Shown here: positions 1-64,000 of the stretch, in pieces | Numbering within the stretch: position 1 is the stretch's first letter | Layout: each line of letters opens with the position of its first letter | Source of the DNA: Bugula neritina | Taxonomy: Eukaryota > Animalia > Bryozoa | Direction: 5' to 3' | NCBI GenBank assembly: GCA_964035545.1 | Contig: OZ037770.1 | Span: forward strand, 4,806,662 to 4,870,661 | Length of the DNA: 64,000 nucleotides | Notes under the pieces: model-generated | What the model was told of the DNA's origin: nothing | The model's database searches: none | Seen by the model: the letters and a program-made list of their open reading frames with translations, nothing else | Position numbers and translations under genes: made by a program

Positions 1-1163
1 CGGAGCTGAAACAGGTTCCGGAAGTGGTGGCGTTAGACTTGGCGCTGGAGGTGGTGGGCGCACTTTTGGTAACGCAAGTGGCCTTTCCTGCCTCACCAAG
101 TCTTCTGCCCGCGGCATGATCACTTCATACTCTGGTTCAGGTCGCCGCCGCCCGCGCGTTGCTGTCTGCCTCCTGGGCTCTAACAACGGGGGAGCTTTTC
201 CTGCCGCACCTGGGCTAGTCCAATACGACTTCAAGCGAGCCTCATTTTAGATAGACACCTGTCCTGAGCGCTCAAACTTGTAGGTGTGATTGGGCATCAC
301 TTCAACTACCGCGTAGGGTCTCACGAACTTAGGCTGTAGCTTAGCCGCCTGTTCTCGATGCCTACGGCAGTTGACCATTCAGACCCAGTCTCCAACTTGG
401 TAGAGGGGTGGTTCTTCGGAGTCTTCTTTTTGCACTTGCCACTGCTTTTTCCGCAGTATTTCGTGTGCAACCTTCATTTGCTCTACCGATTTGCTGGCAT
501 ACCCAAATCCCAAACCCCAAATCCTGGGGGGGTAACCCAGTCTTCCACAGCTCGTACTCTTTCAGGATCAGTCGCCACGCCATGACGGCCGACGTGGTGC
601 CCCAGGTACTTCACCTCCAGCTGCAAGAGAGCGCTCTTGGAAGGTTTGAGCTTCAGGCCGGCACCTCTGAGTCATTCGAACATCTCCTGCATATGACTGA
701 CGTGTGTCTGGAAATCCGGGAAAATCACAATGACAACATCGAGGTAGACTAGCAGTGTCTCCCAGTGGAGCCCACTGAGGACCTGTTCCATGAGCCTCTG
801 AAACGTGGCGGGGGCGGAGGTCAACCCAAAGGGTAGTACTTTCCACTTCCACAGTCCGTTCCATGTGATGAACGCCGTCTTCTCCTGGGCGTCGGGAGTC
901 AGAGGGACCTGCCAATAACCGCTCAGCAAGTTTAGTGTGCTAAAGTACTTGCTGCCGGCCAGGGCGTCCAGAGATTCATCAATCCGAGGTAGAGGGTAGG
1001 CGTCCTGTATGCTTACGCTATTTAGTTTGCGGTAATCCACACAGAACCACCAACTGCCGTTTTTCTTCCGGACCAGGACGACCGGCGAGCTCCACGCACT
1101 ATGTGCTGGCTCTATGAGGCCGCGGTCCAAAAGATCCCGGACTTGTCGGCTGACCTCCTTTTC
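1..1163 (-). mobile_element. Ty3/Gypsy LTR retrotransposon remnant (RT fragment joined to integrase C-terminal region), inside an intron of LRR-ROCO-caspase copy A
   Basis: ORF 672-1130 carries RT motifs (WSSPVVLVRKK, CVDYRKLN, DAYPLPRID, LPFGLTSAPATFQ) with decayed YLDV. Bases 1-500 match 57657-58163 and ~520-1130 match ~59890-60480 of the element in copy B, so there is an internal deletion. Confidence 0.93.
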
Positions 1164-1589
1164 TTCATTAGTAAAAAATCACTTAGTAGATTATATAGTA
1201 TGTTTGATTTAGGTAATTCAAGTTCTACTTTTATTTATTTTGAAATAAAAGATCTGCCTTTATATTGTAAACCAAAGAAGACAAAAAAAATTATTCAATA
1301 TTGCAACTTTGTTTTTTTTTCATGCTCTTTTTTGGTTATCTATCTCCAATTCTCAGTGTAATAGAAACCAATTTTTATCCTATTCCTGTTCTTAAACAGC
1401 CTGTTAATATATTGTTTCATAATTACTTTACAATTCTAAATTTTGAATTAACTTGCCTTTAAAAATGTAACGTGTTCCTGCAAGATGATGACTTTCCAGA
1501 ATTTTATTCTCTCGTAGTGAAATAATTCACAACTTCTATTTCCTGTCTAGAAACTATAATACATTTATTAGAGCAATTAGTGAGAGGTT

Positions 1590-1970
1590 GTGGCAGAAGT
1601 ATTTTATTCTACTTGAAATTACTTTAATTAATGGCTTGTGTAGATGTTTCAGAGCTCTACTGTGTTCCTATTTGATGATAAATTGCATGTATTATGACAC
1701 ATATAAAACAATATTCCTTATAATTATAACATCCATATAGTAGAATATCAGTGTGAGTAGTTACTCAGTGATCAGAAATGTCAGAAGTATTTTATTTTCA
1801 CTTGACATAACTTTAATGCCTTATGCGGAATATGCCACAAAGCTGTAGCCTACCATGTTCATGTTTGCTGATAACTGTGTTATGGCACATACTAGGAATT
1901 TTCTACTCTGTAGTATAAAATATTACTCTCTCTAGTAGAACAGCAGTGTGAACAGTTACTCAGTTATCTG
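1590..1970. repeat. Degenerate ~190 bp tandem duplication in intron (also present at ~63075-63450)
   Basis: cagaagtattttatt...ctttaat...cagtgtga..agttactcagt occurs twice in each paralogous intron. Confidence 0.6.
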
Positions 1971-2356
1971 CCATATAGAAAAAGATGATAGTATTACATG
2001 TAGGTTGTTGTTTTTTATGACAGTACTTAGTACAGATGTAGCACTTTTCTTACCAAATATATACTTACAATTATACTGTTATATTATAATATATCTTTAT
2101 AAAATAATTAAAATGTTATGCATCGTATATATATAATATGGTACTTGTACATAATTGTAACTTAGAAATACTTGTTTTCTTTCCTTAATTAATGTACTAA
2201 TTCAAAGTATTGTATATAAACTTGTTATAGTAACTGCCACTTGGTACTATATTATGTGTAATAATTGTTATACTAATATTGGGTATCTTTATGAAAACTA
2301 TTATATCATTTACCTGTATAGCTAGGTCTAATAATAGAAATATTATATATTATTAG

Positions 2357-4359
2357 AATACAGAGATTAAAGAAGTTACAGAAACTCACAATTTCAGAGA
2401 ATAATTTCACCAGTCTACCTTCTTCAGTATGTGCATTGATTAATCTGCACACACTGGATATATCCAGCAACAGATCCATGACATCTTTGAACCCTGAGAT
2501 ACTACAGCTAACACATCTTGGATCCTTCGATACAGATGGATGTGATGCTCTTACATCTCCTCCACAAGAAGTCTGTGAGAGAGGACTGGAGTCTGTGCGA
2601 CAATACTACACAGACTTGGCTAAAGGTGCAGGTAGAAATCTTCCATTTGCTACAATAGTGGTGTTGGGGAACACCATGGCAGGTAAAACCAGCCTAATCA
2701 GAACATTACAGAGCACTGACAGGAAGAGAGTTCTGACTGACAGAAGTCCTAATGCAGAGCATGATGAGACCACAAAGGTGTTTAATGTGGAAGAGGTGGA
2801 AGTGAATGGTACAACTCTTCGTCTCATAGATATGGGAGGCCAAGAGGTCTACCATATCACATACCATTTGACACTAAGACAGAATTGTGTACCAGTAGTT
2901 GTAGTCAACATGGAGCAGTATGATCAGATTTCGAAAATGTCTACAGACAGAGAGGCTGTGAGAAAGTTGGCCTTTGACTTCATGTCTCACCTCTATCTCG
3001 CTCATCCATTTCTTGGCCCACCTAAGCTTGTCTTCACACACAAAGATAAGTTTCCGAGTGAAGTTTTTCAACAGCTTCGAAGAAATCTTCTTGAAGTGTC
3101 TGAGCAGTTTTGCAAAAATATTCTTGAAGAAGAGAAAGGTTTAGAAGGTGACTTTGCTCGAATTCAACATTTCACTCAATCAAACGGAAAAGTGTTCTCC
3201 GACGACAACATATATGAAGTTGGAAAATTTGACGAGTACAAGATATTTGAATCGATTAAAAAATCTCTTCTTCAAAGTTGCCGACACTTTATCAAACCCC
3301 TTCCAAAAGTCTGGGAGGATGTCAACACAAAAGTGTTGTCCTTGCAGTCCGCACACAATACCTTTGATGAAATCCTGGCAGAGATGAAGAAAGAACGGAA
3401 TGATATTGATAGAAACCAATTGGATACCATCATCATGTACATGCATGATTGTGGAAAAGTTCTCTGGTATAAGAATGTTGATGCACTCAGGCCATACATA
3501 TTTCACAAGATTACAGAAGTTACCAAACTGCTGTGTGTCTTGTATCACCATGATCCAAACATCTGGCAGAGCAGAGTAGATCAGTTCAAACCATATTTTT
3601 CAAGAGGAGTGAGAATTGAGAAGCAGGACTTTGAAGAGTCTGTGAACTACTTCCAAGCAACTGGCCTAATGATGCAATCCCTTCTTGAATATCTGATAGC
3701 TCAGGAAACTTTATTTAGAAATCCGGGTGATGTTGAAATTGGGCTTTGTTTGCTCAGCACGTTCCGTTTGTTGTATGGCCCTAGGAATGATGAATCCTAT
3801 GATTCCTACTTCATAATCCCTCAGTTTGCCAAAGAATCTTACAGCCTCTCCTACACTCAACAAAAGGAGTTACTGCTTCATACTGAGACTCAGTTTAATG
3901 GTCTGGCATTACCGCAGCATGTCTACCATCAAATGACTGTTGGTTTGTTAGAGATGTTTTCTAAAGAGTTTGCTACAATGCAAGTGAAGAGGAATGGTGC
4001 TAACGTCTACCAAGATGAAATATACACACAACTGGTACACGATTACGCATTGAGAAGAGTTTTACTCTACGTTTCATCTGATGCGTCCAACATTTCCAGA
4101 ATGTGGGAGAATCTCATTTCGGTCAACAACAACATCCTCAGACATGTTATGGAGACTTGGACTGCTAGTCGACCAGTCACTGCCTGCATTTGTGCTCACT
4201 GCTTGCTACTTGGGGTTTCCTGTCCTAAAAAACTCTTTCACCCCAAATGGTGTCTTCGATCCTTAAAAAACCTGCTGCCACCTAATGTCAAGAAGTGTGG
4301 TGGAGCTTCAAAGATGTTATGTAATGGAGAGGAGGTCCCTAGCGCTTTAATCCACCCAT
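2357..4359 (+). CDS. Large exon: terminal LRRs + ROC GTPase + COR domain (ROCO family, MFHAS1-like)
   Basis: 656-aa ORF 2436-4406. P-loop GxxxxGKT, G3 DxGGQ and G4 THxD as in ROCO proteins; LTSPPQEVCERGLESVRQY is the typical LRR-to-ROC linker. The acceptor at 2355-2356 is phase 2, matching the LRR cassette exons. Confidence 0.92.
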
Positions 4360-7300
4360 GTATGTTCACTCATAAAATTGAATTTCAACAGAAATATTTT
4401 CAATAATTGTTTCAACAGATAAATATTTACTACTTTGTGTTGCAAAAAACTTTTAGTAAAAATTTTGAGCAATTAGTTGAATATTTTGTCTTAATTATAA
4501 AATCGCAACTTAAAAGCATGAGCTCCTATTCACATGTCATTATCTCGTAAATTAAATTCTTTAAGGTTTAGTAATACAAATCTTGTTTGTTCTATTCAGG
4601 TGAGAAATTGTCAGAAACAGAATCAAATAAGTTGAAGAAGCTAGTTGCTGAGCTCAAACTGCGAGGAGATCAGAACAATTCAACTGGTAAATTTTTTTAG
4701 ACTGAACTTGATGTGGGTCATTTTACTTAATTTAGTACAGGAGTATGACCTGTGTCATGAACACACCTAAATAATCAAACCTACTCCTAATTTTGCTTGA
4801 TTTCCCATGTTTTTTCCTAATTATTCAGCTACTTTTGACTGCAGACTGTCATGAAAAAACCATATTTCTCTGAAATCAAAAGTAGCTGAATAATTAGGAA
4901 AAAATATGGGAAATTAAGCAAAATTTAGAAGAACCTTGATTTTTTAGGTGTGTTCATTTAAGCTTTACTACTTTTGGGCAAAACTCATGTTCATTAGCAG
5001 CTAAAATGTAAAAAAATAGCTAAAAACAGGTGTGTTCATCACTTTTGGGCAAAAACTTATGTTAATTAGCAGTTAAATTGTAAAAAATAGCTAAAAACTG
5101 GAGATTTCCAGTGTGCACTAAATTAAGTAAAATGACCTATGTGTACAGCCACCACTTGATAAAACTCCTTGTTTTGCAAAGCTGGCCATACATGTAGATA
5201 TCTAAGAGCTTTTTTATGCATGCGTTCATTGTAATCCATTGCTTTTTGCTGCTAGTGGTTGAGAAAAATTTTAATTGTATGGCTTTTAAATGATGAAAAA
5301 AATCAACTGTTCACATGACTGTCTAGAAATATTAGCTGATGATCTGAGTGATCTCTCTGAAGATGATGACAATCTGTACCTTGATGGAGAGAATGGGGAA
5401 GGCCTGAAGCTGATACAACTTGAATTGAAGCCAACCACCAACCCAAAGATAAAGCAGTTGTTCTCAGATACTGACAAGGTGAATGTTTAATCAGTTGATG
5501 AATATACGTCTATAGACTCTTTTTACTAGATAATCATGACTATAGTCGTTCAATTACTTTTAGAAAAAGTTCAATCTGAACGCAATTTTTCCATTTACTT
5601 CAGTTAACTTTTAATTTTTAGCCATGTCTGTTTTTGGGCTGTGTCTGTTTGGTTAAGGTTTAATCTGTTGTCACACGGTTAGGAAATATTTGTAGTGTCG
5701 AGATTTCTGGCCCCTTTGATGTATTGATTTGTGCACCTGCATGCATGGTTGAATATTTTCTGCAACATATTCTGATTTTTTTGTGAAGAGTAGCAGTAGT
5801 ATAAACATTATTCCAAAAGATATTGAAGGTCAGATGTAAATAAAGACTAAAAGAGAGGTAGAGAGGTCCGTGGTGTCCTTAAGAAATAAACTGGATGTAG
5901 TGTTAAGATCGCCTATAAGTCTCTGTGGAATAATCTCAGTGGGACAAAATTGTTTTTCGCCTGGAACCTTAAACTTTTCTGTACCTTCGCCATAATTTGC
6001 TATTGCATTCTATGGTATCTTTAAAGTTAGTAAATACTTTGTTGAAGAGGTTTGGCTTTTGAAGTTTAGTTCACATATAATGGTTTAAATGTCAAAATTG
6101 ATGATATCTTGTCAGTATGGCCATGCATTGTCATTATTTACTTCCATAGCTTTACCAATTTATATACTTGATTTAGAAAAATGTAGGATTAATTACAAGC
6201 TATTATCAACAAATCAGAATTAATATACTTGTAGCCTGCTATTGTTTTTTAAACCATACCTCAATGATATTTTTTTATGCTTAACCGACTACCAAATGCA
6301 ATGAACTATTTCGTTAGTAAAATTATCATTCGGTCTGATACATTAAAATTAATTTTATTCTAGTTTATGCTACCCAATTGGCTAATAAAATAAAATCTAA
6401 AATACAAAAAGCAATTGAGATATAAAATGTTTTTTTTCAAAAGTATGTAATTTGACTGGTTTTTTACAAGACTTAAAAATTTAAGACTTGTTTGGAGTTT
6501 GTGAATTACTACTGTATGCAATGCTTTAAGCATATTTGTATCCAGGTGCTCAGTATGACCAGAGAGAGAGGAAGAGCTCTGATAATAAACAACAAAAATT
6601 TTGTTGAAAGACCAGACTTATGCAGGGAAGGTTCAGATGCTGATGTTGAGAACGTGTCTGTCATGTTGAAATCTCTCAAGTTTGATGTTGAGACAAACAC
6701 AGACCTGAAGGCAGAGGTATGTTGTTATGGTTGTTGCTGTTTTCTTTATTTCCATCAAAAAAAAAAAAAAAAAACAAAAGGACAAAAAAATACAAATATA
6801 CAACAGTAACACAAAAAGAGCTAAATTCAATTCAAAAACAATGCGAGCACTATTTAACCATCAACTTGAAAGTTGACACAATGATGGACTGTAACTGTTC
6901 AGTTTATCAATGCCTAAAAATTAGGACTATATAGAAAACCCTAAGCATGTTTGCTGGTCACAATTTTCTTGTTTGCAGGTTGGATAATTATTATTTTATT
7001 CAGTTTTTATAACTTTGTATCAATTGTTGAACATAGTTATTTTCATATTGGTAGGAAATGATGTCTGCTGTAAAGTCTGAGATAAGAATAGAGAAAAACA
7101 ATGGCTTGGGCTGTCAAATACTGGTTATTATGACTCATGGTGGAGAAGATAACTGCATCTATGGAACTGACCTTGAGCAGGTCAACCTTACAGACTTCTA
7201 TGATTTACTCGCTCCTTTGAGTCTGAAGCCTAAACCTACAGTTGTCATCCTACAAGCTTGCAGTGAAGGTAATTACATTTTTGTATAGGAAACTTTCATT

Positions 7301-8591
7301 TTTAGTCAAGTAGTGAAAATAATACAGAGACCCTTGAAAAGTTTTTTCTGTACTGATCAAATTTATTTTTTACTCATCACGGTGCAAGTTTGAATGCGTT
7401 TGTTTTTCTTGCAGCAAACATTGATGTTAATCGAGGCAGATCAGATCTTGCAGCAGCTCAAGAAGAAGAAACTGAAGCTGTCTCTTCTACACATTCTGAA
7501 GCTGATTATGATGATATTGTATATCCTGAAACACCCAGTGTGATAAGACCCATCAGACCTGTCTCACCACCAGAATATAGAGTAGAAGAACATATGACAA
7601 GACTGGATATTGATAATCTTCTTGTTCTGAAGAGTAACGTCTGCTGTAAGTATAATAAGAGACAGTGATAGGCTGATATTTCTAAACTGTTGTACTTTGT
7701 CACCTATCTAAAAATTGTTCTTTGCCGTTTTCTTGCGTTACTTCCACATTTTTAATCTTGTTGATTTGATAAGCTTCTAAACTGAGGTGACTAAAATGTT
7801 TTCTAGAACTTTGAGATTTAAATTGTGTTACACTTTAGCTTAAAACATCTTATACTTTGTCTGACTAGACCATGATTTTGGCTGCATTTAATATTATTAT
7901 AGCATCAAAGAGACATCCTGAGTATGGATCTCCCATGATTAGAGTCCTAGTATCTTCAATCTACAAACATGCCTGTCACCGTGATCTCCACACCATCTTT
8001 CAGCAGGTAAGTTGAAAGCTCAAAAGTGTTTTTGCTATTTTAACTTTTATTCAAGAAATAATTTCTCATCATGGCATCTCTTCCATCTCCATGTTCAAAC
8101 CATCATGTCATTTGAAAGAAACAATTTAAGCTGTTCTGAGTACAAGAGAAAGTCATTCAATGTTTTACTTGTTTAAATTGTAGAGTTTAGTTTCTGTTGT
8201 TTCAATTTCTTTAGAGTAATGGCTCAGTACTATATTGATAGTTTCTCTCCTTTTATAATATGTTCTTGTAGTCTGCTATAACAACTAGTTTAATTTATTA
8301 AATGACATGACTGTAGTGGACAACTCCTAAAGTTTTACTACTCAGGATTGTTAAAGTATATTCTAACAGCTGGGAGTTGTACCTTATTTCTTCTAGTAGT
8401 GAATTGATAAACAATCTTACTAGTTCTTACTTACTCTACAGGTACAGACTAAATTAGTGAAGAAACTCTATGCAGATGAAGATTCAGAAAGAAGCAGAAA
8501 TTTGGTTGTAATCTGGAAGACTCTTCCTACCCGTAAAAGACTTTACCTGTTTCCTGGCTTTGATGGGTTGAGTGAAGAGGCCAAATCCTAA
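2357..8591 (+). CDS. LRR-ROC-COR-caspase fusion protein, copy A (3' part; 5' exons lie upstream of the window). Exons 2357-4359, 4600-4686, 5327-5478, 6546-6716, 7055-7268, 7415-7645, 7903-8006, 8442-8591
   Basis: All junctions are GT-AG with compatible phases (1,1,0,0,1,1,0), giving one open frame to TAA at 8589-8591. LRRs (LQKLTISENNFTSLP, LHTLDISSN), ROC motifs GNTMAGKTS, DMGGQEVY and THKD, COR-like MHDCGKVLWY, then caspase motifs RGRALIINNKNF, REGSDAD, IMTHG, LQACSE, SKRHPEYGSPMI and KRLYLFPG. Confidence 0.9.
4715..5138. mobile_element. MITE / foldback non-autonomous DNA transposon in intron
   Basis: Terminal inverted repeats ggtcattttacttaatttagt ... actaaattaagtaaaatgacc, with ATGT on both flanks (4711-4714, 5139-5142), plus an internal ~80 bp inverted repeat (4758-4838 vs 4877-4957). 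Confidence 0.75.
6546..8591 (+). CDS. Caspase (peptidase C14A) p20-linker-p10 exons of copy A
   Basis: His of THG at 7136-7138 and Cys of QAC at 7259-7261; acidic linker exon 7415-7645; p10 exons 7903-8006 and 8442-8591 translated by hand. Confidence 0.92.
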
Positions 8592-8817
8592 TTCAATACA
8601 TGACTCTATTTGTAATTTGCACAACACTCAGTTTAAGTTTGACTAAAATTCCGTGACCATTAAACCTAAGCAGATAGTAAGTTTGTGTGAATGGGTAATG
8701 ATTACTTGACAGTCAAATTATCTATCAAAGATTTTTAACTTTTGTATCTTATTCTGAGTATAAAGCTATATACTGATAACATTTACTTTGGCAAATTAGC
8801 TTGTGATGTCATTTTTT

Positions 8818-9162
8818 AATAAATAATCATATTATATGATATAAGCTGTACTGCCATATTACAGGAATGATAAAAACAGCTCATTTGTGATTTTGTATGT
8901 TCTGCCTATATAGATTACTATGTTATAGCATAATTAGTATAATATGGTTGCAGTTGATTTTATGTCTTGTAAAACACTAACCAATCCTGCTTATATGGTT
9001 TTTACTTGGCCAAATTTGTTCTCATTTATATTTTCATGTGACACTAAGCACTGACTATGTTGTTTCATCCACATGTTCTGACGCCTATGCTAACATTATT
9101 ATCATAATTGCAGTAGCTTGCTAGTATATATCGAAGTTTGCTTTTTGTATTTTATCAATAAA
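8818..9162 (+). terminator. Candidate polyadenylation signals of copy A (AATAAA at 8818-8823 and 9157-9162)
   Basis: Canonical hexamers downstream of the stop codon; the AT-rich background lowers specificity. Confidence 0.4.
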
Positions 9163-9374
9163 TTTATTCAAATATTTTATGTGAAAATTGTTTGCTGATA
9201 TGATTTCAAGGTCTGAATATTTCACTTCAATAATCTGTGACTAAAGAAACGCGTCCATTATCTACAAATAATAGTCATGAAATCAGTCATTTTCTTATCT
9301 GCATCTGCAAACCAATCAATTCTCAAATGGAATGATGACATTATTCTTTATTGAATGCTATTCAGACATTATGT

Positions 9375-9861
9375 GCAGATGGGGCTCATTAGTCTGTGAA
9401 GACAGCTCATTTCGGAGAAGAAACATTCTGATCTCAAACCTCTGCTGCCTTGCAGCAATACCTAATCAAGGGAAAGGCCTGGGGAGTAAACCCCAGGAAT
9501 AAATCAGGTGCTGGAGCCCAAAGGCATTTCCTGGTTATTTATAACCTCGACCTGGCAGCTTCTATGGCGATCCTGGTGCCGAGCCGTAATAGCCCTGCTG
9601 TTCCTTTGGATAGGTCAGTAATGTAGAGAGGTGGAACATGCTACATAAACAACAGCCTGTACTTCATATTATCAATGCCCAGGTGCACACCCACACACCA
9701 TCTTACTGAAAAGAACACTCTATCTTTGCCTTTTGTGTAGACGCAACACAAGAGATACCAGTTATAAGTTGGCTCTCCATTGGTATAGAGCAAAGCACGA
9801 GGGGGGGGGAATCAACAGTAGGAGAGGCTTTTATTTCTCACTGGAAAGTACCGCTGACTAT
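9375..9861 (+). mobile_element. 5' region of a decayed RTE-like LINE, split by the Gypsy insertion
   Basis: GC-richer block that continues after the CTAT target duplication into endonuclease-coding sequence at 15233-15760. Confidence 0.5.
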
Positions 9862-10210
9862 TGTAGTAATTCGTGCAATTACTGTGCGTGAGCTTTTGCT
9901 TGCGTATTTAGTAGGCTATTCTACTAGCAATTACTAGGGTAGCTGTCGAGTAATTACCTTTATTATCCACAATGCAATACAAAACAAACATTACATCAAA
10001 TTACAATACAAACTCAGTCACCACTAATACGTGTTTACACTGCAAGCCCTCGCTTACAACAACGTGATCATTGCTAATTGCCCGGGAACTGTCACATGAA
10101 TCGGAAGTACATCTTCCGATTCTTTTAATTAGATAATACATTGGGGCCTTAGTATTCCTCAAACGGAGAGAGGACGATTCCTATAATACTAGATTGCGTG
10201 ACCCACTAGA
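9862..10210 (-). repeat. 3' LTR of Gypsy element
   Basis: Direct repeat of 14880-15228. Confidence 0.93.
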
Positions 10211-10532
10211 ATGCCCCCCCCCCCAGCAGAAAGCCCTACTTTCTGATAACACACAAAAAAAAACACATACACAAAAAAACAATACAATAATCTAAAAAAA
10301 ATACATAATTAATAATTAAACCTACAAAAAGAAAAAAGAGAAATATTGGTGTACACACAAGCATATATATGAAAAAGTAGACGGAGTGGTTGAACACACA
10401 GTTGGTCAGCTACAGAGAGGAAGGGTGCTATACAGCATGTGGGCCAATGGTCGGGGGAGCTCGTCATCTACACAATGATAATGCAGTCCACCGAAAAGGT
10501 GCCTTTCACAGGCATGCTTATTGGGTGAGCTC

Positions 10533-11143
10533 TCACTCTTGTAGTGAACGCGATCTGTGCCGAGATTGTCGGGCACGTAGCCTCCGCTTCAGTCGCCCCA
10601 CTGAGTACTTCAGCTGGTATAGACCTGTTGTTGTATCCAGCAGGTCGTGAGTAAGTTGTGTAAACTTGGCTTGCAGTTTTAAAAGCGGCTCTTCTACAGT
10701 AGCCAATCGGCTGGGTCCTGGTGGGGTTGTAGTAGTCCCTGGGGTGGAGGTATCGTCATTTCTTCTGATTCGGGAGTGTTACTAGGGTTGGCGGGGTGGT
10801 TGACGGGGCCTTAACCATAGGAGACTTATGGCGGGCAGGCAGTAGTAATACTTAGAACCCTGACGTTAGCGCTGCCAACCTTAATGATGTCTAGATACTG
10901 GGGGAAACTGTCCTCATCTACGATATGGCCCTCTCCGGCAAAGCAGCTCATCTTATGGACTATCACGGGGTACGGGTATACATCATGAAACCTGCATGGG
11001 CAAAAGCGTAATAGAAAGTGTGCGTCTACATGCAGACGCAGGGAGCGGTGTGACGGGCACTCCTCGAAACAGACCTGACAGGTTCGGCGGGGTCCGCTTG
11101 GTCCCCAGGCTTCCTCTATCCTCCTTTCCATCGTTGGTGACAC
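10533..11143 (-). pseudogene. Decayed extra ORF (C2H2-like zinc finger + coiled coil) between pol and 3' LTR
   Basis: TCQVCFEECPSHRSLRLHVDAHFLLRFCPC, followed after disruptions by LATVEEPLLKLQAKFTQLTHDLLDTTTGLYQLKYSVGRLKRR; similar to 56041-56811. Confidence 0.7.
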
Positions 11144-14100
11144 CCATCAGTGTCGTCGACAGAGCACCACGGGCAGGCCATGTTCCATTACTGGTTCTTC
11201 CTCCATGGGTAGAAGGGTTGGCTGGTCCTGTGACCGGGAGGTGGTCACTCGAGTGTTATCTGAAAGATTAGCAGTGTTAAAGATTATACACTGAAGTACC
11301 GCCAGCATGTACAGCCTGACAGGTGCTCTGTTCAGTTACACTCGCGAGATGCAGATTAACGAATAGTTGGTCGAGAGAGCACACTCGCTATTGCAGATTA
11401 TTAAAATCCAAGTCGACGTGTGTTCTCACCACTGTATTTCATTGTCGAATCTCCAGCTCGCTAACTGGCATAGCTAGAGCTGACTGATGTAGTCTAGTTC
11501 CGGTACCAAAAACATAACTAACTCACCCTTCGATCCAGAATAGTAAGACATTTTGAATGAGAGCGGTAAATGATTAGTGTTTAGTGGTACGTCTGCTCTT
11601 GACTGCATCAATGTAGGAAAAGACTGGGCAGCGTGGTTGCGAAACGTGACTAGGGCTTTTCACTTCCAGCGGATGAATCTCATTTGTGATTCCGCCGAGG
11701 CAAAAGTTGATATTTTCGTTGTGTTCACAACTCCCACGTTTCTTTGCCTGTTTTCCCATACGATACCTCGGTAAACTTTCATAACTGCCGCTTGTAGCGC
11801 GGTCATGTACGAAGTCTCCGAGGCACGCTGGGAGTTGCCTAGTGTGCGGTCCTGGAGGTATCGTCACTGTGGGAGGCGGTGCGCTCACCCATTGATTGTT
11901 ATGTCTCACGGGTAGTGTTTCCGGCCTGTTTGTGACAGTGGTTCCTGCATTGGTATTTCCGTACAGAGCTCTCCCACGAGGGGTTTTTGCACTTCCGGAT
12001 CCGTTTCCGGAAGTGGTGGTGGTGGCAGGCCTGAAGTTGGGGGCGGTAAGCGCGCTTCCACGAACGGAAGTGGCCTTTCCTGCCTTGCCAAGTCTTCCTG
12101 AGAGTTCAAGGGCGTGTTTCCGGCCAGGACGACAGTCTTTGATTGCCCAGACTCTTTAGCACAATGCGTCTGCCGCCCCGCTTCACCAGGGAGACGGCTA
12201 TGCTTGTTGGTCTGGCAGCTTTCACACTGTCTCACTCTACGCCGGATGTCCCGCTCCATGTTGGGCCATTACCACCGGAGTTGTAACTTGGCGACCACCC
12301 CCTGGACTCCTGCGCGAGTCTGCTGGTGGGTGTCCCGTATCAACTCTCGGCGGACGGCAGCTGGGCAGACTATCTTCTCACTTGCTGGCTGTCTGCTGTT
12401 GGCGGCCAAATTCACGGTCAACAGACCATCTGGCTCAATCTGCAGGGAGTTCCAACGTTGACAGTACAGCTGTAACTTGGCGCATCCCTGTCTCCGTTGT
12501 CTAGCACTGAGTCGTCGCCCTTCCTGTTTTGCTCCGTACACGTCGGCTACCACCCCAGGAAGGCTTTCATGGAGTTTCGGTAGCTCCCTAACGTCACCAG
12601 CCCAGACAGGTTTGGCGCGGAGGCTCTAGACGGTCTCCGGTTGGAGTCGGCCCGGGTCCCGTGTTGCCAACGGGAACCGCGGGGAACTCAGTTCTTCTTC
12701 GGGCCCAACCTCATCGTGGGCTGCCGAGTGGGGGCGGTCTCCGCCGCCTGTGGTATCTCACGACGGGCCACTCTATTTAGGTAGGCATCGTGGTCTGTGT
12801 GGCGGGGTGCCTCACTGTACCGGTGCGGCAATCAGGTTATGGCATGGCACTTCCCGTTGCCCGCACAGCCACGCGTCCCTGGATTATGGGAGGCGTAGGG
12901 TGGGACGGTCCTCCGCCCTTGTGACGGGCTCTGTTGAGGACCTTCCGTCGTAGCTTCCAATGACGACCAAATGTCTTCCTCCTGTACAGGATGGAAGCGG
13001 CCCAGCATGGACCCGGATGGTAGGTCTACCGTTTCTGGGGAGGGGTTGACACACTGCGCCGAGATCTCTCCTTGTCCCGTAAGCTGGTTACAGCTGCGGG
13101 CAAGTTGGATTCTTGGGTGCGTGCTTTCGACAACTCCCAACCTAGAGGTCTGGCTACCGTCTACTTTGCAGCGGACGGTGGCCCGGGAATGGCCTGGTAT
13201 CGTACAGCTTCGTACTACCTGCACTCCTCCCGCTAGAGAACAACCAAACTTATCGACACAGGTGAGCTCCCTGTCGCCCATGATCATTGCAAATTTACTA
13301 AAATCGATGTGACATCCGTTTCATGGTAAAAATGACATCCCGAGGATAGCATCCTCGTTGAGCTGTCCGACGATAAACTTCTCCTGGATGGTCTGGTCAC
13401 GGACACAACCAGTGAGCTCAATAATGCCGTAGAAGGGAATGCACGACCCGTTTGCTAGGGTGCCATGATTCCCCTCGTTTGGTGCCAACCCGCTCCTGAC
13501 CTTAGCGTTGAGGGTGTCAAAGAACTGACGGCTCAAGAGGTTGGTGGTGCAGCCCAGGTCTAGAAGGAAGTTGGCAGGTTTGCCAGCTATCTTTCCTGGC
13601 AGGAAGTAGCTACTCCCTTGGGGGGATGCATTTGTGCGTGCCGTAGTTGCACCTCACTCGCTATGGGTCGAGGGGTTCATGGTTGGTGACGGCCATTGAC
13701 CAGCTGCCGAAATTGGGGCGGTACGCCTTGCGGGGCCTGTACCGTTTTCCTGGCAGGCTCTGAGGTCATTAGCCCGTTGGATCTGTTTCGGAGCGGCATA
13801 GGGGACCCAGGTGGCGAGTGGCTTGATCAGCCTACTTGCCGTGGTGATCGCCACTCCACAGTATCCTCGCATGGCACCCAGTGTGACGGCCGACGCATTG
13901 TCCCCCCTGGGTGATTTACCGGCGGCCCGCAGAAGGTGGGAACATCTGCGAGCCGTGGTAGTTTAACCCTTGTTGGAGTTGGGGGTAGTTTCTCTGAAAG
14001 TGTCCAAGTCCTCCGCATTCCCAGCCGAAGTTATGCCCCATGCCTGGTGACTGTGCCTGCGGCCCGCAAGGCTCACGGGCAGTATCAACCTGCCTTGGGG

Positions 14101-14879
14101 GAGCTAATGTGGCGACCAGTTTGGCTAGCATGTCAGTCATCTGAGCGTCCTTCGATGCTACCGTCATCAGTGTCACATTAGCCACTGCGGAGGGCTCCGC
14201 ATCTGGTTCGGTATGAGCAGTAGTGTGCTCCGTGGCTACCTGGCGGGAGGCCACGCGGTTGCGGTGCATCTGAGTTGTCAAGAGGTAGGCTTCTCTTACC
14301 GCGAGTGCATCCTCGACCGCGGTGACTCCCCTCGCTTGGAACTGATGGTGGAGTCCCAAGTTGTTGATGGACTGCACGAAGGCATCATAAGTATACCTCT
14401 CACGGTTCGCTTGAGGCAGATCAGTGTCATCACCATGATAGCGTGCTTCTGCAGCGGCGTGTGAGGATCACGCCGCAGCCTTTGTAGGCGGGCCCGCGCA
14501 TCTATGGCAGAGATACCAAAACAGGCCCGCAGAGAAGTGGAGATCCCGTCTATGTTAGGTCCCGCTCCGTAGGGCTTAGCCTTGCCTGTCAGCGCCATCC
14601 TGAGCTTGAGCAACGCCACCCTTGGGGGCCACCGTGCAACTTCCATCACATCTTGAAACTCCTGGATAAATTGTTCAACAGCTTCCTCGCCTGTGAAGGT
14701 GGGCGCCTTCAGCCGGTATCTGTCCTCACCGGGCTCTCTGGGAACTCTCACTTCTTCCACCACTACTGGTTCAACAGGTATATCAACATTATCTTCCTCA
14801 CCTTCATTCAGTGGAATGGGTAGCTCCGTACCGTCTTTCGCCATAACTGTTCTGCGCAAGACCACACTTCTGCCACCAC

Positions 14880-15228
14880 TGTAGTAATTCGTGCAAAAAC
14901 TGTGCATGAGTTTTTACTTGCGTATTTAGTTGGCTATTCTACTAGCAATTACTAGAGTTGCTGACGAGTAATCACCTTTATTATCCACAATACAATACAT
15001 AACAAACATTACATCAAACTACAATACAAAATCAGTCACTACTAATACGTGTTTACACTTCAAGCCCTCGCTTACAACAACATGATCATTGCTAATTGCC
15101 CGGGAACTGTCACATGAATCGGAAGTACATCTTCCGGTTCTTCTGATTGAATAATACATTGGGGCCTTAGTATTCCCCGAACGAAGAGAGGACGATTTCT
15201 ATATTACTGCATTGCGTGACCCACTACA
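14880..15228 (-). repeat. 5' LTR of Gypsy element
   Basis: Direct repeat of 9862-10210; adjacent to PBS and gag start. Confidence 0.93.
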
Positions 15229-15232
15229 CTAT

Positions 15233-15760
15233 AAGCTGGCCAGCCCCAAGCCAGTTAGGTGCTGTTCTGCTACAGTGTGCCTTTCTCATTGTGTGCAGGG
15301 GAAATAGGGGACAGCCAAACAGCAGGCCGCAATCTTTGTACAAGGCAACAAAAAACTGAAACTAAGAGACCAGCTTCTAAATTGGGATGTTGGAACATCC
15401 GTACTTTGCTCAACGGTTTATTCACCAGTTTAGAGGACATCAGGGACACCTGAATAACTACCATTATAAACGGCGAACTCAAAAGAGTAAGCGACGACAA
15501 TAATACTACCCTTCAAGAAACCTGGTTAGATGGATGTGGCACTCTAAAAGAAAAGCACTATATAATTTACCGGCGAAAAAGGAGTTCCAATCAGCCAAGA
15601 GTAAACAGAGTTTGCTTTGCATCGAGGAACAGGCTCTTGAGTACGGTAGAACCATGTAGTAACAGCTTAGAGCAACTCTTGACACTTCATTTCGACACCA
15701 CCAGTGGCCCTGTCAACCTTGTCACTGTATATGCTTCGACACTATCCGCTGCACAGGACG
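15233..15760 (+). mobile_element. RTE-like LINE apurinic endonuclease remnant
   Basis: KLGCWNIRTL, LQETWLDGCGTLKEKHY and LYML/YAxTL-like segments match the N-terminus of RTE ORFs; broken by stops and frameshifts. Confidence 0.75.
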
Positions 15761-16661
15761 CCATATATATCTATATATCAACCAACTAGTCTACACTCTG
15801 TGGATATAAAACTGAATGAACCTGTTTTTGAGAATAGTATTATTATAAGGTGCAGCTTCTGTCAGAACTTTTTTTTAAAATCTTATATTGCTCCTGACTA
15901 ACACAGACTGGGATGCATGATCGAATAACTATTTAACAGACATTAAATATTTCTTTAAAGAATAAAACGCCTAGGTGGTATAAATTAGCAAATTGTTAAA
16001 CCCCTTAAGATATTCTGCAGTTATAATTACTTATTATTATATTATTCTTGAGGGCAGAGCCTACAACTGAACTTAATTCTATTTCCTGTATTGTTTATCC
16101 AGAACAGGCACATATGACACGCTATAGGGCTGTGTATGAGGTAGACAAGTGACCCCATGTCTTGATACAACTTACACCATCTTTAAACTCAATATAAACC
16201 TATCTAGATATAAGAATGTTTGATGAACAAACCAATGTGACAAACATTACCAGATATGAATCAAAACCAGATACTTTATCTCTCCAGCTCTGTTAGTTTA
16301 CCTTGTCTTTATGTTTGTAATGATTAGTTAGCTAAAGCATCACTTCCAATATATAACTTTTTACTTATCAAATATTAAATTGACTTGCTTTAATGTCGAT
16401 GACATTATATACATGTTTCAATATATTGTTTGTGAAAATCGATGAAAAAATACATAACGCACAACTTTCTTGCAAAAATATAAGTAGTCATTATAGACTA
16501 CAAATGGATCCTAGCGCACATAAAAAATATGTATATAGATCTTGTATATGCTTTGCATTCTTACAAATGATAATAATTATGCTATACACTATGTGTCCAA
16601 TATAAAAATATGAGCGCGCTCAAACAATAATATAGTTACCTAAGAAAAGATTATCAATTTT

Positions 16662-19600
16662 TCACCCCATAATCCTGTATTTTAACTCAGAGTTGAGGAG
16701 TTGTCGTTCTTGTCTGGAGTTGGCTATCAGAGAGGAATTTTCATGAGAACGTCTAGACAGATATGGCAAAGACTCGCTGATTGTCCCAACAGCCACTGAT
16801 TTATACACAGGATATCCCTTTTGACCTAAATACAACAGGATATTGAGAATAAATATTTATTGACAAGCTTCTCGTATAGTTCGATGGAAGTTGTCTTCTT
16901 TTTGAAGAATATTTTTCCTGAAATAGGTATATATAGATGGCTGAGTATTATAGATTTAGATAGCTCTTAAGAATTACCAACTACAGATGAAGGTATATTT
17001 AAACCGGTCAAGTTCCGTTAGGTTTTGAATTTTTACTGAGTTTAAAACGGTGCGACTTTGAATTTTATTGATTCTCATTTGCATTGAAGAGTTTAAAGTT
17101 GATTTGTAACTTAACAAATTTTCCGGGTTTATAGTCGCTAACCCTACAACAGTCCCAGATAGAAAAAGTAAACTACAATTTTCTCTTTTATGTTGTAAAA
17201 GAAAATTATGACTGAGTACCCTTCTTCAACTCACCAGTGGCCTTTGTATAAGATAGAACTGCTGTCTGTATGCTTACTAAGCCTGTGCTTTAACCACTAG
17301 ATTATGCTGCAATAGTTACACTTACCTAGAGTATATGTTATGTGGTCACACATTCCATAAACCTGAGCAAGTATCACTTTCCTGTCTTCACTTGAAATAC
17401 CATAACTTCTCATTCTACATGAGAATATTATTACTATAGCTATCTTAAGTTTATATAATACATTATGCATGTAAATGGATATAATGTATATGGGCATTGC
17501 ATCCGAGAGGGATGGATTATGTAAAGTTGTTAGTAATAAAACATTTGTTCAGTTTCCACCTCATGACCAGCTACAATTAAACTGGTAAAACTATATCAAC
17601 CTCTCTACAGCCTGTTTGATAGAGTCTTGGTTATGAGAAGCGAGAACAAATCTGATTTGTCTCCCCTGGTTGCTGTTATCACGAATCTTCTGCAGTAGCC
17701 AGTTGGCTGTAGAGTTGTAAGAGTTATGTGTAGCCTGTATTCCATCGTGTACAGGACAAGGATGACCTTGACTTTTAGGTTCATTTTCCTCAGCTACCAT
17801 GTACGCCCCCCTTACCAACTTAGCTGAAATATCAAACACACAGTTTTTAGAACTTCAGCCTTCTGTTATATAAACAGCATGAAATTAAATAATTCTACAT
17901 AATATACGTGTGAATCAGTCAAAAGGAAGTAAATATAAACATTCCTAAGTAATTACACAAATATAATATTGAACTATACTCATCTGTTGATAAAAGTTTT
18001 AAATTAGCTGCATTTTGTCAAAGTTTATATTATGAACAAGCTCATTTTAATATAAGTCGAGTGTTTTGTTTTTCACTAGAACCCAACATTGCAGAATCAT
18101 AAGAGTACAACTGGATGCGTCAATAACTTTTAAAATAAAGGACATTGGAAGGTCACATGGATCCACAAAATAGAGTAAAAACTGTAATAGATTATCTCAA
18201 ATCAATCTTTAATCTAATATACAATATGTTTGTGATTGTGAAGCAGAATTTCCTATCAATTATGTATGTGTTTGCTAATTCAACCTATTGGGAATTTTAA
18301 TTATTATTTATATACTTGGGAGTTGCCCTCTTAAATTCTGGTGATAACTTTTAAAATGCATTTTGAGTTATGCCAATCAGCTGAATAAAGGACATTGGAA
18401 GGTCACATGGATCCACAAAAGAGAGTATAAACTGTAATAGATTATCTCAAATCAATCTTTAATCTAATATACAATATGTTTGTGATTGTGAAGCAGAATT
18501 TCCTCTCAATTATTTATGCGTTTGCTAGTTCAACCTATTGGGAATTTTAATTATTATTTATATACTTGGGAGTTGCCCTCTTAAATTCTGGTGATAACTT
18601 TTAAAATGCATTTTGAGTTATGCCAATCAGCTGAATAAAGGAAATTGGAAGGTCACATGGATCCACAAAATAGAGTATAAACTGTAATAATATATTATCT
18701 CAAATCAATCTTTAATCTAATATACAATATGTTTGTGATTGTGAAGAAGAATTTCCTATCAATTATTTATGTGTTTGCTAGTTCAACCTATTGGGAATTT
18801 TAATTATTATTTATATACTTGGGAGTTGTTCTCTAAAATGGTGTTGAGGGCCAACGTATAGACAACTCTGTAGGCTAATTAACTAATCAACTATAAAACT
18901 GACTAACTCACCCCCATAGTGAAGGTTATTCTTCTCGGCAAAATTGAATTCCCACTGCAAGGCCTCAAATGACTTCTACAATGTGCAGGAAACAACCAGC
19001 ATAGTGTGCACACATGCAGACATCTTTGTAGAATAGGTTATACAATTACCAAAAATATATTTACATGGAGAAACAAAAACACATCTTCTGCACCTTGAGA
19101 ACCAATTTGGATCAAGTTTAAATGTTTATTAGAAAAAATAATGAAAGAAAGGCAACTTTTGTTTGGTCTGTAAATCCACATTTGAAACTTACTATCTGTA
19201 GATAACAGCAGTCTAACCTTGAGGTAGCATTGTGTTGTGTTCCAAACAACAGCCTTAGTCCTATTACACACTAGACTGAGAGCCATGGCCAAAGCTGTGA
19301 GAGCCGGGTTCGTGTTGGTATACTCAGCGTCCACCATCAACACGGTATCCGTGACAACAGCTTTTTGTCCCACTTCACTGAGCAGAATCAGCCCCGACAG
19401 CAATTCTGGGACGATGCCAGAAGCCCCAGGTGTCTCCACTAGCCACTTCAGGGTGTCTACAGGTACAGCCTATGTGCTGTATAGTGCAGTGGAAGTAATT
19501 ATGAATGCCAGAACAAATTTTAGTTGATATTTGAATTATTTAAAAGGAGTCAACACAGACTTATATGACAAAACACACTCAAGTTTAAAGTCCTTATCCT

Positions 19601-22600
19601 AGATGGACGAGATATTTGAAAAGCTGGCTAAAAACTTAAATTATTATGTAGCACAACGGTAAATCACACATGACCTTTACTGAGAATTGACCCCATCACC
19701 TTGGTGTTACTAAGTCAGCAATCTAACCCCTAAAACACTGCTGCTTCCTAACATATTTATAGGATAAGCAGAAGGTATAATAATATGCAGATTTGGTGAA
19801 GATCAAATTTTTTGCAGACTAACATCTTTGAGCTTCACAATTGGCACGTTGAATATGCACTCCAAACCAAGACACATGATTACAATATAGGAACTTGAGC
19901 TATATCTCATACGATCCATAGATCTAAAGGACTTATCACTTACACAGATTACAGACTATCACTGCTTCTCACTGCTACAGGACTATCAGGACTATCAAGA
20001 GAAAAGATTTAATGTGAACCAGTTACAACTGGCTTCAACCAAAACATTGGGATATGTAAATTCTTTTTCAATGATGGCTGTCACTGAGACATGGAAATAT
20101 AATAGCTCCTGATAAGCTGACTGACAGCACAATACTATGGAAACTGAAAAACTCATTTGCTATGAATTATAATATTTATTTTGTAACAAATCTAAAATAT
20201 GCCAGCCTACACTGCAAATGCTCTTATATAATTGAGAGCTCCTCCCCCTCCCCCTACACTATGCCTTTATTGTATAACCCCCTTTTCCTCTTCCTACACC
20301 ACTTACGCTCACTGCATGTCCATCATTGCCTTACGTGAATGAATTGTTCATTTGGTCAACAGAAACAACTACGTTGAATGAAACCACAACCAGAAGTTAT
20401 TACAAACTACAAGCACAATTTAATCTGTTACCATAATGGCAGCCAAGCTGGTGTAGAATGTTTTAGAAATATTATAATGAATAAACTCTGGGGTTGTTTA
20501 AATGCACAATGGCGTTGTTTCCATGACAACAAAGTTCATTTACATTTACACTAAACATTATATTATGTGTAAACCCATGTAGTTCTTCATTGTTTTTTTT
20601 TTAAAGTTCTCAAATAGAATTCACACTTTCTATAAAGTGTATAGGTGATGCATATTTACAGTTAAAATTGAAATTTATGATTTCTAGTTCGAAGTTTAGG
20701 TGCAGAGCGAAATTAGGTTATAGTAATATAGGTAAAACCAAAATATATAAAAATAACTACAGCTTAAAAATGAATAAAAAAACCTCATTAGCCTGACAGA
20801 CTAGAAGAGATAGCTGATGTCATACCAGGATTGTGGGTGCGCATGTACTCAGCTGAACTATAAATAACTTTCTCTCTCACTTCATCAGACAGTAGGGATA
20901 CGGACTTCTGGTCAATTATAGAATAGTATGTCTTATGAGTATATCAAGCTATATTTCTTCATGTATATCAACATATGTCCTAAATTATAATTAAACAATG
21001 TAATTATACATAGAGGTTCTATTTATGGCAATACTGTTTTACATTATAATTGTTCTAAAAAATATTATAGTTTCTAAGTCTTAGATTTTTCTACAATTGA
21101 CAACAAAACATATTTAATGCTTTTATAAACATAACATATATATTTTTCTTAAGATAAATCTAAATGCCAAGTTTTACCAATTAAAATACTGAAACATGCA
21201 TGCAGAATTAGTAGCTGAAACCAGGACTAGTAGCTAAAATGACAAAATACGCAGCAATGAACTCACCAACAGGTGTGAAGTGAACATAGCAGAAATACGA
21301 ATTTGCATATATGAGCCATATGGAGTTTTCTTTTCAGTAATACCTTCCATCATTTTGATAATGTTTTTAGCATTGCCATTAGCTTCCTCCACCCTTTAAA
21401 GCAATATATTTCAATTACAAAACTTGAGTAGAGCCAACAATCAAAAACTGAAAATGAAGTCATTTTTTTATTCTTAGTTTGCAGTCACAGTTGTCGTTTT
21501 GATAAAGAGACAAAATATTGTTATATTAACAACTTTTTAATTAAAAGACGCTGATGTATTACTAATGATAAAGTACATCATATGACGTGTGTGGATCCCA
21601 AAAGTAACAGTTATATAAGATAAAAGTCAAACATGTTATATAAATTTGAAGATGTTATATTACATTTGCTGATACCTTATGACGCATTGTTAGGCCATAC
21701 GGTGTTGGGCTGCATGCACTGCAAAAAACTTTGATGTGAAGCTTGCTATGTTAATTATAATCAACAAAGTACTGAATCACGTCACATCTCAAATCAAGTC
21801 ACAGTTCAAGTCAATTATGGCAATGCATTACTTTATAGCACTTAATTAATTGAAAATACAATATAACCAATCAATTGCTCCAACAGCATTTATCACAGTT
21901 TCTAAAATACTTTTTTCTAATCCTAGTACCAAAAACTCAAGCAACAGATAGTTCAAGTGCTTGCTATATAAAGTTATTAAATACAGTTTTATTGATTCCA
22001 TATTCTATAAAACTATTGTTATCACTAGGAACTGATCCCGACACCAGCCAGTTGCAAGTGCAGACGCACTAACCATTATACCAAAAGGTCAATTGGATAA
22101 TCGCAATATTACGCACTTGCTGAAAACTTAACTCATTCCAGAACATTTTTGAAGACAAGTTGCATATAGTCAACACTCTAACTAAGTCCACAGGTAAGTT
22201 GAATAAAATTAGCTTGAGTAAACTTTGAGAATTAGTAAGTCATTTAGCTGTCCCATGCATAAAGAAGGTAGACAACTTAAAAATAGTTCTTAGGTATTTC
22301 ATGAACTACACATTGCTACGCTTCGGGCCGTCATATACCAACCCCCTAATTTACTTGAAAGAGAAAGGAAACTCACTTGTCTATGGCTTCCATTACCATC
22401 AGAACAAAAGTGCCACTGTTGGCTTTAGCCAGTTTATCAATATTATACCTAACATCGGCTATAGTCACACCCCCAACAAACTGGTCATAGAACAAAGGTT
22501 TTACAACGGCAGAAGACAGTCTTTTACCCAGAATTCTCTGTGTCCTTTCAAATATCTGTAACAAAACAATTGCTGCTCAATACTCTACAAATATTTTCCA

Positions 22601-23328
22601 ACTGAGACATAATATATGTACAGAACTAACAATATTCTATAACATTGTTTCACCTTTATATTATGTCTGTTTAAATTACTGAGTGAAGCACATCACCAAT
22701 TGATGTGATGGTAAAGTCAACTGATATATTATTGACTTCGATAATATTGCTAAAGAATGTTTTATTCACTTTTTTATTTACTTTGTTTTCTATAACATTG
22801 CATAATAATTGGCGAATTTCCAAGTCTCACTGGTTAGGAGTTGTATGCTCCCACCACTTATCACAATATTATATTGAGTTATAAGAAGCACACTAAGATG
22901 TAAGTTATAATAAACTGTGACATCACATTGTGAAATTTTATACTTCACTATAATAAGGTAATGCTGTGCAATATTATATAAAGTTGTGGTGTTTTGTAAT
23001 ACAATACCCTATATAATTTACATAATAAGTTTCAAAAGTAATGTAAAGCGAGACTCAGTATGTAACACATAACCTCTGCTGATCTGCTGACAAATTTCCT
23101 GTTGGAACAGACTCTGAAGACTGTCAGAGCTCTCACAATCTCCCACGATGACTTCTCTTTGAAAGCTTGCTTGTGATCAGTGAAATCCAAATCTACAACT
23201 GGAGATGTCGCTGTATCTTCTGCAACCGTTTCTTGGTTGATTAAAACTGCCTTTTGCTGACGGGACAAGACAGTTGATAGATATTTCTGCTGCTGAAAAT
23301 GTCGGGCAGAGAGCTTGAGAAAAGACAT
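16662..23328 (-). CDS. PRODH2: Mitochondrial proline/hydroxyproline dehydrogenase (PRODH2-like). About 9 exons: 23328-23074, ~22555-22378, ~21393-21267, ~20908-20826, ~19458-19218, 18975-18912, 17823-~17601, ~17415-17326, ~16825-16662
   Basis: Motifs DFTDHKQAFKEKSSWEIVRAL, FYDQFVGG, LMVDAEYT, VWNTTQCYLK, YGAKLVRGAYM, LASHN, AQVYGMCDHITYTLG, YKSV and PYLSRRSHEN, with a basic N-terminal targeting-like peptide. YKS and MQIR match PRODH2 (YKSIPYG, MQLK) better than PRODH1. Confidence 0.88.
18135..18832. repeat. 250-bp tandem repeat, ~2.8 copies, in PRODH intron
   Basis: ga(c/a)attggaaggtcacatggatccacaaaa starts at 18141, 18391 and 18641. Confidence 0.9.
22025..22085 (-). mobile_element. tRNA-derived SINE head remnant
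   Basis: Reverse complement TGGTATAATGGTTAGTGCGTCTGCACTTGCAA has an A-box and anticodon-arm-like stretch; the B-box is degenerate. Confidence 0.35.
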
Positions 23329-24829
23329 TACTGGACAAGTCAAAATCTGAGTGTAAATTAAACTTGTTTTACAAAACAATGTTGTGGGAGAATCTAATGT
23401 CAGCTGTCAAGTGTGGTTACTGCAGAGTGTGTTGTACTGTGGACAGTAAACTTCTAACACTCAGTTTGATTGGCCTAACAGGAATATCTGGTCAGTTACT
23501 TACAACAAACCAGACACTGTGTAACATATTAATATAACACTGAAGTAAGGATTTACACTATAATCTGATTGGTATAATTATAATATTATTTGCCTACATC
23601 GAATAGTCTTGGTACATCTATCTTGCCTCCAAGGACTGCATTGTGCAAACAGATTATTCATTGATGCCTGGGGAAAGTGTCTTTAAGGACACAAATCCAT
23701 TCTAACGGTTCTATCAAATGAAAATGATGCGAAGCTGAATGATTCATCATTTATGTATTGATGCCCTTTAACCTTTTGGTGCGAAGCCCTTCAATCAAGT
23801 CGGATGAACTCTTTTGTCGCAGAGGCAGAGATCGGTAATCGTACTTGCTCTAGTTACATAGTTACAGGATGTAAACAATAAAATTCTCCAACTACGACTA
23901 AAAACTAAAATGTTATTTCACAACCAATTTGAACAAATTATTTCGTGTATATTAGCTGCCATTATTTTAAATAATTATTTCTCACTGTGAATTTTCGTAA
24001 TTTTTCTGTGATTGTAAAGAATTAAACTTCCAATGGCTAAAACAAGCCAACGGCTAGTTTGAAAGTAGGTTTCATTCTGAAAACTGTTAGTAAGCCTTTA
24101 TTTTGCACCATGAAAAGTAAGGCATTCATCTGGTAAAACCTCTATAATTTGAAAAAAAAGTTTAAGGAAATGAATTTAATTTAGTAAAAACCAAGATAGA
24201 GTGAGTGGCGTAAAGTACCATGAAGTAGTAGCACTAACTCAATATTAGCCATATCTGTCGGCAATATGCCGCTGCAGGAGTGCGTGTTTTGCTGGCTGAA
24301 TAGTCTTAGAGACAACTTTGCACGAATTGCCTGTAGCACTGTGTTCCTTTTATTCTGTTTAACCCGGGCAGGAATATTTGTGAAAAGGTAGTTAGTGTGC
24401 TGTAAAAGCTTAAAATAAATTAAAGATAAAATTTTATTGCAGCAACTTGGATATATGACTATGAAGTTCTATTATACACCTAAATATTGACTGAAGAAAT
24501 TATTGGCTATAATGAAATTTTTGTGTTTAGTGCTTTTATTAAATATCCAGGTTCAAAATAACCACCTTTGTAATACATGCTGTTTTTAAAATAATTACAA
24601 CATAGCTTTTTTGCATCAGTTTTGGGTTGCTTGTTCTTTATCCTAAATGTTAACTATAATCTATAAAAATCAGTGTCAGCAAAATATGGTGTTATCATCA
24701 CTGCGGGCAAAAAATGCTGCTTCATCAATTTCTGTTTAACTTTGATACTGTATGCTATTATGTGATAAAGTCTCAGAGTTTGACTGTTAGTGCTGGGTAT
24801 TACTATCTACTGCCACAACCAGTGTTACA

Positions 24830-25222
24830 GAACTACTGCTACTGCTACTAGTGCTACTGCTGCTGCTACTGCTACTACTACTGCTACTACCACTGCTACT
24901 ACCACTGCTACTACCACTGCTACTACCACTGCTACTAGTGCTACTGCTGCTGCTACTATCGCTGCTACTACTACTACTACTGCTACTACTACTACCGCAA
25001 CTACTACTACTGCTACTGCTACTACTGCTGCTGCTGCTACTACCGCTGCTCCTACCGCTGCTACTACTGCTACTGCAACTACTACTACCGCAACTACTAC
25101 TACTGCTACTGCTACTACTGCTACTACTACTACTACTACTAATAGTACTAGTACTACTGCTGCTGCTTCTACTACTACTCTGATTACTGCCACTATGACT
25201 ACTGCTGCTGCTACTACCACCA
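24830..25222. repeat. (ACT/GCT)n trinucleotide microsatellite
   Basis: Direct reading; shorter counterpart at 29838-30030. Confidence 0.95.
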
Positions 25223-25347
25223 GATCAAAATTGTCATTGACACATTGTTCAATACAAGACTACAAAGTGAACTACACAAATTTATGAAATAACATTTTAT
25301 TTTGGTTCACTTTGCATATAGAAAATATAAATACTAATGAAATGGGT

Positions 25348-26380
25348 TCAGAGATTAAACTTCCTACGGCTGGTATCCATTTCATGTCTCTTGTGCATCC
25401 ATTCATATTCACCGAACTTGGAGTCAAACGTCCCCTTCTAAATAGAACGTAGTTTGAGTGTGAATCTTGGGCCAAGCTCGTGCAAACCACACTTCTTCTC
25501 ATTGCGGAACTGAAAATGACATACAGTAGTAGTAGTAGAGCAGTGTTTGAACTATACATTATAAAATATAAAATAATTTATACAATAATACAGCAGCTTT
25601 GGCTAACATAATAATGATAATTTGAAGTAAAATATTTTATATAATACACAGGTATCTATTCAACAAGAAAATACTGATCTCCAATGATATCTAGATTATT
25701 GAGTACAAACTTGATATCTCTAGTGTTTAGCTAGTTTCACAATTTAGATACTAATGTATATGTCTTTTTTGTCCCCTTCTAAGAAAATTTTAATAAATAC
25801 AACGAAAGTACGAAGGCTTTTTAACTTTTTAATGAATTAGGAGATGAGGACCACAACGAAAAAACCATCACGGTTTGTATAAATATTTAGCTTATATTAC
25901 GACAAGTATGCTGCATTTTAAGGTTAAAAATTGGAACTCCCAACTCCAAATCCGAGAGTCCCTCACTACTGCACTCAGTTACACGCATCACAGAACTGCT
26001 TGTAGAATGATTCAACTAAAACCATCATTAGCCCAAGTTCTAGTTCATTATTTCTTGGGAGGGGGGACTGGGGTGCTTGCTACATTTTATTCAATCTAAA
26101 GGAACGATGCTGCCATTTTCCATTACCTCTAAACCAATGGGGTTTTTCTACCACAACTAATCTAAAAACAACTGTCTCTCACCTGATATCTGTGATGTCT
26201 AAAGAAGATGAAGTCTCTTTGATTGTGAAATGTGATGACCCTGCGACCATTGAACTGAGGGTCATGAGGGAACAGTGAGGCAAACATCCTTCCCACGGTC
26301 AGCCCTAGCCTTGTGTTGAAGTTGTTGAGTATTACCTCTGGAAGATAGGACGTCGTCTCCCCAGCCTTCTTTATTTCAGT
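25348..26380 (-). pseudogene. RPF1: RPF1 (Brix domain) last two exons, copy 1 (26380-26183, 25509-25348), with a nonsense codon
   Basis: [52 protein letters not shown] and [42 protein letters not shown]; CAG>TAG at 25438-25440. Confidence 0.88.
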
Positions 26381-28230
26381 CTGAAACAGGAAACATCATA
26401 GCAAATAGCTGTGGAGATGCTGGATTACTAATTGTTTATGTTTACCCTCAATATAGCTATAGGTAGTCCACCAGTATGTCTCACATGTTAGCTGAAACAA
26501 ATCTTTACATGGATAACTCCATATTATTATACAGTGTGATAACATGTAATAGCCAATATTAACTAAGGCCATTTCCCTAAATTATTAATATGCAGTCAAC
26601 TACATACTAAGACTTTGTTACATAATAGAATACAAGTATGTCAGGCATCAGACCAACTAAGCAACAGAAAGTAACAAGAGAGGACAACATCATATTGAAT
26701 CAAAATTAATATCAACACTCAATATTCCCCTAAAAAGATGGAACTAAACTAAATTGTGCTCTTCTACTTTCATGACATTCAGTCAAAAATTCAATTTTGT
26801 CGAGTTGAAAATTTCACTGAGTTGAATTGCATTGGAAAAGCCACTCATCAATTTTTTTTCACTTGCCACAACTTAATTGCCGATTTTAGAATAACAATCA
26901 ATGGGGAAGATAACTCTTCGTAGATATTGATATTCAATGATGACTTTAGAGACTGGATGACATATTTATAGTATTTTTATAATTATATTGGCATTAATGC
27001 TGTCAACTTGACAAATTCACTACAGTTTCAAATGGCATCAACTAACTAACTTAGAAAGGGAGTTTCCACATCAATATGATTTCAATGGGTTTCAGTTTTT
27101 AACTATAAAGGGGTACTCAGCCGAGTGAAATTGACTGAAACTCAGTAATTTAATATATTAAAAAAAATAAAGAACTTAGGCTATCTCCATTTCTCTACTA
27201 CTGCTCCTAAATGCTTTATAAGTTTAGGTTTAGAAGTAAAGGGTTGAGTCCTTCAAAGAAAGTGACTTATTTAGCTATACGACTTATTAGAACACAGGTT
27301 ATTCTGAATTTCCAAATGACTGCCCCTACTTTGAGATGAAACCCCAGGTACTGGTCACCTTAGCCTACTTTTCAAACATGTCTCACTACAAGAGGGGGCC
27401 CAGGTAAGAGCCCAGAGTGAAACTGATAAACTGAGTTGTGGGAAACAAGGAAGTTTCATTCTCTCAGACTGGGAGCGTAGCAGCTCAAACTCACATGAAA
27501 ACCGACTAATAGAAAACCAGAACTCAAAGAGTATTAGCCTGTGAATGTAACTATGAGTGTAATTTACTGGGTTGGAGCTAAGGCTAACAAATATATTCCA
27601 ACTACAATCAATTACTTCTGAAACCGCTGAAGTAATGCTACAGCATAGAAAGTGTAATCAACTACGTGAAATATCAACAGAGAAATAATACATCCGAATT
27701 AAATTTAAATAAGTTTCTGCCATCCACTACTTTTACTGTCATTACAGAGCTTGGTAACCTTGCATTAACAAATAAATAGCGTATTATGCACTGTTCTATC
27801 TATATTTCTCCACTAGAAAATATAAAAACCTATGACTTAAGCATAGAATTCTTTTAAGAGAAAACAAGAGTCAATATCTGGTTAGTATCAAGGAAACAGG
27901 GACTATGAGATTGTAGACTTTTATTTAGTGGTTTGTGCAGTGCAGTGCTACATGATAGAATGAATAATTAGTCCATGATAGTGTTACTTTAGTACTTATA
28001 TAAAGGCTACTAGCATTGGGAGTGATCAGTCAGTGAGCGACTCAGATACTCAGTGAGTGAGTTTATTAAATAGTAATTCAAACAACCTGCAGGACCCATT
28101 CACTGATTAAACTAATGGATATCCAAGCCAGTTAATGAATTACAGAGTGAATATACAAATATCTCATTTAAATCAAGACTCAAATCAGTGTAGGCCTGTC
28201 AGAACAAGTCAACAAGTGAAAACCTCACAG

Positions 28231-28600
28231 CTAGAAATCTACAGAATAATTCCGAAGGGTATAAAATGTCTCACTGTGAGAGGAGAGCAACAGGAAACGA
28301 AATAAACTCATGTCACGGAATATCAATATAATACATTTCCCTCGCAAGGGAAATGAAGCCCTCACTTTGATATTCATAATAGCAACAGTTCTAACATAAG
28401 TGCAATGAGTATACAAGAGTGTATGTAGAGATACAAATATTTTACCTCCTGAAACAAAAGAGACAGGTGAGCAGCACTACCACAATGATAATAACACACA
28501 GTGCTACAGCCAGTCCAGTGATTATCATATCCCTCTGAGTTAGACCTCCATCACTACCTCCTTTGTAGGTTGTTGATGACGTAACTACATCTGGAGTCAC
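28231..28600 (-). pseudogene. Duplicated 3' end (TM exon + terminal exon) of the single-pass membrane gene
   Basis: VTPDVVTSSTTYKGGSDGGLTQRDMIITGLAVALCVIIIVVVLLTCLFCFR splices to SETFYTLRNYSVDF*; no upstream exon in this unit. Confidence 0.65.
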
Positions 28601-29837
28601 TGCAAACAGAAATATTAAAATGTCAGAATATTGTAAGTTCTGTAGAATCATTCAGATATATAGTAAAACATATAAAAATTTTCAAACCACTGATCAATTA
28701 TTGATAATTATTAATAACCAATTACTGCCAACTCTGAGTATTAAAGTTTATGCTAATCATTAAATGGAATAGAAGCATCAGATATGTACATGCTGCCTCC
28801 ATATCTCACGGATCCAGTTCTTCTACTATGTCATGGATTAAGGTTTTGTTAGCTTAGTGAGATACAGGGGGAGCATAACAGTCCAAACATAATATTTTAT
28901 ACAAAACTAGACATAAATATCATGCTGTATTCTTATACCATGAAGAAATGCTCAGTTAGTCTAGAACAGGAAAGAAATGTTAATAAAGCAGTAAGAAAGC
29001 AGTTATTTTTCACTGTGAATCTTCGTAATTTTTCTGTGATTGTAAAGAATTAAACTTCCAATGGCTAAAACAAGCCAACGGCTAGTTTGAAAGTAGGTTT
29101 CATTCTGAAAACATTTAGTAAGCCTTTATTTTATGCACCATGAAAAGTAAGGCATTCATTTGTTAAAACCTTTAAAATTTAAAAAAAGTTTGACGCAATG
29201 AATTTAATTTAGCAAAAACCAAGATAGAGTGAGTGGTGTAAAGTACCATGAAGTAGTAGCACTAACTCGATATTAGCCATATCTGTCGGCAATATGCCGC
29301 TGCAGGAATGCATGTTTTGCTGGCCACATTAAATGGCTGAATAGTCTTAGAGCACATTATTTAAAAAAAGACATCTTCGCACAAATTGCCTGTAGCACTG
29401 TGTTCCTTTTATTCTGTATAACCCGGGCAGGAATATTTGTGAAAAGGTAGTTAGTGTGTTGTAAAAGCTTAATATAAATTATAAAGACAAAATTTCATTG
29501 CAGCAACTTGGATATATGACTATGAAGTTATATGCACCTACAAATTGACTGAAAAATTTATTTTTGTGTCTAGTGTTTTTATTAAATATCCAGGTTCAAA
29601 ATAACCACTTTTGGAAATTCATGCTGTCTTTAAAACAATTACAACATAAATTTTTTGCATCAGTTTAGGATTGCTTGTTTTTAATCCTAAATGTTAGCTA
29701 TATTCTAAAATTAGTGTCAGCATAATGGTGGTATCATCACTGCATGCAAGAAATGCTGTTTCATTAGGTTTTGTTTAATTTTGATATTTTATGCTATTAT
29801 GTGATAAAAACTGTAAGTTTTAGTGCACCAACTGTGA

Positions 29838-29912
29838 GTACTATTACTACCACTGCTACTAGTACTACTACTACTAATACTACTACTATTACTACTACTA
29901 CTACTGCTGCTG

Positions 29913-29960
<48 letters not shown>

Positions 29961-30030
29961 ATAGTACTACTGCTGCTGCTTCTATTAATACTCTGATTAC
30001 AGCCACTATAACTACTGCTACTACCACCAG
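29838..30030. repeat. (ACT/GCT)n trinucleotide microsatellite (second copy)
   Basis: Direct reading. Confidence 0.95.
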
Positions 30031-30155
30031 ATCAAAATTGTCATTGACACATTGTTCAATACAAAACTAAAGAAATGAACTACTCAAATTTATGAAATAA
30101 AATTTTATTTTGGTTCACTTTGCATATAGAAAATATAAATACTAATGAAATGGGT

Positions 30156-31238
30156 TCAGAGATTAAACTTCCGACGGCTGGTATCCATTTCATGTCTCTT
30201 GTGCATCCATTCATATTCACCGAACTTGGAGTCAAACGTCCCCTTCTGAATAGAACGCAGTTTGAGTGTGAATCTTGGGCCAAGCTCGTGCAAACCACAC
30301 TTCTTCTCATTGCGGAACTGAAAATGACATACAGTAGTAATAGTAGAGCAGTGTTTGAACTATACACTATAATATGTAATATCATTTGTAATATAATACA
30401 GCAGCTTTAGCTAACATAATAATGATAATTTGAAGTAAAATATTTTATATAATACACAGATATCTATTCAAAAGGAAGGTACTGATCTCCAATGATATCT
30501 AGATTATTGGGTACAAACTTGATATCTCCAGTTTTTAGCTAGTTTCACAATTTAGTTGCTAATGTATATGTCTTTTTTGTCCTATTCTAAGAAAATTTTA
30601 ATAAGTATGAGGGCTTTATCAAATTTTGCTTGAATTCCTATACTTGAACCTAATCTTTTATTGAATTGGGAGATGAGGACCAGAATGAAAAACACCATCA
30701 TAGTTCGTATAAATATTTAGCTTGTATTACGACAATGATGCTGCATTTCAAGGTTGGAACTTGGAACTCCCAACTCTAAATCTCCAAATTGGAGAATCTC
30801 TTACTACTGCCGTCTTGAAGGTCCAATGCACTCAGTCACCTGCAACTCGGAGCTGCTTGTAGAATGATTCAACTAAAACCATCATTAGCCCAAGCTCTAG
30901 TTCGTAATTTTTTTTGGGGGGGGGGCGGAGGTGCTTGCTACATTCAATTCAATCTAAAGGAAAGATGCTGCCTTTCTCCATTACTTCTAAACCACCGGGG
31001 TTTCTCTACCACAACTAATCTAATAACAACTGTCTCTCACCTGATATCTGTGATGTCTAAAGAAGATGAAGTCTCTCTGATTGTGAAACGTGATGACCCT
31101 GCGACCATTGAACTGAGGGTCATGAGGGAACAGCGAGGCAAACATCCTTCCCACGGTCAACCCTAGCCTTGTGTTGAAGTTGTTGAGTATTACCTCTGGA
31201 AGATGGGACGTCGTCTCCCCAGCCTTCCTTATTTCAGT
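30156..31238 (-). pseudogene. RPF1: RPF1 last two exons, copy 2 (31238-31041, 30317-30156); frame open, 5' exons not found
   Basis: Same Brix-domain peptides, including the [10 protein letters not shown] sigma70-like motif; GT-AG phase 0 junction; TGA at 30156-30158. Confidence 0.85.
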
Positions 31239-33082
31239 CTGAAACAAGAAACATCATAGCAAATAGCTGTGGAGATGCTGGATCACTCATTGTTTATGTT
31301 TACCCTCAATATAGCTATAGGTAGTCCACCAGTATGTCTCACATGTTAGTTGAAACAAATCTTTACATGGATAAGTCCATACTATACAGTGTGATAACAT
31401 TGTATTGGCCATGCCCATTCCCTTATATTATCAATATGCAGTCAGCTACATACTATGACCTTGTTACATAATAGAATACAAGTATGTCAGGCATCATACC
31501 AACTAAGCAACAGGAAGTAACAAGAGAGGACAACATCAAATTGAATCGAAATCAATGTCAACATCCAATATTCCTCTAAAAAGATGGAATTAAACTAAAT
31601 TGTGCGCTTTTATTTTCACGACTTTCAATCAAAAATTTGATTTTGTCGACTTGAAAATTTCACCGAGTTGAATTGCATTGGAAAAGCCACTCATCAAATC
31701 TTTTCACTTGCGACAACTTAATTAGCCGAATTTAGAATAACAATCAGTGGGGAAGATAACTCCTTGTAGAAATCGATATTCAATGATGACTTTAGAGACT
31801 GGATGACATACTTATAGTATGTTTATAATTATATTGGCTAAGTTTTCTCAATTATTGCATTAATGATGTCAACTTGACAAATTCACTACAGTTTCAAATG
31901 GCATCAACTAACTAACTTAGAAAGGGAGTTTCCACATCAATATGATTTCAATGGGTTTCAGTTTTTAACTATAAAGGGGTACTCAGCCGAGTGAAATTGA
32001 CTGAAACTCACCAATTTAATATATTAAAAAAATTAAAGAACTTAGGCTATCTCCATTTCTCTACTACTGCTCCTAAATGCTTTATAAGTTTAGGTTTAGA
32101 AGTAAAAGGTTAAGTCCTTCAAAGAAAGTGACTTATTTAACTATACGACTTATTAGAACACAGGTTATTCTGAATTTCCAAATGACTGCCCCTACTTTGA
32201 GATGAAATCCCAGGTACTGGTCACCTTAGCCTACTTTTCAAACATGTCTCACTACAAGAGGGGGCCCAGGTAAGAGCCCAGAGTGAAACTGATAAACTGA
32301 GTTGTGGGAAACAAGGAAGTTTCATTCTCTCAGACTGGGAGAGTAGCAGCTCAAACTCACATGAAAACTGACCAATGGAAAACCAGAAATCAAAGAGTAT
32401 TAGCCTGTGAATGTACCTGAGTGTAATTTACTGGGTTGGAGCTAAGGCTAACAAATATATTCCAACTACAAACAATTATTGCTGAAACCACTGAAGTGAT
32501 GCTACAGCATAGAAAGTGTAATCAACTATGTGAAATATCAACAGAGAAATAATACATCGTAATTAAATTTAAATAAGTTTGTGCCATCCACTACTTTTAC
32601 TGTCATTACAGAGCTTGGTAACCTTGCATTAATCAAGAAATAGCGAATTTTTATCTATATTTTTCTCCACTAGAAAAGATAAAAACCTATGACTTAAGCA
32701 TAGAATTCTTTTAAGAGAAAACAAGAGTCAATATCTGGTTAGTATCAAGGAAACAAGGACTATGATATTGTAGACTTTTGTTTAGTGGTTTGTGCAGTGC
32801 TACATGATAGAATGAATAATTAGTCCATGATAGTGTTACTTTAGTACTTATATAAAGGCTACTAGCATTGGGAGTGATCAGTCAGTGAGCGACTCAGATA
32901 CTCAGTGAGTGAGTTTATTAAATAGTAATTCAAACAACCTGCAGGACCCATTCACTGATTAAACTAATGGATATCCAAGCCAGTTAATGAATTACAGAGT
33001 GAATATACAAATATCTCATTTAAATCAAAACTCAAATCAGTGTAGGCCTGTCAGAACAAGTCAACAAGTGAAAACCTCACAG

Positions 33083-33970
33083 CTAGAAATCTACAGAATA
33101 ATTCTGAAGGGTATAAAATGTCTCACTGTGAGAGGAAAGTAACAGGAAATGAAATAAACTCATGTCACGGAATATCAATATAATGCACTTTCCTTTGCAA
33201 GGGAAATGAAGCCCTGACTTTGATATTCATAAAAGCAACATTTCTAACATAAATACAATGAGTATACAAGAGTGTAAAGATACAAATATTTTACCTCCTG
33301 AAACAAAAGAGACAGGTGAGCAGCACTACCACAATGATAATAACACACAGTGCTACAGTCAGTCCAGTGATTATCATATCCCTCTGAGTTAGACCTCCAT
33401 CACTACCTCCTTTGTCAGTTGTTGACGTAACTACATCTGGAGTCACTGCAAACAGAAATATCAAAATACTGTAAGTTCCGTGGAATCATTCAGATATATA
33501 GAAAACCATATGGGCAAATCACTAATAAATTATTAATATCTGATATTAAACAATCACTGCCAATTGTGAGTATTAAGGTTCAAGTCAATCATTAAATGGA
33601 ATAGGAGCATCAAATATGCACAGTGCTCCCCCATATCTCACAAAATCTCACAGGTCAGGAGAAGAGCTTGGACTCTCACCAAATGTATGAGTTCTGTTCA
33701 GTGATAACTAGTAAGTATCATCTGGGGGTGAGTCAACCCAACCAGTCTGACCAGCTGGTTGATAATAGAAATAATCTTCATTGAAAAAATGAGCCATTCT
33801 CTGTCTAATAAGAGTTATGTTTTGTGTAAACAACTGCTGATTGGCTGGTTTGAAGTCACATGTACAAGATGCCTTTCCTGCTGCTGTGTGAGGTGAAGGA
33901 GTGGTTAGAAATACAGACTGAGTGGAAGGTATAGTTTCATATCTGTCTTCACAAATATCCAAGGTGTAAT
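33083..33970 (-). pseudogene. Type I single-pass membrane protein gene, unknown family (exons 33970-33680, 33445-33295, 33125-33083; possible 5' exons near 36050 and 36188-36225); in-frame TAG at 33708-33710
   Basis: Phase-compatible GT-AG junctions. A Cys-containing ectodomain exon (ICED...SCTCDF), a Thr-rich stalk, a hydrophobic TM helix and a short tail SETFYTLQNYSVDF. Confidence 0.6.
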
Positions 33971-35779
33971 CTAAAAAAAACAAAATTATTTAATATGCAA
34001 TAGTACATTTGATGATTTCTGGGAGGATTAAACTTATAATATATTCATCAAACAAAAATAAATACAACATATGCATATATAAACCATCTGACACACTCAG
34101 CTATAAAACTGAATAAAACACCATCATAAATGGTTACAGTTTGCTGAACAGACTATTTACATTGATAAAATAGAAACAATATCTTGGCATTTTAATAGTA
34201 AGTCATCGCCTAGGGGGAGGGTGTTGGTAGCCCCCCTCCTCCAGAGGAAAACAACATAACTGTCACAAACCTTATTAAAATACATTAAATCTAACTTAGT
34301 TGATGGTGACTTTTCATGGTGACTTTGAAACAAGCAAAATTGAGAGACTTTTTCTGATTATTTCTTCAATTTTAATCTGAAGAAAATCTGAGAAAATTTA
34401 TTTTTATAAACTAATTCTACTTGCAGCCTATACTTGATACTTTACTTTAACATAAATAAATAAATATGCCTGAGCAAAGTTCAAATCTATGTTTAAATTT
34501 ATTATCACCTCCACTTATTAGGCAGAAGACAGGAAGCAGGGGTTTGCATTGTTCAGTGACTAGTCAATATTTCAAAGGCTCATTTGACATTTCCACTTGA
34601 ACATTTTCTTTCTAGTGCTTTAATTCTGTTTTTGAGCAGTTCATATTTTGCGTTACAGCCCAGAACAATTTGCTTAACCTAAAGCTAAATGCCTGCATAG
34701 ATTCCACATTGCATTAGGCTCAGTATATATGCATCCAATTATGTTAGCAAAGAAAGCTTGATTTATAAATCCCCATTAAAAGTAAAGCCTAGTTACAGAA
34801 AATTATTTTAAAATTTATTCTATTTCTATAACTTATTATTGCAACATCTAACTTAATTTAAATAACAACTTGTTTTAGAACTTCCATTTTCAAAGCAACA
34901 GAAATTCAGAATATTGTTTTGAGATACCTACACAATAGTTTATCTATCAATTTATTCACTAGAACAAATTAAATACAAAATCACAATCAGCAGAGCTAAT
35001 CACAGCTAATAGCATACTATGCTTTATAACGCTGACTATGTTTTCAACAGTAGCAGAAGATACTTATATTGATATTTACAATGAGCAAAAATTTAAATTA
35101 TGCCCTAAAAATCAAAAGACCAGGCTAGACCTAACTATCACTTGTAGTCAATTATTATAATTATAATGATAATTATGTCAATGCTACAATTCAAGCTGTT
35201 AATATTATTATTATTATTATCATACTAATACTCATTATAATAATCAACTATAAAGAAAGGTATAGTCATTGGGATTGTAACACTAACAGCCATACTTATA
35301 CTCCTAATAACAATGGCAATGATATTCATATTAAATTTGATAAGATACATAACTTTGTGAACACTAAAAATTAATAGTAAGAGAGAATAATTTAAACTTC
35401 AAATTATATATAACAATTAACATGAAAACTTACTGATACTAAAACTAATACTAATATTACAATCATAATGATAATCATAATACCAATATTATTAAGAAAG
35501 TCATTATTAATTTGGAGATCATTATTGATTATTCAATATGAATATGAATATCACTATGAACACCGGAATACGTTGACAATCACAATGACACTGATACGTA
35601 ATTTTGAAGAGCAGAATGAATATGTTGTCAAAATCAAACTCAATGTGTTTTAGTATGAGTTTCATTCCTAGTTCTACTTTAATATTAGTAACCTTAAAAC
35701 TAAAAGAGAGTGAGTTCAGGAACAAATAACGCGTAATAATCACACATAATTATTATGTGTTATTATATTTAATTTTATT

Positions 35780-36035
35780 ACGCGTTATTTGTTACTATTA
35801 CTATTAGTATTACTATTAGTATAAGTATTAGTATTATGATAATAGTAATAGTAATACCATTGGCAATAGTGAGTAACACTAGTAATAGTAATACTAAGAG
35901 TAGGAGTGTAGTACAACTACTACTAGACCTAGTAGTACTAGGTTTAGTAGTACTAGTACTACTAGTAGTACCAGTACTAGTAGTAGTACTAGTAGTACTA
36001 GTACTAGTAGTAGAGTACAGGTACTGAGTAGTACT
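35780..36035. repeat. TAG/TAC-rich low-complexity microsatellite
   Basis: Direct reading (tagtac/tagtag units). Confidence 0.8.
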
Positions 36036-37069
36036 ACATCGAGACTGAGCAGTGAAAACTGATGGTGATATGTACATATTAAAATATAAACTTATCCAAG
36101 TGATTAAATTACTTTGGTCAAATATTAATAAAATTATTAGCGACGCTAACCATTTATTTTTAACTTTAGAGTGCAACACTAACTCACCCACTGCCACTGT
36201 GACACTGACTGGAAGCAGCTACATTCTGTTGCAAAATGAGAAATGAATTAAATATTGTCGGTTTCAGCGGCTAGAGCGGCAAGAGTCAGCAATCAAAATG
36301 TATTGGATGCAGTGGGGGAGGGGGTGAGGTGCCGCTTAGTACACAACGATATTTTATGGATTTACTACTACGTCTGAGGCCTATTTTAATAATCGATTGA
36401 AAATTACGACTTTGCTACAATACCATAAAACTAGGTGATCGATGGAAGCACAACTCTTATTTTAACAAACGGCAATTTCGTGTACGTCGTAAATTACCCT
36501 GTTCCCTGTAATCTGAAAATATTATAACAATATTATTATAGAGAGATCTGAATAATTTATAGACCCAAAAGTTGTAATTTTTTATTTTTTCAATTATATT
36601 TTTTTTTCAAATATTTTTTTTATAATTGTCACTACCCCAATTAGAAAACTTAAAACTTGTTTTCGAAACAGAGTAGAGACGACTCTGAACATAATTGCTA
36701 TGATACTAGACAGCAGTAGATGCCATCATATGCAATTTGTATAATTTCCCCGATAATATCGAAACAAACATATTGCAATCTAAATATTGTTTTTATTATG
36801 ACCATAAATATTATTAGACGTCAAAATAGAATAATTACGCACTATAATCTTAAAAAACTGTTTGTAGCTGTAGTGCTTTTATCACAATAACTTTCTCACA
36901 TTCAGCTCTTTCCAGCCTTAGTTTATTAGGTCTCAGATGACTTATTCGATGGCGATAGTAATGTGGTTACTAGTTAATCGCTAACTCTAAGTCTAATAGT
37001 TATTTATTATGCTACATTTTACTCTATAACACAGGCTGTTTCATTTTCTTAATTACTGCACCTACCTTA

Positions 37070-37430
37070 GGCGAGCCATAACATGACAATGCTACCAAAA
37101 TAGAGAGGTTGGCCCAGATTCCCTACAGAAACCTGGATACAGCCGGCAGATGCTGGCCTTTGAGGCACACTCTTGACAAGTAGATGCTGAAGAGGGAGAG
37201 CTGTCTCGAATACATCAAAGGATCCACCAGTCGCAATCACTGCAGCTGCACCGGCCTCCACAGAAATCTCCATATTGCTAGAATTGGTGCGAGGTCTGCA
37301 GGCTGGAAGGCCAGTGCATCCCATCAGCAAGTCAAGGTGCTGAAAGACTGGTTCAGCATTCTAACTCGGGACCTAAAGCATTGTATGGAGAATTTAGACG
37401 ACTCTGATGGCAGTCCCTGCATCTGGAGCA
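37070..37430 (+). mobile_element. Possible decayed LINE (RTE-like) 3' end
   Basis: GC-richer island. Broken frames give AGRP...VKVLKD...DLKHCMEN, which resembles the RGRP..Y.D.L..D....L...M.DR C-terminus of RTE-type ORFs. Confidence 0.35.
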
Positions 37431-39411
37431 AGAAGTACTGCAGAGGCCGCACTCATTTTTATACACACAAGCATGATGTTGTAATACTGTTAGATTCTAT
37501 TGGTTATCTTTTGTTAATGCAGGTGGCTGGCTATATTATGTAGCCAGGTACTTTCTTTGTCTAGTTTCTTCTCCTGTTATATAATTAGAGGGCCTGATTG
37601 TGACCTTTCTTATTCAGTTGTGTTTTTTAATACCGTGTTTATACTCTAGCGCAAAAAAACAAAAATAGCTTAAATTAAAGATATATATATAGTGTACTAA
37701 CTTAAGTAAAATAACCCACATGTTCAAAGGTTTATCAGCCTAACTCAACCCGCACGTAATTCTTGCGTATTACTAAGACGCCAAATTACTACAATATCTC
37801 ACAAAAATTTCGATATTTTAGTGAATTTGCTAATTAATACTGTTGTAGTTTTGTGCACTATTCTTTAGGGTGTTATTGCGCGCTCAATAAATACTGCATA
37901 TCACTGTGAGGTTATGTGAAGAACCGAACCAGTTGATTATTTGACGAGAGAACTGTATTAGTATTTCAAGTACGCACTTGCAATAAAAAGTCATATATAT
38001 ATATAAGTATAAAAAAGAAAAGAGTACAATTAGTAAAATGTTGCACAAGGTTAACCTGTCTACTTAACTACCATCGTCTAGACTGGTGTAGATACTGGAC
38101 GGCATTGTTTATATATGAGGGGTTGATCTTGATTGGATTAATAAGGTTCTGGTGTTGTCACCATAAAGGGTGATACGGTGCCACACAGGGAAGCGCTATA
38201 ACTAGCGGAGTTGTCCTCCTTGAGACAATAGTTGCACCATAATATATTGTAAGTCTGTAGCAGGGGCACTGAAGGGTGTGCTTCCCTAAACCACTGCAAC
38301 ATACTATTAATATTAGCTAGTGTTCTATTTCTTACATTATCTTTTTTAACCTATATATAATTTACTTGTAGTTATAGTTTATTTCCACTTAGATCTATAG
38401 TTTTGTCTTAGACCTCAACTGTCTAGCTTCTGCACTGCATTCATGCAGCTGGATGAAGTCATACAAGTATTTTGTACCAACATGACTCTGGAGTAGGTTT
38501 ATTCATAGCAACTGTATTATTTCTTCTTATAAACAGCATATAATTATACTTTATTATTATATTATTTAGTTGTCATGTTGTACTATTATATATAGCATCA
38601 TTATAATGGTATAGTATTATTGCATAATGTATAGCATCCTTATATCATAGCATTGTTATATATAGTATCATCTTATAGTTTTGTTATGTATAGTAATATT
38701 GTATTGTATTATTGTGTAGTATTATTATATAGTACATATAGTTGTAGTAACTCTTTATTGAGTACAGCTGCATGCATATGCATGGTAATAATATAGATAT
38801 TTTATATATTATTATAGGATATTATAATAGGCTACAGGGTGTCATTATGCAGTAGTCTGGTAAACTTTGTTTTGTTTTGATGCTATATTACATTAGTCTT
38901 CATAAGTATTTCACTAAGTCTGCCTTTCTTTTTCACATAAAAATGTGTGTGGTGAGTTTAAAATATTTAAAATTATATAGTACTTTTCTATAAGACAACA
39001 TTATGGTTAAAGTTCTGTTGATTAGTAAAAGTATTATACAGTTAGTTGAACAAAATATTATTATATAATATGTTGCATGCTTGTGAGCACTCATACATAA
39101 CCTTGAATGTTAAATTAAGTACAAATGCATAGTGTATGATTATATACAGTAATCATATATTTGTGTGTATTAGTATTGCATTCATTTAATACTATACTCT
39201 ATTTTATTTCAAAATATGTAGAAATTTATTGCAACTAAAACGTAATTCCACATGCAAGTGTTATGATATCATAATATATTTAGTACTGAAAAATTTCATT
39301 CGGTATTAAAGACCTATATTTGCTATCATTACATGTTTAGTATTAAGAATTAACATGGTAAATCACTTACCTCTCGTTTGTACTGACAATAGAACTATAA
39401 TATGTTTTTAG

Positions 39412-39760
39412 GTTATGGAATCTACAGGAGTTACAGATACTAGACATATCAGAGAATAACTTCACCAGTCTATACCATCTTCAGTGTGCAGACTGAAAAA
39501 ATCTGCTAGAACTCAAGTTAATCTTCAATGACTGCATGACATCGTTGAATCAGCTGAGATACTATACTGCTAACACATCTTAGTTCTTTATACTAGGTGG
39601 TTGTAATGCTCTTACAGCTCCTCTACTATAAACCTGTAAGAAAGAGGGTTAAATGCTGTGAGACAATACTACACACATTTGGCTAAAGGAGCAGGTAGAA
39701 ATATTCCATTCGCTACAATAACTGTATTGTGAAAGACCAGCTTGCAGAGCACTAATAGCA
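39412..39760 (+). pseudogene. Decayed third copy of the LRR/ROC exon start
   Basis: tcagagaataacttcaccagtcta...gctaacacatctt...gacaatactacaca.a.ttggctaaagg.gcaggtagaaat.ttccatt.gctacaata aligns with 2357-2720 but has frameshifts, stops and a deleted P-loop. Confidence 0.85.
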
Positions 39761-40764
39761 AGTGGTGTCTGCAGGCTGACAATGTTTGCACATATTAGGC
39801 TTATTTTACCATTGTATAAGTATATGATTTCACCTGTGAAATTTGCCTGGTTTACCTAGCTTATGATGTCATTTCCTGTCACTTTACACTCTTGCAGTGT
39901 TTCATTTCACTGTATATCATATAATGATTATTTTAATTGATTTGTTTGTTTTGTTTGTTTGATTTGTTTTGATTATTTCAATTATATATAATTGTTGTCT
40001 ATTAATTCAACGTTATTTACTAGTTATTTATACCTCACCTACAATCTCAGCGCTAGTTTACTAAATTTTGCTTATATTATTACGGTTCAATTATTTCTGA
40101 CCAATATATAATGCAAACACCTGTTCTTTATTTTGAAGGTAATTAGTTGTAATGCTTTTTCTCCGTTAGTCATCAGCATTATTGCCTTTTTCAATTTTTT
40201 CATCTAAAATTCAATTTTATACTCTATGAATAAATTGTATGTGTTTATTATGAACCAAGTCATTTATGAGTTCTAATAATTACACTCAAACGTAGAACTT
40301 TGTTTAGTTTTGAAAGACAAATTTATTGTCTAAAAGTTTGAAGCTAAAGAAACTAGTAAAAAGTTTCGATCTTTCATGGCAGCTGGTTGATAGAACATTT
40401 CAGCTGTAAAACGTACATTTAGGTTGGATAATAAACTTATTATAATTGGCGTGTTTACAATTCTACAAAAAATGGTAAAAGTGTGGCTATACGTTGTGTG
40501 ACAGCTATAGTTAATGCCTAATACTTGAATAAATAAAATTCAGTTAGTTTGCACAATTTTTTTAACTATGCTTATTTCTCCCTAAAACTTTGTTAATTTA
40601 GTGGTAAACAATTTTCTATAGCAGCATATTTTATTGAATGCATAGAAAGGCAAAATATTCTATTGATCTAAAGAACATAATTATACTCCGATATGTGATA
40701 CAGTATAAATATTATACTTATTTATATAATTGACAAATGAATACAGCTGCGTAGTGAAAAATAA

Positions 40765-40815
40765 TTGCCTGGCTGGGATTCGAACCCGTGACCTCTGGCT
40801 AACAAGTACACCACT
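40765..40815 (-). mobile_element. tRNA-derived SINE / pseudo-tRNA fragment
   Basis: Reverse strand has AGAGGTCACGGGTTCGAATCCCAGCC (B-box/T-arm); the 5' half of a cloverleaf is missing. Confidence 0.5.
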
Positions 40816-43800
40816 GGACTTCTATAGGTATATTCACATGCAACACTACACATAGATGTGGTTTAAAAGTTTTTGAAAGTATTGTTGATATCCATTATAA
40901 TAATGAGTATTGACATAGTTTAGTAAAAGCAGTATTCAGTGACCAATTTTGATAATGTCTCTCTATGTGTTCAAAGTTGCATTTTATGTAACCGTTTCAG
41001 AATGAAATTTTGTTCAGTAGATGCACAGATTTTCAAATTTTACTAGTGGTTATACTTTTACATATTTCATTGTCCTAAATATTATAATATGGATATACAA
41101 TATATGTATCATTTACTAAAGAAATATTACTTTGAGACCTACAAATATTATTGATATAATGGTGACTTAACGTCATATATATCAGAATTCACTCTTAATT
41201 GCCTGCCACCAGATTTGTTGGAAAAACAATTAGCATGAAGTTCAGCATGAAATTATTTGATGCTATAATATGGATTATGTATTTCATTACGGAGAAAGGA
41301 TAGGCTGAGTCAAACGCTGCAGTTGTGTTCTATACTATGTATTTGTTATCACAAGGGGATCATCAGGTGAGCAGAAACTCTGCATATTTCAAGTTGATAA
41401 ATTTTGTGTGTAGTAATACCCATGTCAGATCAACAGCTATATTTGAATGTTTGACATTTTCGAACATGTAGAATGCTACATTGTAGTATAATATCATAAT
41501 AAAATAGTATATTGAATATTATAGACAGTGACTAGTGAGAAAGTTGTCTCCCCTAATGCATTCCAATACACTCATCAGCTTGCAAAGTTAGAACAAATCA
41601 CACATAACTCCTCAATTATTAATTAATACAATAATATAAATATATTAAACTAGTATATTATTGATTATTGGCGCAGATAGATGAAAACAATGAAAGCTGT
41701 ATTTAGCCGCGAGAAGAAAACTCTACAGTGCAAATAATAGATAGCGCATCGTTTCTAACCAAAGTGAGTATTTGCTTTTCTTTACCGTTTCCGACTTACT
41801 TCCTAGCTGACCAAGAGTCACGAAATTCCCAACTCGTTAATTTTTAATCCACCATTCCCTGTTATGGTAGTTTCATTTATTTTTTCTTGTTTTCAAATTG
41901 CTGTATTAAAATAATTAGGTGCATAAGTGTGAATTATGATAATCTCTACAATGGCACGTAATCGTTTTGATTATCAGGTTATACATATAGTTATACTGAT
42001 ACTTATAGTTATATTATTTATAACTTATAAGTTATAACTATAACTATAAGTTACAGTTATACCTATTGGTTATACTTATACTAATAATTATACTTATACT
42101 TATAGTTACAGCAATAACTTATTAGTTATCATTAATATTATGATTGTGATATCATTATCACCATTATGATAAATTGATTATGGTTTAGAAAACCATAATC
42201 ATAATGATAATTACTTTTACTTTATCAATATTATTATGATTATTGTTATCATTATCATCATTATGGCGTTAATATTACTACTACTATTAGGCTAAATATA
42301 ATGATAATCATAACGATTAAGTTAAGCTGATTATGCCTGGTATTCATATTGATATAGTGATATACTCACAGTCATACCGTATATAGTAATACTGATAGTA
42401 ACAGTGAATAACAGAATAAGCGATAATATTAGCAATGCTGATTATAGTTTTGTTTACAATCACAATAATGTAATATGAGTAACATAAGCATTAATGGTTA
42501 TCAGCATAGTCTATTACTCTATAGCAATAGTATTGCTATAACTATTAGTATTAGTTATCATTAATAATTCTAATGATACTGTTAGTATTATACAACTTGT
42601 AATACGAATATAGATATATGATAATTTGATATTAACCATATATCCATGACCAGAATGATAATGTAATGCTAATACTAATAATAATACTGAAAATAAGTAA
42701 GACTCTGGATATCAGTATCAATATAAATATGATTGTTTATAATATTGTTATGTACTATTTGTATTAGTATGCATCATAGTGATATTTATTGATATTTATG
42801 ATAATTATTGACCATTACTATGCCAACACTTAGCTTTATTGTTTATATTAAGCCTAATGACTATGCTGATTATTATATATTTTATCTGCAGTACCCACGG
42901 CAACACCCGTAGGCAATTTTGTTTAATAGTTAGGATTGAACTATATCATGATATTTTAAATTAATTTGATATTTTTTTGGCAATAACCAAATGCATAAAC
43001 AAAGCCACATGTTGATAGTGTAATTGTTGATTGTTTCTTAAACTTCAAATTGATTCTTCTTACAGTGTTTCTTCGAAGTTTTTACTCCAATATATGTCAG
43101 AAAGTTTGCCATCTGCGTCTGCATGTAAAATTGCATAGTTTTTAACATGATTAAAATAGTTTTGTAATCTTTTAGTGCATTAGTGAGCTCTTGTACTTGG
43201 TTTTCACAAATTGCGTTATTCTAGATACACTCTAACATGTGTCAGATTGTATTTCAGTCATTAAATAAATCAAGCTGTTCAAGTTTATGCAGCTATGGAA
43301 GTATCATCACTGCTGCTTAGGCTGGTTTTAGTTATTGAACTTTGTTAGAGGTTGTTGCGTAGCATTCCTTGTTGGTTTGAGTCATGTTTATGTGTGTTCT
43401 AGCTACATTGCTTGTCTCAATACGATATAGTATGTCATTGTTTAACAACTATATGGTAATATTTGAAGAAACTTGTGTGACAAAGCAAACTAAATCATCT
43501 CAAGGTGTGTTCTCAGCTTCATGAGTGTTTTCATGTTTGCTAAAATTTAGTTTTGAGGCTATTGTTATAGCCATAGGTTAAGTTGTTTTTATGTAAAGGT
43601 TTTCATCACTTTAGTATCTGTAATTGTTTTATATAATTTGTTTTAGTGATCTCCTAATCTTTATTATAAGTTAATTTAATGAACACCATCCATTAGTATT
43701 TCCAGTTCATCTGCCTTGAGATCCGCAGCTTCTTTAGGATTTTCTGTTTCCAACATATAAATTATTTCACAGGCAACAAAATAGCTTTATATTACTGAGA

Positions 43801-43946
43801 ATGGTGGATAGATTTTTTGCAATAGGAAATATGTGTTTAACAAACCACTTAATCAAAGTGTATGTGTTAACCAAATAAGATATTTGATTTAAGGATGTTG
43901 TATTTGCATAAATCAATTTATAAGTTAGCTATATATAGCTATGGTT

Positions 43947-43974
43947 CTGCTCTAACCCCTAGGGGTTAGAGCAG
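43947..43974. repeat. Perfect 28-bp palindrome CTGCTCTAACCCCTAGGGGTTAGAGCAG
   Basis: Direct reading; a 16-bp palindrome TAGCTATATATAGCTA lies just upstream at 43926-43941. Confidence 0.85.
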
Positions 43975-44418
43975 TTGTCTATAGTAAACACAAACTTCGG
44001 GGTGGGAGTTTAATAAACGCCATTGGTGATGTTAGAAAGAGCATCCAGTCATAATTGCTCCTGTGCCCACCTAAATAGGTCTTTAACCCAATCTAACAAA
44101 AGCCCTTCCATCAGGGTTTTCCCCAAAGATGATGACTATAAACTTGTGGTAGTTTTTCAATATGACTATGGCTATGCCATAGTCATAATGGTATGCTATA
44201 CTAGTTGGCTCATCCATTACTTGTTTTGACTGCCTTTGTTTTTATGGTTTGCTTCTCACAGAGATAAATATTCTTTTTATAGATGACTGTATGTGTTTGA
44301 GTGTAAGAAAAAATGTCGAATCTACTGGTTCAGCCTCCAACTGGTGGATCTCTGGGTATGTGTATTTAAACTATTTATTCAACTCCTGACTTGGCGGATT
44401 GTCACTGTGAATAGTTGG

Positions 44419-45090
44419 CACTAATATTCTACCTTACACTAATACTCTACCTTACACTAATATTCTACCTTACACTAATATTCTACCTTACACTAATATT
44501 CTACCTTACACTAATAGTCTACCTTACAATAATACTCTACCTTACGCTAATGGTCTACCTTACACTAATAGTCTACCTTGCACTAATATTCTACCTTACA
44601 CTAATATTCTACCTTACACTAATATTCTACCTTACACTAATATTCTACCTTACACTAATATTCTACCTTACACTAATATTCTACCTTACACTAATAGTCT
44701 ACCTTACACTAATAGTCTACCTTACACTAATATTCTACCTTACAATAATATTCTACCTTGCACTAATATTCTACCTTGCACTAATATTCTACCTTACACT
44801 ACTAGTCTACCTTGCACTAATAGTCTACCTTACACTACTAGTCTACCATACACTAATATTCTACCTTACACTAATATTCTACCTTGCACTAATATGCTAC
44901 CTTGCACTAATAGTCTACCTTACACTACTAGTCTACCATACACTAATAGTCTACCTTACACTAATATTCTACCTTACACTACTAGTCTACCTTACACTAA
45001 TAGTCTACCTTACACTAATATTCTACCTTACACTAATAGTTTACCTTGCACTAATATTCTACCTTGCACTAATAGTCTAGCTTACACTAA
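44419..45090. repeat. 18-bp minisatellite (cactaatattctacctta), about 37 units
   Basis: Direct reading; it accounts for the (LIFYLT)n and (LPYTNS)n ORFs. Confidence 0.95.
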
Positions 45091-45556
45091 GCCTAGGGCC
45101 ACACGGTGCGTATTTTCGCATGCGAAAATTGAAATTACAAGTAGCAAAGGTGTCAAACTCTCATCTCAAAAAAGTGACAGTTGCGTTCAGAGATCAGACA
45201 GTTGTGATGTCACAAAGGTCAACGAGTTCACAGTGGCAGCCTCATAATACTGTTTTATGTCACTAATTAGCGTATTGCTTTGAAACTGGTACAACAGACA
45301 AAATTATGCAAGCAGTTGGGTTAGAGTTGTCTTATCTCAACAGAATAAACACTGAACTATAAACTATACATTAAATGATTATTTAGAAAGAATACAAAGC
45401 TATCTAATAAAATATATGTTACTCATGGTTATGATTACTGAAATCCACCATATAATTAATATATTCGATCAGTAGATGACAGGTGTCAGAATGATAGACA
45501 GGACCTGTGAGCACTGTGTAATAATCATTTTGTCACTGTATGATGTTACAGAAAAT

Positions 45557-48500
45557 ATGGGAATCTGGTTGAGACATTCTGGACAGCCTCCTGTAGACTG
45601 GTCAGATGTACAGTCTGCTAATACCAAGTCATATACTATTGCTGAGGTGAAACGTGAAGTTGGGAGTTATGATATCACAGATCTCAAACTAGAGGGAACA
45701 ATTCCAAGTAACATTGGAGAGATTGCTGGTAAAGCCATGTGTCTATGTGTTTCTAACCTGACTGACAGAGCAAGTCTAGACAAGTGAGTGTCTATTAAAT
45801 AGCTGTGTAAATGTTAAACAAGTTTATTTGTGTTATTTATTAAATAATAATGGATAATAGACACTGAAGCTGAGGCATATTTTTGCTCATAATATATGCG
45901 TACAACATAATATACATCAACATAGTAATATGTCCAAGAGAACCTGTCTCTACTGTTATTTGATAGTGTTGACTGAATGATGTTTCATGTATATATATAG
46001 CTAAAAACTGGAGTAATGTACAGTTTGTAATATATTATACAGAAGATTATGTTTTGTCATCAACTGCAAATTTACAATCCTAAACATTAGTCAATATAAT
46101 AACTTACATAGCAATTTAGAGTGAGGCCTCATGTACTATAAACTAACAGCTAACCTTGCATAATGAAGCTTCCTCTCCTCACTTACAACAGAATATAACT
46201 GAAACTCTTTGGTGTTTTTTGCAACAATATATCTGTTTCCTGCATGTTTTTTCTGTTAAATACGCAATTAGCATAATATAATAGTATATTTTATTTTGAT
46301 ATGGTAAACATAAATACATGACACACTTTATATTACAGTCTATGCCAGCTGACTCAGTTAGAGAAACTAGACATAGGATATAATCCTCTCAACACAGTAC
46401 CAGAAGTTGTGTCATCACTTACATCACTTGAGGAGTTAAATGTGGAAAACTGTAAAATAGCTACTCTACCTGAGAGGTTTCTGTGTCGCAGTCTTTTTTG
46501 TTTCAAACACTCAATGATTCACATGTTGATATAATGCTTACGAAGTATGGCGAATTAGTATGTCACTATGTATTGTTGAAAAGCATAAAGCTATAAATTA
46601 CAATTTTCTTGAAGCTATATGATATTAGAATTTTCTCAAAACTTGAAAATATTGTAAATATGTTTCAGTTATCTGGCATTACATTTTCATTGCTATAAAA
46701 CCTTGTTCAACAAATACTATAGCACCCACTTGTAGTTTACTAAAATCTAGTTCATGTTAAATGCTTTTTAGCTTTTGCTATTTTACTTTAAATTTGCTTT
46801 GTTGCAATAAATATGTTTCTTGGATATTTTACCTGATTGAATACACAAGTATCGTATATACAGTATATAATAATATCCTTATACAGTGGATTACATATAT
46901 TATGCACTTTATATTACAGTCTATGTCAGCTGACTCAGTTAGAGAAATTTAACATAGAAGGGAATTCTCTCCACACAGTACCAGAAGTTGTGTCATCACT
47001 CGCATCACTTAAAGAGTTGAATATGTGGGGCTGTGAATTATCTACTCTACCTGGGAGGTTTTGTATTGCACAATATTATCTCTGTTTCAAACATTCAATA
47101 TTTCACTTCTTTAATGCTTATCAAGTAGTGTTATGCTATTTTATTATATATTGCCAACGTATGTTAAAAAACCTATAGATATGCATTTTCGAACTTGTCC
47201 AATAGTTTGTCGCAAGGTGGAAATAATACAGCATTATGGTATGCTATTGTATATCCTTATATCACAAGAACCTTTTGTAATGAATAATAAAACAGCCATC
47301 TGCAGTTTACTGGCAATCATGGTAATAATCGAATCATTCTTAGCTTCTTGCGTCAATCACTTTGACTATCCATTACCGGAATGAATTTTTTTCTGAACTT
47401 TTTACCTGACTGACTGTGCTTAGCAATATAACATGTACAGTGTATATTATTATGACACAGTAGACTACATATATCATACCCTTTATAATTATTGCAGTCT
47501 ATGCCAGCTGACTCAGTTAGAGAAACTAATTTTAAGAGGAAATCCTCTCAACACAATACCAGAAGTTGTGTCATCGCTCACATCACTTAAGGAGTTGTAT
47601 ATGGGGAACTGTAAATTATCTACTCTACCTGAGAGGTTTGTGGAACACAGTCTTTCTTGTTTCAAACACTCAATAATTCACATGTTGATATAATGCTTAC
47701 CAAGTATTGCTAATTAGTATGTCACTATGTATAGTTGAAAAGCATAAAGCTATAAATTACAATTTTCTTGAGGCTATATTGTATTTGAGTTTCTCAAAAC
47801 TTGAAAATAAATATGTTTCAGTTTTCTGGCATTACATTTCCTATTGCCATAAAAAGTTCTTCAACAAATACTATAGCACCGCTTGTACTTTACTAGAATC
47901 TATTTCATATTAAATGTCTTTTACTTTAAATATGCCTTGTCAAAATAATTTTTTTTTGCATGTTATACCATATTGAATACACCACTGTAGTATACAGAGT
48001 ACATAATATTATCCTGATACAGTGGATTGCATATATTATGCACTTTATATTACAGTCTATGCCAGCTGACTCAGTTAGACAAACTAGACATAGGATGGAA
48101 TCCTCTCAACACAGTACCAGAAGTTGTGTCATCACTCACATCACTTAAAGAGTTGTATATGGGGAACTGTAAATTGTCTACTCTACCTGAGAGGTTTGTG
48201 GAGCACAGTCTTTCTTGTTTCAAACACTCAAAAATTCACATGTTGATATAATGCTTACCAAGTATTGCTAATTAGTATGTCACTATGTATTGTTGAAAAG
48301 CATAAAGCTATAAATTACAATTTTCTTGAGGCTATATTATAATATTAGATTTTCTGAAAACTTGAAAATAAATATGTTTCAGTTATCTGGCATCACATTT
48401 CCTATTACTATGAAACCTTCTCCAACAAATACTATAGCACTCGTTTGTAGATTACTAGAATCTATTTCACATTAAATGCTTATTAGGTTTCGGTATTTCA

Positions 48501-51500
48501 CTTTGAATTTGCTTTGTTGCAATAAATTTGTTTCTTGGATATTTTACTTGATTGAATACACAAGTAGTATATACTATTATCATGATACAGTGGATTAAAC
48601 ACATAACACACTTTATATTACAGTCTATGTCAGCTGACTCAGTTAGAGAAACTAGACATAGGAATGAATCCTCTCAACACAGTACCAGAAGTTGTGTCAT
48701 CACTCACATCACTTAAAGAGTTGTATATGGGGAACTGTAAATTGTCTACTCTACCTGAGAGGTTTGTGGAGCACAGTCTTTCTTGTTTCAAACACTCAAA
48801 AATTCACATGTTGATATAATGCTTACCAAGTATTGCTAATTAGTATGTCACTATGTATTGTTGAAAAGCATAAAGCTATAAATTACAATTTTCTTGAGGC
48901 TATATTATAATATTAGATTTTCTGAAAACTTGAAAATAAATATGTTTCAGTTATCTGGCATCACATTTCCTATTACTATGAAACCTTCTCCAACAAATAC
49001 TATAGCACTCGTTTGTAGATTACTAGAATCTATTTCACATTAAATGCTTATTAGGTTTCGGTATTTCACTTTGAATTTGCTTTGTTGCAATAAATTTGTT
49101 TCTTGGATATTTTACTTGATTGAATACACAAGTAGTATATACTATTATCATGATACAGTGGATTAAACACATAACACACTTTATATTACAGTCTATGTCA
49201 GCTGACTCAGTTAGAGAAACTAGACATAGGAATGAATCCTCTCAACACAGTACCAGAAGTTGTGTCATCACTCACATCACTTAAAGAGTTGTATATGGGG
49301 AACTGTAAATTGTCTACTCTACCTGAGAGGTTTGTGGAGCACAGTCTTTCTTGTTTCAAACACTCAAAAATTCACATGTTGATATAATGCTTACCAAGTA
49401 TTGCTAATTAGTATGTCACTATGTATTGTTGAAAAGCATAAAGCTATAAATTACAATTTTCTTGAGGCTATATTATAATATTAGATTTTCTGAAAACTTG
49501 AAAATAAATATGTTTCAGTTATCTGGCATCACATTTCCTATTACTATGAAACCTTCTCCAACAAATACTATAGCACTCGTTTGTAGATTACTAGAATCTA
49601 TTTCACATTAAATGCTTATTAGGTTTCGGTATTTCACTTTGAATTTGCTTTGTTGCAATAAATTTGTTTCTTGGATATTTTACTTGATTGAATACACAAG
49701 TAGTATATACTATTATCATGATACAGTGGATTAAACACATAACACACTTTATATTACAGTCTGTGTCAGCTGACTCAGTTAGAGGAACTATACATAGGAC
49801 ACAATCCTCTCAACACAGTACCAGAAGTTGTGTCATCACTCACATCACTTAAAGAGTTGAATATGTGGTACTGTGAATTATCTACTCTACCTGAGAGGTT
49901 TGTATTGCACAATATTATCTCTGTTTCAAACATTCAATATTTCACTTCTTTAATGCTTATCAAGTAGTGTTATGCTATTTTATTATATATTGCCAACGTA
50001 TGTTAAAAAACCTATAGATATGCATTTTCGAACTTGTCCAATAGTTTGTCCTAAGGTGGAAATAATACAGCCTCATGGTATGCCATTGTATATCCTTATA
50101 TCACAAGAACCTTTTGTAATGAATAATAAAACAGCCATCTGCAGTTTACTGGCAATCATGGTAATAATCGAATCTTTCTTAGCTTCTTGTATCAATCACT
50201 TTGACTATCCTTTACCGGAATGAATTTTTTTCTGAACTTTTTACCTGACTGACTGTGCTTAGCAATATAACATGTACAGTGTATATTATTATGACACAGT
50301 AGACTACATATATCATACCCTTTATAATTATTACAGTCTATGCCAGCTGACTCAGTTAGAGAAACTAAAGTTAAGAGGAAATCCTCTCAACACAATACCA
50401 GAAGTTGTGTCATCACTCACATCACTTAAAGAGTTGAATATGGGGAACTGTAAATTGTCTACTCTACCTGAGAGGTTTGTGGAGCACAGTCTTTCTTGTT
50501 TCAAACACTCAAAAATTCACATGTTGTTATAATGCTTACCAAGTATTGCTAATTAGTATGTCACTATGTATTGTTGAAAAGCACAAAGCTATAAATTACA
50601 TATTTCTTGAGGCTATATTGAATTAGAGTTTCTCATTACTTGAAAATAAATATGTTTCAGTTATCTGTCATTACATTTCCTATCGCTATAAAACTTTTTT
50701 AACAAATATTATAGCATCCACTTGTAGTTTACTATAGTGTGTATTTCTCATTAAATGGTTATTAGAGCCTTCTGTACTTTACTATGAATATGCCTTAGCG
50801 TAATAAATTTGCTATTTGGATATTTTACTTGATTGAATATGCAGTGTTTGTTATGATACAATAAATTAAATATATCACATACTTCTTATTACAGCCTGAG
50901 CCAGCTGACTCAGTTAGAGAAACTAGACATAGGATGGAATCCTCTCAACACAATACCAGAAGTTGTGTCATCACTTAAAGAGTTGGATATGGAAGGCTGT
51001 AAATTATCTACTCTACCTGAGAGGTTTGTGTGTCACTACAAATTTTATATCATTTTTAACGTTCAATAATTGTTATTTTGAAGCAGAATTTCAACACAGT
51101 AACTACTACATTAAGATGTTTATACTTTTTCTCTGCAAACCCCCATACGAATCTTAACGTTTCAGAGGATATTGTCAATTAGCACACTATCAGTTGTATA
51201 GTTGATTATTATTCACACACTGAGTATATATAATAATTGAATACTTGTATGCTATTATAATAAACTGTTAACTTCTCATGCTCTGCATGTAATATGCTAC
51301 AATAAGTTGCTTGGTTGTTAAATTGTATATAGTTTTACCTGGTTGAAAACAAAATGTGAATACAGTATAAAGTTTTATGGTAATGCAGACCACATATATA
51401 TCATACACTTTATATTACAGCCTGTGTCAGCTGACTCAGTTAGAGAAACTAAACATAGGAAGTAATCCTCTCAACACAGTACCAGAAGTTGTGTCATCAC

Positions 51501-54500
51501 TCACCTCACTTAAAGAGTTGGATATGTGGAACTGTAGATTATCTACTCTACCTCAGAGGTTTGTGTGTTACAATAATTATTTCTTTTGTTTTAAACATTC
51601 TATATTTCACTTCTTTAATGCTTCTCAAGTAGTGTTATGCTATGATATCATATATTGCCAACGTATGTTGAAAAACATAAACATGTATTTTTTTAACTTA
51701 TCTAGTTGTTTGTCCTAATGTAGAAATAATACAATTTTATAGTGAGCCATTGTATATCCTTACATCACAATACTTTTTGTAATCAAAAATAAAGCAGGCC
51801 TCTGCAGTTTACTGACAATCATGGTAATAATCGAATCTTTCTTAGCTTCTTGCGTCAAGCACTTTGACTATCCATTACCGGAATGAATTTTTTTTCTGCA
51901 TTTCTTACTTGGCTGACTGTGCTTAGCAATATAATATGTACAGTGTATATTATTATGACACAGGAGACTACATATATCATACCCTTTATAATTATTGCAG
52001 TCTATGCCAGCTGACTCAGTTAGAGAAACTAGACATAGTAGATAATCCTCTCAACACAGTACCAGAAGTTGTGTCATCGCTCACATCACTTAAAGAGTTG
52101 GATATGAGGATCTGTGAATTATCTACTCTACCTGAGAGGTTTGTGGAACACAGTCTTTCTTGTTTCAAACATTCAATAATTCACATGTTGATATAATGGT
52201 TACCAAGTATTGCTAATTAGTATGTCACTATGTATAGTTGAAAAGCATAAAGCTATAAATTACAATTTTCTTGAGGCTATATTGTATTTGAGTTTCTCAA
52301 AACTTGAAAATAAATATGTTTCAGTTTTCTGGCATTACATTTCCTATTGCCATAAAAAGTTCTTCAACAAATACTATAGCACCGCTTGTACTTTACTAGA
52401 ATCTATTTCAGATTAAATGTCTTTTACTTTAAATATGCCTTGTCAAAATAAATTTTTTTTGCATGTTATACCATATTGAATACACCACTGTAGTATACAC
52501 AGTACATAATATTATCCTGATACAGTGGATTGCATATATTATGCACTTTATATTACAGTCTATGTCAGTTGACTCAGTTAGAGAAACTAGACATAAGAAG
52601 AAATCCTCTCAACACAGTACCAGAAGTTGTGTTATCACTCACCTCACTTAAAGAGTTGTATATGTGGAACTGTGGTTTATCTACTCTACCTCAGAGGTTT
52701 GTGTGTTACAATAATTATTTCTTTTGTTTTAAACATTCTATATTTCACTTCTTTAATGCTTATCAAGTAGTGTTATGCTATGATATCATATATTGCCAAC
52801 GTATGTTGAAAAACATAAACATGTATTTTTTTAACTTATCTAGTTGTTTGTCCTAATGTAGAAATAATACAATTTTATAGTGAGCCATTGTATATCCTTA
52901 TATCACAGAACTTTTTGTAATCAAAAATAAAGCAGCCCTCTGCAGTTTACTGACAATCATGGTAATAATCGAATCTTTCTTAGCTTCTTGCGTCAAGCAC
53001 TTTGACTATCCATTACCGGAATGAATTTCTTTTCTGAACTTTTTACCTGGTTGACTGTGCTTAGCAATATAATATGTACAGTGTATATTATTATGACACA
53101 GGAGACTACATATATCATACCCTTTATAATTATTGCAGTCTATGCCAGCTGACTCAGTTAGAGAAACTACACATAGACGGAAATCCTCTCAACACAGTAC
53201 CAGAAGTTGTGACATCACTCACATCGCTTAAAGAGTTGGATATAAAGAGCTGTGAATTATCTACTCTACCTGAGAGGTTTGTGGAACACAGTCTTTTTTT
53301 TTAGTTTCAAATGTTCAATAATTCACATTTTGATATAATGCTTACCAAGTATTGGGAATTAGTATGTCACTATGTATTGTTGAAAAGCATAAAGTTATAA
53401 ATTACATATTTCTTGAGGCTATATTGAATTAGAGTTTCTCATTACTTGAAAATAAATATGTTTCAGTTATCTGTCATTACATTTCCTATCGCTATAAAAC
53501 TTTTTTAACAAATATTATAGCATCCACTTGTAGTTTACTATAGTGTGTATTTCTCATTAAATGGTTATTAGAGCCTTCTGTACTTTACTATGGATATCCC
53601 TTAGCGTAATAAATTTGCTATTTGGATATTTTACTTGATTGAATATGCAGTGTTTGTTATGATACAATAAATTAAATATATCACATACTTCTTATTACAG
53701 CCTGAGCCAGCTGACTAAGTTAGAGAAACTATACATAGGAGGGAATCCTCTCAACACAGTACCAGAAGTTGTGTCATCACTCACATCACTTAAAGAGTTG
53801 AATATGCAGAGCTGTGAATTATCTACTCTACCTGAGAGGTTTGTGTGCCACAACAAGTTTTATATATCACTTTTAACATTCAATAATTGTTATTTTGAAG
53901 CAGAATTTCAACACAGTAAATACTACATTAAGATGTTTATACTTTTTCTCTGCAAAAACTACATATGAATCTCACCGTTTCTGAGGATATTGTCAATTAG
54001 CACACTATCTAGAAGTTTCCTCTGCTTCACAAGTTATTTTATAGTGTTTCTATTTCTTTTTGAATATCTCCCATGATAGGTTGACTGGGCTGTTTTTCAG
54101 AAATCGTTTTAATAACTATTTTTGTTATATTATAATTATAGCTACTTCTGTACACATAATTAGCATATATATTACATTATTATAGTATCACAGTTTCTTT
54201 TTACTGTCTAATTGAATGCACAAGTGCTATATACAGTATCTACATAATATTATCCTGATACAGTGGATAACATATATCATGCACTTTATATTACAGTCTA
54301 TGTCAGCTGACTCAGTTAGAGAAACTATACTTAGGAGATAATCCTCTCAAGACAGTACCAGAAGTTGTGTCATCACTCACATCACTTAAAGAGTTGAATA
54401 TGTGGAGGTGTGAATTATCTAATCTACCTGAAAGGTTTGTGGAACACAGTCCTTCTTGTTTCAAACACTCAATAATTCACATGTTTTTATAATGCTTACC

Positions 54501-57500
54501 AAGTATTGTTAATTAGTTTGACAATATGTAGTGTTGAAAAGCATAAAGCTATAAATTACAATTTTTTTGAGGCTATATGATATTAGAGTTTCTGAACACT
54601 TGAAAATAAATATGTTTCAGTTATTAGGCATTACATTTCCTATTGCTCTATAACCTTCTTTAAATAATACTATAACACCTACTTGTGGTTTACTAGAATC
54701 TATTCCCCATTACATGCTTATTAGCTTTCGGTAGTTTACTTTGAATTTGCTTTGTTGAATTAAATTTTTTTCTGAACTTTTTACCTGACTGACTGTGCTT
54801 AGCAATATAACATGTACAGTGTATATTATTATGACACAGTAGACTACATATATCATACCCTTTATAATTATTACAGTCTATGCCAGCTGACTCAGTTAGA
54901 GAAACTAAAGTTAAGAGGAAATCCTCTCAACACAATACCAGAAGTTGTGTCATCACTCACATCACTTGAAGAGTTGAATGTGGAGAAATGTGAATTATCT
55001 AATCTACCTGAGAGGTTTGTGTGTCACTACAAATTGTACATCATTTTTAACGTTCAATAGTTATTATTTTGTAGCAGAATTTCAGCACAGTAAATACTAC
55101 ATTAAGATGTTTATACTTTTTCTCTGCAAACCTCCATATGAATCTCGCCTTTACAGAGGAGATTGTCAATTAGCACACTATCTAGAAGATTCCCGACGTC
55201 ACAAATAAGTTTATAGTATTCCAATATCTTTTTTGAAATGCTTCCCATGAGAGGTTGACTAGGCTTTTCTTAAGAAATTGTTTTATCAAACCTTTTCATT
55301 ATATTATAATGATTGTTACTTCTGTACCCATAATTGGTATATATTGTAGTAATTTTAGTAATTACTAGTTTTGTGGGCTTCTAGCGAGCAATATCTTTAT
55401 ATTATCTTCCAATAATATCACGGCTTGTAACAGGAATGAATGATTTATTAATACGCAGTAAAAGTAGTAGCGAAACGATACATCCAATATCAAGGGTAAA
55501 AATATACATCTATCTTACACTAACTAGCTATCACACTCTGAGTATGGCTGCTATCTACATCCGGCGCCCTCCGCGCATTGCTGGGGGTCTCATGTGACGG
55601 ATATCGGATTGGCTGGGGAGCACGTGGGATAACATACTACACTCCCCACTACACTGCCCCCCACCCCAGCAGGAAGCCCACCATCCTGATAATACCAAAA
55701 TAAAAAAATAAAATAACAACAAAAAAACAATAAGATATCTGCATCAAAAGATCAAAATTTATACTTAGGCCAACGGTTTATTAAAAAAAAACATCTGGTT
55801 AAAATATAAAAATTAGGCACTATAAAACTAAGAGATTGTATCTGTATCAAGAGCTTTTTGTACGGCACCGAGAGATATGATGTGTAGAGAGACGGTAAGT
55901 GAGGCACCACCTGCGGCGTAGATCAGGAGGACAGCTGGAAAGAGTTAGGGACAGGGAAATAGAGAGGGGAAGGAGAACGTCATCTACGACACTGGGGTTG
56001 TCACAAAGACGGGTGTCTGGGCAATGTGGAAGGTAGACACTCAGTCTTTATCATCTCTCTTGAGCTGGGCCACAGAGTCCCGGAGAGCCTTGAGTTCAGA
56101 AGCGGCGGCTGATATCCTAGACGCCAACCTCTCTCTCTCTAGTTCATGCATCCGTTGCTCCATCTCTCTTAGATTTCTAGCAACAGAGGAGTGGCGTTTG
56201 GGGATGAAGACTGCCATCGCCACTTACGAGAGGGTCGAGGGAGACAGGTGAGGACGGGCATCATCTCTGGGGGACTTCTATCCGTTGTAAGACTACTCGG
56301 AGTACGATGTTGGGACGGGGCGCAGTGTGAGCGGGGGTGACAGGCGAGGTACCAGGGGCTTCCTAAGCCCAGGGGGTTTGGGGCAGGGTCCTTGGGTAAT
56401 GGCACGGGGAGCGGGAAATTCTTGGCTCAGCCGTTCGTAACGAGCAGGGTCTGAGATGAATGGCTTGATGAGGCCGAGAAAAGTAGGGAAGGAAAGCTTG
56501 TCCACATTGTAGAGATGTCCAACGTGACACTCCATAGTCTTCTGGTGACGGAGGGTGTAGTCCCTGTGGTAGCTGTACTCCCCACAGGGGCGGAAGGTGG
56601 TGATAAAATGTTGATGGATGTGTACTCGGAGGCGGCGAGGTGTGGTGAAATGCTGTTGACACAGCCGGCAGGTGGTGCAGTTGTCGTTTCCTCTATTTTG
56701 TTGAATCATGTTCTCGCTACCCTGGGTAACCCAGCTAGACCGGGTTATGAGTATCTCCGGTAGTGTAGCGGAAGTAGGTTCCGTCTCCCAAGCCATCTCC
56801 AATGGTGGCATATCATCATAGTTAGAACAGCGAGTGATATCTGAAAAAGCAGAATTATTGTTAGATCAAATTTGATCTTTACAGCATAATTCTGATGACA
56901 ATCGACTGTTACTAGTCTGAGAGTCATGCATCTTTTTGTACGGCACTCGAGAGACTGTGTTTGGACGTGTAGACTGGCTGAGAAACATAGTGTCAAGTTC
57001 CAGATCTAGTAGATCATCGGCCATTGTTATGTCCTCGTCGTCTTTCACGTTTAGCCCAGTCTCCAGCAATTGTGATTCAACCAGAGTGATAAAATCAGAA
57101 TTAACTGATGTCAGACCCGTTTCCATAGATAGGAATACTAGGGCTAGGCAGGCTTACTTTGGAACTTGGTATTTGGAATCATACTCAACGTTCAAGCTTG
57201 GATTTTAGTGGTTTTAGTATGTCTACCTTTGGTGATGTCAGCGTAAAAAAAGACTGGACAGCGTGTTTATTTCGCATGACTAGAACTGTTTGCCTCGGGC
57301 GCAATAATTCCACCTAATACTCCGCCCTCGCAAAAGTTGATATTTTCGCGGTGTTCACAACTTCCTTCGTTTCGCTACCAGTCTCTCAGTACCGCACCCA
57401 GCTTGGCCTTCATGTCTGCCGCTTGTAACGCAGTCGCATACGAAGTCTCAAATATACTAGGGGTTGCCTAGTACGTTGTCCACTTTCCAAGGGAAGTGGT

Positions 57501-60500
57501 GTACTAATTGGGGGAGATGGTGTAGTCACTGCTCGTGGCGGTGTACTCACTGGTGGACTGTTATGTTCCATCGGTGGCGTTTCCGGCCTACTATTGACTG
57601 CTGTATTATTTTCAAGATTTCCGGATACAGCCCTCCCCCGGGGGGTTTTGCAATTCCGGAGCTGAAACAGGTTCCGGAAGTGGTGGCGTTAGACTTGGCG
57701 CTGGGGGTGGTGGGCGCACTTCTGGTAACGGAAGTGGTCCTTCCTGCCTCACCAAGTCTTCTGCCCGCGGCATGACCACTTCATACTCTGGTTCATGTCG
57801 CCGCCGCCCACGTGTTGCTGTCTGCCTCCTGGGCTCTAACAACCGGGGGGGGGAGGGTTCTCCTGCCGCACCTGGGCTAGCCCAATACAGCTTCAAGCGA
57901 GCCTCATTCTGAATAGACACCTGTCCTGAGCGCTCAAGCTTGTAGGTGTGATTGGGCATCACTTCAACTACCGCGTAGGGTCCCACGAACTTAGGCTGTA
58001 GCTTAGCCGCCTGTCCTTGACGCCTACGGTAGTTGACCATCCACACCCAGTCTCTAACTTTGTAGAAGGGGGGTTCCTCGGAGTCTTCTTTTCGCACCTG
58101 CCACTGAATTTCCCGTAGTATTGTGTGTGCGACCTTCATTTGCTTTACCAATTTGCTGACATACTCGTGGATGGAGTAGTCCTGCTCAGGAATGTGGTAG
58201 GTGAGGTCATCTGGCACCCTAGTCTTTTGAACGAGCATCAGGAGGTTAGGGGTCTCACCAGTACTGGTGTGCGGTGTGTTACGATAGGCCCGCAAGACTT
58301 GCGGCAACACCGTATCCTATTCCTTCTGACTCCGGCTGAGGAGAAGACTGTGGAGTGCATCGCCCAGCATCCGGTTGTTGCGCTCCACCACTCCGTTTTC
58401 CTGGGGGTAGTATGGAGTGGTCCTGCTTTAATTTACTCCTCAGAGGCAGCAAAGATCGCTCATCAGCTGAGACTAAAATTGAGCCCCCTGGTCCGAATGT
58501 ATATGCTCAGGCAAGCCAAAATAGCAGAATACATGTTGGTCCAGCACCCTGGCCACTGTTGGAGCGGACGCATCTGGGATAGCCAGAGCGTCTGCCTACC
58601 TAGTGAAGTGGTCGGTTAATACTAGGATCCAACTGTTTCCTCTGGAGGTTAGGGGCATGGGTCCGACCAGGTTGACAGCCACCACTTGCCACGGCCTTCC
58701 AGCATATAGCCTCCACCGTCCCGCTTCACCAAGGAGACGACCATGCTTGCTGGCCTGGCAGATTTCGCACTGTCTTACTCTGATTCGTACATCACGCTCC
58801 ATGCTAGGCCAGTACCACCGAAGTTGTAATTTGGTCTGCACCCTCTGGACTCCTGCGTGAGCCTGTTTGTGGGTGTTCCATACTAACTCCCGGCGGATAG
58901 CAGCTGGGCAGACTACCCTCTTCTTCTCGGGGTGTCTGTTGCTTGCGGCCAATGTCATGGTCAGCAGATAATCCGGCCCGATCCGCAGGGAGTTCCAACG
59001 TTAACAATACAGCCGTAATTCGGCGCTTCTCTGCCTCAGCTTTTCTTCATTGGGTCGTCGCCCCTCCTTCTTGGCTTGGTACACGTCGGCTACCACTCCC
59101 AGAGGGTTTCCCTGGAGTTTCCGTAGCTCCCTAACGTTACTGGCCAAGACAGGGTTGGCGCGGAGGTTTTGTACTACCTTCGGAGGCGTACCTGCCTTCT
59201 GTTGGAGTTGACCCTGGTCCCAGTCATACTCTATCTCAGGGTGGTCCAGTGCCGTCAACTAGGACCGCAGGGGACTTCCATCCCTCTTCTCAATGTTGAG
59301 ACACTGCCTACACCCTTCGTCTGGTCGCCGGCTCAGTCCGTCTGCATTGCCGTGCTTCTTACCGGGTCGATGTTTGATCCGGTAAAATAACTCGGCCAGG
59401 ACCTCGAGCCATCTCGCGACCTGGCTAGACAGTTCTGCTCTCTCGCACAACCAAATCACAGAGGTGTGGTCCGTACGCAGCCGGAACTTCTGGCCGTATA
59501 GATAAGGTCTAAAGGTCTTCACTGACTTGATTAATGCCAGCAGTTTCTTGCGGGTAGTGCAGAAATGTCGTTCAGTGGGTGAGAGAGACTTGCTGTAGTA
59601 GGCTACTACTACTTCACTACGTTCCTGCACTTGCGACAGCACAGCGCCAACATTCTGGTCACTGGCGTCCGTGTCTAGGATATACTCCAGAGCGAAGTTT
59701 GGGTAGGCCAAGATAGGAGCCTCCAGCAGACGGCCCTTGAGGCAGTCGAACGCCCTCTGTTTGACGGAAGTCCACTTCCAGGTCACCCCCTTTGCGGTGA
59801 GCCGATTTAACGGCTGTGCCACCCCTGCAAAGTCTGGTATGTATTGCCTGTAATACCCTACCAGCCCCAGGAAAGCCTGAAGTCCGGTCAAATCGGGGGG
59901 GTAACCCAGTTTTCCACAGCTCGTACTTTTTCAGGATCAGTCGCCACGTAATGACGGCCGACGATGTGCCCCAGGTACCTCACCTCCGGCTGCAAGAGAG
60001 CGCACTTGGAGGGTTTGAGCTTCAGGTTGGCACCTCTGAGTCGTTCAAACACCTCCCGCAGACAACTGACGTGTGTCTGGAAGTCTGGGGAGATCACGAT
60101 GACTTCATTGAGGTAGAGTAGCAGTGTCTTCCAGTGGAGCCCACTGAGGACCTGTTCCATGAGCCTCTGAAATGTGGCAGGGGCGGAGGTCAACCCAAAG
60201 GGTAGTACTTTCCACTTCCACAATCCGTCCCGTGTGAGAAACACCGCCTTCTCCTGGGCGTCGGGACTCAGAGGGACCTGCCAACAACCGCTCAGCAAGT
60301 TTAGTGTACTAAAGTACTTGCTGCCGGCCAGGGCGTCCAGAGATTCATCAATCCGGGGTAAAGGATAGGCGTCCTGTATGGTTACGCTATTTAGTTTGCG
60401 GTAGTCCACGCGGAACCGCCAACTGCCGTCTTTCTTCTGGACCAGGACAACCGGCGAGCTTAATTCACTATGTGCTGGCTCCTTCTCTTTTTCCGGCCCC

Positions 60501-63500
60501 AACCTCCTCATGGGTTGCCAGGTAGGGAGAGTCCCCGCAGCCAACGGTATCTCATGACAGACAGCTCTAGTCAGGCCCAAGTCATGATCTCCGCTGCTGA
60601 ACACTTCGTTGTACTCGCATAGCAACTTGGCCATAGCCTGTCGCTCCCCGTTGCTCGCGCAGCTATCACAGGACGACTTGTACAACTCTTGGACATGTAG
60701 CGGGACGGTCCCCCGCCCTGGAGACGGGCGCTGTTGGGGACCTTCCGTCGCATCTCCCAGCGACGGCCCTATATCCTTTTCCTGAACAGAATGGAAACGG
60801 TCCAGTACGGACCCTGATGGTAGCTTTACCGCTTCTGAGAAGGGGTTGACACACTGTATCAAGATTTCTCCTCATTCAGTCAGCCGGTTAAGACTACTGG
60901 CGAGTTGGAATCTTGCGAGCGCGCCTTCGACAACTCCCAACCCAGAGATCTGGCTACTGTTTACTCTACAGTAAATGGTAGCCCGGGTACGGCCTGGTAT
61001 TGTACAGTTCCGTATTACCTGCACGCCTCCCACTAGGGGACGGCCAGACTTGTCGACACAAGTGAGCTCCTTGCCGGCCATCAGTATAGCTGACTTGTTA
61101 AAGTCAATGCGGCAACCATGTCGCTTCAAGAATGGCATCCCTAGTATAGCATCCTCCTCGAGTTGGCTGATGACGAAGGTTTCCTGGGTGGCCTGGTCGC
61201 GAACGCGCCCAGTCAGCTCTATTATACCGTAGAATGGGATCCGCGACCCGTCTGCAAGGGTGCCAGGTTCCCCGGTATAGGAAGCTAATTCTCTCCTCTC
61301 CTTAGAGGGAAGAGCGTCAAAGACCCGACGGCTGAGGAGATTCGTGGTACACCCGGAGTCTAACAAGAAAGTGACAGACCTGCCGGCCACCTTCCTGGTA
61401 AGAAATAGCTGTCTCCATGTGGTTGTACCCTTACTCCCCCAGCGTGCTCGGTCTCGGCCTGGTGGGGCAGTGCCCGTTTCGCCCGCGGTTTTCGGGGCCT
61501 CTTAGGGCGAGGTTTTCTCCGCGGAGGGGCGATTAGTTCCCCTCCGATGTCCGGATGGACCTTGCCAGCCGGCTCCATCTCTGGTAGCCAGCTGAAGCGG
61601 TTAGCGAGAGGCAGTGTGAATGGTTCCAGTCGCCCCTCTGGTCAACTGGTCCAACGGGGTGCCTGCCACTCGTGGGGGGTATACCGCGCTGTCCGTACGA
61701 ACGCCCTGCGGTATCCACCTCGTGGTTCCTTCATTCTCGGCCTGCGGGGTTTGGAGGCGTCCGCGAGCCGTTGAAGTTTAATCGTTTCCCATATAGTGGG
61801 CAACTCGAGCAGAGATTTCCTCGTGTGCCGCATCTTCAACATAAAGCAGCTGGCCTCAGAACCTCTACCCTCGGCCTCAAAGGTCCTTGGGTGGGTTCTG
61901 TGGGGTTGGCACGGGCTAGGATCGCCACCAACTGTTCTAACATGGCTATCATGCGGTCCACCTCCGCTTCAAGAGGAAGGGTGGTGGTGGCGGCAGCCAC
62001 TTGGACTGGATGGTCCGGTCCCGAAGTGATTTGTTGGGAACTCACTTTAGCTCGGTAGAATTGTTTGGCCAAGATATAGGCCTCACCTTCATGCAGTGCA
62101 TTCTCTATCGTAGTCACCCCTCTTGCATGAAGCTGGTGGTGGAAACCCAAATCATTGAGGGACTGTACAAAGGCGTCATAGGTGTAGTGTTCCCGGTGTG
62201 TTTCTGGCAAGTTGCTGTATGCGATCTGTGCCAGTCTCTTCACTAGGGTAGCATGATCCTGTAGTGGTGTGCGCGCTTCTTAGTGCAACCTTTGTAAACG
62301 GGCCCTGGCGTCCACAGCGGAGATGCCGAAACGGGCCCGCAGCGCAGCAAAGATCCCGTTTACACTGGATCCCAGTCCGTACGACTTCGCTTGCTTCATC
62401 AGCGCCGTCCGTAGTTGAATCAGGGGTACTCGTGGTGGCCATCGAGTGATGGCCATGACTTCGTTGAATTCTCGAATAAATTGTTCAACATCTTGTAGGC
62501 CCGTAACATACTACACTTCCCACTACAACATTATATATTTTTATAGTAACACAGTTTCTTATTATTGTCTAATAAGTAAGAAAACTACTTTCTTATATTT
62601 ATAATGACATCACATTGCAACATAATTGACTCAATCAACCGTATTGTGTAAAGCTCATTAGTAAAAAGTCACTTAGTAGATTATATAGTATGTTTGATTT
62701 AGGTAATTCAAGTTTTACTTTTAATTATTTTGAAATAAAAGATCTGCTTTTATATTGTAAACCGAAGATGACAAAAAAAATTATTAAATATTGCAACTTT
62801 TTTTTTCATGCTCTCCTTTGGTTATTTATCTCCAATTCTCAGTGTAATAGAAGCCAATTTTTATCTTATTCCTGTTCTCAAACAGCCTGTTAATATATTG
62901 TTTCATAATTAATTTACAATTCTAAATTACGAATCAACTGGCCTTTAAAGGTGCAACATGTTCCTGCAAGCCGATGACTTTCCAGAATTGTATTCTCTCA
63001 TAGTGAAATAATTCACAACTTCTATTTCCTGTCTAGAAACTATAATACATTTATTAGGGTAATTAGTGAGAGGTTGTGGCAGAAGTATTTTATTTTACTT
63101 GAAATTACTTTAATGCTTTGCGTAGATGTTTCAGAGCTGTACTGTGTTCCTATTTGATGATAAATTGCATGTATTATGGCACATAAAACAATATTCCTTA
63201 TAATGATAACATCCATATAGTAGAATATCAGTGTGAACAGTTACTCAGTGATCAGAAGTGTCAGAAGTATTTTATTTTCACTTCACATTACTTTAATGCC
63301 TTATGCAGATGCCACAGAGCTGTAGCCTACCGTGTTCCTATTTGCTGATAACTGTGTTGTGGCACATACTAGGAATTTTCTACTCTGTGGTATAAAATAT
63401 TATTCCTTCTGGTAGAATACCAGTGTGAACAGTTACTCAGTTATCTGCCATATAAAAAAAGATGATAGTATTACATGTAGGTTGTTTTTTTATGACAGTA

Positions 63501-64000
63501 CTTAGTACAAATGTAGCACTTTTTTTACCAAATATATACTTACAATTATACTGTTATATTATATATCTTTATAAAATAGTTAAAATGTTATGAATCATAT
63601 ATAATATGATACTCGTACATAATTGTAACTTAGACATACTTGTTTTCTTTCCTTAATTAATGTACTAATTCAAGGTATTGTATATAAACTTGTTATAGTA
63701 ACTGCAACTTAGTACTATATTATGTGTAATTATTGTTATACTAATATTGGGTATCTTTATGAAAACTATTATATCAATTACCTGTATAGCTAGGTCTAAT
63801 AATAGAAATCTTATATATTAATAGAATACAGAGATTAAAGAAGTTACAGAAACTCACAATTTCAGAGAATAACTTCACCAGTCTACCTTCTTCAGTGTGT
63901 GCATTGAGTAATCTGCACACATTGGATATAGGCAGCAACAGATCCATGACAGCCTTGAACCCTGAGATACTACAGCTAACACATCTTGAGTTCTTCTATA
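45557..64000 (+). CDS. LRR-ROC-COR(-caspase) gene, copy B, 5' part: first coding exon 45557-45783, 16 LRR exons 46339-55014, then LRR/ROC exon from 63825 running off the window
   Basis: ATG exon (MGIWLRHSG...LKLEGTIPSNIGEIAG...SLD) ends in phase 2. All LRR exons are phase 2/2. The exon at 63825 begins in phase 2 and nearly duplicates 2357-2530 (IQRLKKLQKLTISENNFTSLPSSVCAL). Confidence 0.87.
46339..55014 (+). repeat. Array of 16 LRR cassette exons (two 23-aa LRRs each) starting at 46339, 46920, 47498, 48056, 48624, 49192, 49760, 50337, 50895 (129 bp), 51421, 52001, 52559, 53139, 53701, 54297 and 54877
   Basis: Each is flanked by (a/g)cag and gttt. Consensus LCQLTQLEKLxIxxNPLNTVPEVVSSLTSLKELxMxxCxLSTLPER; no stops or frameshifts in any exon; period ~525-595 bp. 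Confidence 0.95.
55345..55653 (-). repeat. 3' LTR (TGTAG...CTACA) with adjacent polypurine tract
   Basis: Inverted termini; its right end matches 62504-62527; a C-rich tract follows at 55656-55668. Confidence 0.85.
56041..56811 (-). pseudogene. Extra ORF (C2H2-like zinc finger, Pro-rich linker, coiled coil) between pol and 3' LTR
   Basis: TCRLCQQHFTTPRRLRVHIHQHFITTFRPCGEYSYHRDYTLRHQKTMEC and NLREMEQRMHELERERLASRISAAASELKALRDSVAQLKR. Confidence 0.7.
62655..64000 (+). repeat. Paralogue of 1165-2530 (intron + LRR/ROC exon start), offset ~61.5 kb
   Basis: Colinear near-identity from tcattagtaaaaa.tcacttagtag to gctaacacatcttg. Confidence 0.95.

What the first reader, a model, noticed from the sequence alone, without database searches (positions are those of the whole stretch)
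2357..8591. ROCO GTPase fused to a complete caspase: LRR-ROC-COR-caspase in one polypeptide
Seen: the ROC-COR exon splices through two short linker exons into five caspase exons, all junctions GT-AG and in phase, with no intervening stop. Established: ROCO proteins (LRRK1/2, DAPK1, MFHAS1) dimerise through COR and usually carry kinase or death domains, and initiator caspases are activated by induced dimerisation. Inference: this is a self-contained sensor-switch-effector, in which LRR ligand binding drives ROC/COR dimerisation and activates the attached caspase, like an NLR/apoptosome using a GTPase instead of NACHT/NB-ARC and needing no adaptor. I do not know a characterised protein with this architecture.
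Basis: partly seen in the sequence, partly recalled or inferred. Interest (0 to 1): 0.93.

Follow-up and report, generated by a model that had tools for sequence, protein, structure and literature searches.

The report
Bryozoan ROCO GTPase fused to caspase
This is the 3' part of a real, spliced animal gene (probably a bryozoan's) that joins a leucine-rich-repeat surface, an LRRK2-like GTPase switch and a caspase protease in one protein; it belongs to a large, untested family whose design also occurs in amphioxus and has been mentioned in passing for a worm and for bacteria.

Summary
Observation confirmed. Eight exons (2357-8591) splice GT-AG and in phase, giving about 1,037 residues without a stop: two LRRs, ROC, COR, an acidic linker and a caspase with His/Cys dyad and Arg/Gln/Arg pocket. 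RNA contigs of near copies (mostly 95-97% alike) support every junction, directly or through contig ends; exon 3 starts at 5327. The donor at 4359 is kept in seven related loci, so the stop at 4406 is intronic. 2357 is an internal exon: the start and most LRRs lie before the window. The neighbouring paralogue shows the missing part, 16 variable two-LRR cassette exons. The architecture is not unique: RefSeq holds full-length Watersipora and amphioxus models, and papers mention amphioxus 'LRRs-caspase', an Owenia ROC-caspase and bacterial LRR-Roc-COR-caspase; none was tested. Best reading: a one-chain intracellular sensor whose ROC-COR cycle controls caspase dimerisation. Direction is unproven, since bacterial Roco monomerises on GTP. 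This copy's caspase carries two small in-frame deletions. This scan reported the same family many times on other DNA of this genome.

The parts
2357..4359 (+). Internal exon (phase 2 in, phase 1 out): last two LRRs, ROC GTPase, COR-A and COR-B ending in a CxHC...C motif
   Evidence: RNA pieces begin at 2354-2355 and end at 4359
2667..2690 (+). ROC P-loop (G1) GNTMAGKT; G2 Thr in DETT at 2763-2774, G3 DMGGQ at 2829-2843, G4 THKD at 3036-3047
   Evidence: G, K and T of the P-loop, DxGG and THxD invariant in 22 relatives
4360..4599 (+). Intron holding the ORF stop at 4404-4406; donor conserved, read-through tail not conserved
4600..4686 (+). Linker exon 2 (short predicted amphipathic helix)
5327..5478 (+). 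Linker exon 3 (acidic stretch, then the caspase N-terminal extension); acceptor 5327 used in RNA
   Evidence: joint 4685>5326 GT..AG in four runs; homologous exon in L001, L002, L084-L086
6546..6716 (+). Caspase exon 1 (large subunit start; Arg179-equivalent at 6624-6626)
   Evidence: Pfam C14 7e-9; alignment to caspase-3
7055..7268 (+). Caspase exon 2: catalytic His (7136-7138, MTHGG) and Gln/Cys (QACSE, Cys 7259-7261); three residues shorter than paralogues before the KPK strand
7415..7645 (+). Caspase exon 3: Asp/Glu-rich intersubunit linker and start of the small subunit
7903..8006 (+). Caspase exon 4: Arg341-equivalent (7911-7913); two residues shorter than paralogues just before it
   Evidence: joint 7645>7903 in RNA
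8442..8591 (+). Caspase exon 5: dimer strand beta6 with Trp (8514-8516) at the caspase-3 Val266 / caspase-9 Phe404 position, LYLFP end, stop TAA
   Evidence: RNA loose end at 8009 reads into it
1..1164 (-). Decayed Ty3/gypsy element lying in the intron upstream of the ROC exon; the same element sits upstream of the neighbouring paralogue
   Evidence: RT-like ORF; about 90% identity to 57657-60481
45557..55016 (+). Neighbouring tandem paralogue, 5' part: candidate first coding exon at 45557-45784 and 16 two-LRR cassette exons, phase 2/2; proxy for the missing 5' part of this gene
62655..64000 (+). Neighbouring paralogue: intron and start of its ROC exon (acceptor near 63825), 92.5% identical to 1165-2532

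Best explanation
A member of a large bryozoan family of single-chain cytosolic receptors built as variable LRR array - ROC GTPase - COR - acidic linker - caspase. SHOWN: spliced in-frame fusion, intact GTPase motifs, complete COR fold, caspase dyad and Asp-pocket residues, purifying selection on both halves, family expansion, surface-biased variation in the LRR cassettes of the neighbouring copy. INFERRED: the LRR array recognises a foreign or damage-derived ligand and changes the nucleotide and oligomer state of ROC-COR; this brings two caspase domains together, which they would do poorly alone because of a bulky Trp at the dimer axis, as for caspase-9; the dimer cleaves its Asp-rich linker and then death or defence substrates, without a CARD/DED adaptor. 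It would work like an NLR inflammasome or apoptosome folded into one chain, with a Roco GTPase in place of the STAND ATPase. Whether GTP loading or GTP release is the 'on' step is open.
For: Splicing and frame. Same exon order in 4 of 4 JGI paralogue loci, one ENA locus (first caspase exon) and two Watersipora loci. RefSeq XP_067947674.1 and XP_067948342.1 are full-length LRR-(ROC)-COR-caspase models. dN/dS 0.15 for ROC-COR and 0.16-0.23 for caspase exons against paralogues. LRR cassettes: pN/pS 1.14 at concave-face positions against 0.50 elsewhere. Trp aligns with caspase-3 residue 266, whose caspase-9 counterpart Phe404 impedes dimerisation (PMC1088972). In amphioxus and bacteria the same LRR-ROC-COR core carries swappable defence effectors: caspase, GT4, OTU, Death; TIR, DUF4062, CHAT; PMC8195603.
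Against: No biochemical or cellular data for any member. Bacterial Roco monomerises on GTP (PMC5714945), so COR dimers may be the resting state. This copy has QACSE instead of QACRG and two small in-frame deletions in the caspase; paralogues L002 and L084 have Glu for the pocket Gln and Ile for the pocket Arg, so some members may be weak or non-Asp proteases. RNA contigs are near copies, not this locus, and no single contig spans COR to caspase. The 5' LRR array of this gene lies outside the window and was not read. LRR cassettes are not independent samples (recent duplication or conversion).
Confidence: 0.55

Rival explanations
1. Same parts, opposite logic: the COR dimer (empty or GDP-bound) holds the caspases in an inactive arrangement; GTP loading breaks it, and the freed or self-cleaved caspase domains then pair or assemble on a membrane or higher oligomer.
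For: C. tepidum Roco is dimeric when empty or GDP-bound and monomeric with GTP (PMC5714945); the model matches that protein's fold; a long acidic linker with Asp residues separates COR and caspase.
Against: Caspases need dimerisation and the Trp at the dimer axis argues for a scaffold rather than release. MFHAS1, the closer human type, forms nucleotide-dependent complexes whose nature is unknown (PMC6337361).
Confidence: 0.18
2. This copy, or its subfamily, is a weak protease or decoy: the caspase fold serves as a binding or regulatory module (cFLIP-like) that pairs with active family members or traps pathogen inhibitors.
For: Three-residue and two-residue in-frame deletions, Ser after the catalytic Cys, altered pocket residues in paralogues.
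Against: His, Cys, Gln and both Arg are present here; Watersipora members also have QACS/QACG; expressed near copies share both deletions and caspase exons are under purifying selection.
Confidence: 0.14
3. The protein is a developmental or self/non-self death switch (polypide regression, colony fusion or rejection) rather than a pathogen sensor.
For: From general knowledge, bryozoan colonies cycle zooids through regression and meet neighbouring colonies; variable LRR arrays would also suit allorecognition. Not tested here.
Against: The same core carries anti-invader effectors in solitary amphioxus and in bacteria (PMC8195603); a large expansion with tandem arrays is typical of immune receptors.
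Confidence: 0.08
4. The fusion is not made at this locus: the ROC ORF ends at 4406 with a separate caspase gene behind it, or this copy is a silent duplicate whose 5' link is disturbed by the gypsy insertion.
For: An in-frame stop lies 45 bases behind the donor; a Watersipora model at L003 ends without caspase; no contig is shown to come from this exact copy; a retroelement sits in the upstream intron.
Against: The donor is conserved in 7 of 7 related loci while the read-through tail varies from 2 to 50 residues; the first caspase exon has a splice acceptor and no start codon at its edge; the frame is intact over 3.1 kb and has few departures at conserved columns.
Confidence: 0.05

Closest known systems
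Amphioxus (Branchiostoma) LRR-ROC-COR-caspase models, e.g. BRAFLDRAFT_67388; 'LRRs-caspase' hybrids of PMC2575513
   Same: Same domain order, intact caspase motif, multi-copy; at least 11 clusters with LRR+Roc+COR+C14 in three species and hybrids. Caspase introns at matching positions.
   Different: Separate ROC-COR clade (100/100) in which caspase alternates with GT4, OTU and Death; LRR-ROC-COR is one exon, without cassette exons; caspases only 26-27% identical to Watersipora ones and not sister to them in a thin tree. The 2008 paper did not mention ROC-COR; whether its models are these proteins could not be checked.
Owenia fusiformis caspase with a ROC pro-domain (PMC11463336)
   Same: ROC plus caspase in one lophotrochozoan protein.
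   Different: A single sequence noted in passing within caspase-Y; LRR and COR not mentioned; sequence not available here, so kinship untested.
Bacterial AP-GTPase (Roco) conflict systems (PMC8195603)
   Same: LRR + AP-GTPase + COR + C-terminal effector, with caspase among at least 24 effectors; TIR, DUF4062 and CHAT tails seen here in 42 metagenome Roco proteins; nearest Atlas cluster is cyanobacterial COR+CHAT (lead only).
   Different: The window's ROC-COR groups with animal sequences, apart from bacterial ones (100/100); its protease is an animal-type caspase with spliceosomal introns.
Human MFHAS1 (MASL1) and other ROCO proteins (LRRK1/2, DAPK1)
   Same: LRR-ROC-COR core, fold and GTPase motifs; RefSeq names Watersipora relatives 'MFHAS1 homolog'.
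   Different: MFHAS1 ends after COR (PMC6337361); LRRK1/2 and DAPK1 carry kinases; none has a protease.
NLR inflammasomes and the Apaf-1/caspase-9 apoptosome
   Same: Repeat sensor + nucleotide switch + proximity-activated caspase as a working scheme.
   Different: No NACHT/NB-ARC, no CARD/DED/PYD; the switch is a GTPase, the sensor is N-terminal and the caspase is in cis.

Membership tests
ROCO proteins | ROC GTPase domain with G1-G4 motifs | tested here: met
   Pfam Roc 31.6 bits above cut-off 27; motifs at 2667-3047
ROCO proteins | COR directly after ROC | tested here: met
   Pfam COR-A only weak, but the model aligns over its whole length to LRRK1, LRRK2 and CtRoco, and to COR-only 3dpt
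ROCO proteins | Nucleotide-dependent monomer/dimer cycle | not testable with these tools
   needs biochemistry; direction known only for CtRoco (PMC5714945)
Caspases (C14A) | His-Gly and QACxG catalytic motifs | tested here: met
   MTHGG and QACSE aligned to CED-3 and caspase-3/8; Ser-Glu replace Arg-Gly after Cys
Caspases (C14A) | Asp pocket Arg179, Gln283, Arg341 | tested here: met
   loop before Arg341 is two residues short
Caspases (C14A) | Large and small subunits with cleavable linker | tested here: met
   exons 4-8 cover both subunits by homology to full-length Watersipora models and caspase-3
Caspases (C14A) | Asp-specific proteolytic activity | not testable with these tools
   no assay
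Classical initiator caspases | CARD or DED prodomain | tested here: not met
   no death-fold hit in any exon or in full-length relatives
NLR / STAND receptors | NACHT or NB-ARC ATPase | tested here: not met
   central domain is a Roco GTPase
NLR / STAND receptors (works like) | Diversifying LRR sensor | tested here: inconclusive
   neighbouring paralogue: pN/pS 1.14 on the concave face against 0.50 elsewhere; cassettes not independent; this gene's own array is outside the window
Bacterial AP-GTPase conflict systems | ROC-COR nested among bacterial Roco proteins | tested here: not met
   animal sequences are one side of a 100/100 branch
Amphioxus ROCO-caspases (orthology) | One clade with bryozoan fusions, apart from amphioxus ROCOs with other effectors | tested here: not met
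   AU p 9e-10 (group named after a quick tree had been seen). A shared ancestral fusion with later swapping in amphioxus is not excluded; that test did not finish.

The most novel reading that the evidence does not exclude
Bryozoans use a greatly expanded family of one-chain LRR-Roco-caspase receptors, with modular cassette-exon LRR arrays and diversified caspase pockets, as a main intracellular immune or death-sensing system; the design arose separately in bryozoans, amphioxus and bacteria, making Roco GTPases a GTP-driven counterpart of NLR ATPases and giving a direct protease read-out of the Roc-COR cycle.
Probability: 0.35. Interest if true: 0.85.

Novelty: new variant of a known kind. Interest (0 to 1): 0.62.

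Why it matters
No ROCO protein with a caspase output has been tested in any paper found here. If the inference holds, it is an animal sensor-to-protease receptor that needs no adaptor and uses a GTPase instead of a STAND ATPase. It would also make an open question testable: whether the Roc-COR dimer or monomer is the active state, which is debated for LRRK2. A caspase that needs dimerisation is a built-in reporter of that state. For bryozoan biology it points to a candidate main immune-receptor family that automatic annotation hides under names such as 'MFHAS1 homolog'.

Tried and rejected
Separate caspase gene after the stop at 4406: rejected by donor conservation and RNA contigs. Acceptor 5336 for exon 3: in frame, but RNA uses 5327. 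LRR exons or a start in 1165-2356: none found. Recent transfer from bacteria: rejected by the ROC-COR trees. Degenerate pseudogene: not supported; no stops, four substitutions at conserved columns (within the range of close paralogues), 10 synonymous against 16 non-synonymous among the best-supported differences from RNA contigs, a biased subset. The metagenome scan gave mostly bacterial Roco genes, not paralogues. Exon 8 alone had no PDB match. The test of bryozoan plus all amphioxus ROCOs as one clade did not finish. The Owenia sequence and the 2008 amphioxus model numbers could not be retrieved. Literature searches for Bugula plus caspase plus LRR and for ROC-COR plus caspase plus Branchiostoma found nothing.

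Full report
Observation. The eight exons 2357-4359, 4600-4686, 5327-5478, 6546-6716, 7055-7268, 7415-7645, 7903-8006 and 8442-8591 are separated by GT..AG introns, their phases match, and the only stop is the last codon (run with the alternative in-frame acceptor 5336). The in-window part encodes about 1,037 residues. Pfam finds LRR, Roc and a weak COR-A in the big exon and Peptidase_C14 in the exons at 6546 and 7055. An AlphaFold model of the big exon (pLDDT 85.7) matches LRRK1, LRRK2 and C. tepidum Roco over 640-720 columns, so ROC and a full COR are present. G1-G4 motifs are intact and their core residues invariant in 22 relatives.

Is it one transcript? Four probable RNA runs, held as contigs of near copies, were laid on 2310-8300. 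Pieces end exactly at 4359 in three runs. Two of them (491 and 392 letters) carry 127 further letters and share their depth values with the joint 4685>5326, which fits 87 letters of exon 2 plus about 40 of exon 3, so exons 1-2-3 lie on one contig and exon 3 starts at 5327. All four runs have a contig going from 5385/5386 to 6544, with unknown letters between, which links exon 3 to the first caspase exon in a related copy. Loose ends at 6717 and 8009 read into exons 5 and 8; joints 7265>7413 and 7645>7903 cover the rest. No single contig spans COR to caspase, and the informative contigs are about 95-97% alike, so this exact locus is not shown to be expressed. Independent support: the phase-1 donor at the end of the ROC-COR exon is conserved in seven related loci while the read-through tail is not; four JGI paralogue loci and two Watersipora loci have the same caspase exons in the same order, and an ENA locus has the first; RefSeq has full-length 1,419 and 1,413 aa Watersipora subatra models with LRRs, ROC-COR homology and a whole caspase.

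The missing 5' part. Position 2357 is an internal phase-2 acceptor; no start or LRR exon lies in 1165-2356, and 1-1164 is a decayed gypsy element. The window ends in a tandem paralogue: 62655-64000 is 92.5% identical to 1165-2532, the same gypsy element lies before it, and before that are 16 two-LRR exons at 46339-55016, phase 2/2, spaced 526-596 bases, with a candidate first exon at 45557. Their variation is concentrated on the concave face (pN/pS 1.14 against 0.50), though the cassettes are not independent. Paralogue loci L001, L002, L084 and L085 also have LRR exons upstream. An unchecked first-stage note places a similar array just before this window (s1-453639). The likely full protein is a short N-terminal piece, a long LRR array, ROC-COR, linker and caspase.

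The caspase. His (MTHGG), Cys (QACSE) and the Asp-pocket Arg, Gln, Arg align with CED-3, caspase-3, -8 and -1 (the exon 7 match is weak on its own). Against paralogues this copy lacks three residues before the KPK strand and two before the Arg341 equivalent; expressed near copies share both. L002, L084 and L085 have Glu for the pocket Gln, and L002 and L084 have Ile for the pocket Arg, so specificity or activity varies in the family. Both halves are under purifying selection (dN/dS 0.15-0.23). In strand beta6 a Trp, shared by three paralogues, aligns through Watersipora P0089 with caspase-3 residue 266. The caspase-9 counterpart, Phe404, impedes dimerisation (PMC1088972). This suggests, by inference only, a caspase that needs a scaffold to pair.

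Family and origin. About 30 JGI clusters match the big exon at 39-81%; the four traced come from one sample and all carry caspase exons. The closest named relatives are from Watersipora subatra, so the source is probably a bryozoan; Bugula neritina is my inference and that of earlier notes, not a tool result. The same architecture occurs in at least 11 amphioxus clusters, beside sisters ending in GT4, OTU or Death domains. In ROC-COR trees the bryozoan-type and amphioxus sets are separate clades within an animal group apart from bacteria; joining bryozoan with only the caspase-bearing amphioxus sequences is rejected (AU p 9e-10, LG+G4, group named after seeing the quick tree; 24 and then further redundant rows were left out for run time). 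A small caspase tree does not make the two fused sets sisters, but it has long branches and few outgroups. Separate fusions are plausible, not shown; shared caspase intron positions may simply be ancestral.

Prior knowledge. Amphioxus 'LRRs-caspase' hybrids were proposed as direct links from recognition to apoptosis (PMC2575513), without mention of ROC-COR. An Owenia caspase with a ROC pro-domain is noted in PMC11463336. Bacterial LRR + AP-GTPase + COR proteins with caspase among 24 or more effectors are described in PMC8195603; I saw TIR, DUF4062 and CHAT tails in metagenome Roco proteins. No paper found treats the bryozoan family or tests any such protein; the library lacks most subscription journals. 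Earlier notes of this scan report the same family many times in this genome; their copy numbers (50 to 109) I did not check.

Mechanism. Most likely (0.55) a one-chain sensor: the LRR array reads a ligand, ROC-COR changes nucleotide and oligomer state, and the caspases are paired and self-process.

Verdict. Real gene, correct anatomy, a ROCO protein and a caspase by sequence, not an NLR. New variant of a known kind: the design has been glimpsed in three other lineages but never characterised, and the bryozoan expansion with cassette LRR exons appears undescribed. Interest 0.62.

Noticed in passing
window 45557-55016: Sixteen near-identical two-LRR cassette exons, all phase 2/2, variable mainly at concave-face positions; they belong to the next ROCO paralogue and any subset would stay in frame.
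   Followed up: partly
window 1-2532 against 57657-64000: Tandem duplication of roughly 61 kb that postdates a gypsy insertion in the intron before the ROC exon (element about 90%, intron and exon 92.5% identical).
   Followed up: partly
window 39388-39762: Broken fragment of another ROCO exon (stops and a frame change), ending just after the P-loop region.
   Followed up: partly
window 9862-15226: A second gypsy-like element with 347-base terminal repeats, 91.6% identical, directly downstream of the gene.
   Followed up: no
L002:13791-14836, L084:13270-14060, L085:13079-13294: Paralogue caspases have Glu in place of the pocket Gln (ETC, EVC) and, in L002 and L084, Ile in place of the Arg341 equivalent: possible changed specificity or pseudo-caspases.
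   Followed up: no
P0258 (Lingula anatina): RIG-I/MDA5-like helicase with an N-terminal caspase domain in place of CARDs: another sensor-caspase fusion.
   Followed up: no
P0260 (JGI): LRRC8/pannexin-like membrane region + LRR + caspase in one 903-residue protein.
   Followed up: no
P0213-P0253 (Branchiostoma): Amphioxus ROCO proteins swap C-terminal effectors (caspase, GT4 glycosyltransferase, OTU, Death) among close relatives.
   Followed up: partly
L003 (Watersipora): Two overlapping annotated products at one locus, one ending after COR and one carrying the caspase: alternative isoforms or an annotation split.
   Followed up: no
window 4710-5310: A short repeated element inside intron 2 draws very deep RNA contig coverage.
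   Followed up: no

Follow-up and report, generated by a model that had tools for sequence, protein, structure and literature searches.

Variation on the concave face of leucine-rich repeats (LRRs) is found in the lamprey VLRs, extracellular receptors built by somatic assembly of cassettes, and in the LRRs of plant NLRs, which use an NB-ARC domain. To our knowledge, neither ligand nor switch logic has been established for the majority of ROCO proteins. The LRR-ROCO genes of Ectocarpus and kelp are clustered and expanded, carry repetitive phase-2 LRR exons that are exchanged within and between genes, show three to four positively selected concave-face sites per repeat, and are candidate immune receptors whose ligand is unknown (Zambounis 2012, PMC3341825; Teng 2024, PMC11378527). 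Bacterial LRR-AP-GTPase(Roc)-COR-effector conflict proteins have fast-evolving N-terminal LRRs, a C-terminal effector that is sometimes a caspase, and several paralogues per genome (Kaur 2021, PMC8195603). In Podospora, the HNWD NLRs het-d and het-e exchange repeats within and between loci and combine four selected residues per repeat with a cell-death effector on the same chain (Paoletti 2007, PMC1805685). Animal ROCO proteins include an LRR-Roc-COR-TIR protein of Aplysia (PMC9334734).

The ROCO-caspase gene of Bugula neritina described here shares with the brown-algal ROCOs repetitive symmetric LRR exons, inter-locus exchange and selected concave sites. However, its exons are 138 nt long and encode two 23-residue LRRs each, as opposed to the 72-nt, one-LRR exons of Ectocarpus and kelp, so that the one-LRR-per-exon likeness drawn in the preliminary description does not hold. 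Furthermore, it ends in a C-terminal caspase, a word absent from PMC11378527, and the resemblance between the algal and animal arrays is likely a convergence. Unlike the bacterial proteins, the Bugula genes are spliced, encode a predicted metazoan-type two-subunit caspase and show a single effector type among the genes examined. While the HNWD genes pair WD40 repeats lacking introns with NACHT and have a demonstrated function, the Bugula gene pairs LRRs with Roc-COR and is known from sequence. The LRR-Roc-COR fold is common to MFHAS1, LRRK1/2, DAPK1 and the Aplysia protein, but these are single or few conserved genes with a kinase, death, TIR or no effector, for which a hypervariable exon array is unreported.

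Gene organization

The window analysed, a stretch of 64,000 nucleotides, holds the 5' part of the gene, whose order is N-cap, LRRs, Roc GTPase, COR, acidic linker and caspase, about 1,850 residues at the gene-structure level (Table 1). Searches and folding used the individual exons of the spliced model. The germline open reading frame is complete up to about 1,760 residues, and the caspase small-subunit exons, located beyond an intron of about 21 kb with no other ROC exon in between, were tentatively assigned by paralogue identity. The genome contains at least 69 ROC-COR exons, each taken as one ROCO gene, spread over several contigs, and a single N-cap exon precedes each of eight arrays.

Table 1. 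Features of the ROCO-caspase gene and its surroundings (window positions unless a contig is named)
Feature	Position	Strand	Remarks
Upstream paralogue, 3' part: Roc-COR exon and caspase exons	2357..8600	+	Its own 15-exon LRR array lies just outside the window, upstream
Probable non-coding 5' exon, 3' end	44328..44355	+	Donor 44355/6; a loose RNA-contig end (paralogue or other individual) matches here, ahead of the N-cap exon
First coding exon, 75-aa N-terminal cap	45552..45783	+	ATG 45557; phase-2 donor; no signal peptide; RNA joints 45783 GT..AG to LRR exons
LRR array of 16 symmetric exons (phase 2/2) encoding 32 LRRs, two per exon	46339..55014	+	Introns 397-458 nt; hypervariable codons 11, 13, 14, 34, 36, 37, 39 per exon
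Very recent triplication of an exon+intron unit	48056..49759	+	Introns 4-6 identical, exons 5/6 identical, exon 4 off by 4 nt; possible assembly artefact
7-exon block common to another gene ~310 kb away	51396..55014	+	96.3% identity to the last 7 exons of that gene (C6:4547478-4551095)
8.8-kb intron	55015..63824	+	Carries a minus-strand degenerate Ty3/Gypsy-type LTR retroelement relic, ~55500-62530
2,003-nt exon, start only: three LRRs, Roc and COR	63825..64000	+	Runs past the window end (L001:187-2189)
Linker and caspase large-subunit exons	L001:2515-4220		Downstream of the Roc-COR exon, beyond the window
Caspase small-subunit exons, candidate	C6:4895202 and C6:4895734	same strand	94-95% identity to the exons of a paralogue

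The Roc domain was detected with the Pfam Roc profile above cut-off (E 2e-7), and its P-loop, switch II and G4-like motifs are found at exon residues 104, 158 and 227. COR follows directly; its Pfam COR-A match is weak and under cut-off, and Foldseek retrieves LRRK1 (E 6e-23), a Chlorobium LRR-Roc-COR protein (E 6e-21) and the isolated COR domain 3dpt (E 4e-10). Likewise, the terminal exon as modelled by AF2 matches LRRK1, LRRK2 and the Chlorobium Roco protein. A NACHT or NB-ARC ATPase core is absent, which separates this gene from the NLR (STAND) receptors, and the switch core is Roc-COR. The caspase large subunit keeps the His-Gly and Cys dyad (THGG, EACSG) and aligns with the QACRG of the ancestral caspase-3/6/7, a Glu replacing the Gln of the canonical QACxG in this gene and most of its neighbours while two paralogues retain the Gln; the best matches among solved structures are caspase-3/6/7/8 and CED-3. 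As judged from these motifs, it is a predicted metazoan-type, two-subunit protease. The coupling of the LRR array to a caspase proposed beforehand is thus borne out, through Roc-COR, at the level of gene structure. Signal peptide and transmembrane segment are both absent (highest 19-residue hydropathy 1.16), and the protein looks cytosolic. In this it differs from the VLRs, as it does in having a complete germline reading frame and not incomplete cassettes; being predicted as cytosolic, it is therefore not a receptor for cell-surface allorecognition as in Hydractinia or Botryllus.

An array of intact exons varying at seven codons

All 16 array exons were recovered over the span first proposed, with canonical AG/GT ends, 2/2 phase and no stop codon. 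Exon 9 measures 129 nt owing to an in-frame 9-nt deletion, and exons 5 and 6 are identical, which leaves 15 distinct exons. Neighbouring arrays, eight in all, contain 4-18 exons. The four-residue strings listed earlier for the first and the second LRR match the sequence exactly. The framework is indeed nearly invariant (94% nucleotide identity, against 61% at the seven hot codons), but the introns, also presented as near-identical, average 82% (range 73-100%) and fall into families within which only the copies are nearly identical.

Variation is concentrated at 7 of the 45 codons, namely x5, x7 and x8 in both repeats and x10 in the second only. The per-site entropy proposed as a check, computed on amino acids, reaches 1.5-2.7 bits at these codons, three or four per LRR, and is at most 0.87 at all others. 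The claim that the beta-strand x positions vary is consequently correct for x5, x7, x8 and one x10, and incorrect for x2 and x3, which are conserved; other surface codons lack diversity as well. The chance probability of the two repeats having their three hot sites in register is 1/220 to 1/1771. When the terminal exon is modelled with AF2 (pLDDT 89), x3-L-x5 lies on the LRR strand. First-position diversity in the hot codons is 0.56, whereas 4-fold sites have 0.07 and introns about 0.20, and hot-codon diversity as a whole is 2-3 times that of introns and 5-8 times that at synonymous positions in these exons. The third bases of the hot codons are fixed (83 NAC and no NAT at codon 11; 89 NAT and one NAC at codon 34). 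Among 95 exons from this array and seven paralogues, 85 distinct hot-site combinations were counted.

A DGR-like or otherwise targeted hypermutation was considered since several hot codons are NAC/NAT. It was rejected: Asn codon 15 is invariant, third bases are fixed, other hot codons do not follow the NAC/NAT pattern, and the sole reverse transcriptase nearby belongs to the Gypsy relic.

Exchange of exon sequence and probable diversifying selection

The array exons are fine mosaics. Over the 3.6-kb block shared with another gene, divergence is 1.9% in introns, 3.4% in the framework and 26.5% in hot codons; 26 of the 49 variable residues differ, synonymous-only differences are nil, and 99 of the 104 differing codon states are present in other exons of the cluster. 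The ROC-COR exon of the partner gene is 92.5% identical, against 96.3% over the block. Linkage (r2) is 0.01-0.04 inside exons versus 0.11-0.21 inside introns. A strict recombination unit of half exon, intron and half exon fits only in part, hot codons differing by 23-33% beside introns that are 97-100% identical. Taken from the sequence, the mosaics and the shared block point to conversion in the germline, drawing on a common pool, combined with diversifying selection, and, by analogy, to a process like that of the Ectocarpus ROCOs and the Podospora HNWD genes. Mosaic exons and the suggested conversion from a codon pool between gene copies are new in the present analysis.

Selection was examined with our own GY94 fit of M1a and M2a. 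On the array, M2a is preferred with 2dL 77 and omega of about 12 (12.5), and the same sites recur in the seven paralogues (79 exons, omega 5-6), these omega values being overestimates because recombination inflates them. Nei-Gojobori dN/dS is about 1.1 on strand positions chosen a priori, x2/x3 included, and about 1.8 on x5/x7/x8. Surface codons could also be unconstrained or locally hypermutable, with conversion making the remainder look invariant. This reading draws on a framework omega of only about 0.7, on a tree-free codon-network test that gives an omega-like value of 1.3-1.5, not significantly above 1 (the test saturates and is conservative), and on 18 simulations lacking positive selection, in which conversion alone inflates the M2a test to 2dL values of 0-30. 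Nevertheless, such simulations stay below the observed 2dL of 77 and, at matched diversity, yield no entropy above 1.6 bits against the 2.7 observed, and the excess over introns and synonymous sites, the fixed third bases, the quiet x2/x3 and other surface codons, and the register across both repeats all speak against it. We regard it as very improbable and already largely refuted. The diversifying selection initially suggested for the concave face hence stands on the site models, the recurrence in paralogues, the simulations and the third bases, but not on the tree-free test, and its action on the predicted concave-face codons is supported.

Transcripts and possible somatic diversification

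Transcripts of the family, in contigs that derive from paralogues or from other individuals, use the predicted splice sites. Alternative splicing or somatic rearrangement of the symmetric exons could give one gene a combinatorial repertoire, as in Dscam or the VLRs: every exon is in 2/2 phase with one acceptor and donor context common to all, some RNA joints skip exons or go back, and LRR exons of Ectocarpus ROCOs do undergo alternative splicing (PMC11378527). Yet the skipping and backward joints occur in unassignable paralogue contigs of about 90% likeness, the exon-to-exon joints correspond to tandem inclusion and not to a one-of-many choice, and a germline process accounts for the data. In addition, all 95 exons are intact and on the coding strand, with no stop codon, pseudo-exon or inverted exon among them, in contrast with Ectocarpus and its non-coding or inverted exons within introns. 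Such a mechanism seems quite unlikely.

Proposed function and significance

The explanation that we consider probable is a germline-diversified LRR-Roc-COR-caspase sensor with an NLR-like receptor function. The array would form the sensor solenoid, about 35 LRRs including those of the next exon, in a cytosolic single-chain protein. Unequal crossover would alter exon number, a change tolerated by the 2/2 phase, and short conversion tracts would arise more readily in exons (94% identical) than in introns (80% identical), homogenising the framework and reshuffling a shared pool of binding-face codons kept diverse by diversifying selection. Diversification would be wholly germline. A foreign or altered ligand on the concave face may then shift the nucleotide and dimer state of Roc-COR, which would replace NACHT/NB-ARC as the switch, bring two caspase domains together for activation by induced proximity, and lead to cell death or inflammatory cleavage.

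The immune or allorecognition role proposed beforehand is putative. Bryozoans are colonial, and the arrays might be polymorphic markers of self and non-self, causing cell death once unrelated colonies have fused, in the manner of het-d/het-e, whose signature of concerted evolution with four selected residues per repeat they match (PMC1805685). Only 6-8% of the 31-mers of the region occur in other samples, compared with 42% in the best holder, but cryptic species may also cause such low sharing. Close loci were not found in a metagenome scan using the exon alignment, and JGI contigs from another individual contain one exon, from a locus at most 92% identical, i.e. non-allelic. Since a cytosolic protein could act only upon cytoplasmic contact, and since at least 69 genes on several contigs are more in keeping with a repertoire against pathogens than with a small number of segregating loci, allorecognition appears unlikely. 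Alternatively, the receptor could guard against fast-evolving endogenous partners such as selfish elements, symbiont products or reproductive proteins, the signature revealing an arms race and not the opponent, and the host turning up in symbiont metagenomes. Caspase output and family size suit defence, and we hold the guard reading to be highly improbable.

The locus has the profile expected for a putative family of variable immune or cell-death receptors. Our literature search returned nothing relevant on Roc-COR with caspase together with amphioxus or on a bryozoan ROCO, and no molecular handle for bryozoan immunity or allorecognition. Diversification of LRR-ROCO genes by exon arrays, reported from brown algae, is now found in an animal, and the array is a clear example of concerted evolution in exons that spares introns. 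A gene family of this size, with its variable face and a protease in the same chain, offers a direct read-out, as the chain can be stimulated or dimerised and caspase cleavage measured. More speculatively, and with considerable doubt, bryozoans may possess a new class of animal cytosolic receptor, with Roc-COR in the place of the NLR switch and directly firing a fused caspase. A common pool of binding-face codons would be recombined over dozens of genes at a pace sufficient for every colony to have a repertoire of its own; with splicing or somatic conversion this might extend to the single zooid or cell, and the repertoire might in addition determine whether colonies fuse.

Architecture of the gene and its predicted protein

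Followed exon by exon, the frame remains open for about 1,760 codons, and the domain order of the gene is shown to be LRR-Roc-COR-caspase (see table). By structure, this is a member of the ROCO family, and neither an NLR nor a VLR. The AF2 model of the 2,003-nt exon (pLDDT 89) has structural matches in LRRK1, LRRK2 and the Chlorobium Roco. The caspase retains its His-Gly and Cys, with EACSG replacing QACRG, and no other ROC exon occurs between the large-subunit exons and the small-subunit matches. Neither a signal peptide nor a membrane segment was found in the exons read of this gene.

Features of the ROCO gene and its surroundings (window positions, or positions on C6, the contig bearing the ROCO cluster)
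Feature	Position	Strand	Remarks
N-cap exon	45552-45783	+	75 residues; upstream of array; phase-2 donor
LRR exon array	46339-55014	+	16 exons
Intron	between LRR array and exon at 63825	+	8.8 kb; with Gypsy-type relic
Roc-COR exon	starts 63825	+	2,003 nt; three more LRRs, Roc, COR
Five exons	after Roc-COR exon		acidic linker and caspase large subunit
Two caspase small-subunit exons (by match)	C6:4895202 and C6:4895734		~21 kb further on
Minisatellite	44419-45090		18 bp, 37 copies; in probable first intron of ROCO gene
Decayed LRR-Roc exon fragment	39388-39739		74% to paralogue; frame breaks
Three related degenerate Ty3/Gypsy-type LTR retroelement relics	1-1165, ~9862-15226, ~55500-62530	-	terminal repeats of middle relic 91.6% alike
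Apparent unrelated spliced gene	23032-23379 and neighbouring exons	-	between two ROCO genes
Duplicated 1-kb segment	23975-25007 and 29003-30027		82% alike; TAC-type microsatellite ends
Tandem repeat	18134-18839		250-bp unit, 2.8 copies
ROC exon of paralogue L024	C6:4987135		TGA inside ROC-COR exon

Two of the three Gypsy relics occupy corresponding introns of two paralogues, each preceding the ROC exon, and their positions there differ by about 125 nt. The ORF at 23032-23379 presumably resembles the N-terminus of proline dehydrogenase; a Pfam search of this ORF returned zero matches.

Variability is concentrated in seven codons of each LRR exon

The preliminary description had reported 16 symmetric LRR exons, and all are confirmed: every one is flanked by AG and GT, in phase 2/2 and devoid of stops, and each residue string given for them is correct. 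Fifteen are 138 nt long and exon 9 is 129 nt, each encoding two 23-residue LRRs of the SHOC2/Leptospira type. Amino-acid entropy per site, a computation proposed in that description, reaches 1.5-2.7 bits at codons 11, 13, 14, 34, 36, 37 and 39 (hot codons) and is at most 0.87 bits at the remaining 38 (framework), with identities among the exons of 61% and 94%, respectively. The introns, described as near-identical, are not so overall, since their identity averages 82% (range 73-100%) and they group into families. The beta-strand positions had been described as changing in almost every exon; within the LxxLxLxxN/C register, the hot codons correspond to x5, x7 and x8 in both repeats and x10 in the second, and x2 and x3 are nearly fixed. 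As the LRR strands of the AF2 model span x3-L-x5, the register and established LRR geometry put x5 on the predicted concave strand and x7, x8 and x10 on the loop that follows. The N-cap exons (45557-45783 and seven paralogues) are 77-84% identical between genes, with a few recurring variable positions, which are possibly part of the same surface.

Evidence for diversifying selection at the hot codons

For the 15 distinct exons, model M2a was preferred over M1a (2dL 77, omega 12.5), as it was for each exon half on its own tree (2dL 45 and 22). Among 79 exons of seven other genes, a site model identified the same seven codons (omega 5-6) together with codons 18 and 42, a replication that is not fully independent because these exons share ancestry with the 16. 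As recombination inflates the M2a test, concerted evolution was simulated without positive selection; the 18 runs gave 2dL values of 0-30 and omega up to 5.7, with a top entropy of 1.6 bits at matched diversity. The observed signal exceeds all 18 runs, and the omega of 12.5 should be read as an overestimate.

Nucleotide diversity at the hot codons is 0.56 at first and 0.36 at second positions, whereas four-fold sites show 0.07 and introns about 0.20, and codon 11 specifies 10 amino acids via 10 codons. A mutation hotspot at these codons was considered as well, and their fixed third bases, as at codon 11 with 83 NAC and 0 NAT, argue against it. Replacement share is higher in the surface class defined a priori than at the remaining sites (Fisher test, p 0.007 with 95 exons and 0.11 with 16). 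Altogether, there is good evidence for the diversifying selection that had been proposed, although omega-like values from a tree-free codon-network count were 1.3-1.5 and did not significantly exceed 1.

Exon-level exchange within a large family

At least 69 related ROC-COR exons are present in the 216 Mb genome, about 30 of them in the C6 cluster (2.5-6.3 Mb), and a 19-mer of this exon type has 309 matches genome-wide (control, 0). Close homologues are found on JGI contigs labelled AY690838, the mitochondrial accession of Bugula neritina, which makes a bryozoan host likely. Two-LRR exons also precede Roc at distant loci, one of which has caspase exons following Roc. Eight neighbouring genes contain 7, 14, 18, 7, 4, 15, 16 and 14 LRR exons, and two genes whose ROC exons are 97% identical have 4 versus 15.

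Fifty-nine intron pairs, many linking different genes, are at least 97% identical; the adjoining hot codons differ at 23-33%, the framework at about 3%. Furthermore, a 3.6-kb block spanning exons 10-16 shares 96.3% identity with the last part of the array in another gene, with differences of 1.9% in introns, 3.4% in framework and 26.5% at hot codons, where 26 of 49 residues are changed and no change is synonymous only. Of its 104 differing codon states, 99 occur in other exons of the set. Linkage is almost nil inside exons (r2 0.01-0.04, even below 10 nt) and persists inside introns (r2 0.11-0.21). This is good evidence for exon-level conversion. The simplest reading, drawn from one assembly, is that unequal crossover would duplicate whole exon-intron units and exchange blocks, frequent short conversion tracts in exons would take binding-face codons from a pool common to the whole cluster, and selection would keep this pool diverse against homogenisation. 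With conversion drawing on a shared pool, the contrast within the 3.6-kb block would mostly reflect pool diversity.

In the L024 paralogue, the ROC-COR exon is interrupted by a stop, yet 14 LRR exons are intact, and this gene could serve as an exon-sequence donor. Between L024 and another gene, identity is 98.9% in the ROC exon but 85% in the N-cap, which points to domain-level conversion. Other subfamilies (L032-L034) differ in framework and have two-LRR exons that are irregular or 141 nt long, their residues apparently varying in the same register as in the 138-nt exons. The decayed fragment at 39388-39739 is the remnant of a further member of the family.

Expression and individuals

In run X8 (presumed RNA), coverage falls mainly on exons, and joints with GT..AG ends lead from 45783 and from LRR donors into LRR acceptors, which confirms splice sites and tandem exon inclusion at the level of the family rather than of this gene; at 90% likeness, skip lengths are not interpretable. 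One DNA-like run contains some intron pieces of the region without any difference. Other samples share 6-8% of the region's words. This pattern may reflect strong polymorphism or cryptic species.

Relation to known systems and proposed mechanism

In brown algae, LRR-ROCOs with shuffled exon arrays and concave sites under selection have been described (PMC3341825; PMC11378527), LRR-Roc-COR proteins with a caspase effector are listed in bacteria (PMC8195603), and in the HNWD allorecognition genes of Podospora, whose repeats evolve in concert, four residues per repeat are under selection (PMC1805685). Our search of the open-access literature yielded no report of an animal family uniting exon-shuffled LRR-ROCO, caspase effector and concerted evolution. 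By analogy with ROCO and initiator-caspase biology, from which all functional steps are inferred, the protein would be a cytosolic sensor, switch and protease in one chain. A ligand would bind the variable LRR face and change the nucleotide and dimer state of Roc-COR, and the fused caspases would be brought into induced proximity, leading to cell death or signalling. The Bugula ROCO gene is predicted to work most like an NLR, but with a different switch.

What the first reader, a model, noticed from the sequence alone, without database searches (positions are those of the whole stretch)
45557..63830. Every LRR exon is phase 2/2, so any subset splices in frame: possible combinatorial isoform repertoire
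Seen: the first exon ends AA|gt, each cassette is 138 bp (one is 129 bp through an in-frame 9-bp loss at 50895-51023), and the ROC exon starts in phase 2. All 16 cassettes are open with intact splice sites. Inference: exon skipping or mutually exclusive splicing (Dscam-like), or germline or somatic deletion between the repeated introns, could produce many receptors from one gene. The simple alternative is one constitutive 32-LRR solenoid.
Basis: inference. Interest (0 to 1): 0.8.

Follow-up and report, generated by a model that had tools for sequence, protein, structure and literature searches.

The report
Sixteen in-phase LRR exon cassettes
A moss-animal (bryozoan) gene for a leucine-rich-repeat/GTPase/caspase protein holds 16 tandem copies of one 138-base exon that all keep the reading frame; tandem exon duplication has to give exactly this, and nothing yet shows that the copies are mixed and matched by splicing.

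Summary
Exon 1 (45557-45785) ends AA|GTGAGT. Sixteen cassettes follow (fifteen of 138 bp, one of 129 bp). All are open, with a TTACAG/TTGCAG acceptor, an AG|GTTTGT donor and phase 2/2. The Roc exon starts in phase 2 at 63825.

The inference does not follow from this. An array made by tandem duplication of one exon inside a working gene has to be phase-symmetric. The same module is seen 168 times in 16 stretches of this genome. Of these, 166 are exactly 138 bp and open.

Paralogous genes carry about 7 to 18 cassettes, so length diversity is written in the germline, gene by gene. Seven codons per cassette are hypervariable.

None of the four known devices that enforce mutually exclusive splicing is present. 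Introns are about 400 nt. All sites are of one GT-AG type. Double inclusion stays in frame. Docking/selector complementarity is no better than chance.

Occasional NLRP3-like exon skipping stays open. The donors are weak and silent sites are constrained.

Most likely this is one long constitutive LRR solenoid in a large LRR-Roc-COR-caspase family. The scan has already reported this family on other DNA of this genome.

The parts
45557..45785 (+). Exon 1: start codon plus 76 codons, ends AA|GTGAGT (phase 2). No Pfam match.
   Evidence: The same 76-codon frame sits upstream of 8 paralogous arrays at 71-88% identity. It also occurs in 26 metagenome ORFs.
46339..46476 (+). LRR cassette 1 (138 bp, two 23-residue LRRs, phase 2/2)
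   Evidence: Pfam LRR_4 E=1.5e-7 and LRR_8.
46920..47057 (+). LRR cassette 2 (138 bp)
47498..47635 (+). LRR cassette 3 (138 bp)
48056..48193 (+). LRR cassette 4 (138 bp); first of three 568-bp units with identical introns
48624..48761 (+). LRR cassette 5 (138 bp), identical to cassette 6
49192..49329 (+). LRR cassette 6 (138 bp)
49760..49897 (+). LRR cassette 7 (138 bp)
50337..50474 (+). LRR cassette 8 (138 bp)
50895..51023 (+). LRR cassette 9 (129 bp: three codons missing in the second LRR, still phase 2/2)
51421..51558 (+). LRR cassette 10 (138 bp)
52001..52138 (+). LRR cassette 11 (138 bp)
52559..52696 (+). LRR cassette 12 (138 bp)
53139..53276 (+). LRR cassette 13 (138 bp)
53701..53838 (+). 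LRR cassette 14 (138 bp)
54297..54434 (+). LRR cassette 15 (138 bp)
54877..55014 (+). LRR cassette 16 (138 bp), last of the array
55015..63824 (+). Last intron of the array (8.8 kb), enlarged by a retroelement
55500..62500 (-). G+C-rich, decayed Ty3/gypsy-type retroelement. Protease, RT, RNase H and integrase lie in several broken frames on the minus strand. No LTR pair was found. Borders are approximate.
63825..64000 (+). Start of the large exon (phase 2). About three more LRRs, then Roc GTPase and COR beyond the window end (L004:486 to about 2496). Caspase exons follow (L004 about 3466-3674 and 3917-4136).

Best explanation
The stretch is the 5' half of one gene of a large bryozoan family. 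The family encodes, in one polypeptide, an LRR solenoid, a Roc-COR GTPase and a caspase.

The sixteen cassettes are sixteen tandem duplicates of a single exon-plus-intron unit of about 570 bp. Each exon holds two complete 23-residue LRRs. A duplicated exon survives in a working gene only if its length is divisible by three, and every copy inherits the phase of its parent. The uniform 2/2 phase is therefore the footprint of how the array grew, not a sign of a splicing programme.

The default product, inferred, includes all sixteen cassettes in order. That gives 32 LRRs plus about three in the next exon. The solenoid's concave face carries seven fast-changing residues per cassette. Presumably it is the sensing arm, and it controls the GTPase switch and the caspase.

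Receptor diversity is made in the germline in three ways. There are many paralogous genes. Unequal recombination within and between arrays changes cassette number and shuffles cassettes in frame. The ligand-facing codons are under diversifying selection.

Shown here: exon structure, phase, family-wide conservation, copy-number differences between paralogues, the hypervariable codons and the domain content. Inferred: splicing at these sites, constitutive inclusion and the sensing function.
For: - Structure and phase.
- One common origin of the units: the repeat finder families with a 558-596 bp period and alignment of 109 units.
- The same module elsewhere: 132 cassettes in 12 stretches of contig C6 at 4.48-5.24 Mb and 36 more in distant clusters. 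Of these, 166 are exactly 138 bp, all but one are open, and all have AG...GT. No decayed cassettes hide in the array gaps.
- The layout exon 1 / N cassettes / Roc exon recurs, with N of about 7 to 18.
- Selection acts on every cassette. Framework columns are 95-99% uniform and intron columns 65-88%. Seven codons are hypervariable. Units whose introns are 96-98% identical have exons only 88-92% identical.
- Domains: LRR_4, LRR_8, Roc (31.7 bits, cut-off 27), weak COR-A and Peptidase_C14.
- The closest named relatives are Watersipora subatra 'MFHAS1 homolog' proteins. Their annotated models join 4, 2 or 1 cassettes of 47 residues in series, with the joint at the same place (...LPE-R|L...).
- No device for mutually exclusive choice was found.
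Against: - No RNA evidence of any kind was obtained for this gene, so even the splice sites are predictions. They rest on conservation and on the homologue's annotation.
- All cassette donors are AG|GTTTGT, with T at +3 and +4. The other four donors of the gene have a purine at +3: GTGAGT, GTATGT, GTATGA, GTAATC.
- Silent third positions of framework codons are about 92% identical between cassettes whatever the intron identity, which ranges from 50% to 95%. Weak sites plus constrained silent sites are what alternatively used exons often show, though exon-limited gene conversion would give the same picture.
- A solenoid of about 35 LRRs is unusually long.
- A 7-kb retroelement sits in the last intron.
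Confidence: 0.65

Rival explanations
1. Stochastic or regulated skipping of single cassettes or runs of cassettes (NLRP3-like) makes a set of shorter in-frame isoforms beside the full-length mRNA. One gene would then give sensors with different surfaces.
For: - Every skip is in frame and restores a Ser codon.
- Paralogues with 7 to 18 cassettes show that many lengths are viable.
- Donors are uniformly weak, GTTTGT.
- Silent sites in the exons are far more conserved than the introns, as expected if dense exonic splicing signals are needed.
- There is precedent: LRR exon modularity as a precondition for alternative splicing, and human NLRP3 lacking exon 5 (PMC6642158).
Against: - There are no RNA data.
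- The features named are also explained by common descent of the donors and by gene conversion.
- The two closest Watersipora entries carry no isoform label; this is weak evidence.
- In mouse and pig, NLRP3 has the same exon modularity and no detected LRR splicing, so modularity alone predicts little.
Confidence: 0.2
2. Dscam-like mutually exclusive choice: each mRNA takes one cassette, or a fixed few, out of sixteen.
For: A tandem array of similar, same-phase exons with variable residues on a binding surface looks superficially like Dscam1 exon clusters.
Against: - Introns of 397-458 nt exclude steric hindrance.
- All sites are one GT-AG type.
- 138 = 3 x 46, so joint inclusion is in frame and not removed by nonsense-mediated decay.
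- No intron block is conserved above background.
- No k-mer of the flanking introns has its complement in the array introns more often than in Markov controls (all fractions 0.08 or higher).
- The inverted-repeat scan gives only A+T-rich 71-89% matches.
- Each cassette is an additive solenoid unit, not an alternative version of one domain.
- The Watersipora models join such cassettes in series.
Confidence: 0.03
3. Somatic DNA rearrangement (deletion, duplication or conversion between the repeated units) gives different arrays in different cells or zooids. This would be loosely like lamprey VLR assembly.
For: Long, nearly identical direct repeats are good substrates for recombination: three units have identical introns, and several pairs are 96-98% identical. 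Germline rearrangement has plainly happened often.
Against: - Nothing here bears on somatic cells.
- The germline gene is complete, ordered and has full splice signals. This is unlike a VLR germline gene, whose cassettes lie outside an incomplete gene.
- One assembly shows one array.
Confidence: 0.03
4. The copy is silent or dying: a young duplicate with a retroelement in its last intron, whose intact frames only reflect its youth.
For: A 7-kb retroelement lies in the last intron. No transcript is on record. The family is large and turns over quickly, and one paralogue has a frameshifted cassette.
Against: - All 16 cassettes, exon 1, the 671-codon Roc-COR exon and the caspase exons examined are open.
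- Remnants of the same element, 90% identical, lie in the same intron of the upstream paralogue. The insertion is therefore older than that duplication, and both genes have stayed intact since.
- Exons differ from each other mainly at the seven selected codons.
Confidence: 0.07

Closest known systems
Exonic modularity of NLR LRR domains, e.g. human NLRP3 (Hoss et al. 2019, PMC6642158)
   Same: Each exon has a fixed length and encodes exactly two LRRs. The exon border sits at the same place in every repeat. The frame is kept if an exon is left out. The protein is an intracellular sensor with a nucleotide switch and death/inflammation signalling.
   Different: The exons are 138 bp with two 23-residue LRRs, not 171 bp with 28+29. 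There are 16 exons instead of about 9. The switch is Roc-COR rather than NACHT. A caspase is fused in cis. Skipping has been shown by RNA for NLRP3 and not for this gene.
Zebrafish NLR-B30.2 family (Howe et al. 2016, PMC4852459)
   Same: A large clustered family of innate-sensor-like genes. LRRs lie on separate exons, and their number differs between paralogues (0-6, or more than 20). Gene conversion and exon shuffling occur between members.
   Different: There the LRRs are reported as not particularly variable, and the B30.2 domain is the variable part. Here the LRR concave face is the hypervariable part, and the domain set is Roc-COR-caspase.
MFHAS1/MASL1-type Roco proteins; Watersipora subatra 'MFHAS1 homolog' (P0040, P0043, P0052)
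   Same: LRR followed by Roc and COR. The bryozoan homologues also carry tandem two-LRR cassettes, and P0043 and P0052 carry a caspase domain.
   Different: Identity in the Roc-COR exon is only 31-33%. The Watersipora cassettes have 47 residues and number 1-4. Vertebrate MFHAS1 has no caspase.
Drosophila Dscam1 mutually exclusive exon clusters
   Same: Tandem arrays of similar, same-phase exons that vary at a recognition surface.
   Different: The devices that enforce choice of one exon are absent here. The cassettes are additive repeats, not alternatives for one domain half.
Lamprey/hagfish VLR genes
   Same: LRR cassettes with a conserved framework and variable concave-face residues. Receptor length varies by the number of LRR modules.
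   Different: VLR diversity is made by somatic copying of flanking cassettes into an incomplete germline gene. Here the germline gene is complete and each cassette is an ordinary exon with splice signals.

Membership tests
Roco proteins (LRR-Roc-COR) | Roc (Ras of complex) GTPase domain | tested here: met
   Pfam PF08477 Roc, 31.7 bits against a cut-off of 27, at residues 100-191 of the exon that starts at 63825. A P-loop G-x4-GKT/S is present.
Roco proteins (LRR-Roc-COR) | COR domain directly after Roc | tested here: inconclusive
   PF16095 COR-A at residues 316-382, 22.9 bits, below the cut-off of 35.3. Homologues of the same exon carry precomputed COR-A hits.
Roco proteins (LRR-Roc-COR) | LRRs N-terminal to Roc | tested here: met
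   LRR_4 and LRR_8 match the cassette and the start of the Roc exon.
Modular LRR-exon genes (NLR/RI type, PMC6642158) | Every LRR exon has the same length, holds whole repeats, has its border at the same repeat position, and has symmetric phase | tested here: met
   Fifteen of 138 bp and one of 129 bp, all phase 2/2. 166 of 168 family members are exactly 138 bp.
Modular LRR-exon genes (NLR/RI type, PMC6642158) | LRR exons actually skipped in mRNA | not testable with these tools
No spliced product is on record.
Dscam-type mutually exclusive exon cluster | A device that prevents neighbouring variants from being joined: steric hindrance, incompatible spliceosomes, frameshift on double inclusion, or docking/selector RNA pairing | tested here: not met
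   Introns are 397-458 nt. All sites are GT-AG with one consensus. 138 is divisible by 3. Complementarity is not above Markov controls, and only weak A+T-rich inverted repeats are found. No conserved intron block exists.
Dscam-type mutually exclusive exon cluster | Variants are alternative versions of one structural element | tested here: not met
   Each cassette is two complete LRRs. The Watersipora models join 2 and 4 of them in series.
VLR-type somatic LRR assembly | Incomplete germline gene, with donor cassettes lying outside it and lacking splice signals | tested here: not met
   The cassettes lie in order between exon 1 and the Roc exon, each with an acceptor and a donor.
VLR-type somatic LRR assembly | Array differs between somatic cells | not testable with these tools
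   Only one assembly is available and no reads could be laid.

The most novel reading that the evidence does not exclude
The sixteen cassettes are used combinatorially. Weak uniform donors and dense exonic signals let each cell or zooid include a different in-frame subset. One LRR-Roc-COR-caspase gene would then yield hundreds of sensor surfaces. This would be a splicing-based receptor repertoire in a lophotrochozoan, multiplied by about 70 paralogous genes.
Probability: 0.07. Interest if true: 0.8.

Novelty: new member of a known kind. Interest (0 to 1): 0.35.

Why it matters
If the cassettes were really mixed by splicing, a colonial invertebrate would have a Dscam-scale repertoire of intracellular LRR sensors wired directly to a caspase. 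That would bear on how animals without antibodies diversify recognition.

As it stands, the phase symmetry only shows how the array grew. Strictly modular LRR exons are already known from NLR, ribonuclease-inhibitor and Slit genes.

Two things make the locus worth attention. One is its germline dynamics: fast in-frame gain, loss and shuffling of cassettes, with diversifying selection on seven codons per cassette. The other is the unusual one-piece LRR-GTPase-caspase design. The scan has already reported both on other members of the family. A single long-read cDNA experiment would settle the open question.

Tried and rejected
The decisive test is therefore missing.

2. Spliced products in the protein collection.
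- The Roc-COR exon found only unspliced genomic ORFs from JGI metagenomes, plus distant Watersipora proteins.
- Exon 1 found 26 JGI ORFs. Nearly all stop at the same genomic stop just past the donor, and none is joined to a cassette.
- A search with the cassette region of the Watersipora protein was swamped by unrelated LRR proteins. It showed no isoform-labelled bryozoan entries.

3. Other individuals. The search for related loci with exon 1 in metagenome contigs confirmed nothing. One JGI contig carrying an exon-1 relative ends 730 nt after it, before any array.

4. Docking/selector test. I replaced it with a k-mer complement test against Markov controls.

5. LTRs of the retroelement. No direct repeat of 80 nt or more was found.

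6. Joined model. Exons were searched one by one by reference. Lengths of the joined product are arithmetic only.

7. Alternative donors. Donors 6 nt downstream (GTGT...) exist in only some cassettes. I rejected them as the common site.
Full report
**Where and what.** The window is contig C6:4806662-4870661 of a 216-Mb assembly. Earlier notes of this scan call the organism a bryozoan, and one names Bugula neritina. My own support for this is limited. The only named relatives of the downstream exon are Watersipora subatra proteins.

**Checking the observation.**
- A repeat scan of 44-64 kb finds 16 copies of a unit spaced 526-596 bp apart between 46.3 and 55.2 kb.
- Reading the sequence and scanning for AG...GT-bounded open frames gives sixteen exons. 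Fifteen are 138 bp. One, at 50895-51023, is 129 bp and lacks three codons.
- Each exon has a ttacag or ttgcag acceptor, one leading base, an open frame, and the trailing bases AG before gtttgt (one gttttg, one gtttct).
- Exon 1 begins at the ATG at 45557 and ends AA|gtgagt at 45785.
- The next exon begins at 63825 with one leading base, so it too is in phase 2.
- The joints read Asn (AA+T), Ser (AG+T/C) and Arg (AG+A).
- One qualification: the 176 bases of the 63825 exon inside the window encode more LRRs. Roc and COR follow beyond the window end (L004:486 to about 2496). Caspase exons come after that.

**The gene.**
- Pfam gives LRR_4 and LRR_8 for a cassette.
- For the big exon it gives Roc above its cut-off and COR-A below it. 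For a later exon it gives Peptidase_C14.
- Exon 1 has no family match. It recurs upstream of eight paralogous arrays and in 26 metagenome ORFs.
- A G+C-rich stretch at about 55.5-62.5 kb in the last intron encodes protease, RT, RNase H and integrase in broken frames on the minus strand. It has no LTR pair. It is a decayed gypsy-type retroelement.
- Pieces 90% identical to this element lie at 1-1112 of the window. That is the same intron of the upstream paralogue. The insertion is therefore older than that gene duplication, and both genes have stayed open since.

**Is the phase symmetry informative?** The sixteen units align with each other and with 93 units from paralogues, so they descend from one exon-plus-intron unit. 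A tandem copy of an exon inherits its parent's phases. It is tolerated in a working gene only if its length is divisible by three. Uniform 2/2 phase is thus the expected residue of growth by tandem duplication. It is a precondition for in-frame skipping, not evidence of it.

The family shows this on a large scale.
- In twelve stretches of C6 between 4.48 and 5.24 Mb I found 132 cassettes. Of these, 130 are exactly 138 bp and open. One is the 129-bp cassette here. One is a 139-bp frameshifted copy at C6:5042276-5042414.
- In four distant clusters with diverged introns, 36 more cassettes are all 138 bp and open, with the same AG|GTTTGT donor.
- The array gaps hide no decayed cassettes.

**Where the diversity is.**
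- The layout exon 1 / N cassettes / Roc exon recurs. N is 7, 14, 7, 15, 16, 14, 18 and 8. Two further loci hold 3+15 and 10+2 cassettes, each split by a gap. One locus was only partly fetched and has at least 3.
- Arrays contain repeated blocks. Here, three units have identical introns. In other paralogues, blocks of 3 and 5 units are repeated.
- Germline gain and loss of cassettes is therefore frequent. But it makes new genes over generations, not many receptors from one gene.
- Within the cassette, seven codons are hypervariable: the x positions of LxLxxN/C in both repeats, which are the predicted concave face. The commonest residue there reaches only 22-45%, while framework residues reach 82-100%.
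- Units whose introns are 96-98% identical have exons only 88-92% identical. The ligand-face codons therefore change several times faster than the intron.
- Earlier follow-ups on other members of the family reached the same reading. I verified it here independently.

**Tests of the splicing hypotheses.** Four devices are known to enforce mutually exclusive choice (established knowledge of Dscam1 and other clusters). None is present.
- Steric hindrance: the introns are 397-458 nt, far too long.
- Incompatible spliceosomes: all sites share one GT-AG consensus.
- Frameshift on double inclusion: it stays in frame.
- Docking/selector pairing, tested in two ways. The inverted-repeat scan gives only A+T-rich pairs of 18-29 nt at 71-89% complementarity. 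No 9- to 14-mer of the intron after exon 1, or of the unique parts of the last intron, has its complement in more array introns than Markov-1 controls (fraction of controls reaching the observed value 0.08-1.0).

In addition, no 10-nt bin of the intron exceeds 88% column uniformity, against 95-99% for the exon framework. The annotated Watersipora homologues join four, two or one 47-residue cassettes in series, with the joint at the same place. The Dscam-like version is therefore unlikely.

**What keeps exon skipping open.** Simple skipping cannot be excluded.
- All cassette donors have T at +3 and +4. The gene's other donors are GTGAGT, GTATGT, GTATGA and GTAATC.
- Third positions of framework codons are about 92% identical between cassettes, whether their introns are 50% or 95% identical.
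- Weak sites and constrained silent sites are common in alternatively used exons. Inheritance of the donor from one ancestor, together with exon-limited gene conversion, explains both features equally well.
- In the best-studied parallel, NLRP3, the LRR exons are equally modular in human, mouse and pig. LRR splicing was seen only in human (PMC6642158). Modularity alone predicts little.

**What could not be done.**
No RNA or independent DNA reads were examined.
- The protein collection holds no spliced product of this gene or its close paralogues.
- The metagenome scan confirmed nothing.

**Mechanism proposed.** Shown: a complete, open gene with exon 1, 16 two-LRR exons, an LRR-Roc-COR exon and caspase exons. 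Inferred: all cassettes are included. That gives about 35 LRRs whose variable concave face binds a ligand. Binding acts through the Roc-COR switch on the fused caspase. I put constitutive inclusion as the main product at about 0.65, appreciable skipping at about 0.2, and mutually exclusive choice, somatic rearrangement and a silent gene together at about 0.13.

**Comparison and novelty.** In-phase, fixed-length LRR exons, and paralogues with different numbers of LRR exons, are known from NLR genes (PMC6642158; PMC4852459). This array is a further and unusually long example, in a Roco-caspase family. The scan has already described that family on other DNA of this genome. The specific claim of this finding, a combinatorial isoform repertoire, remains an untested possibility.

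Noticed in passing
window 46339-55014 and paralogous arrays on C6: Units with 96-98% identical introns (2/7, 3/11, 8/13, 10/12) have exons only 88-92% identical. The differences sit in seven codons on the predicted concave face. Framework third codon positions stay about 92% identical whatever the intron identity. This points to diversifying selection on a few codons, plus nucleotide-level constraint or exon-limited gene conversion on the rest.
   Followed up: partly
G000:C6:5042276-5042414 (L019:2276-2414): This is the only broken cassette among the 168 examined. It is 139 bp with a one-base insertion, and its acceptor and donor are intact. It is the 17th of 18 in a paralogue. That gene is either dying or must skip this exon.
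   Followed up: no
window 55500-62500 (minus strand) and window 1-1112: A decayed gypsy-type retroelement lies in the last intron. Remnants 90% identical to it lie in the same intron of the upstream paralogue, so the insertion predates that gene duplication. A related element, 65-77% identical, lies at about 11.6-14.7 kb of the window.
   Followed up: partly
window 44419-45090: An 18-bp minisatellite (37 copies, 92% matches) sits about 470 bp upstream of the exon-1 start codon. Its role is unknown. I did not check whether paralogues share it.
   Followed up: no
window 46476-55014, every cassette donor: All cassette donors are AG|GTTTGT (T at +3 and +4). This holds family-wide, including clusters with diverged introns. 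The gene's other donors have a purine at +3.
   Followed up: partly
window 47441-47497, 50280-50336, 51944-52000, 53082-53138, 54820-54876: In the units with a 'ttgcag/ttacag' acceptor preceded by 'gtacag', the 57 nt upstream of the exon are also open in frame behind a second AG. In units 2, 4 and 12, 33 nt are open in the same way. These may be chance or possible alternative acceptors.
   Followed up: no
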